A stretch of 64,000 nt of DNA, taken from Syncephalis fuscata S228. Taxonomy: Eukaryota; Fungi; Zoopagomycota. Of this stretch, positions 1-64,000 are shown one piece after another; positions within the stretch are counted from its first letter, which is position 1; each line of letters starts with the position of its first letter. The stretch lies in assembly GCA_025786725.1 (NCBI GenBank), contig JAHLTZ010000009.1, forward strand, positions 310,001 to 374,000, read 5' to 3'. The position numbers and the translations under genes are program-made. The notes under the pieces are model-generated. The model searched no databases, was not told the DNA's origin, and saw only the letters and a list, made by a program, of their open reading frames with translations.

Positions 1-386
1 CGGAAGCAGCTCATGGCACGGTGACTCGCCATTACCGCGAACACCAAAAGGGCCGCGAAACGTCGACCAATCCCATTGCTTCTATCTTTGCCTGGACCCG
101 TGGCCTTGCTCATCGTGCTCGTCTCGATAATAATGGTCCATTGCTTAAATTCTCCGAAGAACTTGAACGAGCCTGTGTTGAAACGGTTGATGTTGATGGA
201 CAAATGACTAAAGATTTGGCACTAGCCATTCACGGTCAAGATGGGTAAGTAATAGCAATATCTTTTAATATACAATTTTCTAATTAGTATATTATAATCT
301 ATAGATTAAAACGAGAACACTATGTGACAACAACCGAGTTCATGAATGCCATTGAACATCGATTCAAGCAAATTCATGCGCCATAA
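1..386 (+). CDS. IDP1: NADP-dependent isocitrate dehydrogenase, 3' end (5'-truncated by window edge)
   Basis: [12 protein letters not shown]...[20 protein letters not shown]...MTKDLA motifs. Intron 245-304 (gtaagt..atag); last exon [29 protein letters not shown] at 384-386. Confidence 0.95.
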
Positions 387-527
387 ATAAATATCATCAT
401 TTATTGATTGAAGCATTTCTATTTTGTGCTAATTTCAATAATAAAATACGCACAATGACACAGACCAACAAGTGTGATCATCATTCATCAATACTAATAG
501 GCTAAAAATTGAAAATGCAGTAAATTA

Positions 528-1816
528 TCAACAGTTTGCAATCATCTTTTCAAGCTGTTCCTTAAAAGCGGTGGCAATATTGGCATCTTTTACACGTAGT
601 AATATTCGCGTCATTTTACCGTCAATAGAGACAAGTGTTTGAATATCTTTCTTTGATTTACCAATAATATCAAGTGGCATACCTTTATAGATACGCACAT
701 TAAGTAAAAGACCGCCTGTTCCTTCAATACGACATATAATTCTAGATCTGGCCGTGTCTTCTTTCTCTTGATTTAAACGTAGTTCTCCCAAACCTTTTTC
801 TACAAAACTCTTATCAATAAAATGATATATCTTTGCTCGTGTACTATAGACGGTATCTTCATTCTCCTCGCCTACTCTTGCTGATGCTGAGGCAGGCTCG
901 TACTTGCTGTATCATCGTCAGCATCATTGTCTTCGCCACCGCCATTAGCATTAGTGCCATTCTCGTCTTCATTCTTTGTTGTACTATCACTACTCTTTTG
1001 CTCAATGGCTGGCTTACTATTAAACGATAATAAACTACCTCCTGATGTATTTGGAGAGGTCGATGTAGATCCAAACGAAAATGGACTTTTAGCAATAGTG
1101 TTTGATGTGGTCTCACCAAATGAAAAGACTGGTTTTACCGTAGTATCTGCGTCTTTTGGCGAACCTTTGGTTACTGATGTGTCGCTACTGGTAGATTTAG
1201 TCGCTCCAAACATGCTAGGTGGATTAAATGACGGCACTTTAATCGTACTAAATAATTGGCTCGATGTCGTGTCATCATTAGTGGATTTTGTTGATTCAAG
1301 TACAGCGGGTGGATTGAAGGGTGCTACTTTAAATGTGCTGAACGATTCATTTGAAGATGCTGATACTGATGTTGAAGAGCCAAAGGTAGTTGCTGTTGCT
1401 ATTGTAGATTCAGATAATGGTTTTATACTTTTCTCAAATGATTTTTTACCCTCTGTACTATCTTTCTTATCAATAAATGATGTCAATGAAGTTGTGGTGG
1501 CTAGTTTGGGCGATATTGTCGCGCTTTCGTTTTCCATGGATTCTTTCTCGTGTTGAGTAACGTCACGATACTTTGTTTGGATCTCTTGCAAATGATTATT
1601 GTATTCATTTTGGAATATTGACAGATCAGCAAATGGATTGTGCTCAATAGTCTGAGCAATGTGTTCGTGAATACTAATGTTTAGTCCACGCAGACTGCAG
1701 TAATAAGCTTCTTGACGGGATTGACTAATATCGCTTGAAGTTGTTGGTGTTGATTGTGTAAGTGGGGAGGAACGGGTAGGTTGGAATATATTAGAACGTG
1801 CGCGTTTCGCGTCCAT
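528..1816 (-). CDS. Nup2/Nup50-like nucleoporin with FxFG motifs and C-terminal Ran-binding domain; apparent frameshift near 900
   Basis: ATG at 1816 (MDAKRARSNIF). FSFG/PFSFG motifs, then RanBD-like GEENEDTVYSTRAKIYHF..EKGLGELRLN..RIICRIEGTGGLLLNVRIYKGM in a different frame. Confidence 0.8.
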
Positions 1817-3005
1817 TGCTGCTGTGGTAGTAAATGAGTGAGTGATTGCATACGTGAAAAGAAACAACACGCTAGTAACGATTAACTACGGAAAAATACT
1901 GAATGTTATGTTGTGTTATGATTATTGTCAAAGATTTGATTCAATATAGATTGAGTACTCGACTCGATACTATTTTGTTTTTAGTAATATCAGTAAGAAA
2001 GATGTAAGATACAATTAAAAAAATTATATTCATTTATTGTGTTTTGTGTCTTTATTAAAATAAATGAAATATTTTATCTATATTTTATAGTATTTACATA
2101 TTGTTAATGTTAGTACAGTCGCTTCTTCAATTATCAATCAATATATGACACATACACTGTGACGCCCAGATGGATGCAATACAGACTGAATAGTGTACCA
2201 ACAACAATGAAAGCGAATAAAGCGGTGGAATATCCAATGTGATTTGGTATTTTTTTCAAGCTACTTCTAGACACTTGGTTTAATCGTTCATGGTTATTAA
2301 TATGCAATAAAACGCAAATAATCTAAAAATGTAATTAAACAGCAATTTGATTAAAACATAGAAATAGATTGTAAACATTAATTAAACTTTGTGATATCTA
2401 TTTATTGCTTAAATACATGCAAGCAATCGATGCAGCAATAGACATTCGCTATCGCGCAGTGACTAAACAAAAAGGTATTGTTATTCAGAATAACATGAAT
2501 AAATTGTATTTATTATTCTTATTATTCTTATTCTTATTCCAAGTGTACTAAACTGTGAAAAATGCGATAGCAAGCTGCGTGACATTTGTGCAATATTAAA
2601 TAGTTGTACACTAAATATCTACTTGGTTGTATATATTTGAATAAATGTATTGTACTAGTCTATATTTTTAGACATTTGCAGACATTCTGTTTTTATAATG
2701 ACACTTGTATTGCGATGTTCCAGCAACAATTGAATCTAGTTTATTGTGCAGTACAACTGTTGCCAAGAATGCCAGGGGCGATAAATATATTGATTGTGCT
2801 ACGGTATAGTTGACTATTTAAATGCAGTAATAGTTATTTTGTCCCATGTTGGCGATGGTATTTGTGAAATATGAAGCATTTTCTCGGTCATTGGCTGGTT
2901 GGCTCCATTTAATATATGGCGTGTTCTACGGCAGTTTCAATAAAACAGTTGAACAGATTACACTAAAATAACTTAACATGGAACAAGATATTTTAATTGG
3001 TTAAC

Positions 3006-3794
3006 TTACCTGCCAATAAAATAAAAAAGTGTAGAAAACTGTCTGGGTTTATCAAAAAGTAACATAACGATCCAGCCTATATTACAAATTACAGCAAAGC
3101 ACATGAATACAATTCCATCACTAGCTAAGCGTCTCCAGATTTTAGAACCAAATCTAAAATATTGTTTATAGGCCATATAGCTGAATACTGACGAAAGAAA
3201 TACATTAACAGCCACAGACGTGCAAAATCAACACAGAGCTAGAAAACTTGCATAATGCGAAAGAACACGGCGATAAAAACGACCGCCAATATTACTATCA
3301 ACCATTAACACGAGAATTGTGAATACTGTTCGTAGAATGGCTAATACTATGCCTATCACAAGCACCCAGCTATTTCTATGAGATATTGTATATGCTTTCT
3401 GCAGTAAAATGATTTTGTAGCACACAATAGTTATAAGAATAACCAACCCATAACAGTGTGGCAATATTTTTAATGGAAGTATTTTTCTAAAATCAAAAAT
3501 GATTGTAAGTACTGATACGCCAATGCATAAAACTGAAGGTATCAAGCAACACCATCTTGCAAGTGCTCGCGGCTGCTCTATAACTAATCGAAGGGCAATC
3601 TTGATATTGCGCACTTGAATATAGTTTATAATAACATGGGCTGCGAGCTGTAGCCAAATATATATTAATTGTTTTCGCATTTCTTTCAAACTATCGGGAG
3701 TTCCTTTCATAACTTCGTAAGTGTCCATCGGGTATGAATCAGAAGATATAATAGGAAACGGATTGGATGCATCTCCATTTTGTGATGTTCTCAT
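3006..3794 (-). pseudogene. Degenerate member of the 7TM/GPCR-like family with an in-frame TGA
   Basis: WCCLIP, ILLQKAY and FSYMAYKQY..FGSKIWRRLASDGI motifs shared with paralogues. In-frame TGA at 3228-3230 where paralogues have W (YWF). The terminal exon after the donor at ~3010 is not delimited. Confidence 0.75.
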
Positions 3795-6700
3795 TTTAAT
3801 GCAGTGCTATTAGCAAGTATGCCGTTAGTTAGTGTATTATAGGTACGTGGATATAATGTATATGGTGTATAAAATGAAGGGTTGCGTGAAAATGGTAAGA
3901 ATTAAATGTAATTCCTTAAAGGCCTAGATGCCTATATTGAAGACCCAAAACTGGTTTTTATAAATAGACCTGTCATATTGCACTCCTTGAATTTGCTGCT
4001 AGCCTACTATCCAAGGCAAATAGCCGAGCCTGCAGCAAGCTGAATAGGGCTATCGCAACTTTAATGACTATATTGCCCAAACAGCTATGCTCTGTAAAAA
4101 TTTGCAAATATTATTACGGTACACTAACAATTTATACAAGTATTCTTGGCAATATGATTGCATTATTTGTAATATTTTAATAACTGCTTGGGCTGTTATG
4201 CAATCTTTTGTTTATTGCTGATGGAATTTATAAAAAATAGAATAGTTTTTGTTGTTTTTGAATAATTAAGTACATTTAGTCTATTTCAAATTTTACAGCA
4301 GCCTTCAATTAGAAATAAGTGAGCCGATTACACTATATCATTTGCTTAGTTGCAGTTATCAATAAAAACTGAAAAGTACAAATATACCTCCAGTCATACT
4401 AGAATAAAGCCTAATACGTGGTTTGGACGTTGTCTTTGACTAAAAATCTTTAGATTTTGGGAGCAGATAGCAACCATCAAAACGCCTTAATAGCAAGCAA
4501 ACTAAAAATAACATTATGGAATCTAGAACATTTGCATATTGTTTATCAGTTGTCCATATCAGCTGAGTAGATTTTAACGACGGCGGGCTTTTTGAAGCAT
4601 ACATATTATAATCAAAATACGTTAATTACAAGCACTGTAATGAATTATAGCGTTATAAAGAAAATAGAGTAACGTTTATAAAATATAAAAATGCGTAAAA
4701 TGATGATAAAATGGCACCAAAATAGAAATATTATGACAGTTAACATTCTTAGCGTGGAAAAAAACTAATAACTTATAATTACCAAATATGTTGTTATGAA
4801 TAAGACAACTAACTAATCAATAGAATAGAATAGAGTGAAGGCCAATACTTATTACAAGATGAGCAAATCATGTATTTATTCATAGTGAGCGTGTGCTACA
4901 CAAATATCTTAATATACTTATACCGAGCAATCTAAGATATATATTTATCTTTAGACTCACGACAATGGTAATAGCAGTAATAAAAAGCATAAAACAATGA
5001 AAATAAAATAAAAATGAAAAAACTATAGCATATTTTTTATTGTTACTATTTAATTCTCTCATATTTACTACTATTAATTACAATATTAACCAATTATATT
5101 GCTCTAAGTTAAAAATATATGGATATCATACGCCCAACATAAATACACGTCTAATTGTCTATCTTTTAATAGGGTATTGATTTTTACATTAGCAATGCTA
5201 TTGCTATTTAGTCAAATGTTTACCACAACATAGCCATTTTTGTAACAACTACTCTCATGTTAAATAGTTTTAAGGTTTTAGTTTTTACAAACTGCCTACC
5301 ATGACATTATGTGAGTTCAGTGTATATTTTATAAAATAATAACAATATTCAAGTTTCACGCATTTGACTCTTATTTAGACTGTGCCAGTATAATGTTAAT
5401 GCAATAATATTGTATCTGTCTGTAGGATAACAAACCGTATATTAAACGCAGTTACTCGGTGTTATATGGCAATTATTGTCTACGTTTCTTGAGCACAATA
5501 ATATAATATATATGATTGGAATACTGATAGACAGCGTTGTATTAATGTATTGTTGCCAAATGGAGTATAGAGATGTGATTGTAATAAGCAACAAATAAAT
5601 AAAAATAGAAAATATACGTAATTATGTCAGTACAATTACTAGAATATTTAAATGGCTATTGAACCGTCAATATTACTTAGAATAGCACAATCAATTGTAC
5701 TTATGCTATTCTGTAACTCATGAAAGCTTCAGTATAATCGCAAGTGGAACGTATCAGCACATTATTATACTGAAATAACAAGCAAAAAACAATACACTGA
5801 AAACAATGCGTGGATATGATTGATAAACCTGTTACGTAAATGAGCACACTGAAGTCTACGCTGATTATTATACGATGTGTGCTGCCTTTCTATAAGTGAA
5901 TAAATTTAATTTAATTACATTAAAAACTTACTAATAAATATAGAAGACTAGAACCACAATAGTATGGGCCAGTTCTCTCCAATATTTATAAAACAACACA
6001 ATTACATTTCATTCCGGCTTTATTTCTATTTTTATTACAAAGATTACTGCCTATTCCATAGGCGTAAAAAATAGCTTGCCTTTTTCAACAAATAAAAAGC
6101 TTTGTCTCAAGCAATATATAAGTCTTATTGAAGTATAGGCTATCGGAAAATATATTTTTGGTTGAAATTGTCATTTCGTAAAAACGATATTCATATGGGA
6201 CATGATTGGATAGACAGTTTGATATGCATGATGGTTTCATGTTTGTCCTACAAATCAAAGCCATATTTATCGTGATGGTTACATTGACTGTAGCCGAAGT
6301 TACGAATAGTTCAGGACAAACAGGATCCTAGTCGACTGAGGCAATAAACCATGGTTGGCTTAAAAACAACCAGAAGTTTTAGTAAACTAGTTTTGTACAT
6401 ACCTGCATGAGCTATTGCATATGTGCATCTCTACGCGCATAATGAAAGTAATTAATAGATTAGACGACCAATTGGTGTATCCTTGAACTTGTTTGTGTTC
6501 TCAACCGCATTTCCTATTGTGTGTGGGGACGGATAGGGAATGGGTGGCTTGCGCGTGCGTATATACACATGTGCTAGGTGGTTCTAACGGGCATCTATAA
6601 CTGTTGGCTGCTGTTGCATGATACAAGGGGAACCGCAAACACTGCTTTTCAGCAGAGATTCGCCCAGGAAATCTACCTTGTCTCGCCTGTTTGTTGCAAA

Positions 6701-6953
6701 TATAACCGGTTTTTTTTATAGGCAAGTAGGGGCACGAAGGAAGCGGCTCTAACAACGCTAGAATTATTTAATTATCTCCCCTTCATTATGAACATGCGAA
6801 CCAAAAACACTTGCTGGTATCTAATGGCTACTTTTCGTATTCCTTTTTGTTTTAACTTGTTAAAAATCAATTTAGAGCTTATTCTTATTTTAGTTGGTAA
6901 CTTTTACAACTGCATAGTGTCGCAAAAAACACACGCACACACACATAATTATA

Positions 6954-7942
6954 ATGGGGTTTATGAACATTGAAATGGATCCTCTTGGGGAGGAGCACAT
7001 TGTTGATTATATTATGGAGGCTGCAAATGACAAAAAGCAATTTCAAATTCGAGCCCATGGCCTGCAACTCCAATTGGCCATCAATGTTATGGTTGCTTGC
7101 GTCTTTTCGCGTAATTTATACTTTTCCATTAAAATGCTTGTGGCAAAACCAAGAATGTTTGCCGGCTGGTGCTGCTTAATTAGTTCTATCCTGGGCGTTT
7201 CACAAGGCGTAGTATTTGCTGTCGGCTTTCTTTCAGGCAAGCTGGGCTGTCGAGTTATTTATTGGTTTGTCATATTGGTTGTGGGTGTTATCACTACGCT
7301 TAACAATGCAATTATGCTGCATAAAGCATATCTAGCGCTTCGCAGGCGACGTTGGATAATCTATATCGGTGGTCTTTGCTTATTGCCGCAGTTAAGCTTT
7401 AGTTTTGTCGTCTTGGTTAATTCAAACGTTGGAATAAACAATGATTACGGCTGCACTCTTCACTATGAAAAGTTCATACCTTGGTACTGGTTTGGATCAA
7501 GCATACCGATAAGCATTATATTCTCGGGGATCTTTAGCAATGTAGCTTACAAACAATATTGCACCTTCGGTTCAGATGCATGGATGCGTTTAGCACGCGA
7601 TGGTCTGCAAACCATGTGTCTGGCCGTCATTTGCAATATTCTTTGTGGCGCCGGCACAATTCTAGAGATAGGCGGCCAATATTCAGCTTATTTCTTTTTC
7701 GCTGATTGGTAAGTAGTAAATGTATGGATATTTGTACACTGTGCGCTAATCATCATTACAGTTTAATTATTTCCGTTGTTTTAGTTCATTATTGTATTAG
7801 TATATCCGAAGCAGGCACCAAAACAACTCGTTCGCAGAAAAAACACTCCTACACTACCAACATTGGTATCTGTGAAACAGTTACATCATATAACGGACAG
7901 TATTCATCGAATAATAACTTGTCGTCGTTTTATAAATATTAA
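6954..7942 (+). CDS. 7TM/GPCR-like membrane protein, lineage-expanded family
   Basis: PLGE, GWCCLIS, LHKAY, GCxLHY, PWYWF, FSNVAYKQYxxFGSDAWMRLARDGLQTMCL, FFADW; conserved intron after the DW motif, then a short C-terminal exon to TAA 7942. Confidence 0.8.
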
Positions 7943-8287
7943 ATTCTGTCTAAATTAGCAACGATGCCGAAATCAAAAATACAAACTTTATTGTATATAT
8001 ATATGTTTCGCTAGACTCTATTTATACAGATAAAACACTGACGCAAAGTATACGTTTGAATGCATTTAAAACATAAATAAAATAGTTAAAATACACAACA
8101 TTATAGATAAGCAATATGTATGCACATCTACCTACCTACACTACAGATCACGTGCTCAGAATGTCTTGTACGTCACAAGAAGCACAGCCGAACAGCTTCT
8201 TACTGTTTCTCGTCATCTCAACATACACATTTGTTTCTCTTGCGTTAAGTCTGCTGTATTCAACAGACTGTAACAACTGTTTGCAGT

Positions 8288-11200
8288 ATGCACAAAGCAT
8301 ATACCATTCATAGTCTTCTGGACAATCTACCACTGACTTTAAGCGGCCTAGCTTTTGACGGTAGGTTGTGCACGTATAAATGCACTTTTGTAAACACTAT
8401 CGACTTACAGACATGTTGGTTTAATAGACACACGCATTTACATTGCTACATCGACAGGTACTCTAATAGTCTATGAAATCAAAGCTACTTCTAAAGGTAA
8501 GTTACAGTATCTATAATTGTACCATATAAAACACAAAATACAATCGATTAACAAGTTAGCAGCCAACGATGAATTTGACGTATTACTTCTTGAATCGAAA
8601 AAGAAGTTTTCCAGTCGACCCATTGATCAAATAGACATTGTGCCGGAGTGTAACCTTATTATTTCATTGTCAGGTACGTAACAGCTGTATGAACCAAAAC
8701 TAGCGCTTAATAATACGATAATTATAATTACAACAGATAGCTATATTAATCTGCACGATCAAAAGACCCTTGAACTTAAGCAGCAGTTAAAAAAGTCAAA
8801 TGGAACACTACTGTTCTCTATTGCTCAACAGAAAAAGGATAATGGTGATATCCAAGTTCGAATTGCTGCATCTTTACGAAAACGCCTTTTAATATTTGTA
8901 ATTGAAAATGATCAAATAGTGGATACTACAGTAAGTTATTTAATAATACATATGAATATAATGTATAATAACATAAATAACTATGTAGGAATATAGTATT
9001 CCCGATCGTGCCAGAGCAATGGCATGGTTCAACGATGATCATATTTGTGTGGGCTACGGTAAAGACTACATTATTGTAAATGTAGATAACGGGAAAACAA
9101 ACAATGTATTTGCCAGTTTAACTACCAACAATCCCGCTCCATCAGTCAGTTATGCAAGCAGTGCCTTTAGTGTTATGGGTGCAGCCATCAGTGCTGCTCG
9201 AGGTGTTACACCTTTATGTGTCAAGCTACCCGACAATGAAGTGTGTATTATCAAAGATAGTGAGTGGCTATTGATAGCTGAATATAGAAGTAATTAATTA
9301 ATTAACACATCATTAGATGTTGGCATTTTTGTAGACTCTACAGGTCAACCAACACGAAAGGGTGGTATTCATTGGACAACTGCACCAGAAATTATTAGTA
9401 AGTATTGATTATAGATCTATTAACACCGATTCTAATAATTTGATTTGTTATAGAATTCTCTTTTCCTTATATTATTACATTGGTCAATAAGCAATTGGAA
9501 ATACGTAATTACAAGACTTTGACTCTTGTACAAACAGTTTCTGTCCCTATGATGCGGTATTTGGTAGCCGATACACTTATCTATGGTGCTAGCATTGATC
9601 ATATTTGGCGTATACAAAGTACGCCTCTAATGGACCAGGTAATAAATAGCCTATATATATATATAAATATAAATATAAATATAAATATAAATATAAACAC
9701 TATAATTAATTAGGTGGATCAATTGGTGGCGGCAAAAGAGTTTGATGAAGCAATTTCTCTCTTATTACTTATGGAGGACCGTGATGAGCCTAATAGTGTA
9801 AGTGTTACTCTTTATTAATGACATCAATTAACACCAATATAGGCTCAAAGATTAACTGACGTTAAAAAGCGTTATTCACTTCATCTTTTCTCAAATCGAC
9901 ATGATGAACGGGCTTTTTCTTTATTCAATAAGCTTGATATTGATCCACGTGAAGTTATTTCATTGTTTATGCAATCAATTTCCGGTACATTGTCTGATAC
10001 AGGTTCTAATGATGCCAAGACACTAGATATCGATACTATTCTTGAAGAGAAACTTGATGGTAAGATAGACTATTAATACCAGTACGGATATCAATACTAA
10101 TACCAATATGGTTGGCTATATAGAAGACCAAAGCGAATTTAGAGAAGCGCTTTCTTGTCTTATTCAATATTTGGCAGAGAAACGTCGATGGTTGGCCAGA
10201 GCCATTCAAACGCAAAATGATCTGGAACAATTACCATCAAATAGTGATCACAAATCACCAAAATCACCAAGATCACCTAATACTACTATTACAAGTGCTA
10301 CTCCAGTACAGTATAAGAGTGAGAGGGCATTCTCGGCATCACCACCTTCAGTATCGGGTCGTTCACTTGTTTCCACTTTGGCTGAACTATCTTTACCGGA
10401 ACAACAGAAACTACCGCCACTTTCTGAACTGAAACAGATGGCCGAGGCAGTCGATACTACACTGTTACGGGCATATATTGCAACAAAGGATGGACTTGTC
10501 GGTTCATTGTTAAGAGTTAAGAACTACTGTATTATTGAAGATAGTAAAAAGCTACTTATGAAACATAAGGTAATAGTAAACAATTAGAAGATGACATATG
10601 ATTTAATACAACCATTAATTATAGAAATACAAAGAATTGATTGATTTCTACAAAGGAAAGCAACTTCATCGTTTAGCCCTTCAATTACTAGCCCAGTAAG
10701 TAGTTAGTTATTATTGCTGTTATTATAATTATTATAACAATAATGTAATATTCAATATTTAATTAACGTTGTACTATAGACTGGGTATTGCTGAAGACGG
10801 CCCTATGAGTGGTTGTGAACCAACTGTTCAATATCTACAACGTCTAGGTATTGATTATATTGATCTTATTTGGGAGTTCTCCATTTGGGTATTACAAAAA
10901 CACCCAGAGCGTGGTTTAACGGTAATTAGTATATTGTTAAATTACTATTACTATTACTAATAAATATAATTAGATATTTACGGAAGATGTATTTGAAGTT
11001 GATACATTACCACACGATCAAGTATTGGATCATTTAGAAGAAGTATCTGAAGTATTGGCTGTTCAGTATTTGGAACATTTGATCAATGATCTGTGTAGTG
11101 TATCTCCACAGTTTCATACACGGCTTGCCGAACTCTATCTAGTACTGGCTAAGGAACAGAATGAATATGTGACCGTGGGTTCAACGGGCACTTTAGATGA

Positions 11201-12234
11201 TAATGCGACTGAAGAGATGGCCGAGAGTAAGTGCTGGCAATATATAGATGATAGCGTCGTTGACACTATCTAATATAGACAAGTCATCGGTATATAGTGT
11301 ACCGTCTATTCATAAGAAACTGCTTAATTTTCTTGAGACTTCACTTGAATACAAAGCAGAACGAATACTTGCTCAATTACCCAACGATGGTGAGTATGAA
11401 GATGAATGGCGTGTATTTATTCTGCTATTATTAATGGTAATAATATTGATGTAGGCTTCTGGGAAGAGCGGGCATTATTACTTGGACGCATTGGTCAACA
11501 CACTAAAGCACTAACTTTATATGCAAGAAAACTAAATGATTATAAGAAAGCTGAAGAGTAAGTAGTGTTATTGCTGGTATTGACACAATACTAATCAATG
11601 CTGTAATATAGCTATTGTCGACAGCAATCAAGTCATGATGTGTTTGTAACGCTATTAAAGATTTATTTACAGCCAAAACAAGATGAACCTATTCTATTAG
11701 AACCGGCGCTACAATTACTTAACAGTCCAAATGCACTAATTGATGCGGCTGAAGTAGGTTAAGTATATTAATAACACTATTGAAATAGAATTAAGCTATT
11801 ATAATATTTAGGCAGCTAGTTTATTGCCACCTGATACACAACTTTCGCTAGTAAAGGATTGTATGCAGAAATATATCCGATCCGATCTATCTAGTAGTCG
11901 TATGAGAAAGGTAGTACGTAGTCTATCGGATGTAACACTGCTCTATGTAAGTGATCAATACTGGTTAAATAGCCGTTTGGATAGCTAATAGGATATACAT
12001 ATATATTATAGACACAAGAGAATTTGGCCGGTGCTCAAGCTAAACGAGTCATTATTAGCGAAGATCGTATGTGTATGTTATGTGGACGCCGTATTGGCAT
12101 GACGTAAGTTTAGACGTTGTCAATTGATACAAACTAACTAGCTATGAATTAATAGCGCATTTGCCACATTTCCTAATGGCGGTATATTCCATTATTCATG
12201 CAAGGAACGATTAGTACGGTTAAACAACGTCTAA
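8288..12234 (+). CDS. VPS39: Vam6/Vps39 HOPS subunit (multi-exon)
   Basis: CNH-like N-terminus, VDTTLLRAY..LVGSLLRVKNYC, clathrin-like repeat (YLEHLI..FHTRLAELYL), C-terminal CxxCGRRIG..FPNG..HYSC; TAA at 12232-12234. Confidence 0.9.
9661..9696. repeat. (ATATAA)n hexanucleotide microsatellite within a VPS39 intron
   Basis: Directly visible tandem ataaat units. Confidence 0.8.
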
Positions 12235-12297
12235 TACATCGTATTATATGTTTATATATTTTAATTAAAAGTAATGATTATCATTGTATTTATGTTT

Positions 12298-15151
12298 CTA
12301 CTTTGTAGCAGTCAATGATGTCATACTCTTTGTTGTTGTTGATGTAGTATTTGTTCGTTTTTGTACATGACGTAACAATAATACAACACTTGCCGGATCT
12401 ATACCATCAATACGTTTGGCAGCACCCTAAATACATGTAGATGGATAAATAGATAGATAGATACAAATATATATGTTAATCATTATAAAGTGATAAAGAG
12501 TAAATCACTTGCCAGTGTAGATGGACGAATTCGTTTTAGTTTCTCCTTTACTTCTTTTGATAAATTTAGACTAATCATTTAGTTAGTATTATCGTATTTA
12601 CGCTAGTTATTTACCTGCCTATCATAATTCAAATCTTCAGGTAAGCTCATTGATTCTTCTTTTCTATAAGCATCGACATCTATTTTTTGTCGATCCAAAT
12701 AGCCTTGATACATTCCTATATATACGTGTGCGTATATATTAAATAGGTTGTTCATTATCTAGTGGTTATAGCGTAACTTGTTATTACCTTCAATGCCTAT
12801 GCGTTGCTGGATTGTTGGTGAAATAGTATCGAGTTGGGGAATAATTTGTGATAATTTCTCTAATGTAGCACCATTATGCTGTAAAATACGTAATGCACTA
12901 TATATTATTTATTTATTTATATATATATTAATTAATGTTAATTTAATTCTTTGTTATTTACTTACTTGCGTGGTATACCATCCATAGCTACTGAAACATC
13001 ATGTTTTGCCCATTTATTTGGCGATAGTTCAAAATGTCGTAGTAAATTGATACCTTGTTCAAGTTCTGCGGATACATTGCGATATTCATCCATTCTTTCA
13101 GAGGAGACAATACCTGCTTTGTATCCTAAATCAAGCAATCAATAAATAGTTAGACTATGATTTTTGTATTTGTATTACTTTCAACTACCTTTCTCAGTTA
13201 ATCGGATATCGGCATTATCTGCACGTACTGATAATCGATACTCGGACCGTGCTGTAAACATACGATATGGTTCCTCCACTCCTTTAGTAACCAAATCATC
13301 GATCAATACGCCAATATACGCATCTGCTCTATCTAGTATAAAAGGAGCACGATTAGTAGCGGCAAGACCAGCATTAATGCCTGCAATGATTCCCTAGACA
13401 AAAAATATTAATGAATGTGTGTATATGTATATTGTTACTACTACTATAGCTTACTTGTGCTGCTGCCTCTTCATAGCCGGTAGTACCGTTAATTTGACCA
13501 GCTAGATAAAGACCTTGAATACGTTTCGTTTCAAGTGTATGGCGTAATTCTTGTGGATCAACGTGATCATACTCAACACCGTAGCCTGGTCGTATCATTG
13601 TAACTTTTTCAAGACCAGGAATTGTACGCAATACTTGTTCCTGTATATTCTCAGGCAATGTCATTGAAATACCATTAGGATAGACAATATCCGTATCAAA
13701 ACCTATTTTATAACAATAGATTAGATGATTCATTGCTGTAGTATTAAATTAAATGATATTACCCTCTGGTTCTAGCCAAATGATATGTGATGGCTTTTCC
13801 GTAAATCGAATAACTTTTGATTCAATAGATGGACAATAGCTATAACAATATATATTAATAACAATAACAGTAACAGTAGCAGTAGCAGTAGCTATACTTA
13901 CCGTGGTCCGCGTACCGTTTCACGAATATGAATACTTTGTGATAGATTAGCCCGTATAAGATCATGAGTTTCTGTAGTAGTGCGTGTTTGATGACATAAT
14001 AATTGTTGATTCTATAATAATAATAATGTTTATTATTAGGAATATTAATTATTTGTATGTTGTGTAATTTACCTCAAATGGCACTGATTGATGAAGAAAT
14101 GAGAATGGTGATGCCGGTAAATCACCTGGTTGTGGTAAAAGATGTGTATAGTCAATTGTTTTACCATCAAGACGTGGTGGTGTGCCTGTTTTAAGACGTC
14201 TTAATTGAAATCCGGCCATATTTAACGATTTAGATAATCCAACAGCGGCTGCTTCACCTAATCGACCAGCTGGATATGCTGTCAATCCTAATAAAGACCA
14301 TCAATTAATATATTAATCCTTCATATTCTATGCAGCTATTTAACTTACCAATATGAATCTCGCCTTGAAGAAATGTACCCGTTGTAATAACTATTTTACT
14401 TGCTTTAACCACTTCTCCTGATTCTATAAGTAAAATACGTTAATATGAATAATTATTTAATTGCATTTTGTATCTATTAGATTTACCTAAACGAATGCCT
14501 TGTACTCGACCATAAGGACGTGTTTCTTGACTAGGATCAGCCACGGCAGTAGTTGCTGTTGTCATTGTTGGTTCAAGTACTAGATCGAATACACTGCCCT
14601 TTTTTATGGTAAGATTTGGTAGATTGGATAAAGTGGTTTGCATTTGCTGTCGATATAATGATCGATCTATTTGTGCACGTGGGCCCTAATGATTATAAAT
14701 AGTTAATTAATATTACTAAATACCAGTATTGTTACTATTACATGAACTGCTGGTCCTTTTGATCGATTAAGTACACGGAAATGAACACCAGACAGGTCTA
14801 TCATAATCAATGATTAATTATGCCATTAGTATATTTATTATTTGACATTCTAATAATTACCTGCAATACGACCACATAGACCATCTAACGCATCAATCTC
14901 CCGTACAAGAATACCTTTACCGACACCGCCAAATGATGGATTACATGACATTTCACCTAATAAGTGAGAAAGTGTAAATAACTCATTATATTTACTAATA
15001 GCACTGTCCTATATATTCCATATGTTCATACCTATCGTTTCTAATTTCTGGGTAATTAGACATGTGCGGGCACCACTACGTGCTGATGCGGCACATGCTT
15101 CAGATCCAGCATGGCCACCACCTATTACAATAACATCATACACTTCACTAT

Positions 15152-15191
<40 letters not shown>

Positions 15192-15437
15192 GTCTTGATA
15201 AGTAGTTGTGGATGCAGATTGAGTAGTAGTGGCATGGATATAGCATGCTCGTGACTCCCAATGACCACTACACGAACGATAGGTCCGACTCCGGGTTAAT
15301 AAGCCGCCTAATTGACCGCGACGTGCAGCACTGGTCGCCACAGTTATCGCGGTTTTTGCTGTTCTATAAACATGACTGTTTACAGAATCCAATACGCGCC
15401 CGTATACTGATTCAATGTGTAATTGACGGTAAAACAT
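12298..15437 (-). CDS. MTO1: Mitochondrial tRNA uridine modification enzyme MTO1/GidA (MnmG), multi-exon
   Basis: [61 protein letters not shown]; TAG at 12298-12300; basic N-terminal presequence with poly-Ser. Confidence 0.95.
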
Positions 15438-16405
15438 CAGTTACAAAGTTAAACAATTGGTAGAGTAGCTCGGGCAGTCAACAATTACGGTTGTTTCAAT
15501 TGTTGCGTAAAATGTTTTTAAATGGTGTAAAACAATTTAGTATCGTTAGCTAATTAAAAATAAAATAAAAATTGTTTCGCTTATTGAAACCACTCATACA
15601 AAGTACACCCACCCAGACACAAATACAATACATTGTTGATACACACACACACAAATAAGTAGTTACTACATAGATACGGCAATGGCAATAGTAACAGTAA
15701 CCACAACTTATACCATAGGAAAATGGAGTACGAATTCCATGGTTTGCATTGGCGTGTTTATTAAGTATTTTATAACATTTTTTATTCTTTTTCACTCACT
15801 CTACTACTCACTCACTTACTCAGCCAGTCAGTTGTCAGTCACTTGCCGATACATACATAGTGACAATATCCACATATCGTAATAGATTACCATTTTAATA
15901 CACAAGTGAACAAAAAAAGAACAACAGAAACACAAACTAGAACCGAGTACTTCTTTTTTTGATGACGCATTAATCCTTGGTCTTGCTCTTTCTTCTTCTT
16001 CTTGCTTACGCTAGTTTAATAGCAACAGCAGTGAATGTTGTTACTTAGTTGTTTGCTTCAAGTCGTGTTTGATAACGAGCAGTGATCGTAGGTGCATAAG
16101 TAAGGTTCTAGAAAGTCTATTTTTACTCTCGATTGATTGCTTGCCTCTTGTTTACCTGCGCACGCCTGTCTTCGTGCTTACTCCACGTGTGTAGCCTTGA
16201 CATATACCATACACCATTTGTATGCGTGTAACTAGTCGTGCGTTTGGATGTTTGTGTAGCTTCACGTGTTTATAAACAGCATATACATAGTGAAATACTT
16301 TGTTGGTCATACCCTATATACTAGCTTCTTTCTTTCTTTTACTCCCCTATCTTTCTTTGTTTGCGTTAAAGCTTACTAACTAGTAGCTAGAAGACCAACT
16401 TTGGT

Positions 16406-18426
16406 ATGGCACTTCCAAATCCCGTTTGCCAGCGCCCGCCGGCTATTCCTATTGACATTCCGTCTTGGAATAGCTATGAGAATGCGCAATATCTTCGTAA
16501 ATACCCAAGGTAAATACCAGCAATAGTGTATGTTGTACTGTGGTGGTAGCGGTGGTAACGGTAATCCTTTGCCAAGTCTTGGCATAGATTACTTTTACAG
16601 TACGCATATACCCACCTACCCACCACACACACACACAATCGATATAGATGGATAAATAGACCAATACAATGATGGATGATAACACATGTTTGTGTATATT
16701 CATATATTTTAGTTCTCCGGGACTTGGCATACAAAATACTTTTGTTATTGTTACCGATGCACGCCGCTCGTCAACAGTCCATCAAGTAAGCGACGCGGCA
16801 GGCCAGGCACTCTGTACAGTTAAACGGGGTGGCCGTTTACGCCGTCGTCGGTTGCGCCGCGCTGTCACCACAAATGGCCAAGAGCTTAACTGGTCGCTGT
16901 ATATGCCCAAGGATTCAAAGGGCTTTCCTCGGTTTCTTTGGTGCGGTGGTAGAAAGAGTGAACGTAAAGATATGACATCACTCGTTCATTCTAGGGATAA
17001 CAGCCATAGTAATGCTATAGCGGCTGTTGTGGCCAATAATAACGGTTCTACCGTACAAGGTGGCCAAGCAATGGCAAATAATAGTAACACTAAGGATGGC
17101 TCTAGGTTGAGTTACGAGCCATTGAAACTTGGTACCACCTCGTTCAATCATCATAACAATAAGATGGCAAGCAGACTATCGTCACCTCTAACAAAGATTA
17201 CAAACAGTGGTAGCAGCAATGGTGAGATCAATGTATTCGATGAAGCCATTCTTGCATCAGCTACCGCTCATGGCCGTTCAATGTCTTCGAGTGGTGGACG
17301 TGGTAGTGTTGATTGCACAACACTATCATCCAATACGAGCCCGAACTTTATTAACGCCAGTAACAATTACTGTCCCTTGGGTATATCAAGTCAACAAGGT
17401 GTTAAGTTAAAGAAACGCAACAGTAAGCAGCAGCAACAACAACAGCAACAAGAAGACGAGCAGCAATTGTCGTCGATCCATTCAAATCCTTATAGTGATA
17501 CTCGAGAAATATTAATTGAGACGTGTTTTAAAGAATACATAAAGAACCTAACAAAAACACGTCTCGCAGGCGACAATAGTCCTAATAATGAAAACAATGA
17601 CAATAATAATAGTAATAACCATCGTCTATTATACTTTCATTGGAAGGCAGCTGAATATTCATGGCGTTGGAATCCTATGACACGTCGTCTCGACTGTTTA
17701 TGTACACGGGCTAATCACCAACATCATAGCAGCCATAATACCAGTAACCGTAATGCAAATCGATTCAGCTATATACCACCATTGTCCACGCCATTACGTA
17801 CACCACAAGCGGCCATGTCAACACCAAGTTTATCATTATCGGCCATGTCAACGCCTAGTTCGGTTAAATTGACTCTTAATCGTTCAAATGATAATACACC
17901 CAGTGGTACATCCACTCCGGCACGCCGTCCCACAAGCATGTTTATGCATCGAGAAAGTAGTAGTAGTAATAGTAGTAGTAGTGGTGGTGGCAGTAGTAAT
18001 AGCATTGTTGGTGGTCATGGCCATAAACGACGAAGTATGCCGGCATCGGCGGCCAATTCAACAATGATCATAGCATCGATTAGTCTACCTTCACCATCTA
18101 ATTGTACAACTACTTCGTTAGAATTTATTGGTGGACGATGCCATGATTTAGATCTTGAGCAAATGCTATTGCTAAGTTCTACACTGCTACTTGAACAATT
18201 GGCTCATATTGATTTAGCATCAATGACCAGTGCAACTTCCTCTCCCAATCCGCTCTCTTCTATCTCTTCAACTTCTCATCAGACCGTTAATAGCAGCGGT
18301 AGTATAATTGCCGATACTATGACTACTAATCGTAACACAAATACAGCTAATAATCGACGGCTGTCCTGGTTTACTACTTACCGTACGCAACGTCGTAAAT
18401 CCTCATGTGAAAGTGATGAAGTTTAA
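16406..18426 (+). CDS. Hypothetical low-complexity (Ser/Asn/Gln-rich) protein, 2 exons
   Basis: Exon 16406-16509 splices in frame through intron 16510-16712 into the 585-aa ORF. No family recognised. Confidence 0.65.
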
Positions 18427-19236
18427 TTGTCGTCATTGCTTTCATATCCTCTTTTTCTCCTCTTTCTCTCTTTTTCTCTCTATTTCCATCTCTCTACTGT
18501 AATAAATAGTATAATTACCACCCCCACTACGTCTATTATTATTGTCATCACTAAATTAGGCTAATGAATTATAGGAAATCAATCGAAACCGACCGAAATT
18601 CGCAAATCTTTTTCCAAACTATGATTGGTAAGTCTCAATTTATTAAATGGTAACACACACACACATTGACAATGTATGCCTTGTAGCCATGTGCAAATTC
18701 AATAAAATTATACACACGTATTTACACATGTACACACACACACACGCCCATATGCACAGATAACTAATAAACATACAAACAAACAAATAGATATATATAT
18801 ATAAATTGATAGATTAACACAGATGGTTTAAAAAACCATGCTTAAATTAATAAAAAAAGACAGCTTCGTTCTTCTTAAATACCAACCCGTATTTTCATCC
18901 ATCGTTATTGGTGTTATCATTAGTACTGTACTTACCCAATATTAACTTTGACTGTGCTCTTTCACAACTTACCCGTGCGTTCTTACTGTTTCATTGGCCT
19001 TGCCTTTTTCAACGAACGATAGCCATTAGCACCGCTTTACACTGCCCCATTCATTATACTGCTCGCTTACTTCATTCTCGACCAAGAAGTATTCGTTGTC
19101 TGCGTGCAGACCTGTCAACCAATACTACTTACCTCTACCACTACCACTATCACTGCTTCTTCTACCTCTACCTCTACCTCTGTCATCAACACCACTACTA
19201 CCGCTTTTCATCTTCATTTCGTTAGCGTGCTGTCCA

Positions 19237-19693
19237 ATGCTCGATTATAACGAAGAAATAACCGCAAGCACCGTTGACGATAGGGTCGTGACCGGTTTGG
19301 AGAAGCAGATGGAGGAATTACGCTCGCTTATTGGTAAGTAGTTATTACATTAGTATTAATATATATATATATTGAAGAAAACAAGCAAATAAGCTAGAAT
19401 ACAAATAGACTAGCTTGATATTAAATACTTGTACCACTTTGTATTAATACAATAGTAATTTATTGATAGAACGTATGGCTATTGGCTTTAACGCGCAAGA
19501 AGTACCTCAATCGGTGGATGACCATGACATCGATACGGAAGAGGCTGAGAGACGACTTGAAGTAGTTTACCAAGAGAACCAAAAACTACGCTATCAACTT
19601 GACCATTTGAAGGCAAATTATTTGAAATTACTTGCGTATCGTGATAGTCTTTGTGATCATCCACATCCTTCTACAGCTACTAGTAGCGTATAA
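19237..19693 (+). CDS. Small hypothetical coiled-coil protein
   Basis: MLDYNEEI..LEKQMEELRSLI, gtaagt donor at ~19334, then ERMAIG..RLEVVYQENQKLRYQLDHLK heptad pattern. Confidence 0.55.
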
Positions 19694-19895
19694 AAGCAAT
19701 CTATTGTTTATCTATTTAATTAGTGTGACATATATCTATATATAATAGTCATATCGATACGTTTAAATTGTGTATATGTATGTATTTATGTATATATTTA
19801 TATTTATAGACAATGGTCTCCCTTTTATTGTTATAACGATGATAATAATGACTATAATGATAGTAACAGTATGGCTGTAAACAGTCAAAACAAAC

Positions 19896-21034
19896 TTATT
19901 TACGAGCAAATGTAACACGTATAGGATGGCCTTCTTTGATCTGATAACGATGTAGTGCTTCCTTGGCCTCGGCAGCCTCATCTTCTGTCTCGTATTCCAC
20001 AAATGCAATATCAGGTCGGGTTGGCACAAGACGTACTTCTTTATAGCCAGGATATCTGCAAATATACGTGGTAGTATAGATTATTATTATTATTATTATT
20101 AGATTATTACGACATTTCTTATTCAATAATAAATCTACTTACTGTTGAAACAAGTTGACAAGTGTATCCTCGGTAATATCCACCGGTAGTTTTTGAATAT
20201 ATAGAATCTGGTTAGGTGGCAAGAATTCGTCTTGAATACCTGATGCATTGGCATAGCCACCTAATAATAATAATTATAAGTTATATAATTCATTGATTAT
20301 CTATGTATTTGTCTATTATAATTTACCTTGGGTTGAGTCGCGATTTTGTAACGTTTGCTTTTTACGTGGCTGTTCTTGGGCACGTCGTGCTATATTTATT
20401 ATTAATATTGTTGTTGACATTATTATTATTATTATTATTATTATTGCTATATTTACCTTTCTCTTCTTCTCGCTCTCGTTTGTAAGTATCATAATTATCT
20501 TGTAATTTGGCTACTGTATCCGATCGATTACGTGCATAGGCAATTACCTAAATGAACGCGTCAATGTATAAGCATAAAGATTATTGTCTTGCTATAAACA
20601 CATCCTACTTACCATCGGTTTGTTATAAAGTGGGAAGCCCTGTACTTCTTTTAAAGCTTTTGTCGCACTATCAAGTTCCTTAAAAACAATGAATGCTTGG
20701 CCTCGCATACGAACGTATTTTTTTACATGTACTTCATGCAATGCACCATATCGTTCAAATAGCGTTTCCAGCGATGTTTTTAATGCTATCGCGATTCATT
20801 AACGCGTCAACACGCTATATACACGATGCTACGTATAGCGTCCTACTTACCCGATAGCTTGACTCGTTCGTTTAGATTTTTAATATAAAGTGTATGATTA
20901 GGCGTGCCTAGCGTGGCTGGATCGGCCGTACTCGTAGGATTGGCCGATTCTTCAGGGATCGCCGCACCATCTGCGTGCAACATCGTGGCTGCAACAGGTG
21001 CATGCGAGGCAATTGATGCAGAAGAAGAATCCAT
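19896..21034 (-). CDS. U1A/U2B'' (SNF-like) spliceosomal two-RRM protein
   Basis: PNHTLYIKNLNERVK, MRGQAFIVF, PPNQILYIQKLP, YPGYKEVRLVP..DIAFVEYE, IRVTFARK. Confidence 0.92.
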
Positions 21035-21141
21035 ATTATAAGAAAAGAAGAGGAAAAAGAATGGAGTAGTAAGAGAAAGGAATCGTGGAGTAGAAGTGTA
21101 AAAATGTAAATAGTTAACAAATCACTACTATTACTATTTAC

Positions 21142-21172
<31 letters not shown>

Positions 21173-21184
21173 GAATACTCTTTA

Positions 21185-22687
21185 TTAAGCAGCCCAAACA
21201 ACAAGACGACCATCAACACCAGAAGTCGAAAATTCCGATACAACATCTCCTGCTTGACGGAATGCTCGTACCATTCTATTAGTAAATACATAGTAATTAG
21301 TATTAATTAAAAGTATTACGTATATATTATTTACAACACTTACGTAATGGTATTTTGATGGAGCGTGTTCAATTCTGTATTGCCTTCGGATGAATTCTTA
21401 CTGGTAATACCGCGACTATCCATTTGCTTAAACATATTAAATGCGCTATTGGTATTTGCGGCCTTTTTGGCCTGTTTGGCGTCTAATGCTTTAATAAATT
21501 GCCTACACAATAGTATGTGAATTTGATAAGTTTCATTCAATGGTTTAGCAACTAATTTACCATTGATCGCCTTGGCCTTCAAAGAAAGCTGGCGCGCAGT
21601 CATGTCCAGCAGCTACCAAACGAGTCTCGTTAATCCAAACAAGCGATAGATAAGGCAAACGATCCGTTGGAATCGTTGTTACAACACCGGTGCTTGGATA
21701 GGCAAGTGTTATACAAGCATCGTGGCCTAGTATAGAGTATACTATAGGTAACCAGGTTATAGATGTATAGCTAAGCTTACCGGCAAACGCCAAAGCATCT
21801 CCGCTGGGCGAGAATGCTACACTATGGATCCAGCCGCCAGATGGATTTGTATATTCCGCGCATATGGTATTAAATGGCAATTTCTCGCCCCAGGGTGATG
21901 ATGGTGGTCTATTAACGGCCATTATTAGTTATCCATAGAACATAAATAATATAACATACTTTTTGTCTACACCTTTAATATAGGCAGATAATACGTAGGC
22001 CTGTAATAAAAACAGTATAATTAACAAGTAGATTTACAATTAATGTCCACTTACACGCATATCCGAACTACCAACGGCTAATAGCACATTGTTAGGATGC
22101 CAATCGACGCTCAACACTGTGGAGCGAATCGGCTTCTTTAGATGCTTAGACACCCACCAATCGTTGTCTTCTTCAAAGTAGCAAATAGATACACAGCGTG
22201 CGCCACTGGCCACGGCAAACTTATCTTCGCGTGGACTCCAGCGAACATGGGTGGCCGCGCGATTAACACGCAACAATACAAGTGTAGGCTTCCAAGCGCC
22301 AGTGGCCTCTTGGGTCCATACGTAGGCATTTCTATCCTGCGAGCAAGTTACAATACGATTGGTTTCGGGAGCCCAATCAATGCCGGTCACCAATTCATCA
22401 TGCTACGGTTATCAAGTCAGCCACGATGTAAACAAGGCGTATAAATAAGCGTATACTTGCCTCGGTTAGTTTAGTAAGTAGTGTCCAGTTGCTAGTATCG
22501 TAGATGTGCACGTCACTTGTCTCCAGGCAAACAGCAACCTCTATAGAAGACAATTCAAGCAAGATGCAAGGATTGGTTGGTTGGCTCACTGGCTAGACGG
22601 TCAAGACGACTACTTACGACTGCGGTCTTTGTTGTACGCGTGGGCAGCAATACCAAAGGGGAATAGATGCTCAGCAATGCTGGTCAT
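21185..22687 (-). CDS. ARPC1: Arp2/3 complex WD40 subunit ARPC1/Arc40
   Basis: [83 protein letters not shown]. Confidence 0.96.
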
Positions 22688-22971
22688 CTTGACTATAATG
22701 AAATACGGATAAAAGAAATGTCGAGCTTGACAAGGAGAGTATAAAGACGGTGTGCGTGTGTGTGTTAAGAATAAGCGGTTTTGAAGAATAAGTGTTGGAT
22801 GACGCGGATCCTAACACGCTTGGTCGTTATGATGCCAATTTTTAATAAACAGTTAATTAACTGTTGCTGCTACACTTTAAATTGGTGCATCTTGTTGATC
22901 AGCACAAATTTGATTATTTATTATTGTAATATATTAATCGTGTAGCTAATTGCTTATTAAATACAGTATGA

Positions 22972-24038
22972 TTATCTGGAGCCAATTGCACCTTTTGTTA
23001 ATAATGAAATTGAGGCCCAATCAGCATCATTATTATCCTGTCGGTTGCTGTCAGTCGAAGGGTGGTTATGCGGTGCATCCTCTGGCTTAATGTGCTGAGA
23101 AAGTTCGTTTGCTGACAATTTTGAGGATTCAGCCGTCTTGCGCATGTTACAACAATGGTCTACTAACACGCTTGTTGTAATCACCCTAAATATAAGTTAG
23201 TAATAGCAGGTATATCGTAATCAGCAACTTACCAATCAGTAAGGAAAAACATTTCTGAAATGTTGCCACCAAGTCGAAACATAATAATAAGGCCACAGAT
23301 AATATTACATAAAATTACGATGGACATGGTTTGAATACCGTCACGAGCCATACGTTTCCACGCTTTTGAGCCGTATTTTTGATACTGCTTGTAAGCCACA
23401 TAACTAAAAATGCCAGAAAAGAATGCGTTAAGTGGCACGGCTGAACCAAACCAGTACACTGGCAAGAAAGTAGGATAGTTAACAACACAGCCGCTTGCAG
23501 AGTTTAGAGTTATTGGACTAAGCATCCATGCAATGTACATGTAGCCCAGTTGCGGTAACATAAACAACCCGCCTACAATTAATACCCAGCGTGGTCGACA
23601 TAGCACTAGGTAGGCTTTTTGAAGCAGAATAACACTATTGCACAGCAAAGAGAATGTAATAGCGAATCCGACATACCAAGCTATCTTTCGACAGGTCAAG
23701 CCTGTAGGAAATAATGATAATGCTGCAATGATGCCAACGAGCATGCCAAAGAGTGAAGGCAGTAGGCAGCACCAGCCTGGAAGTGTTCGGATGCGCATCA
23801 TCACCATTTTTCTAGCAATATTAAAGTTGCGTATAAATATACTGGAAAGTAAAATATTAAATATTAATTGGTGATATAATCCCTGTAGACGTGCGCGGAC
23901 TTGATCGGCATTATTTGGATCTCTTAATACAAAATCCCCTATATCCATCTCGCCCAATGGATGTAAAGGTATGCTCCATAGCCGAGTGGCATTTGCCTCC
24001 CATCCTTCTCTGGGTGATGCGCTATCTTCATAGTCCAT
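22972..24038 (-). CDS. 7TM/GPCR-like membrane protein, lineage-expanded family
   Basis: WEANATRLWSIPLHPLGE, GWCCLLP, LQKAY, FSYVAYKQYQKYGSKAWKRMARDGIQTM, FLTDW followed by the conserved intron. Confidence 0.85.
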
Positions 24039-25383
24039 CAAAATAAATATGGAGTAAATGATTGAATACAAAAAGAATATTAGCAAGTGGGCCAAGCGGA
24101 AGAAGAGACTATTAGGTGCGAGATCAACAGGTAGAGGGTGGGCCGCATACTGGCATTTGTTAAAAGTAAGCAGGTTTTTGTGCTTTGATTGCAGTATAAC
24201 AGATTATATAAATGGTAATAGCAAGTAGACAATGGCATTGTACATGTGGTTTCGCGTGGTTTAAGTTTACCCGAAAATGATGCAGTGATCATACCGGAAT
24301 TGCCAAATCGCCTCTATATTGATTAATAATAAACTGCATATTTAAATACTGTACACTTTGAATATCTAAATATCTTATTAACACTGCTAATATCTAGAAA
24401 GTGTTGGTGTATGTTTTGCACTCTTTGCAATGATATTGATGGTTTAAAATAGTTGAATAGGTCTAGCCTGCTGTCTTGTCCATTTTATATTAATTCGGCA
24501 AATAGCAAAGGCTTTAGCTTGCCCTGGCATTTCGGTTACACGCCGTTTGGCCGTTTCAATTAAACTGCTCTAATAATACCTATGAAATGACAAATCAACA
24601 AAAATAGCAACATTTCTACATTGCTAAATCTGGCACCGTGTTGCGTTAATAGCGTTAGATGGTAAAAGACAGCAAAAGATATAATAATAACAGAGATCAT
24701 AAAATGGTATTTGTTAAATGCTCAATTTCCTTTTATAGTAATAACAATTAATTTTTACAACTCCGACAGGAAGTGCTAACAACGGCACATCAGTATCGGT
24801 GATGTAAAGGATATCCGCAAGTGTAACACGGTCTTTTTTCTTTTACGTTTTCTACACAGTACTTTACGCTATGAATCTCGACGCGGAAAAGTCATTATTG
24901 CAAGTAAGTTTAGTACGTGCTATTTTGTAATGAATACAAACGCATTGTAGAAACTATTAAATCCAGCTTCTGGTTCAAACACGTTGTCGCGTGATTCTTT
25001 GGTTCAAAGGCCAGCTGAACCCACGCCACGCGCAACCAATCCCTTTGCCGTACAAACTGGTTCAGTAATAAGAATAGCGTCGCTAACCCAGGTGGAAACT
25101 TTAATGCGCCGCTCAGTCTATTGACAAGCCAACAGCCACTTGCGGCATTGCATTCAACAAGTAAAACACCAGCAAAGATGTTCAAGACAACATGTCTATA
25201 GACTTTTGCTTATTTGGCCAACAAAATTGTCTCGATCAAAGCGAGCAACAGATTTCCTCCTATGGATATTACGCAAAATAAGATGGCATTATCATATAAT
25301 CAGCAACATGAAAGCACCAGTACACATAGGTTGAAAAAAATACGCGTTTCCCAGTCGCAGTAGCTATAAAATCAAGCGAAGGT

Positions 25384-27145
25384 ATGAGTACCAAGTATTC
25401 ATTGAAAAAAGATGCGCAGAAAACAGCATTAGATACTAAGCGTGTAAGCACGGGCAAATACAACATTGAAGCATGCAATACCGGCAAGGTTGATAAAATA
25501 GCAAAATGTATTACAATTTCAAATGATGAAGATGACGTGTATAGCAGCGCGGATAAAGATAAAATAATGTACATTTATAATAGCCATGATAGTGATAATG
25601 ATAATGATAGCGATGACAATAATAGCGAAAACAGCTATGCTAATAGCAACGAGGACAGCGATGCTAATAACGAGGATAGCAATGATGACGACGAAGATGA
25701 CGACGAAGATGAAGAAGATAATATTGACGACAATTATTATGCTTATAACAACCATTACACTGGCGAGACAAACAGTGTTCAAGACTCTATCTTAGAACTT
25801 TACGCACCATGGCTAACTAGAGACGCAACTCAAGTAAGTTATTTTATAGTAAATAAATATTTAATAGCTAAATAAATATTTATAGACGCCAGAAACACTT
25901 GAAAAGTTTTATAAGGTAGTCAGCTGTACAATTGCAGCCATTATTGCTAATAAGACATTAATAGATTAAGCTAGAAGGTTTTGGCTGGGGATTACCTATA
26001 AAAACTCAAGTACTTTCGTCCAAACATTTCGATTTTGAATATGAATCAAACATTGAGATGCAATCATTGATACATTTTATTCAAAATGGTATATTGGACA
26101 GCCAAACTGCAGTTGACTCTAAAGTAAAACAGCTTGCCGGCCTACATTATTGGCAATATCCTGCAGAACAGCCTTCACCAGCACAATCCATGGCTGTTCT
26201 CCAGGGAATGGCGGGAGGCCAAAAGACAAACGATTTTATTAAAGTCAAGGTGAAACGACTGGAAGCAGCAAAAGTAACATGGCAAGTTTGCAAACGTTGA
26301 CGAATAATAACATGCTTATAGAATGTATTTAATTAGGTGGCGTGCCTTTGACACATTAATTACACACTATAAGACGAATGAAAACTCATATTTCTACTAC
26401 ATAGGCAGGCATATGACAGTTTTATTTTCGGCAAATAAGTCTTTATTGCAAGACTGCCTTGCAGCTCATGGCGTTCGCTACATGGTGGCATTGGTTACGA
26501 CGCATGCTACTGGTCTTGCTAACTATTTACAGAAACATGGTATGTTTTTCTTTTCTTTTTTGGATCAGCTGCATATTGACACAAAATATAGATATCAATT
26601 ACAGAAGACTGGAGAAAGAAAGTGGATCGGAGGCCTTTCGGCCAGCTCGGTAAATTAAGTTAAAAAAATAATCCGCTTAAAGTACTTATTGTTGTATTTT
26701 GGCATAGGCGGAATTCCAACAATGAAGAACTATTGCTGGTAGATGACTTAGACTCTCTTGAAAGTCTTATTGATCTAGCCCATGAATGGGACGCGCACCC
26801 AAGCTATGCCCGACAGTCATGTCTTCCACACCTTGTGTCGCCGATACCATTTTTAAACGCATCTATTGGAAAAGCTCAGGTGAGTTTGTTACAGATTCAT
26901 ATGAATTGTATTAACACCTACGTGTTTACAACTAGATCGGAGACGAAAAGACGGTCCTGAATCGCCAGGATGGTAAAGAGATACGGTGTTATCGACTTGA
27001 GCTAGACGGTATTATTTTGCCAACGGGCCTAAAACAATTTACACGTGGGCTAATGACCACTAACACCGACGTTGAGGTACGGCGTCAATTACTGGCGGAA
27101 ACGGTTTTATGTGATGCATTACCTGTGGCATCCAGTACATTATAA
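25384..27145 (+). CDS. Hypothetical multi-exon protein with Asp/Asn-rich acidic N-terminus; 3' end uncertain
   Basis: Series of coding-like exons separated by GT-AG introns (e.g. GLHYWQYP, WRAFDTLITHYK). No family recognised. Confidence 0.5.
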
Positions 27146-28102
27146 CTGGTTTATTAAACATCGTCCCCAACCAATATTTTGTGTAATGTTTCCTTATATA
27201 CCAATTAGTTGTGCTTTGAACAAGACATTGTTTGTATAGTCGCTATTATGCCACAATAATCAATTGCAGCTTATTTACTATACCAACGACTTTAATTATC
27301 AATAATCCTAAATCACAAAATGTCCTATAATTCATAACTGGGCTTGGCTTTATTAATATTGTACTACGCTTGCCGTGTCTTTTTCCATAGCTTACAATAA
27401 ACATCAGGGCACTGATGTCATAGCGTAATTGTTCGTGATACGCGCCATTCACGTGGCGGTACCAACCATGCTTCTGTATTTGCTATAATGAATTAAAAAA
27501 GTAATAATTTAACCACACATGCTAGTACAGTAATACATGTCTAACATTCAGATAGTTATGAAGTCTGCCACATAACCTAATAGTCGTTATTTTATTATTA
27601 TTGTTTTTGTTGTTATTATTATTGTTGCTATTGTTGTTATTTCAATCGACTTGTTATGATTCTGATAGAATCATCGATTATTGGACACTAGTAACCGCGT
27701 CGGATGGTTGAATGAGGCCTATTGCCATAATTGTCGAACTGGCACCTCATATTTTGAAAACGAGTAAATTGATCGTATAAAATACCAAAATTAAGCAAAC
27801 ACGCGTGGCACACCTACCCAATGTGGTGTTGTAGTGGCAAATCAACAAGGAGTTTCAAACAACGCTCTATAGTGAATGGCGGATCCCTACATCACGCCAT
27901 AATAGTTTTTTTTCATGGTGAAGGTAGTAAAAAGTCACACAAAGACCATATGATCGTGCGACGTGATACTCACTTGCCTCCACATCTAAAGCCGCGGCGC
28001 TAATGAATCTCCGTACCTCCTTACCGTTGCTGGTTTTAAAATAGAAGGTGTTCAAGCATCTTCCACTTTTACTTATTTTTTGCCCCGTCGCTAATTTTCA
28101 CC

Positions 28103-30276
28103 ATGATTCGTCTTTTAATGAAATTATCTTTTACTCTTTTATTAACGCAATATGTGCAATTTGGTCTGGGCGAATCGTTCGGTGGCGATGTATCCTCTAT
28201 ACTTGATAAAATGGCACCCGTCATCAAAATCCAAGAATATCTTGACCGTAATACACAATCGCTAAGAGACGATCACCCAGCACTTATTGTATCCACAGAA
28301 TATGGCCGTGTACGCGGCCGACCCAACCTAACTGTTCGTGAGCGATTTTTGGAGATTTTTGGCCGTGACAAATTTATCGCTAGCCACCCACGTGTTTTTG
28401 CCGGGTATGTTATCTGCTCAAAATATCAATTAGATCGCAGCTAATAACCATTTGATGTAGAATACCATTTGCAGCACCTCCAGTCGGTAATCTAAGATTT
28501 GAGCCTCCTGCTCCTTTCAATGATACATGGGGTGGTATTGATGCCAGTGGCAAACCATATGGTGCAATTCGCGATGCAATTAGCTATCCTAATGACTGCC
28601 CACAACATTTTCTTTCTCTTGGTCGATCTGAGGACTGCCTTTATCTTAACATTTTTGTGCCGCCTGCCGATAAAATAGCAGCTGACAAACCGCTACCTGT
28701 ACTTTTCTACGTGTTTGGCGGTGCGTTTGCCTTTGGTGGCTCATATTCATTCGACTTTTACAATGGTCGATTTCTTACCGAGCACAAAGATGTAATCGTT
28801 GTGACATCTAACCATCGTACAAATGCTTTTGGCTTTTTTACAACCGACGAAGTACGCGGCAATGCTGCTATTGAAGACCAACGAGCGGCTATGCTTTGGG
28901 TAAAGCGAAATATTCGTGCTTTTGGCGGTGATCCCGATAACATTACACTATTCGGTTTTAGCTCAGGTGCAACCTCGGTCGGTATTCATTTGACCTCACC
29001 GAGAACACCGCCCAATCTATTTAAAAATGCTATTATGCAATCGAATCCGTTTGGCATTCGAATGCGTAGTAAAGAACAAATCCGTGCCTCAAGTGTCGAG
29101 CTAGCAGAGCTTGTGGGTTGCAAAAATAGCGACGGCAAAGTTGATATGGCTTGCATGCGAAGCAAGCCATGGAATACTATCATTGATGCCATGGGGCATG
29201 CGCCAGATGGAAAGCAAGTTGGAACTTCTCCGTTGTCAGATCCATTTGCATGGTGGGCCTCCATTGACGGCTACAATGTTGTTGAAAATCCACGTACAGC
29301 ATTCCAAAACGGACATTTCAACAAAAATGTCCCAGTAATTTTGGGAAATACACAGTAAGTAATAGTAACAATACTTTAATTCAGTATAATCCATTTGGAT
29401 ACTAACTTATTAATTTATCAACTAATAAGGGACGAACTTGGTTTTTGGGTATTACAAATGTTATACAAGCCTGGTTCACCTGGCGCAGCCAAATTATTTG
29501 GTTTGAATGGTTACGAAAAACAAATGGAAACCATATTTAAAAACACTACAGCTGAAGTAAGTATCATCCACTAGTTATTGACCATGTTATTAACAACAAC
29601 TAAAGGTTAGAAACCAGTATCCAATTGATGTCGATGTGAATAAAAACATAGACAGCTACATCAGACTCGGTACTGACTACGAGTTTTTGTGTCCGAGTGA
29701 TGACGTAAGTTGAAGTATATATGTATTTGCCGTTGTATAGGATGCTAAATTTTACTTTAGGTGGCCAAAGCTATCACACGTCACGGTGGCCAGGCCTATG
29801 TTTATTATTTTTCACAAGCAGGAATATTCCCGCCCATTGGTTAGTAATGTTACATTATTATAATCAGCTATAACTAACTTTATGTACAGGTGTTTGTAGG
29901 GGTCGCACATGCCACTCTGTTGACTTAACGTATACGTGGCGTGCGCCATTCTATTTCTTTATGAGCAAAAAACAAGAGCGTCTTTCTGACCATTGGATTT
30001 CTTATTACACGAATTTCGCCACTACTGGCAATCCAAATAAAGGACCAAGCATCGAGGTAGACATGGAAGATCCGGAGTTTAAATCGCTATTGCCAACCTG
30101 GCCAGCATATAGCATTAATGAGCCACTCTATCAACATCTTGCTGATACTGTGCAGCCTATATCGCCGCCACATCAAAAATCTTGTGCTTTTTGGGTAAGT
30201 AATAAATGCAACACATGCTTATAAGCTATATTTAACATTATAATGCACGCAGAACCAAGTTGGCTACCGATTTTAA
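28103..30276 (+). CDS. Secreted type-B carboxylesterase/lipase (alpha/beta hydrolase)
   Basis: Signal peptide; IPFAAPPVGNLRF, SEDCLYLNIF, FGGDPDNITLFGFSSGA (GxSxG), NTQDE (Glu), TCHSVDL (His); TAA at 30274-30276. Confidence 0.93.
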
Positions 30277-31034
30277 AGACAAAGATGACGGGTACTATTG
30301 CAAGGAATTCTAATAATGACAATACCAAATAGGTGCCGATGCATTTTAACTAACTAGAGCCACCTTATAATGGCATTAATAGGATCCTAGAATTATTATT
30401 CTTTTTAAGTGACAATCATATCATTTTAGCATGTAATGGTATGAATAATTGTAATGCATGAAATAAAGTAAATTTTACTACAACATCAGTGACAAGCTGT
30501 TTAATATACCCAGTGCTGTTTGTTTGTTTGTTTCCTATATATGCTCGGTACTGTTTGTAAAAACGCATTGTTTAAAGCAATTACCATTTCCATCCAACAT
30601 AAAAGCACGTGTATATAGCGAAATGATGGTGAATAACCAACCACGTTTGTACCACTTGTATCCGACAACAAAGGTATACGCCGGTAATGTTATGACTGAA
30701 AATAGCAAGATTATCCTTTTGCCCGAGCTCTTTACCATGCGAGATCAAGTCAATGATTTGCATTTGGATGCATTTGGAAAATGTATAAACTGCTATATAA
30801 AAATGATCTTAGAAGCAGCATCAATCTGTATGGAAGGACATATACCTGTTATCATGCATGAGCCAGCATTACGGCACTACTCAAATACTCGGCTTTTTTT
30901 TCAGCTCCGTGTATTAGCCATTTTAAATTTCTATTCTCGTAAAGTTCATATATCATTTATATATATATTATTGCTGTTTTATTAGTACAATTTACGCTGT
31001 AAATCTAACAATTTTATACGAAACTATAATCTAA

Positions 31035-32041
31035 ATGGCGGACTTGAAAGAAGAATGGAAGCAAAACGCCACTAGTATATTAGGAATTCGACTCCATCCA
31101 TTGGGCGAAATATCCTTGCCAGACTTCGTCCTAGAGTCGGCAGACGATCGGGAGTTGACGCATATAAAGCTGACTGGTATTTACCGCCAGCTTATATTTA
31201 ATTTGCTCGCAGCACATTTGTTTGTATACAATTCTTGTCTTGCTTTTAAGATGATACTGGCTCAGCGACGCTCTTTTCCCGGATGGCTTTGCTTAATTCC
31301 TGCGGTGATGGGGATGGGAGCGGGTCTTTTAGCGGCACTATCCATATTTCCTACTGGGCTGAATTGCCGCAAAATATCATGGTATGTTGGGTGGCCATGA
31401 TCGCATCGGTGTTTTGCAATAATCTCCTTGTATTGCAAAAAGCCTACCTGGTGCTATGTCGGAAACGCTGGGTATTGGTAATTGGGCTAGGATGTAGCGT
31501 ACCACAATTACTTCCTATGTACTTTGGATGGGCTTCTAGTCCCGTCACCATCAAGGCTGACACCGGATGTATTGTCCACTACTCGTATCAGTTTCCCTGG
31601 TACTGGTTTGGATTAACAGCACCTATCAATGCATTCTTCTCTGCTATATTTGCCCATGTGGCATATAAACAATATCGCACATTTGGATCTGATGCATGGA
31701 AGCGTTTAACGCGCGATGGTATTCGAACGATGTGTCTTGTAGTGCTGTGCAACATTTTCTGCGCTACTGGAATTATTATAAAACTAGGTGGCATGTTTTC
31801 AGAAATGTTTTTACTTGTCGATTGGTGAGTGGTAAATAATTATACTAATTAAATAGCTAATATAAAACATAGGCTTTTTACGTCAACTATTCTTGTAAAT
31901 CATTGCTATAGTATGCGCAAAGCAATTGCACTGTCGAATCGCCCGAAAACCGAGAATATGTTGCGCATAACTATTAACGGCGGAGAAAATCGGCCCAGCG
32001 ACGAGCATACATTTATCAATCATTCGGCGCAAACACGCTAA
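31035..32041 (+). CDS. 7TM/GPCR-like family member with a 1-nt frameshift at 31389-31391 (pseudogene or sequence error)
   Basis: WKQNATSILGIRLHPLGE..KISWYVG, then in the shifted frame VAMIASVFCNNLLVLQKAY..RDGIRTMCL..VDW; intron; last exon to TAA 32041. Confidence 0.8.
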
Positions 32042-32372
32042 AAAGCATAATCCGATTAATCAAAAATGACTTGGCTAATCGTCGAATATGTTTTATATGA
32101 TAATAATATCTACAAAACACCATGCATTAGATGTATATGTACATAATAAATTATTTATTTTGTTATTCTGCAATATTTGATATCAGTGCAATTCTATTCG
32201 GCCCGAAATTACTGGTTGGTTAACTATCACTTTGACTCCCACATTTTGCGTTTCAAAGCAGCAAATCATTTTACACAATCAATTGTAGTGATTTAAATAG
32301 TTGACGAGTTGATTAGATTAATTGTGTTTAAATGATCATTTACAATAAATATTAACGTAATGTAATAATATT

Positions 32373-33070
32373 ATCATTTCCATAGAATAAAATTGATTGT
32401 AACAGAACATTGTATTAGTAGTTGCTATTTTAAGCATTTAAATAAAGAATGTAACATACTATTTGATTTCATTGAAATTCACAAGGCCTATCATTATTGT
32501 TGTTGGCCATGCGTAGAAATATTAATCAAATATTAATAAAAGCCATTGATTGCAATTCCATGTCGTTTTGCTGTTGTTGTTGTTGTTGTTACTACGTACA
32601 GTGTGGCTTTTTTGAATCTAACTGCTCTTTTCTATTTTCTAATATTCTACTGTTGCACTTTGGACATATTTGCGATGTAAAATACTCGTCTATGGTGGCA
32701 AAAAGATAGGAAGACTAGCGTTTCTGATGTTCACCATTGTCTTGAGGATTCTTGGTATTAACTTGGTAGGCACAGTTTATTTATCGACCATCGATAAAGC
32801 AAATGGCCTCCACCATATGCAATAGTGATAGGTTAAGCTTATTTACCAAAGTATACGGCATGCCGTTGATGCCACTTGAACAGGTGTTGATGTAAAATAA
32901 GATAAATAAAGAGATTGATAATGTTTTTTATTGATGTTCAAATATGCATGCTATCCATATTGGTATAGTTGGTATTATCACATAATATATTACTGAATAA
33001 AAAAATAAGATAGCAATAAGAAAAGGTGGTGAAATGAGTAAATAAAAATGTGGAAGTCAAAGTAAAAATG
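32373..33070 (+). repeat. Dispersed AT-rich repeat, copy A
   Basis: Near-identical to 36667-37265 (ttgttggccatgcgtagaaatattaatcaaatatt...gccacttgaacaggtgtt); degenerate inverted copy at 37790-38355. Confidence 0.85.
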
Positions 33071-34172
33071 ATTTGATCATGTAAACATTACGCGCTCAAT
33101 CCAATGTTTTGTTTTATTGTAATATATAGCTATAATCTTTTATTAATGACTAATAAATAAATAAATCTGTTTTTCTATTATTGCAATAATGTATAATATC
33201 AGCTGCTTACTCTGATAGATAATTAAATTAAGCTTTGTAATACTTGGTTTAGTCTGTGGTCGTATAAATATAAGTATATATGGTTACAATGGAGTGTAAA
33301 TATTCATCCGTACAAACAACCAGCATTATAAATTATAATGACAATAATAAGCTATTTAACTACTAAACTCGTTAATTCAATTTTATTTACATCTATCTGT
33401 TTTCTGTGTGTTATTTTGGTTTAACGTTGCTGCTGTTATGGTCGCATCAGCAACAGCCAACTTTTGATAAATTTAGTCTAGTTTAGCATAACTATAATAA
33501 TTTGCTATAAGTTAAACCAGTAAATCTTTAAGTTGCTAATTGTTTTTCTATTGGTTTCTGCTTTGGCTTGTTTTTCTACATTCTATCCTGCTTAACTTGT
33601 CAAAAGTGGTTTCAGAAATTTAAGCAGCAGTTAGGCCTTGGATGATTACCAATTGATACGCAATCCATTGACATTATGCATTCAAAATTGCCGATATTTG
33701 CCGAGCTATTTGATGTGTCTAGTCTAGTTTTTGTATATTTTATTGTATAGAATTTAGCTGATGCAATATATTTACAGCTGAAAACCGATGACGAAAATAA
33801 CTTGTTGGAATGTTCCATTGCTCAAACCTCTGCAATGCATCATGATACAAACGGCAATTATTGTATAGTCGATTCCGGGTGCTTTAGATTGGCTGTCTTT
33901 GACTGCTGGTGGTTGCACAGTCTGTTACATGTTGTACCTGGATGTAATGCATTTGTGAATAAGACAATAATTGCCCCATAACAATGGGCATAGTGTCGAA
34001 TGAAATGCATACATGTACCAATCAATACATTTTATAATTTAAGGAATCACAACTGGCTTATGTGTGGCAGTAAAAACCCGTATAAAATACCAGTTTGATA
34101 CGATAAACTTGTTTTTGTGGCAATGTTGTAAGCTACTTGTATGTATGTAAATATTGGGACCCGAGTTGCTCG

Positions 34173-34694
34173 GTGGAAGTGACAGCAAATACATCATTAT
34201 TGTTTTACAAAACCAAACAATATACCTGTTTTTACCAAATAGTTAAATTGTGTAACAAAAATACAAGCGAATATGTTTATTTTTATCATATATACTGGAT
34301 TATGAGCACTGCTAAAGTACTCGTGCAAATAAATAAGAGCTTGAAGTAAAGACCGGGCAGGTTGTGCGCTGTTTAGTATGCATATAGATATTAAGGGCCG
34401 AATCGGTAGGAATGGCGGCAAAAATATCATTATTGTTTTACAAAACCAAGCAATATGCTTGCTTTTACCAAATAGTTAGACCGTGTAACGAAAATACAGG
34501 CGAATATGTCTATTTTTATCATATGTACTGGATTATAAACACCGTTGCAGTACTCGTGCAAATAAATAGCAGATTGAAGTAAAGACCGGGCAGGTTATGC
34601 ACTATTTTGTATGCATGCGGATATTGAAGACCGAATCATTAAGTGGAAGTGACAGCAAAGACATCATTATTGTTTTATAAAGCCAAACAATATA
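34173..34694 (+). repeat. ~235-bp tandem repeat, ~2.2 copies
   Basis: Unit gtggaagtgacagcaaa..catcattattgttttacaaaacc..gtactcgtgcaaataaata..ttgaagtaaagaccgggcaggtt recurs at ~34173, ~34406 and ~34643. Confidence 0.85.
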
Positions 34695-34798
34695 GATCAT
34701 CACACTCTACTTCTTGCTAAACACGCACTACTTTCCACTCTCTACCAGCCACACTTTACGATCTCTTTTATTTGTTTGTCTTACAAATCAATATCATT

Positions 34799-34999
34799 AT
34801 GAAGCTTTCTATTGCCGCTGTTTGCACTATTGTCGTAGCTCTTGTAGCCAGTACAGCTATGGTGGATGCTAAACCAGCCTTAATTCGTCGTGATTACGAT
34901 AGCTGCATGTTTGAATGTCGCATGGGTTGTTCCTATCCTGATTATGGAATGATTTGCAAAACCGTTTGCGACAGAGAATGCCGCCGTGCTAACCCATAA
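34799..34999 (+). CDS. Intronless secreted 6-Cys peptide precursor (CxxxCxxxC-x8-CxxxCxxxC); paralogue of the micro-exon gene
   Basis: MKLSIAAVCTIVVALVASTAMVDA-KPALIRR-DYDSCMFECRMGCSYPDYGMICKTVCDRECRRANP*; AATAAA at 35240-35245. Confidence 0.88.
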   Translation: MKLSIAAVCTIVVALVASTAMVDAKPALIRRDYDSCMFECRMGCSYPDYGMICKTVCDRECRRANP

Positions 35000-36666
35000 A
35001 CTCGTAACCCATAACCATAAAAGGATTAGCATTGGTAGTGCAATCAAGCCACTATTTCAATACACTTTAGATATATATTCGGTGAAAAGCAAGACCATTT
35101 GACAACTACGCCGTCTAGTATATCTATATATTAATTTTTGGCCAATGCTCCGGTTTATCCAGTCTCTAATCAATGGAATCATTGTTTTATCAACAAACTT
35201 GCATCTAGTTGTTTTTATTCAACTGTGCAAGCTTATAGTAATAAACTTATGGTTTCATCTTAACTATATACAATCAAATTGATATATCTATAATTATATC
35301 ATGTAAGCTATAAACATCGATTGGTATGGATAGTAGCAAAGCTATCATTATCATATAGCCAAATAATATTATACTGAAATTAGAGTAAATACGCTTTTTA
35401 ATAAAACATGGCAATAAAGCATACAATATTATAAACAAAATAAATAGACAAAACGAATACGTGAATAGTGATAGTGAAACTATACTGTATGCAATTAGCC
35501 AATAGTAATGAACGAAATGGATCAAAATCTGCTAAAATAATACAGTTAGCAATAAACTTTTAGCTTTTATTAGTATAGTTTTTACAATTTACAATATTAA
35601 TAATATAGACGGACATATAGTATATGTATAAAGGATAGATATGTACAGTACAATAATAATGATAAATAAATAGCTTAATAATCAATGACACTCAACAGCC
35701 AGTTTTATCTTCAATAACACAAATATTTAGTTTAAATGTGTGGCTATTATAGCTATTTAACTGCCAAATCACACTAAACAACCAATAGCATGCTCAATAT
35801 TGTGGAAAAAGTTATCTTTATTTAGTTAATAAAATATTATAAGATTTAATACAAATCAAGTGGTTTAAATGATCCGTCATAACACCCTTTTAAGCTTCTT
35901 TCGCCATGTCCCACAACTCTTTTTAAATTAGAACATTGGAGCGACTACTGCAATGTTTAAAAATGAACGTTACGAGTAGATTGTTCTAGTTTATCAATGA
36001 CAAATGCCATGTTGGCGGTTTTATTTTGCACATCTTCACTCTTGCTTGATACACCAGCTAATTAATTTAAGTTGATCAAAGCAATAATACATTCATGTAA
36101 TTTGAAATTGTTTAATTGCTAAATCTGATATTTAAAACGCTCTAGATAAACCAGTATAATTTTATTTGTTGATTAAATTTTAAATTTAAAAATATTTATT
36201 AATTATATCATTTTTGTTTGCATTACACTTTATTGAATAAATTTAAACTGCTAATGAAACAGCTATTAAAATAAATAAAAAACAGTTATTTCAATATTAA
36301 CTACTAGTCCAATATCATTAGTGTTAATCCTTACATAGCATGTTTTTGTAATGTATTTTTGAGTTGTATTTGCCACAAGTATATTGTTGAAAGTCTTTTA
36401 ACAAATAAAATACAATTTGCATTGCTGTTGATATTACTATAATCAACTAAATTATGTAAATAAGCAAAATTTTAAATTAAAATTTGTTGCATTATTTAAA
36501 AAAATCTTATTAGGCATTTTTAGCTTTTTCAGAATTCTCAATTTTACTTTAACTCTTATATTTTGAGTCTTCAAAGCAAACCTGGTTTTAATTGAAAATA
36601 TGCTGTTATGTACAAAAAACATAGCCATAGTTTTTCATTTAAAGACTTTAAAATTTATAAGGTTAG

Positions 36667-37265
36667 TTATTGTTGTTGTTGGCCATGCGTAGAAATATTA
36701 ATCAAATATTAATAAAAGCCATTGATCGCAATTCCATGTCGTTTTGCAGTTGTTGTTGTTGTTGTTACTACGTACAGTGTGGCTTTTTTGAATCTAACTG
36801 CTCTTTTCTATTTTCTAATATTCTACTGTTGCACTTTGGACATATTTGCAATGTAAAATACTCGTCTATGGTGGCAAAAAGATAGGAAGACTAGCGTTTC
36901 TGATGTTCACCATTGTCATGAGATTCTTGGTATTAACTTGGTAGATGCAAATTATTTACCGGCCATCGATAAAGCAAATGGCTTCCACCATATGCAATAG
37001 TGATAGGTTAAGCTTATTTACCAAAGTATACGGCATGCCGTTGATGCCACTTGAACAGGTGTTAATGTAAAATAATAAAAATAAAGACTAGGGATTAAAT
37101 AATGTTCTTTATTAATATTCAAATACACGTGTTATTTATATTGTTATATTCAACATTATTATATAATATATTACTAAATAAAATATTTAAAAAAAGATAA
37201 GACGATAAGATAGCGATAACAAAAAAATAGTGAAATGAGTAAATAAAAATGGAGTGTCAAAGCAA
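36667..37265 (+). repeat. Dispersed AT-rich repeat, copy B (direct)
   Basis: Near-identical to ~32493-33070. Confidence 0.85.
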
Positions 37266-37789
37266 AGTAGCTTTTACTGGTTAATTGGGCGTCTGCTAGA
37301 GCTGTACCGATTTAAAACTATCTTAATGCAATAATTTGCATTTACTAGTGTATTTAATTGGTAATAACCTGTTTACTTGTATGTGGCTATTGACGAAAAT
37401 TTACCCCCCCCCCCCATAATAACGACCCATCAATCAGTTTTTATTACTGAGAATTGCTATTTGTTAAAGCAGTGTCATATCAACTCTGATTCAATTAATC
37501 AATATTAATTAATCTGCACTATTTTCAATATTTGATATTCGTGTTAATAAATATTATAGTATTTCATATCACTTACAATAAAATATAATAAATAAATAAA
37601 TGCTGATTTATATTATTGTTGTAGTAAATTATTTAAAGCATTATAGTTTGATTATTTAATATAACTCACCATTCAGTTCCATGTTTATTAGAATAACAAA
37701 TGTGTAGTTCAATCATGTAAAAGATGTCAATTTTGGTCTTTTGATACTTAATCCCATGAGTCTACTAATAAATTACTTAATATTAGTGA

Positions 37790-38355
37790 GTTATTTTACT
37801 TTTACTTTTCTATTTTTATTTATTCATTTCACTCCTCAACACAAATACAATTAAACACTCATTCATCACTATAACACGTATAATATCGCATCCAATATTA
37901 ACTAATTCATGTGTAATTATCAATACAATAATATAATTAATTAGTTATCTTTATTATTGCTCTAACATACATATATAGCCATTTATTTAGTCAGATTGGC
38001 TATAGGAAAATGGCTGTTTAATAAACGACATTTATAATAATTACATTAATATTGATCTTACATTACAAATATGCCCAAAATGTAATAGTAGAATAGTAGA
38101 AAATAAAACAGACCATTCAGATGCAATAATCCACGCTGTATGTAGCAACAATAACAACAACTGCGGAATGACATGAAATCACAATCATATGGCTTTTATT
38201 AATATTTTATCAATCTTTCTACACATGGCCAACAACAATAATCGGCCCCAAATGTTTTAAAGAAATCAAATAGTATGTTGCATTGTTTATTTAATGTTTA
38301 TATTATTACTAATATAATTTTTTGCTACATTTAATTTTATTTTATGGAAATGACA
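37790..38355 (-). repeat. Dispersed AT-rich repeat, copy C (inverted, degenerate)
   Basis: 38055-38355 is a reverse-complement match of ~32373-32685 (tttctacacatggccaacaacaataat; gaaatcaaatagtatgttgcatt). Confidence 0.7.
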
Positions 38356-39292
38356 TCTAGGAGTCTCAAAACTTCAAAGACCGCAATGGCTAGATTCTGT
38401 TTTATAAACTTGATGTTTCATTTGGATAAAGCAGTACAAGTCCACTTTATAGCTTATCTTTACAAAAATAGCTCCTTGGCGGAAATCAAAAGATTGTGGC
38501 GAGAGACGGTGCACTAAGTGAGGCCGATACAGTACTTTTAATAAGAGAATGAGAACTTGCAATTGTTTTGCATTTTTTTATTAAACAGCAGACCATGTGC
38601 CAATTAGGAAGAAACTGTCACAAGTACAGTCATTAATAATTGGAAATTGTTCCATGAACGCGGTGTAGCCTGATAGTTCCACGCTTTCAACTGGGTCCTA
38701 GTGCGACTTACTCAACCATTATACTCGACCATGGGCATAACAATACACAATATATATCGTCATATACACATTACTGGCGTAGTTGTATATTTAAGTTGCT
38801 AGTATGAACGCGCACAATAGACCAGTAATAGGCGGAATAAAACCTGTATAAGCAAGTTATTTTCTAGTTAGTGCTAACTGAAGTAGACTGGAATTTCAGG
38901 ATGCGACCGGATCGAACGAGAAAAAAAACGTGGTTACCTATTAACCAATGAACCTTACAATAGAATGTAACATGCAGATATAAAACATCATGTTCTGCTT
39001 GTGCAAAAGGCCTTGTTTAATGCAGCAATAAATGGCATGCATGCGCCAGCTCCCTCAGTATGTGTAAACCTGTCAGTGCTAGGCGGGGGCTTTTGCTTCA
39101 GCATAGAGTAAACGTAATCCTTTAAGTGAAAAGCCTAGTGTTGATAGATAGGCTGTTGCGCTGAAGTTTGATATCTACATGCAAGTAAACGGGTTTTTGG
39201 CCATGGTGCATTTATGTTCCTATATTATCTGTAGATTTCGAGTTTGCCATCCGAATTTACTTAATTTCACCATTTAACTGCCCACCTTTTAT

Positions 39293-39342
39293 TACCAGCA
39301 CTGACCACTCAATTTCATACCAGCACTGACCACTCAATTTCA
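39293..39342 (+). repeat. Exact 25-bp tandem duplication upstream of the 7TM gene
   Basis: taccagcactgaccactcaatttca x2. Confidence 0.9.
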
Positions 39343-39377
39343 TACGATTCTGTGTACACATCAAATATACTACAATT

Positions 39378-40320
39378 ATGGATATGATCGAAGACCTCGG
39401 ATACCATTCAGACTGGCGGCACAATGCCACGCGTCAATGGGGTATTCCGCTCCATCCAAGCGGCGAGTTATATTTGTACGATTACGCAGCCTTAAGAGAC
39501 GACAGACTGTCCACGCAACAACTACTATTAAGCATTTATTTCGAGTTATCTGTTGATTTAATGATGTCGACTTTGTTTGCACAAAACTTTTTTAAAGCTG
39601 CAGTTATGATTATTAGACAGCCAAACTTTCTTTCCGGGTGGTGTTGCATAATTCCCGCCTTTCTTGGAGCTGGCTGGGGAGTGGGTGTAGTTTTATATCT
39701 TCTTGGGCAAACAAGCTGTCGGCCTGTAGTTTGGTTCTTTGTTTTTGCTACTTCAATTTCCAGTATAAGCAACAACATAATCATACTGCAAAAAGCCTAT
39801 ATTGTTCTGATCAAGCAGAAGCTAATACTGGTTATTGGCGCTCTGTTTATGATACCGCAAATGGTATTTATGTTTGTTTTTCTATCCTCCTCCTGGGTCA
39901 CGACAAATGTTCAAGGAGGCTGTGCCATCCATTATGCTCCCTCAATACCTTACTACTGGTTTGCTTTAAGCATACCTATTAACGTCCTATTTTCAACGTT
40001 ATTTAGTTATGTGGCCTATAAGCAGTACACCACATTTGGAACTGAAGCCTGGAAACGACTGGCGCGCGAAGGCATACAAACGATGTGTCTGGTGGTAATT
40101 TGTAATATTATTTGTGCAACATGTCTTCTACTTGAAGTAGGAGGCCAATTTGTAGATATGTTTTTTGTCGCAGACTGGTAAGTATTTGACAAAATACTAT
40201 TAGATAATTGCTAATATTAGTAACAGGTTGATTACATCAACTATTTTGGTATATCATTGTAGTACAGCAAGGAAAAACGTGGTGCGTCAATATCAGTTGG
40301 GCGTTGCTAAAATTCACTAA
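39378..40320 (+). CDS. 7TM/GPCR-like membrane protein, lineage-expanded family
   Basis: WRHNATRQWGIPLHPSGE, GWCCIIP, LQKAY, FSYVAYKQYTTFGTEAWKRLAREGIQTMCL, FVADW; intron; TAA 40318-40320. Confidence 0.85.
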
Positions 40321-40968
40321 TTGCGTCAATAGCAAACAACATAACATTTATACTTTTGTTCTTTATTGGCTTTGCACTCGCTATACCGTTATGCTGGCAT
40401 AGGTGTAACAAGTAGCGGCAGGCATATTTTTACTGCACATGCAACTTAGCCGAACTAGCATTAAAAAAACTGAATTATTTATGTAAACATAGTAGATTGT
40501 TAAAAACTAGTATAAATAGTAAAATATTGAACTGGGTGTATAGTCCTGCAATAGAACTGATTTACTTTATGATGAAAATAAACTGGTATTATATTTTTTC
40601 GATAAAATAGTAATTAATATTGTCAAAAACTTTATTGTATTTATATTTATTTATAAATCTTATTTTCTAAAACGACGTAAATACTTGGTCAGATACATAT
40701 GAGATACTAATGTAATCGTGCTATGTGTATAATTTTGTTTAATTCTTTTCTTGGTAATTTAATGCTAGCAATTATAATCATTGAATACTATTAACATATG
40801 CCACTTTTTAGCAACATTTAAACTTTATCACATATGCAATCCATTATTTAAAGAGCAACAATAACATAAACGGTTTATCTTGGTATAATAAAGCTACTAC
40901 AGCTTGTTACATCACAACAAATTCGCAATAACTGATTGAAATAACCACTGAAACTAACAACATCATAG

Positions 40969-42896
40969 TTACAAAGACATGTCACGCACTGTATCAACTT
41001 CACCGTCCATCTGATCATCGTTATTAGCATGATGCTGGCTGACAGCATTACTGCGAACAATAACCGGCGCATCAGAGGGAAGAAAATCATAATCAGCATC
41101 GACCTCTTTTTGGGTATAATAATAAAATTGCATAAAAATAGTCATATCGAATATGAGTGTGCCACCACTTCCTATTAAGAACGGCAATGCATGCTTGATA
41201 TTTTCTACGGAAGTCGACCGCGCGAAAATAGAAGCAACATAGGTGAAGTTACCTATGGCGGCAAACATAAACATAAACACGGATAATCCCTAGACAAGTT
41301 AAATTATTACAATGATTGGTTGGAATAAATATCAAATTATCGCATTTCACTGCTTAGTGTTACAGATCATTACTTACTTCAGCCGATTGCCGTTTATACT
41401 GCACAGATATGGTAGAAATAAGTATGGGTGCTACTATTATAAATTAAAAACTTACATTTTTGTATATCTGTGGTATACGTGACGTTAAATAAAGAACCGT
41501 GCACGTCCAAGATATAATAATTCCAATATTATCACGTGTAAACCAGCGATCCATAAAGAAATCGGATTCGGTAGCCTGAGCAATAAATGCACGCCGTGTG
41601 AGATGTGACCATGACGTTGAAGTGCTATGGAATACAACGCCGCCATCTCCATTTGCTGATGTATCCAATCCGTTAGAAAACGGATCAATAAATTGGTAGA
41701 AAGCTAGAAATGACACAGCAAATAAAGTAGAGACACTAAATAACATTTCTACATTAGTAGCAATATAATGGTCCAATTATTAATGCTAAAATTACCTCTG
41801 GCGAATAGCCATACTATTACGTCGTGATGTTGTGTAATACGGCACTAGACTGGCGTCTTCAAGTAAAGGTGTATTTTCGGTCGATTTAGCATCATTTTCC
41901 GATTCACTCTCGCTACTAAGTGGCGGCAATCGATGGCTATGTACCGAATGAACCGATTCGATGCACTCTTCGTCCGCAGAGAGGATTGTTGGATCTGCCC
42001 CATACGCATGGTGCAAATGTTCCTCGGTATTTTGCCGTACTGCTTGCTCAACTTCATGCTGCGGTGCAAACCAAGCGCCATGGCTATCGACCGACCCAGT
42101 CAGACAGTAGCGACGACGCTGACGATGATGGCCGTGTTGATCGTGTGACATAGCCGCCGAATGGGAAGCACGCCGAGAAATACGCGAGGGTGTTGTGAAA
42201 TGCCTACGTCTACGTCGGTCCTTTCTACGATAGTAAAAGTATTGACATAGCAATGCCATATCAATCAGACAAAAATAAAGTGCCAAGAATATCTACTATT
42301 GTTAGTATGTACATAATCTCTCATATACGTAATTATGTAAGTATAATTAAATCAACTCACTTGAAAAGGCAATTGACGTGTTAATACCGAGCCGATGAAA
42401 TTGGTAATATCACCTACAAATGAATACAAATCAATGATACGTAATATATTTGTATAAACTGTTGTACTCACCCATTAGCCAATTGAATAGGAAGCGCAGA
42501 CTTAGCGAGGCCGCTGACTGGTTAAGATAGTTGGTATACAATTGACTAAAATCGTTATTAGCTACAGTTTGAATAGCATGATTTCATTGGGAACTTGCGG
42601 AACTTGAGCGGTTAACCAACTGAAGATAGAAAGATAGCCTAGCCAGATGGGTTTATAAATAAGCTACCTATCATTAATATAATGATACAACCCTGCTGAC
42701 TTACCAAACAGGTTGCTAGTGGCAATACGTGGATCCTCCACGCAAATATTCATCCAATCCTAAATGATAAAGTGCATTGAGATAGAACAATATAACCTGT
42801 TAGTACTCTATAGTTGTAGAAGCAGCGTCTTACATTGAGCCAAGCAAAGAAAGGGGAATAAGGCTCGCAGACATGTTCTGGCTTGGTAAAGTCCAT
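40969..42896 (-). CDS. PQ-loop repeat vacuolar/lysosomal amino-acid transporter (YPQ/PQLC2-like)
   Basis: LGYLSIFSWLTAQVPQLYTNY, WLMGDITNFIG, QLPFQ, YLTSRIPQIYKN, GNFTYVASI, LPFLIGSGGTLIFD. Confidence 0.9.
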
Positions 42897-43410
42897 ATTG
42901 ACCGCTATATTGCCAACAGCAATAGACTTATTGCCGTTGTATAACTCGAAACAATATAGAACCAAGCAACTATGGACAGGCAATACAAAATAATAAACGA
43001 ATAGTACCAATCGTACGCTATATAATAAGCCGACTATCGACGAACACAAAGTACAAACTGACTGATGACGTTTTAGTAGCGAGTAAAAGGATAGAGACGC
43101 CTTGCTGAAATGCCACTACTGTCACGGCTGCTGTTATTGCTGCTACAACAACAGGTGATAGTAATTGATAGTACGAATGAAAGAGCGAAAATAGAAAATA
43201 CTCAGTGGCCCATTTTGATATCAAGCCAATCAACGACCAATTCACATTGCTTATTGTTTAAGGAGGCAAAAATTTCGCACGACCTCTGTTTCTATTGCTA
43301 ACTGTATACGCTTTATTTTCTTTAATTCTACAACCGATAGTAGCATTAGTATACTTGTCGGCAGTATTTAGTTACTTATTCGTATATACGTATTTATATA
43401 TTTAAAAATT

Positions 43411-44029
43411 ATGCCTATTGGTTACATCTCGCGTATAGAGCACTTTTCTGCTGCTCATCGACTTCATTCGGCAGCACTGTCGGCCGAGGAGAATCAACTT
43501 GTGTATGGCAAGTGCAATCACCCTAACGGTCATGGCCACAATTATAAAGGTAAAGGGCCCTAATCGGCCAGTATATCTAATCAGCAGTTCTATCTAACCA
43601 ATGGAAATTATGGTTATAGTTCAAGTAACGCTACGCGGTAAAATAGACCCGCAAACAGGTATGGTTACGAATCTGGTGAATTTAAAAAACTGCCTACAAC
43701 TAGCAGTTATGGAGCCATTGGATCATCGTAACCTTGTAAGTTGTCATTAAAGTAAAGCGAGTTATTGTAGCAAGTGGGGCTTATTATAATACGACAGGAT
43801 ATTGATGTGCCGTTCTTTAAAACAAATGTCAGGTAAATTAACCACTAAATTGATCTGATGTAATTTGTATTGATACGCTTATTTATGCAGTACTACTGAA
43901 AACGTTGCAGTATTTATTTGGCAGCAAGTAGAAAAGCACATGGCATTAGCTGGTTGTCAAGGCAACTTACATGAGGTCTGCGTTTGGGAAACTGATCGTA
44001 ATATGGTCATTTATCGTGGTGAAGAATAG
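43411..44029 (+). CDS. PTS: 6-pyruvoyl tetrahydropterin synthase (multi-exon; missing from ORF track)
   Basis: [77 protein letters not shown]. Confidence 0.93.
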
Positions 44030-45567
44030 GTGGTCATCATAAAAAGTCGTTTGTATTTTGTCTTTTAAATATATAATTATTATTATATTATTGTCCGTTA
44101 CATGTTTTATGATTACAGTCTATTTATATTCATTTAATCTTTATATTTATTACTTTAGTGTGGGTGTTAATGTATTTTATAATTATTGATAATGAATGGA
44201 TTAGTTTGTGTTATTTACGCTTCGCTTATTAATTAATTAACTCATATTTCTGTAAATATTGTCTGTCAAGACTTGTCATTGACTATCTACGTCATCGCCT
44301 TTCCTCTTCTCTTCTTTACACTTACAACATGTATCCATTGTATATTTCTACAGTCCATATATATTATCCAGATAGTGCCAGTAGTTGACTGACTATTAGT
44401 TAAATACCAGCACTTTTTACATTACCCACAAGCATTGCTCTTTTGTAATCTAACCTTTTCTACTAATTGTTTTCTCGACTCTGTATATTGGTATTGGCAT
44501 ACTAACTATATTTTTGGTTTAACGCAGCATTATATTTAAATATATGCTGTGAAATTGCTACTGTGTGCCTTGTTTTATTGCCAATACTATTAGAAATCGT
44601 GCTGATAATAGTGTGCAATCTCGACAGTAGTAGGCCCCATTGTTATATGCGTGCAATTACCAACACAATAGCTGTATTGTCTATATTTGTTGTTAACTCT
44701 CCGGCGATAGAATAATATATAGTAGTGTGCATATAAAATGGATATGATATGGGTGGATGAGGATATATAAGTATACTGGATATATACTTACTGAATAATA
44801 AATCTGTGATGATAAGCATTTGATGCTTGATGTCACTTACAACCCAACCCATATCATGTTCGATAGAACAAATGTCTAGCTCAATTGCGCAAATGTTGTT
44901 AAATATAAGCTAATTTGGACATTCAAATACATTGGCATTATAATACGAATGTATTTTTAATGAGCACGGGTGTTTTTTTAATAAGGATAAATAGGTGGTA
45001 ATCATTTACGCCATTTTTGAATTAAAAAATATATACATTTTTAGAAAAGTATAATAAAGTTACTTTTGATCACCGTATTATATTTAATAAATAAATTATC
45101 TTTAACTGCTTGCTGCACATGTTAGAAATATATGCTAACGAGTGAGTTGTTTGTCTATGTAATGTGCCTGTGCAAAAACGATATATTGACCACATGGCAC
45201 ATGTTACAAGTATCGATCGAGTTCACTCTCTACTGCTTGATCTAGGATTGTAGATTAGAATTACTAAAGATGCACATTTAAAAGTGATGCTGTGGCATCA
45301 GCAATTTTATTTTTTATTTTTTGCCATGTCTGCCGTCAACGTGAAAGGAAATATAATAAAAATAAGTGCAAATGATAAATGGCGATTTAAACATAATTTA
45401 ATTTAACCGCTCGCTAATCATTCAAGTCATTACAATTGATTGCGTAAAAAGGTCGTTTACTATATCTTACGCTTCCCATATTAAAAAAATGATTTATCTG
45501 ACATTTTTGCAAAATTGATGTTCAGTCAATATAAGAGATACAAAAAAGGTGTTTTTTATAAAATCAA

Positions 45568-45670
45568 ACAAAATAATATATACAAGAGCCATTGGCCTGT
45601 CAATAAGTGCTGGCAAATATTGAACCGATGAAAGCATCACAAAGATTTGATTGCTTTTAAAATTGTTAAT
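45568..45670 (+). repeat. ~100-bp degenerate direct repeat, left copy flanking the micro-exon gene
   Basis: aaaataatatatacaag..tgtcaataagtgctggcaaatattgaa..caaagat matches 49798-49899. Confidence 0.75.
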
Positions 45671-46078
45671 TGAATAGTAGTACTAATATAGCTATACTGC
45701 TTCATATTGGTGAACAGTTTATAATTCCTGTACAAGTCTGATATTGGTATGCTTGTTCGATTAGTGTTGTTAATTATTATATATAAATTAAATACAAACA
45801 TATGCAACAAATTATTGCTATTATTAAAATGAAACCATAGATTTATTACTATAAGCTTGCACAGTTGAATAGAAACAACTAGATGCAAACATGTTGGTAA
45901 CATAATGATTCCATTGATTAAAGACTGGATAAACCGGAGCATTGGCCAAAACTTGATATATAGATAGACTGGACAGCGTAGTTGTCAAATGGTCTTGCTT
46001 TTCACCGAATATATACCTAAAGCGTATTGGACTAGTGGTTTGATTGCACTACCAATGCTAATGTCTTGAAGCCATTGA

Positions 46079-49026
46079 CTATTCTGTATTTACAAATAAA
46101 GATATTATATGGTACATAATTAATTTATACTCTACTAATATAATACTACTTACTGCCTATTAGTATTAAGTTGTTGATACACATGGTGCATAACATGTGG
46201 TTAGTGCGTAATTAATTAATATATAATACAACCTACATTCATCTAATATTAATTAGTTGATGGATACAGTAAATAGCATGTAGTTAGTGAGTAACCAGTT
46301 AGTATACAATATAGCTTACCTTCTATTGATATTAATTTATTGCCGCACACATTACATGATGTATAATCAGTGCATAGTTAGTTAGTACATAATACAACTT
46401 ACTGCCTATTAATATTAAGTTGTTGATGCATATAATACATGACACAATTAATGCATAATTAATTAATACACACCATAACTTACATTCTATTATATTAAAC
46501 AATTAATGCAATTAGCAAATAACATAGTTAATGCATAGTCAGTTAATATACAATACCACTTACTCTCTATTAATATTAAATAATTGGTACAATTGGTAAA
46601 TAGCATAGTTAATGTATAGTCAGTTAATATACAATACCACTTACCAGCTATTTATATTAAATAATCAGTACAGTCAGTCAATATTATAGTCAATAAGTAG
46701 CCAGTTAATATGCAGCACAACTCACCGCCTGTTGGTATTAAGTTGTTGATTTATACAGTAAATGGCATGTGGTTAGTACATAGTCAATTAATACAGAATT
46801 TCACATACAATCTATTAATAAGGTTGTTGATGCATACAGTATATAGCACATAATTAGTGTTTAGTTAGTTAATATGCAGTGTTACTTACTTTCTATTGAT
46901 ATTAAATAATTGATATAATCAGTAGATAGCACATAATTAGTGCATAGTTAGTTAATATTTAATGTTACTTACGACCTATTATATTAAATTGTTGATTTAT
47001 ACAGTACATGGCATGCAATTAGTAAATATTCAATTAATACATAATACAACTTACGACCTATTATATCAAGTTGTTCATGCACACAATACATAGTACATAA
47101 TTAGCTAGTAGCCAATTAATACACAACATAACTTACGAACTATTAATATTAAGTTGTTGATACACACAGGACATGGTATATAGTTAGTGCATAGTCAATT
47201 AATGCGCAATACTACTTACTTCCTATGGTATTAAGTTGTTGATAAACACAATACATGACACAGTCAGTGAGTAGTCAGTTAACATACAATGTTGCTTACT
47301 CGCTAATATATTAAGTTATTAATATACACAATACATGGCACATAATTAATACATGATTAGTTAATATACAAGGCTACTTACCGCCTATTAATATTAGGTT
47401 ATTAATATACACAATGCATGGTATATGGTTAGTCAATACTCAATTAATATATAATATAACCTACATCCTATTAATATTAATTTGTTGATACACGGTGCAC
47501 AATATAAATTAGCACACAGTCGGACAATACACAATGCTACTTACTCTCTATGGTATTAAGTTATTGATACACATAGTGCATGGTATAGAATTAGTGCATA
47601 GCCAATTGATATACAATGTTACTTGCCCACTAATATATTAAGTTATTAATATACACAATGTATGACACGTAATTAATACATGATTAGTTAATATACAATG
47701 CTACTTACCGCCTATTAATATTAGATTATTGATATAGACAATACATGGTATATGCTTAGTCAATACTCAATTAATATATAATATAAGAGAGGGGGTACGC
47801 GAAGAAGAAAGAAGAGAACTAATAAAAACAGCAACAAAGACGGCATTGGACTTCGTATGGAAGAAGATATGGAAGACAAGATGCAAGCAAGTGGACGAAG
47901 CAATAGGAAGATGGAAAACAGTACGTACCGACACACAAATAGCAGGTCAACCAGAACCACAAGAAGGTCCGGCAACAAACGCTGAAGGCCAGAGAGGCCT
48001 GAGGCAAATTTATACCTGGGACCACACCAATAAAATGGCGTTCGACGTCGAACGCCACCTAAAGATGGTGGCCCCCGCGTGGAGTCTATAGGACCCGGCT
48101 CCATGCAAAAACGTGGCGGTCCACTCGGTATCAACAATGCTACATTGTTTAATATTTTAAAAGCTTTATTATAATTAACGCGATAACAGCATGACACTGA
48201 GAAGCAGCACAAATTCTTTAATTATGCGCAGCGGGGGCCCACAAGCTCTTCAAAATAAAATAAAATAAAATAATATATAATATAACCTACATCCTATTAA
48301 TATTAATTTGTTGATACACGGTGCACAATATAAATTAGCACACAGTCGGACAATACACAATGCTACTTACTCTCTATGGTATTAAGTTATTGACACACAT
48401 AGTGCATGGTATAGAATTAGTGCATAGCCAATTGATATACAATGCTACTTACCGCCTATTAATATTAAGTTGTTAATACACATGGTGCGTAACATATAAT
48501 TAGTGAGTATCAATTATTATATAATACAACTTACATTTAGCTAATATTAATTAGTTGATGGACACAGTACATAATATATAATTAATGCATATTCAATTAA
48601 TATACAATACAACCTACCAGCTATTGATTTGTTGATGCATACAGTGCATGACATATAATTAATGAATAGAAATTTAATGCACAGTACAACTTACGATCTA
48701 TTATATTAAATAATCGGTACAATCAGCGAATAGCATATTTAATATATAATCAATTAATATACACCACAACTTACCCTCTATTAATATTAAATAATTGATA
48801 CAATTAATAAATAGCATGTGATTAGTGCAGTCAATTAATATACAATATCACATACGAGCTATTATAATAATTATTTAGAAATACCGTTAGTAAATAAAAT
48901 GCCATATCATATTCATTGTTATTGCAACATACCACGACGAACTAAGGCTGGTTTAGCATCCACCATGACCGTAGCGGCTATCAAAGCCACAACGACGATG
49001 CAAACGACGGTAATGGAAAGCTTCAT
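46079..49026 (-). CDS. Micro-exon gene: 30 exons (28 of 3 or 6 nt) encoding a 62-aa secreted 6-Cys peptide precursor
   Basis: Exon 1 49026-48933. Micro-exons (+ strand low coordinate): CTC 48856, AGG 48775, ATC 48695, CTG 48618, CTAAAT 48535, GCG 48453, AGA 48371, GAT 48291, GCG 47709, TGG 47627, AGA 47545, GAT 47465, GCG 47382, CGA 47300, GAA 47220, TTC 47137, GTC 47055, GTC 46973, AAA 46890, ATT 46809, GCG 46726, CTG 46645, AGA 46564, AAT 46484, GCA 46403, AAG 46320, ATGAAT 46237, GCA 46154. Last exon AATAG 46083-46079. Every micro-exon is flanked by YAG and a GT (one GC) donor. Confidence 0.88.
46140..48870. repeat. ~80-84-bp tandem repeat array (each unit = intron + micro-exon)
   Basis: Unit acttac-NNN-ctattaatattaagttgttgatacaca...ttagtgcatagtcaattaatatacaat, ~28 copies. 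Confidence 0.95.
47787..48270 (+). mobile_element. 5'-truncated non-LTR retrotransposon (LINE-like) insertion with 15-bp TSD
   Basis: TSD taatatataatataa at 47772-47786 and 48271-48285; (TAAAA)n tail; ORF open from the 5' junction containing VWKKIWKTRC. Empty site visible in the duplicated unit at ~47441-47467. Confidence 0.85.
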
Positions 49027-49797
49027 GGTGATATTGATTTGTTAAGACAAACAAATAAAAGGATAGTAGAGTGTGGTTGATATAGAGTGAAAAGTAGTGC
49101 GTGTATAGCAAGAAGTAGAGTGTGATGATGATATTGCAGTTGGTTGTGTATATTTTGTAGGCTATTTAAATCTATGGCTACGCTGAAATCCCAACAAGAT
49201 GTACTGAATAAACTGTTCCATTGATATGTAGTGTGAACCAATAACAATACATCCATGTGGTGGCATGAGGTGCATGCATACTAATGAATCAATGGCATGA
49301 TAGCATAAGACCCGCCTTTGCTTCGACCTGTTCAGCATCTACACAGCCAATGATCCAGTATGTGTGTGATAGAGATACACGGATTAACCTGTATTTTATT
49401 ACACAATTCAACTATTGGATGTAAGCTAGCTGTTATGGTGTTCAGGAGGGAACACCATAATATTTGCAACAGTATGATAGCTTATAATCAAAGAGGATCA
49501 AAGTATAATAGTGCCCATAAAGTATTGAAAATTTTATTCTATAATAGCATAGTGCCGAATGAAAGATGAAAAGATATGGCTACAGTTACATTTTCGATGT
49601 AATAAAATATATACTAAATAGTAAATTTATTTGTTTAAGCGGGTATTGTTAACATTTTATTAATGTGTAAAACAATATGTGATTTATAGATGATTGAATA
49701 GTAATCCTTTAAAAGAGAAAGAAGAGTGGCGTCCAACAAAGCTGCAAGCAACAAAAAAGATGCCACTTAATGTATTCGACGATGCACTGTTCAGCAA

Positions 49798-49899
49798 GCA
49801 AAATAACACATACAAGGGCTATCGACTTGTCAATAAGTGCTGGTAAATATTGAAACGATGAGAGCATTGCAAAGATCTAATTATACTTAAAATTAATAA
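49798..49899 (+). repeat. ~100-bp degenerate direct repeat, right copy flanking the micro-exon gene
   Basis: Matches 45568-45670. Confidence 0.75.
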
Positions 49900-50506
49900 G
49901 TATTTTTCTTTTCAGGTAAGTATTTAACATAGTCATTCATTATTTAACAAATCGGTTACTTTATAGATTTATTATGTTTGTAAAAAAGATTAGTATAAAA
50001 AATCCACCAACACACCATCTTGGCCTACTAGAGCTGTCAGGTGGTGTGGAATCAAGATACTATGGCAGATCGGCAGAGCTTGCCAGACCATCTCAAACTA
50101 ACTCAATCACCGTCGAGAGTACGGATTCAAGCATCTCTGACATCTAGGCGGAGAATGATTTGGATATCAAAGGTATGTGGATTTAAATGTCTAAAACAGC
50201 AATTACTGAATAGATAATGTATCATATTAAATTTATACGTATTTGTTTACCTCAATCGACAATCCATGTCACATTCTTCATTTTTCATAATCACATGTTT
50301 CAATATATTGTGGATGGAAAAAACGGTTTGTTTCTCTTATCTTGCCGACTCTTCGTCTTTAGCTTGTAATTGTAGCTATTCCCTCTTTATCGCCCCGTCT
50401 AACTGCGCTCCATTACTCATAGCAAAAACTTTTACGCTTATCGTTCTATTGACCAGTAAAGCAAGTGTGTGAAGCTTAAACACTGTCACGAGTTATACGC
50501 AACAAC

Positions 50507-52059
50507 ATGTCTACCAGTGGTGTAAGTAGCCGTGTTGACCATACTATTTAGTAGTAATAAAGTATAATAGCCAATGTCTGCTGTCGTGGACCCTATTGCC
50601 AATGCAATGGATCCTTATGTCCGTCGGGCAACAGCCTCGCTCTTCTCTCCTCGAACGCAAAATGTCGTGATTAAGCTAGTGGTGGCGTTATTTGCCGTGA
50701 CCGCCATGATTGGAGCAGCTGTTGTGGCCTACGCTGGCTTCTATTACTTTTACGTACCAAAAGTTGCTCACTCGGCACCTGTCTATCTTGATTTCGGGTA
50801 AGTACCATTAATAAATACTAATTGTATTAATCAATATACTTGAATGTTTGTTAGATCAACAGCTCATCCAATGGCCCGTGTTGATTTCGATACAATGAAG
50901 GAACACCAAGTAAGCGCTGTCGTGTGATACTATCATTAATGAACGCTTGAAAACTAATAGTACCACAATACTAATTTGTAGTTTCTTTCCTATGATCAAG
51001 ATTATGATGTTACAGTAGATATGTATCTACCCAATTCAGATCGCAACTATGAAATTGGTAAGCTATTAATAATCACCGAATATTTACTATTAAATACTAA
51101 TTCATAATATTAAAGGCAATTTTATGGTTAAAGTGGATCTAGTGGCCGATGATGGCACCATTGTTCATTCTTCTAGTCGACCAGTAAGTTTATTGTAAGA
51201 TAATATTCAATTCTAACATCAATGGCAGGCCATTATGAAGTTCCAATCACCTTTATTACGTTTGGCGAATACAGTTACTCGAGTTCTTTTCCTAATTGCT
51301 GGTTGGAGTGCTGAAGCCCAAGAAATCAATCTATCCTTAATGGAGGGTGTTAATGATTCATATGTAAGTAATTTAGTAATAATGTAATTAAATATAATGT
51401 TGATCATTGATATCTATTGATGATAGGAACATCCCATCTCTCATGCTATTGTTACACTCGGTGATCCCCGTGTCATGCTTTATTCAATGGATATGCATAT
51501 TCGGGCACACTTTAAAGGTCTACGGTAATGATTACTATTTATATTTATACTGACTTGATACTAATATGTATTTATTTATTTATTTACAATGATCAGATAC
51601 CTTATGTATTACTGGTCTGTCCCTACAAGTATTATCTTTGTCGGCACCTTTGTTTTATGGTCACTTTTGTTTGCCGCTATCGCTTGGCGTTCTCTCGCTC
51701 AGTGGTGGAGTGCACGTGCAGCCAATGCTTATGAGGCGGCAATGTCATTTGGTGAAGAGGAAGAGTATACACTGGCTGACAATGATGCCAATGCCACCAT
51801 GACAACTGGATATGATTCAGAACTGGCATCTCATGGCACATCTGGCCATCAGCCACTAACCACTACACTATCATCTTCCGATGAAGGTGAACTTCATAAT
51901 GGTGAAGGTGGAGACGATGACCAAGTAGTGCCTGATTGGTCACAGAACCGTTCAGAAAGCCGTTCTTCATTCGATGTAGTTGATGATGAAATGGATCCAC
52001 AAGGTGACAAGGCGGCATCTGGTGGTGATTATCCAGGATTACGTCGTCGTCAACTATAA
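50507..52059 (+). CDS. Seipin (BSCL2/Fld1 family), multi-exon
   Basis: TM1 ..AYAGFYYFYVPKVAHSAPVYLDF, QDYDVTVDMYLPNSDRNYEIGNFMV, SSRPAIM, AHFKGLRYLMYYW, TM2, acidic tail. Confidence 0.9.
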
Positions 52060-52273
52060 CTATCTATATTACTGGATAACTACTCGTAAGAAGTACATTT
52101 GATTAAATGGATGATGTCGAGTAGTATAGCGATATTAACACCATTATAGTTATTCTATTCTTTTATTAATAGTATGTGGGTGTGGAATAATAGTAGAAAT
52201 CCAATTAAAAATAAATTAGTCGTATTTCTATATATATATATGTGTGTGTGTGTGTATGTTATTTATTCTTTGT

Positions 52274-54514
52274 CTATTTGGACGACTCATCAAGAGTCGT
52301 TAGATTAGTAGATACAGTTTGACGGAAGTTACCAATAGCACGGGCCATAGTACGTAGTAATGTGGTGCGTCGTTGTAATGGACGATGATCTGTTGCCGCT
52401 GTTGCCGCTGTTGCAGTCTCTGATCCATCACTGCCATTATATTTGTTACTTGGTTGAGATGATGTTATAGTAGCTCGTCTCAATCTATGAACTAATTTCC
52501 CTTCTTTATTACGCATAGGTAATCGATTGGGTGTGGCTAAATGAATCCGTGGCGCTGCCTTCTTAACTCGTACCATAGTGATGGCGCGTGGCCGTACACA
52601 AATCAGTAGATCGTGTCCAACTAAACCAACTGACCATCGTTGTCGTTCAAGTCCAGGACGTATACGATGCTGTCGTTTATGGGCCAAATCCCATTCATCT
52701 AGCAATAAAAAGTCTGTTCTAGTTAATTGATCATCAGCCGATATAGATGATATTAATGGTGATGGGATCTCTTCTAGTTGATGTAAATACTGTTCACTCT
52801 TTTCAGTATCGACTAGAACGAGTTCACCATGAAAGGTGGCCCCCATAAGCCATAAGTCACCCACAATAGATTGTGGTATGCCTTCATGAGGTAGTCCGGG
52901 TATACCGCGTAATACTTGACCCGTCTCTAGAGAAATAATACGAATCATCGATTCAGATGAAAGCAGCAGTAAATGCCGTCGATTAGGTGCAGGTATAACC
53001 GACTGGACCGTGTAACGCGGGCCTGTACAATGCCACAATTGCCCATTTTTACTAGTTGTAGTATGACTTAGCGAGTGCAGTAAAATAAATGGCGTTAATC
53101 GCTGGTGTTCATCACGGGTCATGCCTGCCAATACAACACGCGTATTGTCCACTTGAGTTGATACAGTTCGGTGGATTTCATCAGGACGGCTGCCCAAACT
53201 ACCCTCACTACTAAGACCCCATCGTTGTAAATTAGATTGAAGTTCGCCTGTATCATCAGCGCCGTCAATTGATGGTCGAATAAGTTGCCAGTTAAATTGT
53301 TGTGTTTCCCTATCATAATTATGGCGATAGACTAGTACATCGATAATAGATGCATCTGATAAAGGATAGGAGCGTGATGAACGGATTTTATGTAAATGAC
53401 AACATCCAGCTGCACCTTCTGCAACTACTATCGACTGCTTTAATTCATCAACTGACGTTATCGTATTTGTTTTTTGCGCATTTTGTTTATCCATTGCCAG
53501 TTGACAAAACGTAAATGTCCAGTGGTGTTCACTAGAATTGTATAAAATATCTGTGGCTGTTTCATAGTTATGTGGCTGATACTGAGATTTACTAATAGCG
53601 TTGGTTCGCTGTTGGTACCGTTGACGATATAGCAGAGAATGGTTGCAAATGGCCGATATAATAAATGGATATTGTGATCCAGAATACCAGCAAAGTGTAC
53701 GGTCTACTAAACGCCATATCCAAATGGCTGAGCGCCACTGGCTTGTTGTACCTGTTGTACTAGCAGCAATAATAGTAACTACTGCATAGTCATTACCGCT
53801 TAATCGACCATGTATTTCATGGAACGGTGCATAACGAGCATTACTCCATAATTCAATATCGCTATCGTCAATACTAAGATGTTGATTATTACCATTGCGT
53901 TTTATTAGTCGAGGATCAAGCGATAATGGACAAAGTCGTGTTGGTGATGCCCATTGAGAAATATTGGTTATTTCAGGGTCAGTTGAAGGTGGATGGCATG
54001 CTAGCAGAATGGTAAGTGGTTCGGTGCATGCCACCAATGACCATCCTTGTATATTAGCATCTAGTAGTTTTAATTCACCAGGAAATAACGGTTCGGAGAC
54101 TTGTCGATCTGTATTGAGTGTATCCAGTTGCGGTAGAATGACTGGAAGCGACGCCACTGTTCCATGTTTCCAGTTTAATGGTGCAGCAGCGCGTAGACGG
54201 AGAAAGGTTAACCAACGAGCCGATGATCGTTTCGCTGGCATAGAAAGCTGGTCAGTATCATTTTCATCGTTGTTAGTAGTAGTAGTAGTTGATGAAATAG
54301 CCGGCAGTGTTGACGATATTAGCCAAATAGGTTCTTCGTCACCAAATTGTTCCTGATAGTGATAGCGCCATAAGCGTTCACTTTGGCAAACTGCATCACC
54401 TAACCAGCGAGCACAGGTAGCTAAAGAAATAAGTGATTCTTGGTCCAAGTAGAGTAGAATGGCTTCCAACAATTCGATTGGCAATGCAAGTCGGTGCTTT
54501 GAACTATTCGACAT
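52274..54514 (-). CDS. Intronless F-box protein
   Basis: LALPIELLEAILLYLDQESLISLATCARWL..LWRYHY F-box motif after ATG 54514; beta-rich C-terminal region. Confidence 0.8.
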   Translation of the reverse strand: MSNSSKHRLALPIELLEAILLYLDQESLISLATCARWLGDAVCQSERLWRYHYQEQFGDEEPIWLISSTLPAISSTTTTTNNDENDTDQLSMPAKRSSARWLTFLRLRAAAPLNWKHGTVASLPVILPQLDTLNTDRQVSEPLFPGELKLLDANIQGWSLVACTEPLTILLACHPPSTDPEITNISQWASPTRLCPLSLDPRLIKRNGNNQHLSIDDSDIELWSNARYAPFHEIHGRLSGNDYAVVTIIAASTTGTTSQWRSAIWIWRLVDRTLCWYSGSQYPFIISAICNHSLLYRQRYQQRTNAISKSQYQPHNYETATDILYNSSEHHWTFTFCQLAMDKQNAQKTNTITSVDELKQSIVVAEGAAGCCHLHKIRSSRSYPLSDASIIDVLVYRHNYDRETQQFNWQLIRPSIDGADDTGELQSNLQRWGLSSEGSLGSRPDEIHRTVSTQVDNTRVVLAGMTRDEHQRLTPFILLHSLSHTTTSKNGQLWHCTGPRYTVQSVIPAPNRRHLLLLSSESMIRIISLETGQVLRGIPGLPHEGIPQSIVGDLWLMGATFHGELVLVDTEKSEQYLHQLEEIPSPLISSISADDQLTRTDFLLLDEWDLAHKRQHRIRPGLERQRWSVGLVGHDLLICVRPRAITMVRVKKAAPRIHLATPNRLPMRNKEGKLVHRLRRATITSSQPSNKYNGSDGSETATAATAATDHRPLQRRTTLLRTMARAIGNFRQTVSTNLTTLDESSK

Positions 54515-57500
54515 GATCAGTAAGCATAGAGTGGCCGTCAACAGATGGTGTGTGTATGTGCCTAGTTGGTTAACTACTATAGTTATGATAGCTAAAAGTG
54601 TAATCACAAGCTTGCCCACTTATTTAGTTATAAAGATGAAGACTGCCCTGTATCGGGAGTACATATAGAGAAGGCGAAAGAGAGACAGAGAGAAAGACAG
54701 AGAGAGAGAGAGAGATGAGTACAGAAGTAAAGATAGACTATACAACAAACTACTAGATCATTAAAATAAATATAAAGCGAAAGAAAGCGAACTAACAGAA
54801 TAAATAAGCGGGCCTGTGCATGTCTATAATAGACACATGAAACACGACTGGCGTGAATAAACGTGATTCTCCATTTGAGTACATGCCAAGAGTTTACATA
54901 GAATTAAACTGTTATGCATATCTATCCACTATCTATGTATTTATTTATTTGTTATACTATTATTTATAAAAATCTATTGATAAATGTCCAAGTGAATAGA
55001 AATAATTGTGAGTATTTATACGTCATTCATATTTCATTCTACGCAATACTGTCAATGTTAGATTTGACGAGTGTCACAAGTATCGTTTAAATCAACACGA
55101 ATAATCCATGCCCACATCCATGTCCGTCCACAATCTCTTTGTAAACCTGTTCGAAGTGTTACGGTTATATTATTTGATGTAGGTGCATTACTAGGTGTAT
55201 TTATATTACTATCAATAGACGGTATGGTACTGTTATTAGAACAGGACGGCGTTGGTGTCTTTTCGGACTGTGAAACGCTAACAGGCGTTGAAAGTCCTTT
55301 AAATCGATTAGTAAGCACGAGTATCGTTATTATCAAATAGTTACTCGTTCATTTACCTAAACTGCAATAACCAAGTAATGTTTTGGTTGTGGCACAAAGT
55401 AGAGCATTACCAAGGTAAATGATGCTTTGAATAAACATACTGAATAGACAAATGATGGAATAGAATGCTGTCTATACAGCAATACTATTTAGCATTTTAT
55501 AGTCTGTTGATACTTATCTATCATATATTTATTATATGATATAGTATATAAATACATTTGATTAACAATAATTTATATAATACTATTTATACAAATATTA
55601 ATGTTAATGTTAATATAACTTATGCCGAGCCATTTAATTTGATTTAAATAATAAAGACTCTTTATTACATCCTTCTACAGTAAACCCCCCGCATTATTAA
55701 ATTACAAAAAGTAGAGACATTACTATTAACAATGAATACTTATACGTATCTCCTTTACTCCCCTTTTAAAGTGTTCAATAATTGAAATTTAAAGAAAGGT
55801 TTGGCACTATCGTCACTGTCATCCGGTCATACAGTCATACGGTCATTGTGATCGCAGTATGAACCTTCTTCTTGTCAGGTCATCTCCTTTTCTTTATATT
55901 CGATCTACTATTGAATATAACCGTATTTCATCTACTATTACTTTCACATTTATTTCTATTCAATATATAGCACACATTATCGCTCTCTCTCTTTCTCTCT
56001 CTTTCTTTTTCTCTCTCTCTCTCTGCGTATTGATACGAGAAAGCAGTGGCAGGTCAATGACATGTATGAGTAAATCATCCATTGGCACATTTACTTTCAT
56101 TCTCCTCTTAAACTTGTACCAACCTTTCATTTTATTAACCTTTTTTATCACAGCAACACACACACACAACTTTACCACATACTTTTCTTTTATTTGAATC
56201 TATTAAGCCGTATTAACTTTGGTTTAACGGCTTACTATTCTATCATTACGTTTCTGTCTTTTGTTTGTTCGTTTGTCTATTCATTTGTTCGCTTATTCTA
56301 CCTACTCTTTCGACCACTTTACTAGTTGTTTGTTACCGATCGTTACTTGGCATTGCTTACTAACACAGCGTTGTCATTTCAGCGTTGAACTGTACCGTCA
56401 TTTAACAATAACAGTAGCATTGATAACATAAAAAGAGTTGTGTTCAGCTCTATTGCAGCTATTGCAACTATTGTGTAGCTCTAACTTGATTCTCGTGCCT
56501 TTCAAGGCTTATTGCGCAACAACAAGTATTCTCTCGTTGTTTCTTGCACCACCTGGCTTGTGCGCTTTCTTTTCACTACCTGACTAGCACTCTCTCTTAC
56601 TCGTTATCAATTTCTCAAACCGCTTGTGACAACCTAACCATCTAGGCCTGTGTCGCCCGATCTATAAACTTGTGCTAGTTAACATCAACTAATTAACTAG
56701 AAGGTAGGTGTCAAGACAAACGACTTGCGATGATGTTTTGGCTTGGGCTTTGATGTTTGCACGTCACGACAAAATATTTGTCATTGGCCATGCCATAGAA
56801 TAGGCATAGGATAGCCATTCTATACATGGTTTATGGCCATATGCTTTGTTGTATGCTAGTTGTATGCTTATTCTTGTTATTGCTGTTGCTATTGCATAAC
56901 TGTATTCGTGACTATAAGCATGATCATAAACATGAAGGGTTGAACAGCATCAGTAGCAACTGCACTGGTAGTAGCTGCAGTATATCAGCACGTTATTGGA
57001 ACGATTGATGCCTTGAAAAGCATCATGCTGACTCGATGTTCTACACGCATACATCGTCAACACTCGCCGTTCTATCCTCTCATAGCATCAATAGATCTCA
57101 CTCTCCGCCTATCGTTTATTGATGGATCTATATCAAAACTGATTGTCCACAACAAAGTATGGTAATTACATTCTTTGTCATTCCACACCATTATAAACAC
57201 CACTTGATTGTTTTTTGTTTATAAGCCTATAATTAATCCACCACTATTGTTGTTATTGAAACCTGAATATGAATCAGGCGTTTGATATTTGATCACGTGG
57301 TCTATTTATTTTGTCTGGGAAACCGCATTCTCACCTTTTCTCCGCCTCAGCACCACGCTTTCGGCCAAGCTTCCTTTTTCTCTCTGCTCTCTCTCCCTTT
57401 CCTCCACGTTAAAGTCGGCATTGGTCTCGTTTTCTCTCTCTTTATTACTCTTCCATTCTCACCCACCCACTCACACTCATCTCTTACTTCCAGTCTTCTA

Positions 57501-57784
57501 AAGGCGGCACTTATTGCTGCTTCCATCTCGACGCTTTATTTTGTACTGCGTTCTGTGGTGATTCTGTCATTTCTCTCGGCGTTCATTTTTCGCATCTAGC
57601 TGTTGCGTTTCACTCCCCTCTATACATTGGTACAGTTTGGATTACCCTACCGTCTTTGTATTAGTCTTTATTTTATCGACTATCTAGGCGTTCCCTTTAC
57701 CTATTCACTTACTTGCCACCATTACTATCACAACTAACAACAACCATAACAACAACAGCAATAACAATAACAGCAATAACAATA

Positions 57785-57818
<34 letters not shown>

Positions 57819-58447
57819 TTACTACTACGCATTGTTAAACACGCTGTTTCCGTCGTTTCGTTTCTATTTTCGTCTATATTTGCCTTTCTATTTCACTTCG
57901 TTTATTAGCTTATCTGTTCGCCATTATTAGTACTACTATTATTATTATTCCACTACTACTATTATTACCGCCCTTTTACTACTCGTATTACTTTGCGGTA
58001 TAGTGTAGTTGATTAGACTGGCATTTCTAAAACCGCCACTTTTACATTCCTTTGTTTTTTTACAGCTTGCAACCGTAACGTGGTGCAACCAGTCGTTTGT
58101 TTTACGCAACTGCTTGTCTTTGACTTCCACGTGTTTACAGTGCAACCACGTGCTTGCTTTGATTTCTGATACTTTCTTAGATCTCTGCGTACTCTATCTA
58201 AACACTTTTACTCTTCTACTACAAGCTTAGATTGTAAGTAATTGTACTCTTGATCATTATAAGGGACATTTTATTGCATGGCAACATTGCTATTTCTAAA
58301 GGCCTTTGTTACACTAAGCTGAATCAGTCACAGTGATTAGCGATTGATATTGTATTACATTATAATATATTGCTTATTATTGATGCATTATACTATTTAT
58401 TGCATTAGATACTAATCTGCTATTTTATTTATAGAATCGCCGACAAT

Positions 58448-60634
58448 ATGCGTGAACAAAACTTTTGTTTTCCTGAGCAGCAACGTGCCTGCCTCACTAT
58501 CACTCCATCGCTTTATGATCGACGCGCATTGGATTGCACGGCACCGCTACCATTGCTCACCTCATTGATGCATTTATCGCTCATGACATCATCATCACAG
58601 AGAGTACGTGAAGCTTTGTCAATCGATGGTGGTCTAGAACGCCTTACAAACATACTTGAAACCACTTCACGCTCCGATCATCCAGATCGCCGCAGTGCCT
58701 GGCGTTGGATCCTTGCCTATCATTGCTTGGTCAATGTCGGTGTACGTGGATCGGAACAGATCCGCGCTCGTGTTGAACGAAGCGGCGGTGTACGAGTTAT
58801 TATTCGTGTATTAGAGAGCTATTTAAAGACACTAGAGTCGATGCGTATGGCAAGAGAGCCTGCTGCACGCAATGCACACTCTTTTTCAGCCGTTAACTTA
58901 CCAATGGTAGCGGCTACAACAACAACAATCACAACTGAAGGTGTGGTTCCAATGGAGGTAGAAGAATCATTGCATATTGATGCATCGGCCAATGCTGCTG
59001 CATCGACAGCTGCAGCAAGAGTAGCCGCTGGTATGACGACAAACACCGATGATATGGATGCAGCAAGCAATATGTTGACCGATTCATCGGTTATTGATAC
59101 CAGTATGCGTCGTTTACCTACTTGGGCAGCCAATTTAATTGCTGCACGATTACAGCAGGTAACACCACTGGCCGAATCATCAGCTGCCGCGAACGAACTT
59201 ACAACAATGCCATTATCGCTTAATGACCCTGAAGCCACAAATCAACTCTATAGCGTTGTTAATAATATTATTAACCAAGTTGATTCAGTATCTGCATCAT
59301 TCTCAAACATTGCCGCTACACAGCTTGACCGGTCACGTACACCTAATTCCATTATGGCCAATGTTCTAGATGAACCGCCATTCCGTGAAGAAGATATTTT
59401 ACTGGCATTGCAACTATTGGCCTATTTATCTAAACATCCAAGTATTCGTGATCGTTTGCATGCCAACTATTCCGTTAATGTTTTTACACTGGTCGAGCGT
59501 TTCTGTGCTCGTCATCACTCTCATACCATCCAACTATGGGCTGGTGTAGTTATGCGCAATGGATGCCGCAAGGATGATACACGCGGCGGACTTCGACGAT
59601 GTGCTTATTTGCATTGTGGTCGTTGGGAATCAAGGCCACATGAATTTGCCAAATGCCGTCGTTGCCGTAAGGCCAAATACTGCTCGAAACAGTGTCAAAG
59701 CCATGCGTGGGCAGATGGACATCGCTACTGGTGTGTAGCAAGACAGCCAACAGCCAGCACTAATGCACAAGCTAATGGCACAACGGCTATAAACGATGCT
59801 ATAAATGCTGCTACCACCACCACTACTACTACAACTACAACAACCATGGCAGGTACTGAAATCATTTTCCCAACCATTACTACAACGACCACCACCACCA
59901 CGACAGCTGCAACTAATCCTACAGCACATCATGTCACTGGTTTGATCGGCAATCCACTCAATGATCCAACACCTCATCCTTTAGTAGACATTGGCCTGAC
60001 GACAATGCCTCCGACCATTACTACAACACCAATGCCTACAGGTACGGCATTTGCCGCTGTTACCGATGATGCCGCAACTGCAAATGCCATACTGAATCGA
60101 ACTGTTGGCGCTGCAGCAACAGCTACTAATACCATTACACCTACAGTTGCTGGTATTAATCCAGCAGAGATTCGACGACAGGTACAACCAAGTCAATCCA
60201 TCATGCCACTATCAACTGCTCCCTCTTCTTCTTCCTCGTCTTCCTCTTCTCGTTATACTACAGTCGCTACTACATCATCAAGTAGTAGCATGTCTACAGC
60301 AACAATGCCACTTGTTAACAGTTTGCCGACGATTAATGGACACATCACGAATCCATCACGACCAAGCTCTGCAACGACTACAACAACCACAACTGGCACA
60401 ACTGGCACCGATGATGACGATGAAGATGATTTAATGGTAACAACACAGTCAAATGGTGTTAATGTTACAGCAAGTGTTACTTTAACGGCAGGTCATCGTA
60501 CACCGGCTGCAATGGCAGCAGTAAGTGGTACATCGTCGTCAACACATGCTACACGTAATGAATTATCGACTGAAGATGAGTTATCGACGACAGAACATGG
60601 CACTTTTCATACTAGTGCCTTTTCTTTATCTTAA
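58448..60634 (+). CDS. MUB1: MYND zinc-finger protein SamB/Mub1
   Basis: MREQNFCFP..ITPSLYDRRALDCTAPLPLL, GVVMRNGCRKDDTRGGLRRCA..CGRWE..EFAKCRRCRKAKYCSKQCQSHAW..HRYWC; Thr/Ser-rich tail. Confidence 0.93.
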   Translation: MREQNFCFPEQQRACLTITPSLYDRRALDCTAPLPLLTSLMHLSLMTSSSQRVREALSIDGGLERLTNILETTSRSDHPDRRSAWRWILAYHCLVNVGVRGSEQIRARVERSGGVRVIIRVLESYLKTLESMRMAREPAARNAHSFSAVNLPMVAATTTTITTEGVVPMEVEESLHIDASANAAASTAAARVAAGMTTNTDDMDAASNMLTDSSVIDTSMRRLPTWAANLIAARLQQVTPLAESSAAANELTTMPLSLNDPEATNQLYSVVNNIINQVDSVSASFSNIAATQLDRSRTPNSIMANVLDEPPFREEDILLALQLLAYLSKHPSIRDRLHANYSVNVFTLVERFCARHHSHTIQLWAGVVMRNGCRKDDTRGGLRRCAYLHCGRWESRPHEFAKCRRCRKAKYCSKQCQSHAWADGHRYWCVARQPTASTNAQANGTTAINDAINAATTTTTTTTTTTMAGTEIIFPTITTTTTTTTTAATNPTAHHVTGLIGNPLNDPTPHPLVDIGLTTMPPTITTTPMPTGTAFAAVTDDAATANAILNRTVGAAATATNTITPTVAGINPAEIRRQVQPSQSIMPLSTAPSSSSSSSSSRYTTVATTSSSSSMSTATMPLVNSLPTINGHITNPSRPSSATTTTTTTGTTGTDDDDEDDLMVTTQSNGVNVTASVTLTAGHRTPAAMAAVSGTSSSTHATRNELSTEDELSTTEHGTFHTSAFSLS

Positions 60635-60650
60635 ATAAGATTTAGAAAAG

Positions 60651-60692
<42 letters not shown>
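60651..60692. repeat. (TTA)n microsatellite
   Basis: About 13 perfect tta units. Confidence 0.85.
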
Positions 60693-60693
<1 letters not shown>

Positions 60694-61550
60694 TGTCGTC
60701 CTATTCTACTCGCTCCATCTTTCTCTCTCTTTCTCTCTCTCTCTCTCTATCGGTAATCGACGACCTTTTACTTGATTTAATTCCTTTAAGAATTGTATCT
60801 TGTTTATTTCGTATTTTTGCTTATTTTCTTTCTCACATTTCTTCAATGCCATTGTATTTGAAGTGGCTATCTATGTTTATCGTGGTGCGTACACACCTTC
60901 CCTTATAACGGCTACTACTACTACTACTACTCTATATTACCATTACTACTACTATTACCACTATCGTGCATCTCTAAACAAAGACGTCGATACCATTCCT
61001 ATCGATGATGGGCCGCGTCGTTTTCTGCTCGTTTTTTCCCTTTAAAAATCTTGACGATGCCACTTTTCTTCAGCATGTTATGTACGCATACCTGTTCTTT
61101 TACGTCTTTTCAGCCTTGTTTTGTTGCTATTGATGCCGTATTTCTTTCATGTTTACATCCATACTGTTTCCTTTCTTTTTTCTCTTATTAAACTACTTGC
61201 TGATCTGTTGTTATTCTGCGAGTAAAGGTTTTCTTGCTACGTATTCTTTTTCTCTCTCTCTTTTTTTAAGCGTAATTGCGCACATTAATTGTTACTTCGT
61301 TTATAAAATGTGTTTAAGCAATTATTTGTAGTCATGAAAATATTCACACTGTAATGCTAATAAAAATGTAGTATCTGTGTTTTAATGTTATATTTATTGT
61401 GTTTACACATTAATAAACATAGTAAAATAAATTAAATATCTAATGTAAGTTGATTATAATTCCAAAAAGTATTATTTTCAATATAAAAATCATGCTTAAT
61501 ATAAACACTAGTAATTCAAACGTACACTATTTATTTAAATGCATTTTGAT

Positions 61551-62848
61551 TTACCCAATCAGCTTCTTGCGTATTGATGGATCCAATAAAGTCAAAATAT
61601 TATTTGGTATTACGCAGCCCGTAGACGTGTACGTACTCAATTTTAGCATGGCTTGTGCGAGAGGTAGTAGTGCTTTTGACGCTAATCTATTCGTTTTGGC
61701 GGGATACTGCGGCACTCTACCCATTTCATCTGTATAAAGATCGCCAGGCTTGGTTGGCTGGTTGTTTAATACTGCATTCAAGTTGTCGTATAGCGTATTG
61801 CGTGGTATGTCATCTGAACCTACAAGATCACCATCAAGAAATGCACCAGTGATTGCATGGTAAATTGCTGTACTAAACTGATCATTAGCATCGTTACAAC
61901 GATGCGTATGACTAAAAGAATTCAATCTATCAAGTGTTGTAACTGGCGCTAACTGTAAGGTTTTTTCTACACTTTCATATGCAAACTCAAGGGAATCGTA
62001 ATCGACAACAGTTGTCTGCACCTTTCTGGTTTTAGGATCAACATGAACAACAATATCTAAACCAACTAATTAATGTACTGTTCTCAAACGCACTAATACC
62101 TACTTTTGGCAGCCATATCGGTATGTATAATACCCGCATGACGTAAATACAGCATACCTATATTCAATTACAATAGTTAATAATTTGTAATTCAAATATA
62201 ATAAATACTTGCCCTGCATTGCTTGATAAAATACTTGTGGTAAATATGCTGCCTTGTATTGCCAGTCTTTACCAACGATAAGCTTATCCAATGCTTCACC
62301 AGGTGCACTTGTGTAAATAAAGCAGTTATTTTTTATATTTTTAGGGAATTTAGTATCTGGAATATCAAATCGCTTTAGCGGCTGCATAACGTTATTTTTT
62401 CCTGGTATATTATATCGTGGAAGATCCTTGAGCTTAATCAATATCTAATTGTTAAGTAAGTAATATACCATATCCGTACCAACTAAATGCTTACATCAAA
62501 AGTTTTGGTTTCAGTCGTAGTTCTAATGGCACTGTGTACACATTTGATAAATGCATTAATTCCATTCCATTGTGTATAACCAAAGCTTATTTGTAAAGTT
62601 GCAGTGCTCCAGTCGACTGCTCTCGTCAATCCATGTGCTTTCAGCATTATTGGGTCATTTAAATATTGTCTACCAGCTCCGTTAGGCATAATTTTACCTA
62701 TCAAATTTGTATTTGTGTTAGTTCTAATAATGCCTGTAATGTGCGACTTACCATTAAGTTGACCCTCTATGGCATTACTTGTTGGTATGCTAGATAGTAT
62801 CATGGTCGCACAAGCAGCAGCAATAGCAAGAATACCAGTTTTAAGCAT
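61551..62848 (-). CDS. Secreted protein-kinase-like protein (signal peptide + divergent kinase motifs), multi-exon
   Basis: MLKTGILAIAAACATMILSSIPTSNA signal peptide; AFIKC (VAIK-like); spliced MLYLRHAGIIHTDMAAKNIVV (HxD..N); VVDYD (DFG-like). Confidence 0.75.
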
Positions 62849-64000
62849 ATTGAAGCAGGGGTTTGTTGTCTATGTGTGTCGTTCAAAGTGAAAGTAGAGG
62901 CATGTAATCGAGTGGTATCAGGTAAAAGAAACGAACGTGTTGAATTTTGTGGCATTCTGAAAACAGCCATTGAATACAAGTATTTATAGCCAGCTGAGTA
63001 GCGATTACTTGCAGCTCAGCTAACACTGGCTCAAAATAGAATGTTTGCTGGTGTAGAATACCAAAATAATACGCTGGGGATACAAGTATTGCTTATTTTG
63101 AATGTAGACAGTTACTAAATATGACATGGCATGTAGATTTTAATAAATTGTATACATTTGAAACGTCGGTGTTACTTGTTTCAAATTTAAACTGCTATTA
63201 AATACGGCAAAACATGATATGGCAACTAAAATAGCATAATAACATTGAGAAGAATATTCTGTTTATATTTCAACTAGCGGTAAATTTCACGCGTATAGCT
63301 ATAATAGTTGCAAACTAATTTGTAGCATTTTTGTATTTATACTGAAAATAAGTTTCATTCGCTGACATTTGATTGTATGTCAGATAATCAATGTAGCCTT
63401 TTGCATCGTGCATATAAAACGTACCACAATTATACTTGTTGCATAGTTAGGTATGTCTGATACAAGACAACAAATTGAAATGCAAAATAAACATTGGCCA
63501 AATTTGATTAAATTGTTATAACTGGATAATGATAATATATGAGCTGCATTAAGTCGATAGTATGTAATGCACCAATAGTGGCATTGGCTGCGCATTTGGC
63601 ATCTTCTATGTGTAGTTTAACCAAGTGAGTATACGATATACTCAATCAAACAATAATGCATACTACACCAATGTATAGCTACAAAAGATCAGAGTTACGT
63701 ACATGTTAAAATGATTATACGATGATGACTGAGTGTTAATATCAAAATAATATATCGCCCTTACTATTTACCATCATGTTTTTAATTTTTTAAAAAGTAT
63801 ATAGACCCTGTGTTATTTATTCGTTCTAGTGAACATGCAACTAAATAATGAATAACACCAGGAATCAAAGCACTTATATGACTTAGACAAGTGGTATTTG
63901 CTTTATTCATTTATGCTAAATATATAATTGTATACTTAATATATATATTACTGTAGTATATTAAAGTTAAAACATAATAATAGACGTTGATTGCAATTAA

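Follow-up and report, generated by a model that had tools for sequence, protein, structure and literature searches.

W1, an intronless gene of Syncephalis fuscata S228, lies in a duplicated cassette of a gene family whose array members encode their peptide at about one codon per exon, with 16-40 near-identical introns. The duplication of the cassette with its flanks, the absence of all introns, the deletion of the promoter, the interleaving of intronless and array-bearing states and the in-order matches between joined exons and intronless sister genes are all directly observed. It is fairly likely that W1 arose when an array-bearing cassette, duplicated at the DNA level, had its introns (about 30-35) replaced in place, all at once, by a spliced cDNA.

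The intronless gene W1 and the array gene W2

Positions are those of the window, the whole stretch of 64,000 nucleotides that was analysed (contig JAHLTZ010000009.1 of GCA_025786725.1; locus L004 is identical to it). W1 is the intronless gene studied here, W2 is the minus-strand array gene starting at 49026, and L1-L10 are the members in loci L001-L010 (L2a/L2b and L6a/L6b where one locus holds two). Direct reading of the ORF at 34799-34999 (+) gives an intact frame of 66 aa without any intron, with a hydrophobic, signal-like N-terminus closing in a dibasic RR, followed by a mature part of 35 residues with six cysteines.

34696-34798 (+): 5'UTR, beginning at the presumed transcript start, about 40 nt below where the TATA-like box lies in the family
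34799-34892 (+): signal/pro region ending in RR, equivalent to exon 1 of array genes and stopping at their first splice donor
34892-34999 (+): intronless mature peptide and stop, 35 aa, CX3CX3C-X8-CX3CX3C, predicted helix-loop-helix
35025-35263 (+): 3'UTR with AATAAA at 35240-35245, 91% to W2, 93-94% to L8 and L7

The intronless frame and the abrupt limits of its similarity to W2, both described in a first-pass annotation of this DNA, are confirmed. The 5' block (34688/34696-34892, corresponding to 49136/49129-48933, 84%) terminates exactly at the first splice donor of W2, and the 3' block (35025-35263, corresponding to 46062-45824, 91%) ends about 20 nt past AATAAA. Between them, the mature regions are nearly unlike (nt z 0.2, aa z 2.3 against exon-order shuffles). 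An exact look-up of the W1 protein and of a neighbouring ORF finds no record, a Pfam scan of W1 gives no family above cut-off, with only a sub-threshold TIL match, and an Rfam scan of 32000-50500 gives no match.

W2 has the structure of an array gene:

49307-49524 (-): promoter element, single copy, z 8.2
49162-49169 (-): TATA-like TAAATAG box, at -143
48933-49026 (-): coding part of exon 1, 31 codons + 1 nt
46084-48932 (-): array of 29 phase-1 introns (mostly 70-80 nt) and 28 micro-exons, in frame and stop-free
45824-46083 (-): last exon (stop 46081-46079) and 3'UTR

Its micro-exons, 26 of 3 nt and two of 6 nt, join into a 31-residue, 6-Cys peptide; when their order is shuffled, the frame stays open in 4% of cases and six cysteines are obtained in 0/5000. 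The micro-exons of L7 are likewise 34 of 3 nt and one of 6 nt. By inspection, the N-terminus encoded by array exon 1 is conserved, hydrophobic and signal-peptide-like, and a coding region made mostly of tiny symmetrical exons is found in array members only. The introns are tandem copies of one unit of about 78 nt, 63-83% alike and recombining. A distinct first intron type is common to all arrays and a distinct last intron type is found in all five checked; first introns are 85-91% alike within the W1 clade vs 58-74% for other pairs. The array thus appears to predate W1, since the first and last intron types are common to arrays and the first introns are most alike in its clade; the correlation between first introns and UTRs (Pearson 0.77; Spearman 0.22, not significant) rests on that one clade.

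Genes with 16-40 consecutive 3-nt exons escape standard annotation. The deposited L7 model agrees with the first three parsed GT-AG introns and two 3-nt exons, and the deposited family models break off after a few exons at most, reading through an intron. With canonical introns, up to four of them, neither the deposited W2 model (P0009) nor P0004, P0012 and P0015 can be rebuilt; the W2 model (L004 10001-10406, i.e. window 49026-48621) has N where the joined exons give D. No family transcripts are found in any collection searched.

Several further details of the arrays can be mentioned. Blocks of intron-plus-exon units are duplicated in W2 (48455-48293 and 47547-47467, minus strand), and runs of identical units, also present in L1 and L8, amount to codon-wise expansion. 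GC-AG introns occur at window 47626 and at about 10913 of L007, in arrays otherwise keeping frame, and weak donors (GTAAAT, GTAATT, GTGGGT) at several introns, the frame still being kept. L8 has a 2-nt exon, and its peptide is read with X at that break. L2b (L002 12373-15342), an array that opens with ATA where a start codon is expected, has one or more exons of 2 nt and lies 2.4 kb from the intronless L2a, is a probable pseudogene. A 100-bp inverted repeat (81%) flanks W2 at 45565-45664 and 49795-49894, with a related piece upstream of L9.

Flanks, promoter element and junctions of W1

W1 was compared with L7, an array gene with 35 micro-exons located on a separate contig (L007) and bounded by the same direct repeats of about 620 bp. 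W1 is collinear with L7 upstream across 32439-34694 (78%, about 2.2 kb) and downstream across 35028-37183 (to about 37200), at 94% in the UTR and then mostly 80-90%, so that both share a cassette of about 4.8 kb between two direct repeats.

32472-33066 (+): 5' copy of the direct repeat of about 620 bp bounding the W1 cassette, 87% to the 3' copy, 75-78% to the L7 copies, no TG..CA, no target-site duplication
33067-34124 (+): distal upstream flank, homologous to L7 (77-86%) and partly to L8, L2a, L2b and L10
34125-34695 (+): family promoter element of 233-235 bp, two full units and a truncated third (L7 has three full units)
34688-34696 (+): 5' junction, CAATAT microhomology (6 nt) joining unit 3 to the 5'UTR, from comparison with L7
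35000-35024 (+): rearranged junction with short local repeats, in place of about 21 nt of the usual last-exon start, by direct reading
35264-36647 (+): downstream flank collinear with L7 (68-93% in 120-nt windows), with one 66-bp deletion near 35293
36648-37266 (+): 3' copy of the direct repeat, by sequence comparison

Two profiles confirm that the upstream DNA belongs to the family. An HMM from L2a/L2b alone matches the distal flank of W1 at 33703-33929 (E 1e-11), and an HMM of the promoter element made without W1 recovers its units (E 5e-12) and, within the DNA of the family loci compared, matches solely family upstream regions on the same strand. The element is also present upstream of W2 (49524-49307), L1, L2a, L7, L8, L9 and L10. 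An unrelated dispersed element is thereby ruled out as the nature of the 233-bp repeat, since it occurs only upstream of family genes and in one orientation.

The third unit of the tandem is cut off at about 34695, as had been noted in the first-pass annotation. Compared with L7, W1 is devoid of the array and of about 308 bp, namely the remainder of unit 3 and the TAAATAG box. The 5' starts of W1 (-103, with microhomology at this point), L6b (-104) and L3 (-98) all lie about 40 nt below the place that the TATA-like box takes in the family. The junction at exon 1 is exact in W1 and that at the last exon is scrambled, not seamless; junctions are exact in L3, L5, L6a and L6b. Expression of W1 may be weak or silent, because the TATA box is missing and its sequence matches no recorded protein.

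The poly-A tail and the target-site duplication, already reported as missing, are indeed absent at W1: the 3'UTR runs straight into L7-type flank, the junction sequences differ and unit 3 is not resumed downstream. The first-pass annotation had taken the limits of similarity to W2 for the mRNA-like boundaries of a processed retrocopy that begins within a tandem repeat. This interpretation does not survive the comparison with L7, as the tandem is the family promoter element, the flanks are duplicated, and homology continues on both sides into DNA shared with this paralogue (2.2 kb up, 1.9 kb down). The 3' limit of W1/W2 similarity is the point where W2 departs from the flank type of L7, L8, L5 and W1, and nearly all family pairs, array-array pairs included, lose similarity at that same point.

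The direct repeats of the cassettes were considered as LTRs, which is unsupported (no TG..CA ends, no target-site duplication, uneven identity in W1). Within a locus they are 87% alike in the window (32472-33066/36648-37266), 97.8% in L007 (7301-7945/15173-15813) and 98.8% in L008 (7761-8270/15582-16091). The 510-645-bp direct repeats of these three cassettes are two unrelated sequences, without LTR ends or target-site duplication; such repeat-bounded cassettes suggest movement via circular DNA or the collapse of tandem duplicates. In the W1 clade, the 3'UTR is 91-96% alike vs 81-92% for the signal exon and about 80% for the flanks, a conservation that could reflect either selection or 3'-biased conversion.

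Intronless genes as probable spliced versions of the arrays

Joined micro-exons were compared with intronless sisters in 36 pairs, with 1000-2000 exon-order shuffles. The in-order match is very strong for L7/L6a (nt z 10.3, aa z 17.6), L10/L2a (nt z 8.0, aa z 11.9) and L7/L5 (nt z 7.9, aa z 10.1), and is also found for W2/L6a (nt z 5.9, aa z 9.5), W2/L5 (nt z 4.7, aa z 8.4) and L9/L3 (aa z 4.5). That of L7/W1 is weaker (nt z 3.3, p 0.01; aa z 5.2, p 0.001), the nucleotide score alone being marginal given 36 pairs, and eight of 32 aligned residues are identical between the two peptides. The earlier statement that the mature peptides share little beyond the Cys scaffold thus holds for W2 and not for L7.

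The intronless sisters retain 36-38 codons in order, L3, L5, L6a and L6b have their stop codon exactly at the last-exon position, no remnant of the intron unit is found at any intronless copy, and no partly de-introned copy is found among those seen. The case for a joint loss of all introns with exon order kept is strong for L6a, L5 and L2a and weak for W1. Deletion of units is excluded for L6a, L5 and L2a by this in-order retention of codons. An RNA template could explain such copies, because crossover between units deletes codons and leaves an intron.

The surroundings of the intronless genes differ. L5 and L2a retain the TATA-like box and have flanks in common with array genes, L2a sharing 930 nt upstream with L10 and L5 sharing 1050 nt downstream with L8; L3, L6a and L6b share solely transcript-sized blocks with arrays and have short A runs at the 3' end. 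The former two would fit a loss in place and the latter three look retrocopy-like, and W1, as far as its sequence indicates, is intermediate, with family flanks on both sides, yet a 5' start at -103.

No array spelling the W1 peptide is found among the seven arrays, and L1, L8, L9, L10 and W2 fail as donors. The search for such a locus, proposed in the first-pass annotation, is thus negative for W1 itself, but other arrays do spell the peptides of intronless sisters of their own clade; the suggestion of a parent other than W2 is probably right, as W2 does not spell the W1 peptide. As far as sequence goes, splicing of the arrays appears to be best supported by the intronless sisters, and the claim that these are fossil evidence of it is borne out, most strongly by L6a, L5 and L2a rather than by W1. 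They also constitute independent evidence that the spliceosome can join such exon runs in order.

Family tree and direction of change

A tree of 13 members, seven arrays and six intronless genes, was built from 5'UTR, exon 1 and 3'UTR; it is unrooted, with no outgroup. Intronless and array states interleave on it, with five changes, at least three of them forced by starred branches, and a single intronless clade is rejected (AU p 1.9e-14 with 13 members, p 1.6e-4 with 11 members). W1 belongs to a 100/98 clade with the arrays W2, L7 and L8; with 11 members the tree makes it the sister of L8 (97/95), and with 13 members its place is unresolved. The UTR-based tree that had been proposed to polarise gain and loss shows this interleaving but has no outgroup to root it. 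Intronless copies are not basal and predominant, being 6/13 and scattered on the tree. By parsimony, it can be argued that the intronless state of W1 was derived by loss, since gain would imply at least three independent insertions of dozens of homologous introns.

By exon 1, W1 sides with L8 (8 sites to 1), and by the 3' flank with L7 (5 to 1; Fisher p 0.011); the quartet for the flank relied on a short block that was misaligned in part, and of its six tests one was picked after seeing the data. Because the two regions group in this way, a donor other than the resident gene is suggested.

The family comprises 14 loci and about 20 proteins, a lower bound biased to annotated copies. Database searches started from the intronless ORF and from pieces of exon 1. 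A profile search of 1.84 billion proteins matches S. fuscata proteins and one unnamed, unrelated-looking 2039-aa repeat protein (by Cys spacing), and unannotated array genes of other species would escape such a search. A literature search on Syncephalis or Zoopagomycota with micro-exons finds no paper, most subscription papers lying outside its coverage; the family is apparently undescribed in print. Among its other members, L009 carries a further intronless, degenerate copy at 12945-13414 (-), tail-to-tail with the array gene L9. L6a and L6b (L006 8702-9894/9951-11164) form a tandem intronless pair, 99% alike in 3'UTR and downstream flank and 87% in exon 1, with unrelated mature peptides and a degenerate family copy after each. 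In P0005, P0016, P0018 and P0019 the family signal/pro leader precedes products that are longer and unrelated; one of them has an SVWC domain.

Origin of the intronless state of W1

W1 very probably has an RNA origin, either directly or via a retrocopy, both of which need splicing and reverse transcription. For the direct route, W1 would be a DNA-level duplicate of an L7-type, array-bearing cassette (the duplication itself is observed), whose micro-exon array would have been replaced in place by a reverse-transcribed, spliced family mRNA. On the 3' side, recombination would have taken place by homology within the 3'UTR, the resident downstream flank continuing seamlessly. On the 5' side, the cDNA would have been joined at the transcript start via the 6-nt microhomology, with deletion of about 308 bp including the TATA-like box; we infer that the cDNA end caused this deletion, which is itself visible. 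The cDNA probably came from a paralogue standing closer to L8 than to L7, as the grouping of exon 1 suggests. The same RNA route would have been followed at least three times in the family, in place for L5 and L2a and as mRNA-bounded retrocopies for L3, L6a and L6b. Against cDNA replacement, the microhomology at the 5' break explains this junction without any cDNA end, no array spells the W1 peptide, the W1-L7 match is weak and the 3' junction is scrambled.

One serious, if unlikely, possibility is that the RNA step took place elsewhere: a spliced mRNA would have been retroposed, like L3/L6b, and the resulting intronless DNA copy would later have converted an L7-type cassette by ectopic recombination. 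The genome does contain mRNA-bounded intronless copies (L3, L6a, L6b), a donor whose sequence starts at -103 would produce an identical 5' junction, and L6a/L6b, with their 99% 3'UTR and unrelated mature regions, show exchange between intronless copies. However, no such donor is found among the 17 proteins recovered, and the 3'UTR of W1 is 93-94% identical to that of L7/L8, which are array genes, whereas the intronless copies reach 68-88%. We consider it improbable that the family started out intronless and that several lineages later acquired arrays, either by gain or through DNA conversion. Intronless genes do make up six of the 13 members, and on an unrooted tree change counts cannot tell gain from loss; but this history needs at least three independent gains of 16-40 introns at every third base, each with the same distinct first and last intron, the peptide spelled by an array is that of the intronless sister in its own clade and not that of a common donor, and the block duplications of W2, L1 and L8 show that arrays grow by unit duplication.

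The two remaining explanations fare worse still. Introns that are 63-83% alike and recombining, together with the microhomology and filler at the W1 junctions, would suit a deletion between tandem intron units at the DNA level, but unit crossover also removes codons and leaves at least one intron, whereas the sisters keep 36-38 codons in order; an assembly artefact is countered by the flanks, which differ from those of L7 by about 20%, so that W1 is not a collapsed copy. Such an event is very improbable. Hardly credible is a classic processed retrocopy, inserted in an unrelated tandem repeat through target-primed reverse transcription. The gene is intronless, its homology to W2 is confined to the transcript, its 5' end lies at the presumed transcript start and non-LTR elements seem to be active nearby, but an array-bearing paralogue matches both flanks over about 2 kb, the truncated tandem unit is not resumed downstream, and poly-A and target-site duplication are missing. 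If it is taken instead as an insertion into a family gene that removed much of the target, this amounts to the cDNA replacement described above. Of the original proposal, the derived, RNA-templated intronless state can thus be kept, and the classic retrocopy abandoned, as family flanks are retained.

Retroelement-like inserts in the arrays

For the cDNA replacement that we favour, the source of reverse transcriptase is most plausibly a non-LTR element that inserts repeatedly in array introns. Intron 9 of W2 contains a 5'-truncated, non-LTR-retroelement-like insert with a target-site duplication, 98.6% identical to an insert in L2b. Six inserts of this one family are found in four arrays, all antisense and 5'-truncated, with an (AAAAT)n-type tail:

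window 47785-48276 (+): W2 intron 9, antisense to W2
L001 11233-11648: antisense to the array
L002 12851-13680: antisense to the array
L008 10175, 11495 and 13080: antisense to the array

Several have clear target-site duplications, and most lie near one position of the intron unit. The longest copy encodes a CCHC-like motif, CX2C-X7-HX4C, which is typical of non-LTR ORF2 ends; a Pfam scan of the insert ORF gives no match and no reverse transcriptase domain in these fragments. In the four loci compared, inserts are seen only inside arrays, and their placement may reflect a target preference for the intron unit or just AT-rich sites.

One speculative and rather doubtful extension is that the family forms a two-state system of diversification. 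Unequal crossover in arrays would add, drop or swap single codons in frame, the retroelement drawn to the intron unit would supply nicks and reverse transcriptase, and spliced products would be rewritten into sister cassettes, swapping peptides between promoters and being fixed as intronless genes.

The peptide and comparison with known systems

Syncephalis species are mycoparasites (PMC13188720). A single-sequence AlphaFold2 model of the W1 peptide is a helix-loop-helix (pLDDT 85). Nigellin-1.1 (PDB 2nb2) is its top fold match (TM 0.70, E 2.2) and sole sequence match (E 0.46), neither being significant. W1 resembles plant alpha-hairpinins and nigellin-1.1 (PMC11591084) by its CX3C spacing on two helices and its predicted helix-loop-helix, but it has six cysteines rather than four and no significant homology to plant members, so that the likeness is likely a convergence. 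The products of the family would probably be secreted peptides, cleaved by Kex2 and folded as disulphide-stapled helical hairpins, and may act against host fungi or competitors. Change by codon position is third-biased in the signal exon (2/2/8 vs L8) and even in the mature region (17/17/15 vs L7), and this unbiased mature region resembles those of fast-evolving secreted peptides. The family points to a set of small peptides, secreted by a mycoparasite, that had escaped notice.

Reverse-transcriptase intron loss (PMC3652778) is close to what we propose, as there the cDNA of a spliced mRNA recombines with the genomic copy, neighbouring introns disappear jointly and precisely while flanks stay, and the genome also makes processed copies of the same genes. 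W1 has the retained flanks expected of loss in place, bar the 308-bp proximal promoter deletion, and its introns would be ancestral on a tree without outgroup. Here, however, about 30-35 introns would be lost in one step, with homology available only in exon 1 and the 3'UTR because internal exons have 3 nt, the loss appears to be all-or-none, the donor may be a paralogue, and the 5' junction deleted the proximal promoter. In-place, RNA-templated loss from such an extreme array would therefore be a variant of a known process in an unusual gene family. Teleost hatching enzyme genes (PMC6385490) also show repeated total intron loss with upstream sequence kept; there, the explanation given is retrocopying together with the promoter, whereas here both flanks are kept and an array-bearing twin survives. 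With L1-type processed retrocopies (PMC7692494), W1 shares the intronless state and perhaps the 5' end, which lies at the presumed transcript start, and L3, L6a and L6b fit well, but W1 lacks three of their hallmarks, namely poly-A tail, target-site duplication and unrelated flanks, since it keeps kilobases of family flank.

The array genes seem to resemble schistosome micro-exon genes (MEGs; PMC4350168) in design, being unrelated and more extreme. Like MEGs, they would encode secreted products with a conserved, putative signal peptide and a fast-evolving mature part made from tiny symmetrical exons, in a parasite, with transposable elements nearby. In contrast to MEGs, the present family is fungal, its exons are almost all exactly 3 nt and phase 1, its introns are tandem copies of a unit of about 78 nt, it has intronless sisters, there is no sequence homology, and Cys spacing suggests full inclusion rather than skipping.

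Finally, the window contains a dispersed family of multi-pass membrane ORFs (3228-3794, 6954-7712, 23229-24095, 31035-31828 and 39378-40181). One scanned member is without Pfam match, the copy at 31035-31828 is split over two frames, and the family ends in a common motif before an intron.

Follow-up and report, generated by a model that had tools for sequence, protein, structure and literature searches.

Background

The closest described counterpart of the gene reported here is the nank (NACHT-ankyrin) family of Tuber melanosporum, for which tens of 3-bp exons and alternative splicing are reported (Iotti et al. 2012, PMID 22289772, as cited in PMC4986451, PMC10197012 and PMC13449251) and whose codon-sized exons are treated as lineage-specific (PMC13449251). 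The micro-exon genes (MEGs) of Schistosoma have exons of at most 36 bp and are described as schistosome-restricted (PMC8293314). In the pea aphid, the KQY and KHI cassette effectors have exons of at least 6 bp in genes of 12-87 kb (PMC7495047). Single 3-nt exons occur in Coprinopsis.

We examined a locus in a 64-kb stretch of DNA from Syncephalis fuscata (hereafter the window, to which all coordinates refer unless another locus is named). Over the 20,406 nt compared (locus L004), the window agrees with S. fuscata contig JAHLTZ010000009.1 without a mismatch. Syncephalis are mycoparasites belonging to the Zoopagomycotina. The gene resembles nank in having tens of codon-sized exons (26 of its 28 internal exons are 3 nt long) and in belonging to a fungal family with a putative part in host or nonself interaction. 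The nank proteins, however, are intracellular NLR receptors, come from an ascomycete and carry the exons in their sensor region, whereas the S. fuscata exons would encode the mature portion of a secreted peptide in its entirety, lie in phase 1, belong to a zoopagomycete and are accompanied by intronless copies.

With the Schistosoma genes it shares a putative signal peptide followed by short symmetric exons, a parasitic owner, membership of a gene family and retroelements nearby or inside. Short symmetric exons (36 bp or less) account for 28 of its 30 exons and 90 of its 189 coding nt, and for the mature peptide except the last codon. It differs in that 96% of the exons in the S. fuscata arrays are 3 nt long, the introns are copies of one unit and there is no homology; all homologues of its leader come from S. 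fuscata, outside the Schistosoma lineage. A conserved secretory cassette joined to divergent mini-exon bodies is common to the aphid genes and the S. fuscata gene, which by contrast spans 2.9 kb, has 3-nt exons and repeated short introns, and shows no homology to them that we could see. The window gene works like the nank, MEG and aphid genes and belongs to none of these groups.

A preliminary description of the locus knew of no comparable run of 3-nt exons in fungi. The Tuber genes are such a precedent, and what appears from the sequence to be new is that whole secreted peptides are written in this way. In a literature survey that covered mostly open-access papers, we found no report of whole secreted peptides in 3-nt exons, of the S. 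fuscata family or of arrays of this type accompanied by intronless copies.

Results and discussion

Anatomy of the gene

The gene is read from the minus strand and has the following parts:

49027-49180, minus strand: putative 5' UTR and AT-rich promoter element, by homology to other family members 5' of the ATG
49026-48933, minus strand: coding part of exon 1 (94 nt; 31-residue leader plus one base; phase-1 donor)
48291-48858, minus strand: micro-exons 1-8 with introns of 74-79 nt
48858, 48777, 48697, 48620, 48540 (6 nt), 48455, 48373, 48293, minus strand: first bases of micro-exons 1-8
46154-47711, minus strand: micro-exons 9-28 with introns of 77-80 nt
47711, 47629, 47547, 47467, 47384, 47302, 47222, 47139, 47057, 46975, minus strand: first bases of micro-exons 9-18
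46892, 46811, 46728, 46647, 46566, 46486, 46405, 46322, 46242 (6 nt), 46156, minus strand: first bases of micro-exons 19-28
46079-46083, minus strand: coding part of the last exon (last two bases of the final codon, then the stop)
45819-46078, minus strand: 3' UTR common to all family members (71-94% identity to array and intronless members)

We recovered the array with two parsers, the second of which left core length free between 1 and 30 nt and returned the identical 28 exons. As the preliminary description had proposed, these consecutive micro-exons are 26 cores of 3 nt and two of 6 nt; every core is preceded by AG and followed by GT or GC. Its exon 1 with a phase-1 donor, its 29 introns and its 189 coding nt (62 codons, stop included in the nucleotide count, in 2.9 kb) were confirmed as well. 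Two of its statements need qualification. The repeat of about 82 bp is a head-to-tail tandem repeat with a period of 81-83 and introns of 70-80 nt, except that intron 9 is 579 nt long and holds a 484-nt insertion. Each exon does carry one codon's worth of sequence, but every codon is split 1+2 over two exons, so that an exon supplies the last two bases of one codon and the first base of the following one. Exons 6-9 and 10-13 form a duplicated block, introns included.

The 29 donors comprise 18 GTAAGT, four GTAGGT, three GTATGT, two GTAAGC, one GTGAGT and one GCAAGT, and the 29 acceptors 27 TAG and two CAG. None of the 26 window introns of normal length has an extra AG in its last 45 nt; without a second AG near the 3' intron ends, these sites look as used acceptors would. 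Elsewhere in the window the AG-core-GT pattern gave isolated matches only.

The leader in exon 1 has a hydrophobic N-terminus (hydropathy peak 3.8) and a short propeptide ending in dibasic RR, and the layout of the last exon recurs at the ends of three other arrays (L008, L009 and L131). As had been claimed, the joined frame contains no internal stop; the absence of stops at the phase-1 junctions is weak evidence alone (p 0.06 with exon order shuffled). The six-cysteine pattern is also as first described, at junction codons 7, 10, 14, 22, 26 and 30. All six window exons that end in T precede an exon that starts with GC, giving the six cysteines, an arrangement with p ~7e-5 under shuffling, which is an optimistic value because the repeat units are partly duplicated.

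Public annotation misses the gene, in line with an earlier expectation: model KAI9596839.1 (58 aa) ends at 48621, within the array, and a separate public model lies inside the intron-9 insertion. Two public models, P0007 (48621-49026) and P0012 (L010:10001-10601), match the first junction residues. Since neither could be rebuilt with canonical splice sites, we did not use them as RNA support.

Coding constraint across six arrays

Among the 178 internal exons of six parsed S. fuscata arrays, 170 are 3 nt long, four are 6 nt, and one each is 15, 21, 27 and 2 nt. Thus 96% are 3 nt and 177 of 178 are multiples of 3, counts that include sixteen low-scoring exons added by eye and that, when pooled, overstate independence because the arrays are related to each other. 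Runs comprise 17 to 40 exons per gene. The sole non-multiple lies in a G run of L008, where the twin unit carries three G; this 2-nt exon (L008:13806-13807) is a frameshift or a sequencing error. In L009, near 10250, one unit has seemingly lost its acceptor, leaving a 139-nt intron.

Splice dinucleotides are 98-100% constant over 136 units, against 49 different core triplets, and the GC content of the same units is 0.51 in the cores versus 0.21. Near-identical pairs of units differ by 5% in the flanks and by 60% in the cores. Branch-point-like words lie at varying distances among the arrays, and the L001 units have no CTRAY. Four arrays yield six cysteines, one is Gly-rich and one Ala/Ser-rich; in three arrays a longer exon adds a second dibasic site.

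At adjacent junctions of the six arrays we counted one stop (terminal, in L008), compared with about nine expected. At junctions formed by skipping one exon there were seven stops against 7.1 in shuffled order for five arrays, and seven against about nine once L131 was added; L131 itself has none (1.9 expected), and L001 likewise has none. Judged from these frames, selection shows for the inclusion of every exon but leaves no trace for skipping.

These counts bear on whether exon skipping turns one locus into a cloud of peptides, a somatic diversification that would be compatible with the explanation we prefer. With symmetric exons throughout (phase 1-1), no skip would shift the frame, the Tuber nank and Schistosoma genes provide precedents, and L131 and L001 are free of stops at skip-one junctions. 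However, the pooled skip-one stops of the five arrays stand at the shuffled level while adjacent junctions are purged, each skip rewrites the junction codon and often loses a cysteine, and the intronless copies discussed below keep the full six-cysteine frame, one of them at exact array spacing. We regard somatic diversification as the purpose of the array as rather unlikely. Because skip-one stops are at chance level and adjacent stops are purged, diversification between genomes or paralogues, presumably by unit duplication and conversion, is favoured over diversification within the cell.

Intronless relatives as copies of the spliced message

We compared the exons one by one with natural intronless references. 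Directly after the leader and in fixed register, window exons 2-5 match 15 of 15 nt of the intronless P0015 and 14 of 15 nt of P0006. With the stop taken as anchor, the last window exons also agree with P0006 and P0011. P0015 and P0006, the nearest intronless relatives of the window gene, lie on other contigs. The sister array L131 (35 exons), offset by one codon, agrees with P0015 at 73 of 108 nt. Their residues are identical at 19 of 36 positions, at five of these despite a synonymous change, and the six cysteines coincide. The best of 200,000 shuffles of exon order scored 58, and none reached 73. In other words, the L131-P0015 match and those of the window gene indicate that the exons are colinear with real contiguous reading frames.

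This colinearity bears directly on the reading of the locus as a non-coding satellite with splice-like words inside one long intron. Such a satellite would be a tandem repeat, as is the array with its period of 81-83, and constant-core repeats in metagenomes (at least 33 loci) fit our search pattern too. Against it stand hypervariable cores that are ordered to avoid stops and to place cysteines, with lengths in multiples of 3 (177 of 178), and cores that run colinear with intronless genes; the L131-P0015 match refutes it in practice, and we hold it to be extremely improbable. The spliced micro-exon gene model of the preliminary description is instead supported by the frame statistics of the six arrays, the conserved splice signals and the contiguous intronless paralogues. 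Full splicing of the window array, at present or in the recent past, is very probable.

The window also contains an intronless gene:

34799-34999, plus strand: intronless paralogue with the same leader, a six-Cys mature part and the same UTRs; outside the public protein set

The preliminary description had pointed to this paralogue. Leader, cysteine spacing and UTRs are common to the two genes, including the 3' UTR homology, which extends to the whole family, but the mature part is unlike the array cores at the DNA level (z 0.2), and we rejected the gene as a processed copy of the window array. It shares approximately 1.4 kb upstream and 1.5 kb downstream with the array locus L131.

In an unrooted tree of leader and 3' UTR, array and intronless genes are interleaved, with two changes forced by well-supported branches and five on the best tree; their separation into two clades is rejected (p-AU 1.35e-5). 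All arrays have one common intron unit and one first-intron position, so that repeated loss of all introns at once, through cDNA, would be the simpler reading. The reverse history would start from intronless genes, each invaded by a mobile introner-like element once per codon. The introns are homologous and cluster by array, and near-identical introns in L008 flank unrelated cores, as insertion into an existing frame would give. This history would, however, need 18 to 41 insertions per gene, every one in phase 1 and at a spacing of 3 nt, and would need them in each of several tree lineages. Moreover, the first and last introns are orthologous among L004 (the public-contig copy of the window locus), L008 and L131, exon and intron blocks have been duplicated together, and the unit is unseen outside the family in the window and the fetched loci. 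We judge invasion by introners improbable.

Repeated loss through cDNA could have taken two forms. The 34799 gene and L005 have retained long flanking stretches that are also present at array loci, as would be expected if the gene had been replaced at its original site. For the L006 copies the shared sequence is limited to about 50-105 nt on the upstream side and about 255 nt on the downstream side, as would be expected of processed copies. No poly(A) tracts were found 3' of the intronless genes.

The family in Syncephalis fuscata

A profile of the 31-residue leader, searched against 1.84 billion proteins, retrieved 16 cluster representatives and no match from outside Syncephalis. With three more, at least 19 annotated proteins carry the leader, all of them S. 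fuscata hypothetical proteins. The leader is 61-77% identical across the family, and the bodies are Cys-rich, Gly-rich or Ala/Ser-rich. The product derived from the transcript, sought through its leader in protein collections, was not found, a weak result since clustering there hides close sequences.

Behind this leader, S. fuscata has at least seven arrays among the fetched loci, namely the window, L001, L008, L009, L010, L131 and a damaged one in L002. Six members at fetched loci are intronless or nearly so (window 34799, L002, L003, L005 and two in L006). The damaged array (L002:12373-15107) has ATA in place of the start codon and two weakened acceptors; an intronless member whose cysteine pattern is similar is found 2 kb away. 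In P0017, P0004, P0014 and P0016 the leader is joined to unrelated, longer bodies.

Several other features of these loci can be recorded. A 233-bp tandem repeat lies 5' of the intronless paralogue (34170-34694) and likewise 5' of L131 and L008. Around the paralogue there is also a 450-bp dispersed repeat, with direct copies at 32461-32912 and 36637-37087 and a partial inverted copy at 38142-38294; related pieces flank L131 and L001. Five similar multi-pass, receptor-like membrane genes (3228-3794, 6954-7712, 23229-24095, 31035-31828 and 39378-40181) are apparently one expanded family.

A retroelement in intron 9

The insertion in intron 9 has the following anatomy:

47787-48270, plus strand (antisense to the gene): 484-nt 3' end of a LINE-like retroelement with an A-rich tail
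48271-48285 and 47772-47786: 15-nt target-site duplication of the insertion

Without the insertion, intron 9 is 80 nt long and 75 of these 80 nt are identical to intron 13. The insertion ORF is cut at its 5' end, the anatomy of a 5'-truncated LINE, from which we infer that the element is one. It is 98.6% identical to a longer copy (an 800-nt fragment) in L002, which encodes a Cys/His finger-like motif in its ORF. A Pfam search of the insertion fragments, which are too short for it, gave no reverse transcriptase or endonuclease match. Related fragments lie 14-20 nt after a donor in L001, L002, L008 (three) and L009, all of them antisense. The elements may prefer this site, and may have been the source of reverse transcriptase for the family.

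Insertions of this kind raise the question of whether the window copy is a silent relic, once spliced and no longer fully so, for example through the intron-9 retroelement. The insertion is recent, and other members are decaying (L002 has lost its start codon, L008 has the 2-nt exon, and several carry retroelement inserts), so the window copy could be silent today. However, all 29 donors and acceptors, the frame, the cysteines and both UTRs are intact, and the frames of L001 and L009 are open despite similar inserts. We consider a relic unlikely. The window copy is probably still expressed as the full splice product.

A proposed mechanism

The array gene is likely to encode a short, Cys-rich secreted peptide from an S. 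fuscata family in which the leader is constant and the mature parts vary, and we extend this judgement to the explanation as a whole, including the evolution set out here. In fungi with short introns, these are recognised end to end. The spliceosome would remove the short introns singly in this manner, so that a 3-nt exon would itself need no recognition and the main useful product would contain every exon. If neighbouring introns are spliced in turn, end-to-end recognition means that exon size is not limiting. One-by-one removal with inclusion of all exons is a well supported step, and the near-consensus donors may compensate for the variable exon side.

Signal peptidase and a Kex2-like protease cutting after RR, a pathway taken from established knowledge, would then free a 31-residue peptide with three possible disulfides, predicted to fold as a disulfide-tied helical hairpin. 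Processing and fold are moderately supported. An AlphaFold model of the intronless P0006 is a helix-loop-helix of low confidence (pLDDT 58). With its paired CxxxC on two predicted helices, this low-confidence model resembles the alpha-hairpinins, from which it differs in having six cysteines rather than four; the sole Foldseek match, 7qxj, a hairpinin-derived peptide, is insignificant (E 9.5). No Pfam domain, NACHT and ankyrin included, was found in the leader or its relatives, and the intronless members gave nothing significant against Pfam, PDB sequences or Foldseek except an SVWC domain in P0017 (Pfam, E 4.7e-7).

Tandem units of an intron plus three bases would allow unequal exchange and conversion to add, drop or rearrange the peptide codon by codon, with selection holding the frame and the cysteines meanwhile; this step is well supported. 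Occasionally the spliced mRNA would be reverse-transcribed and would replace or copy the gene, giving intronless members, an origin likewise well supported. For the peptides, the likeliest role is against the host fungus or against competitors where the parasite meets them; this is guessed by analogy and from the way of life, and we give it even chances.

Similar arrays beyond Syncephalis

We scanned metagenomes for three units in a row and obtained at least 120 stretches; because the pattern selects 3-nt cores, exon length provides no independent test there. At least 62 stretches have variable cores. At least 33 matches with constant cores and a period of about 72 nt (L011, L029, L054, L117 and 29 more) are probably satellites or CRISPR arrays and were excluded as ordinary repeats; three further matches were excluded for their poor parses.

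Among the matches listed, stops are depleted in 14 AT-rich contigs (2 versus 10.4 expected in phase 0 and 1 versus 7.7 in phase 1) and number 14 versus 45.4 expected in phase 0 of 48 other contigs. The domains point to a fungal origin. In L026, exon arrays lie inside ankyrin repeats that follow PNP_UDP_1 and winged-helix domains, an architecture also reported for Tuber; two of these arrays (L026:5340-7818) occupy successive repeats. Arrays of the Tuber nank type, within or just after ankyrin-like repeats, also occur in L076, L078, L083, L115 and L129.

Other contexts were seen as well. Short arrays of 3-nt exons lie 5' of HET-domain or similar frames in L104 (5013-5366), L015 (4113-4613), L047, L119 and L019, with HET domains following those of L104 and L015. 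The L095 array (148-3291) precedes a kinase, and it, L098, L033, L075 and other AT-rich contigs have introns of 89-98 nt 5' of kinase frames; by composition and kinase type we take these contigs to recall Glomeromycotina. L038 (2800-3737), L128 (3915-4560) and L027 (minus strand, starting near 1635) hold genes that look like further secreted-peptide genes: a signal-like exon, with a basic site at or close to its end, is followed by phase-0 triplets. In each of the three, the first triplet behind the basic site encodes Gln. A single intron unit is common to about ten contigs of the L027 assembly. Long TA-rich arrays in regions without open frames (L130, L091, L064, L057 and L102) have possibly decayed by repeat-induced point mutation.

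The metagenome intron units are no more similar to the S. fuscata unit than shuffled controls are, and the identity of the nank-like units to it is at most 0.04 above shuffled. Such dissimilarity suggests separate origins of the arrays.

Conclusions

This gene architecture is probably widespread among fungi and masked as repeats; the arrays resemble satellite DNA and are hence mis-annotated. A bolder reading, which we offer tentatively and hold to be somewhat doubtful, is that the array is a dedicated generator of peptide diversity at codon resolution, in which recombination and conversion between homologous introns shift, insert or remove single codon units, whether or not skipping is added, and a resident retroelement with a preferred site in the intron unit provides the reverse transcriptase that fixes successful variants in intronless form, and that this design has arisen independently in at least three fungal lineages. 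If true, one design would serve secreted peptides, NLR sensors, HET proteins and kinases, unseen by annotation.

The window gene offers a natural test of the spliceosome on 28 consecutive exons of 3-6 nt. The family would present intron gain by tandem duplication and intron loss all at once, with both states in one genome. For S. fuscata itself, a mycoparasite with a barely known host interaction, it brings to light a set of related candidate parasite peptides that had lain hidden.
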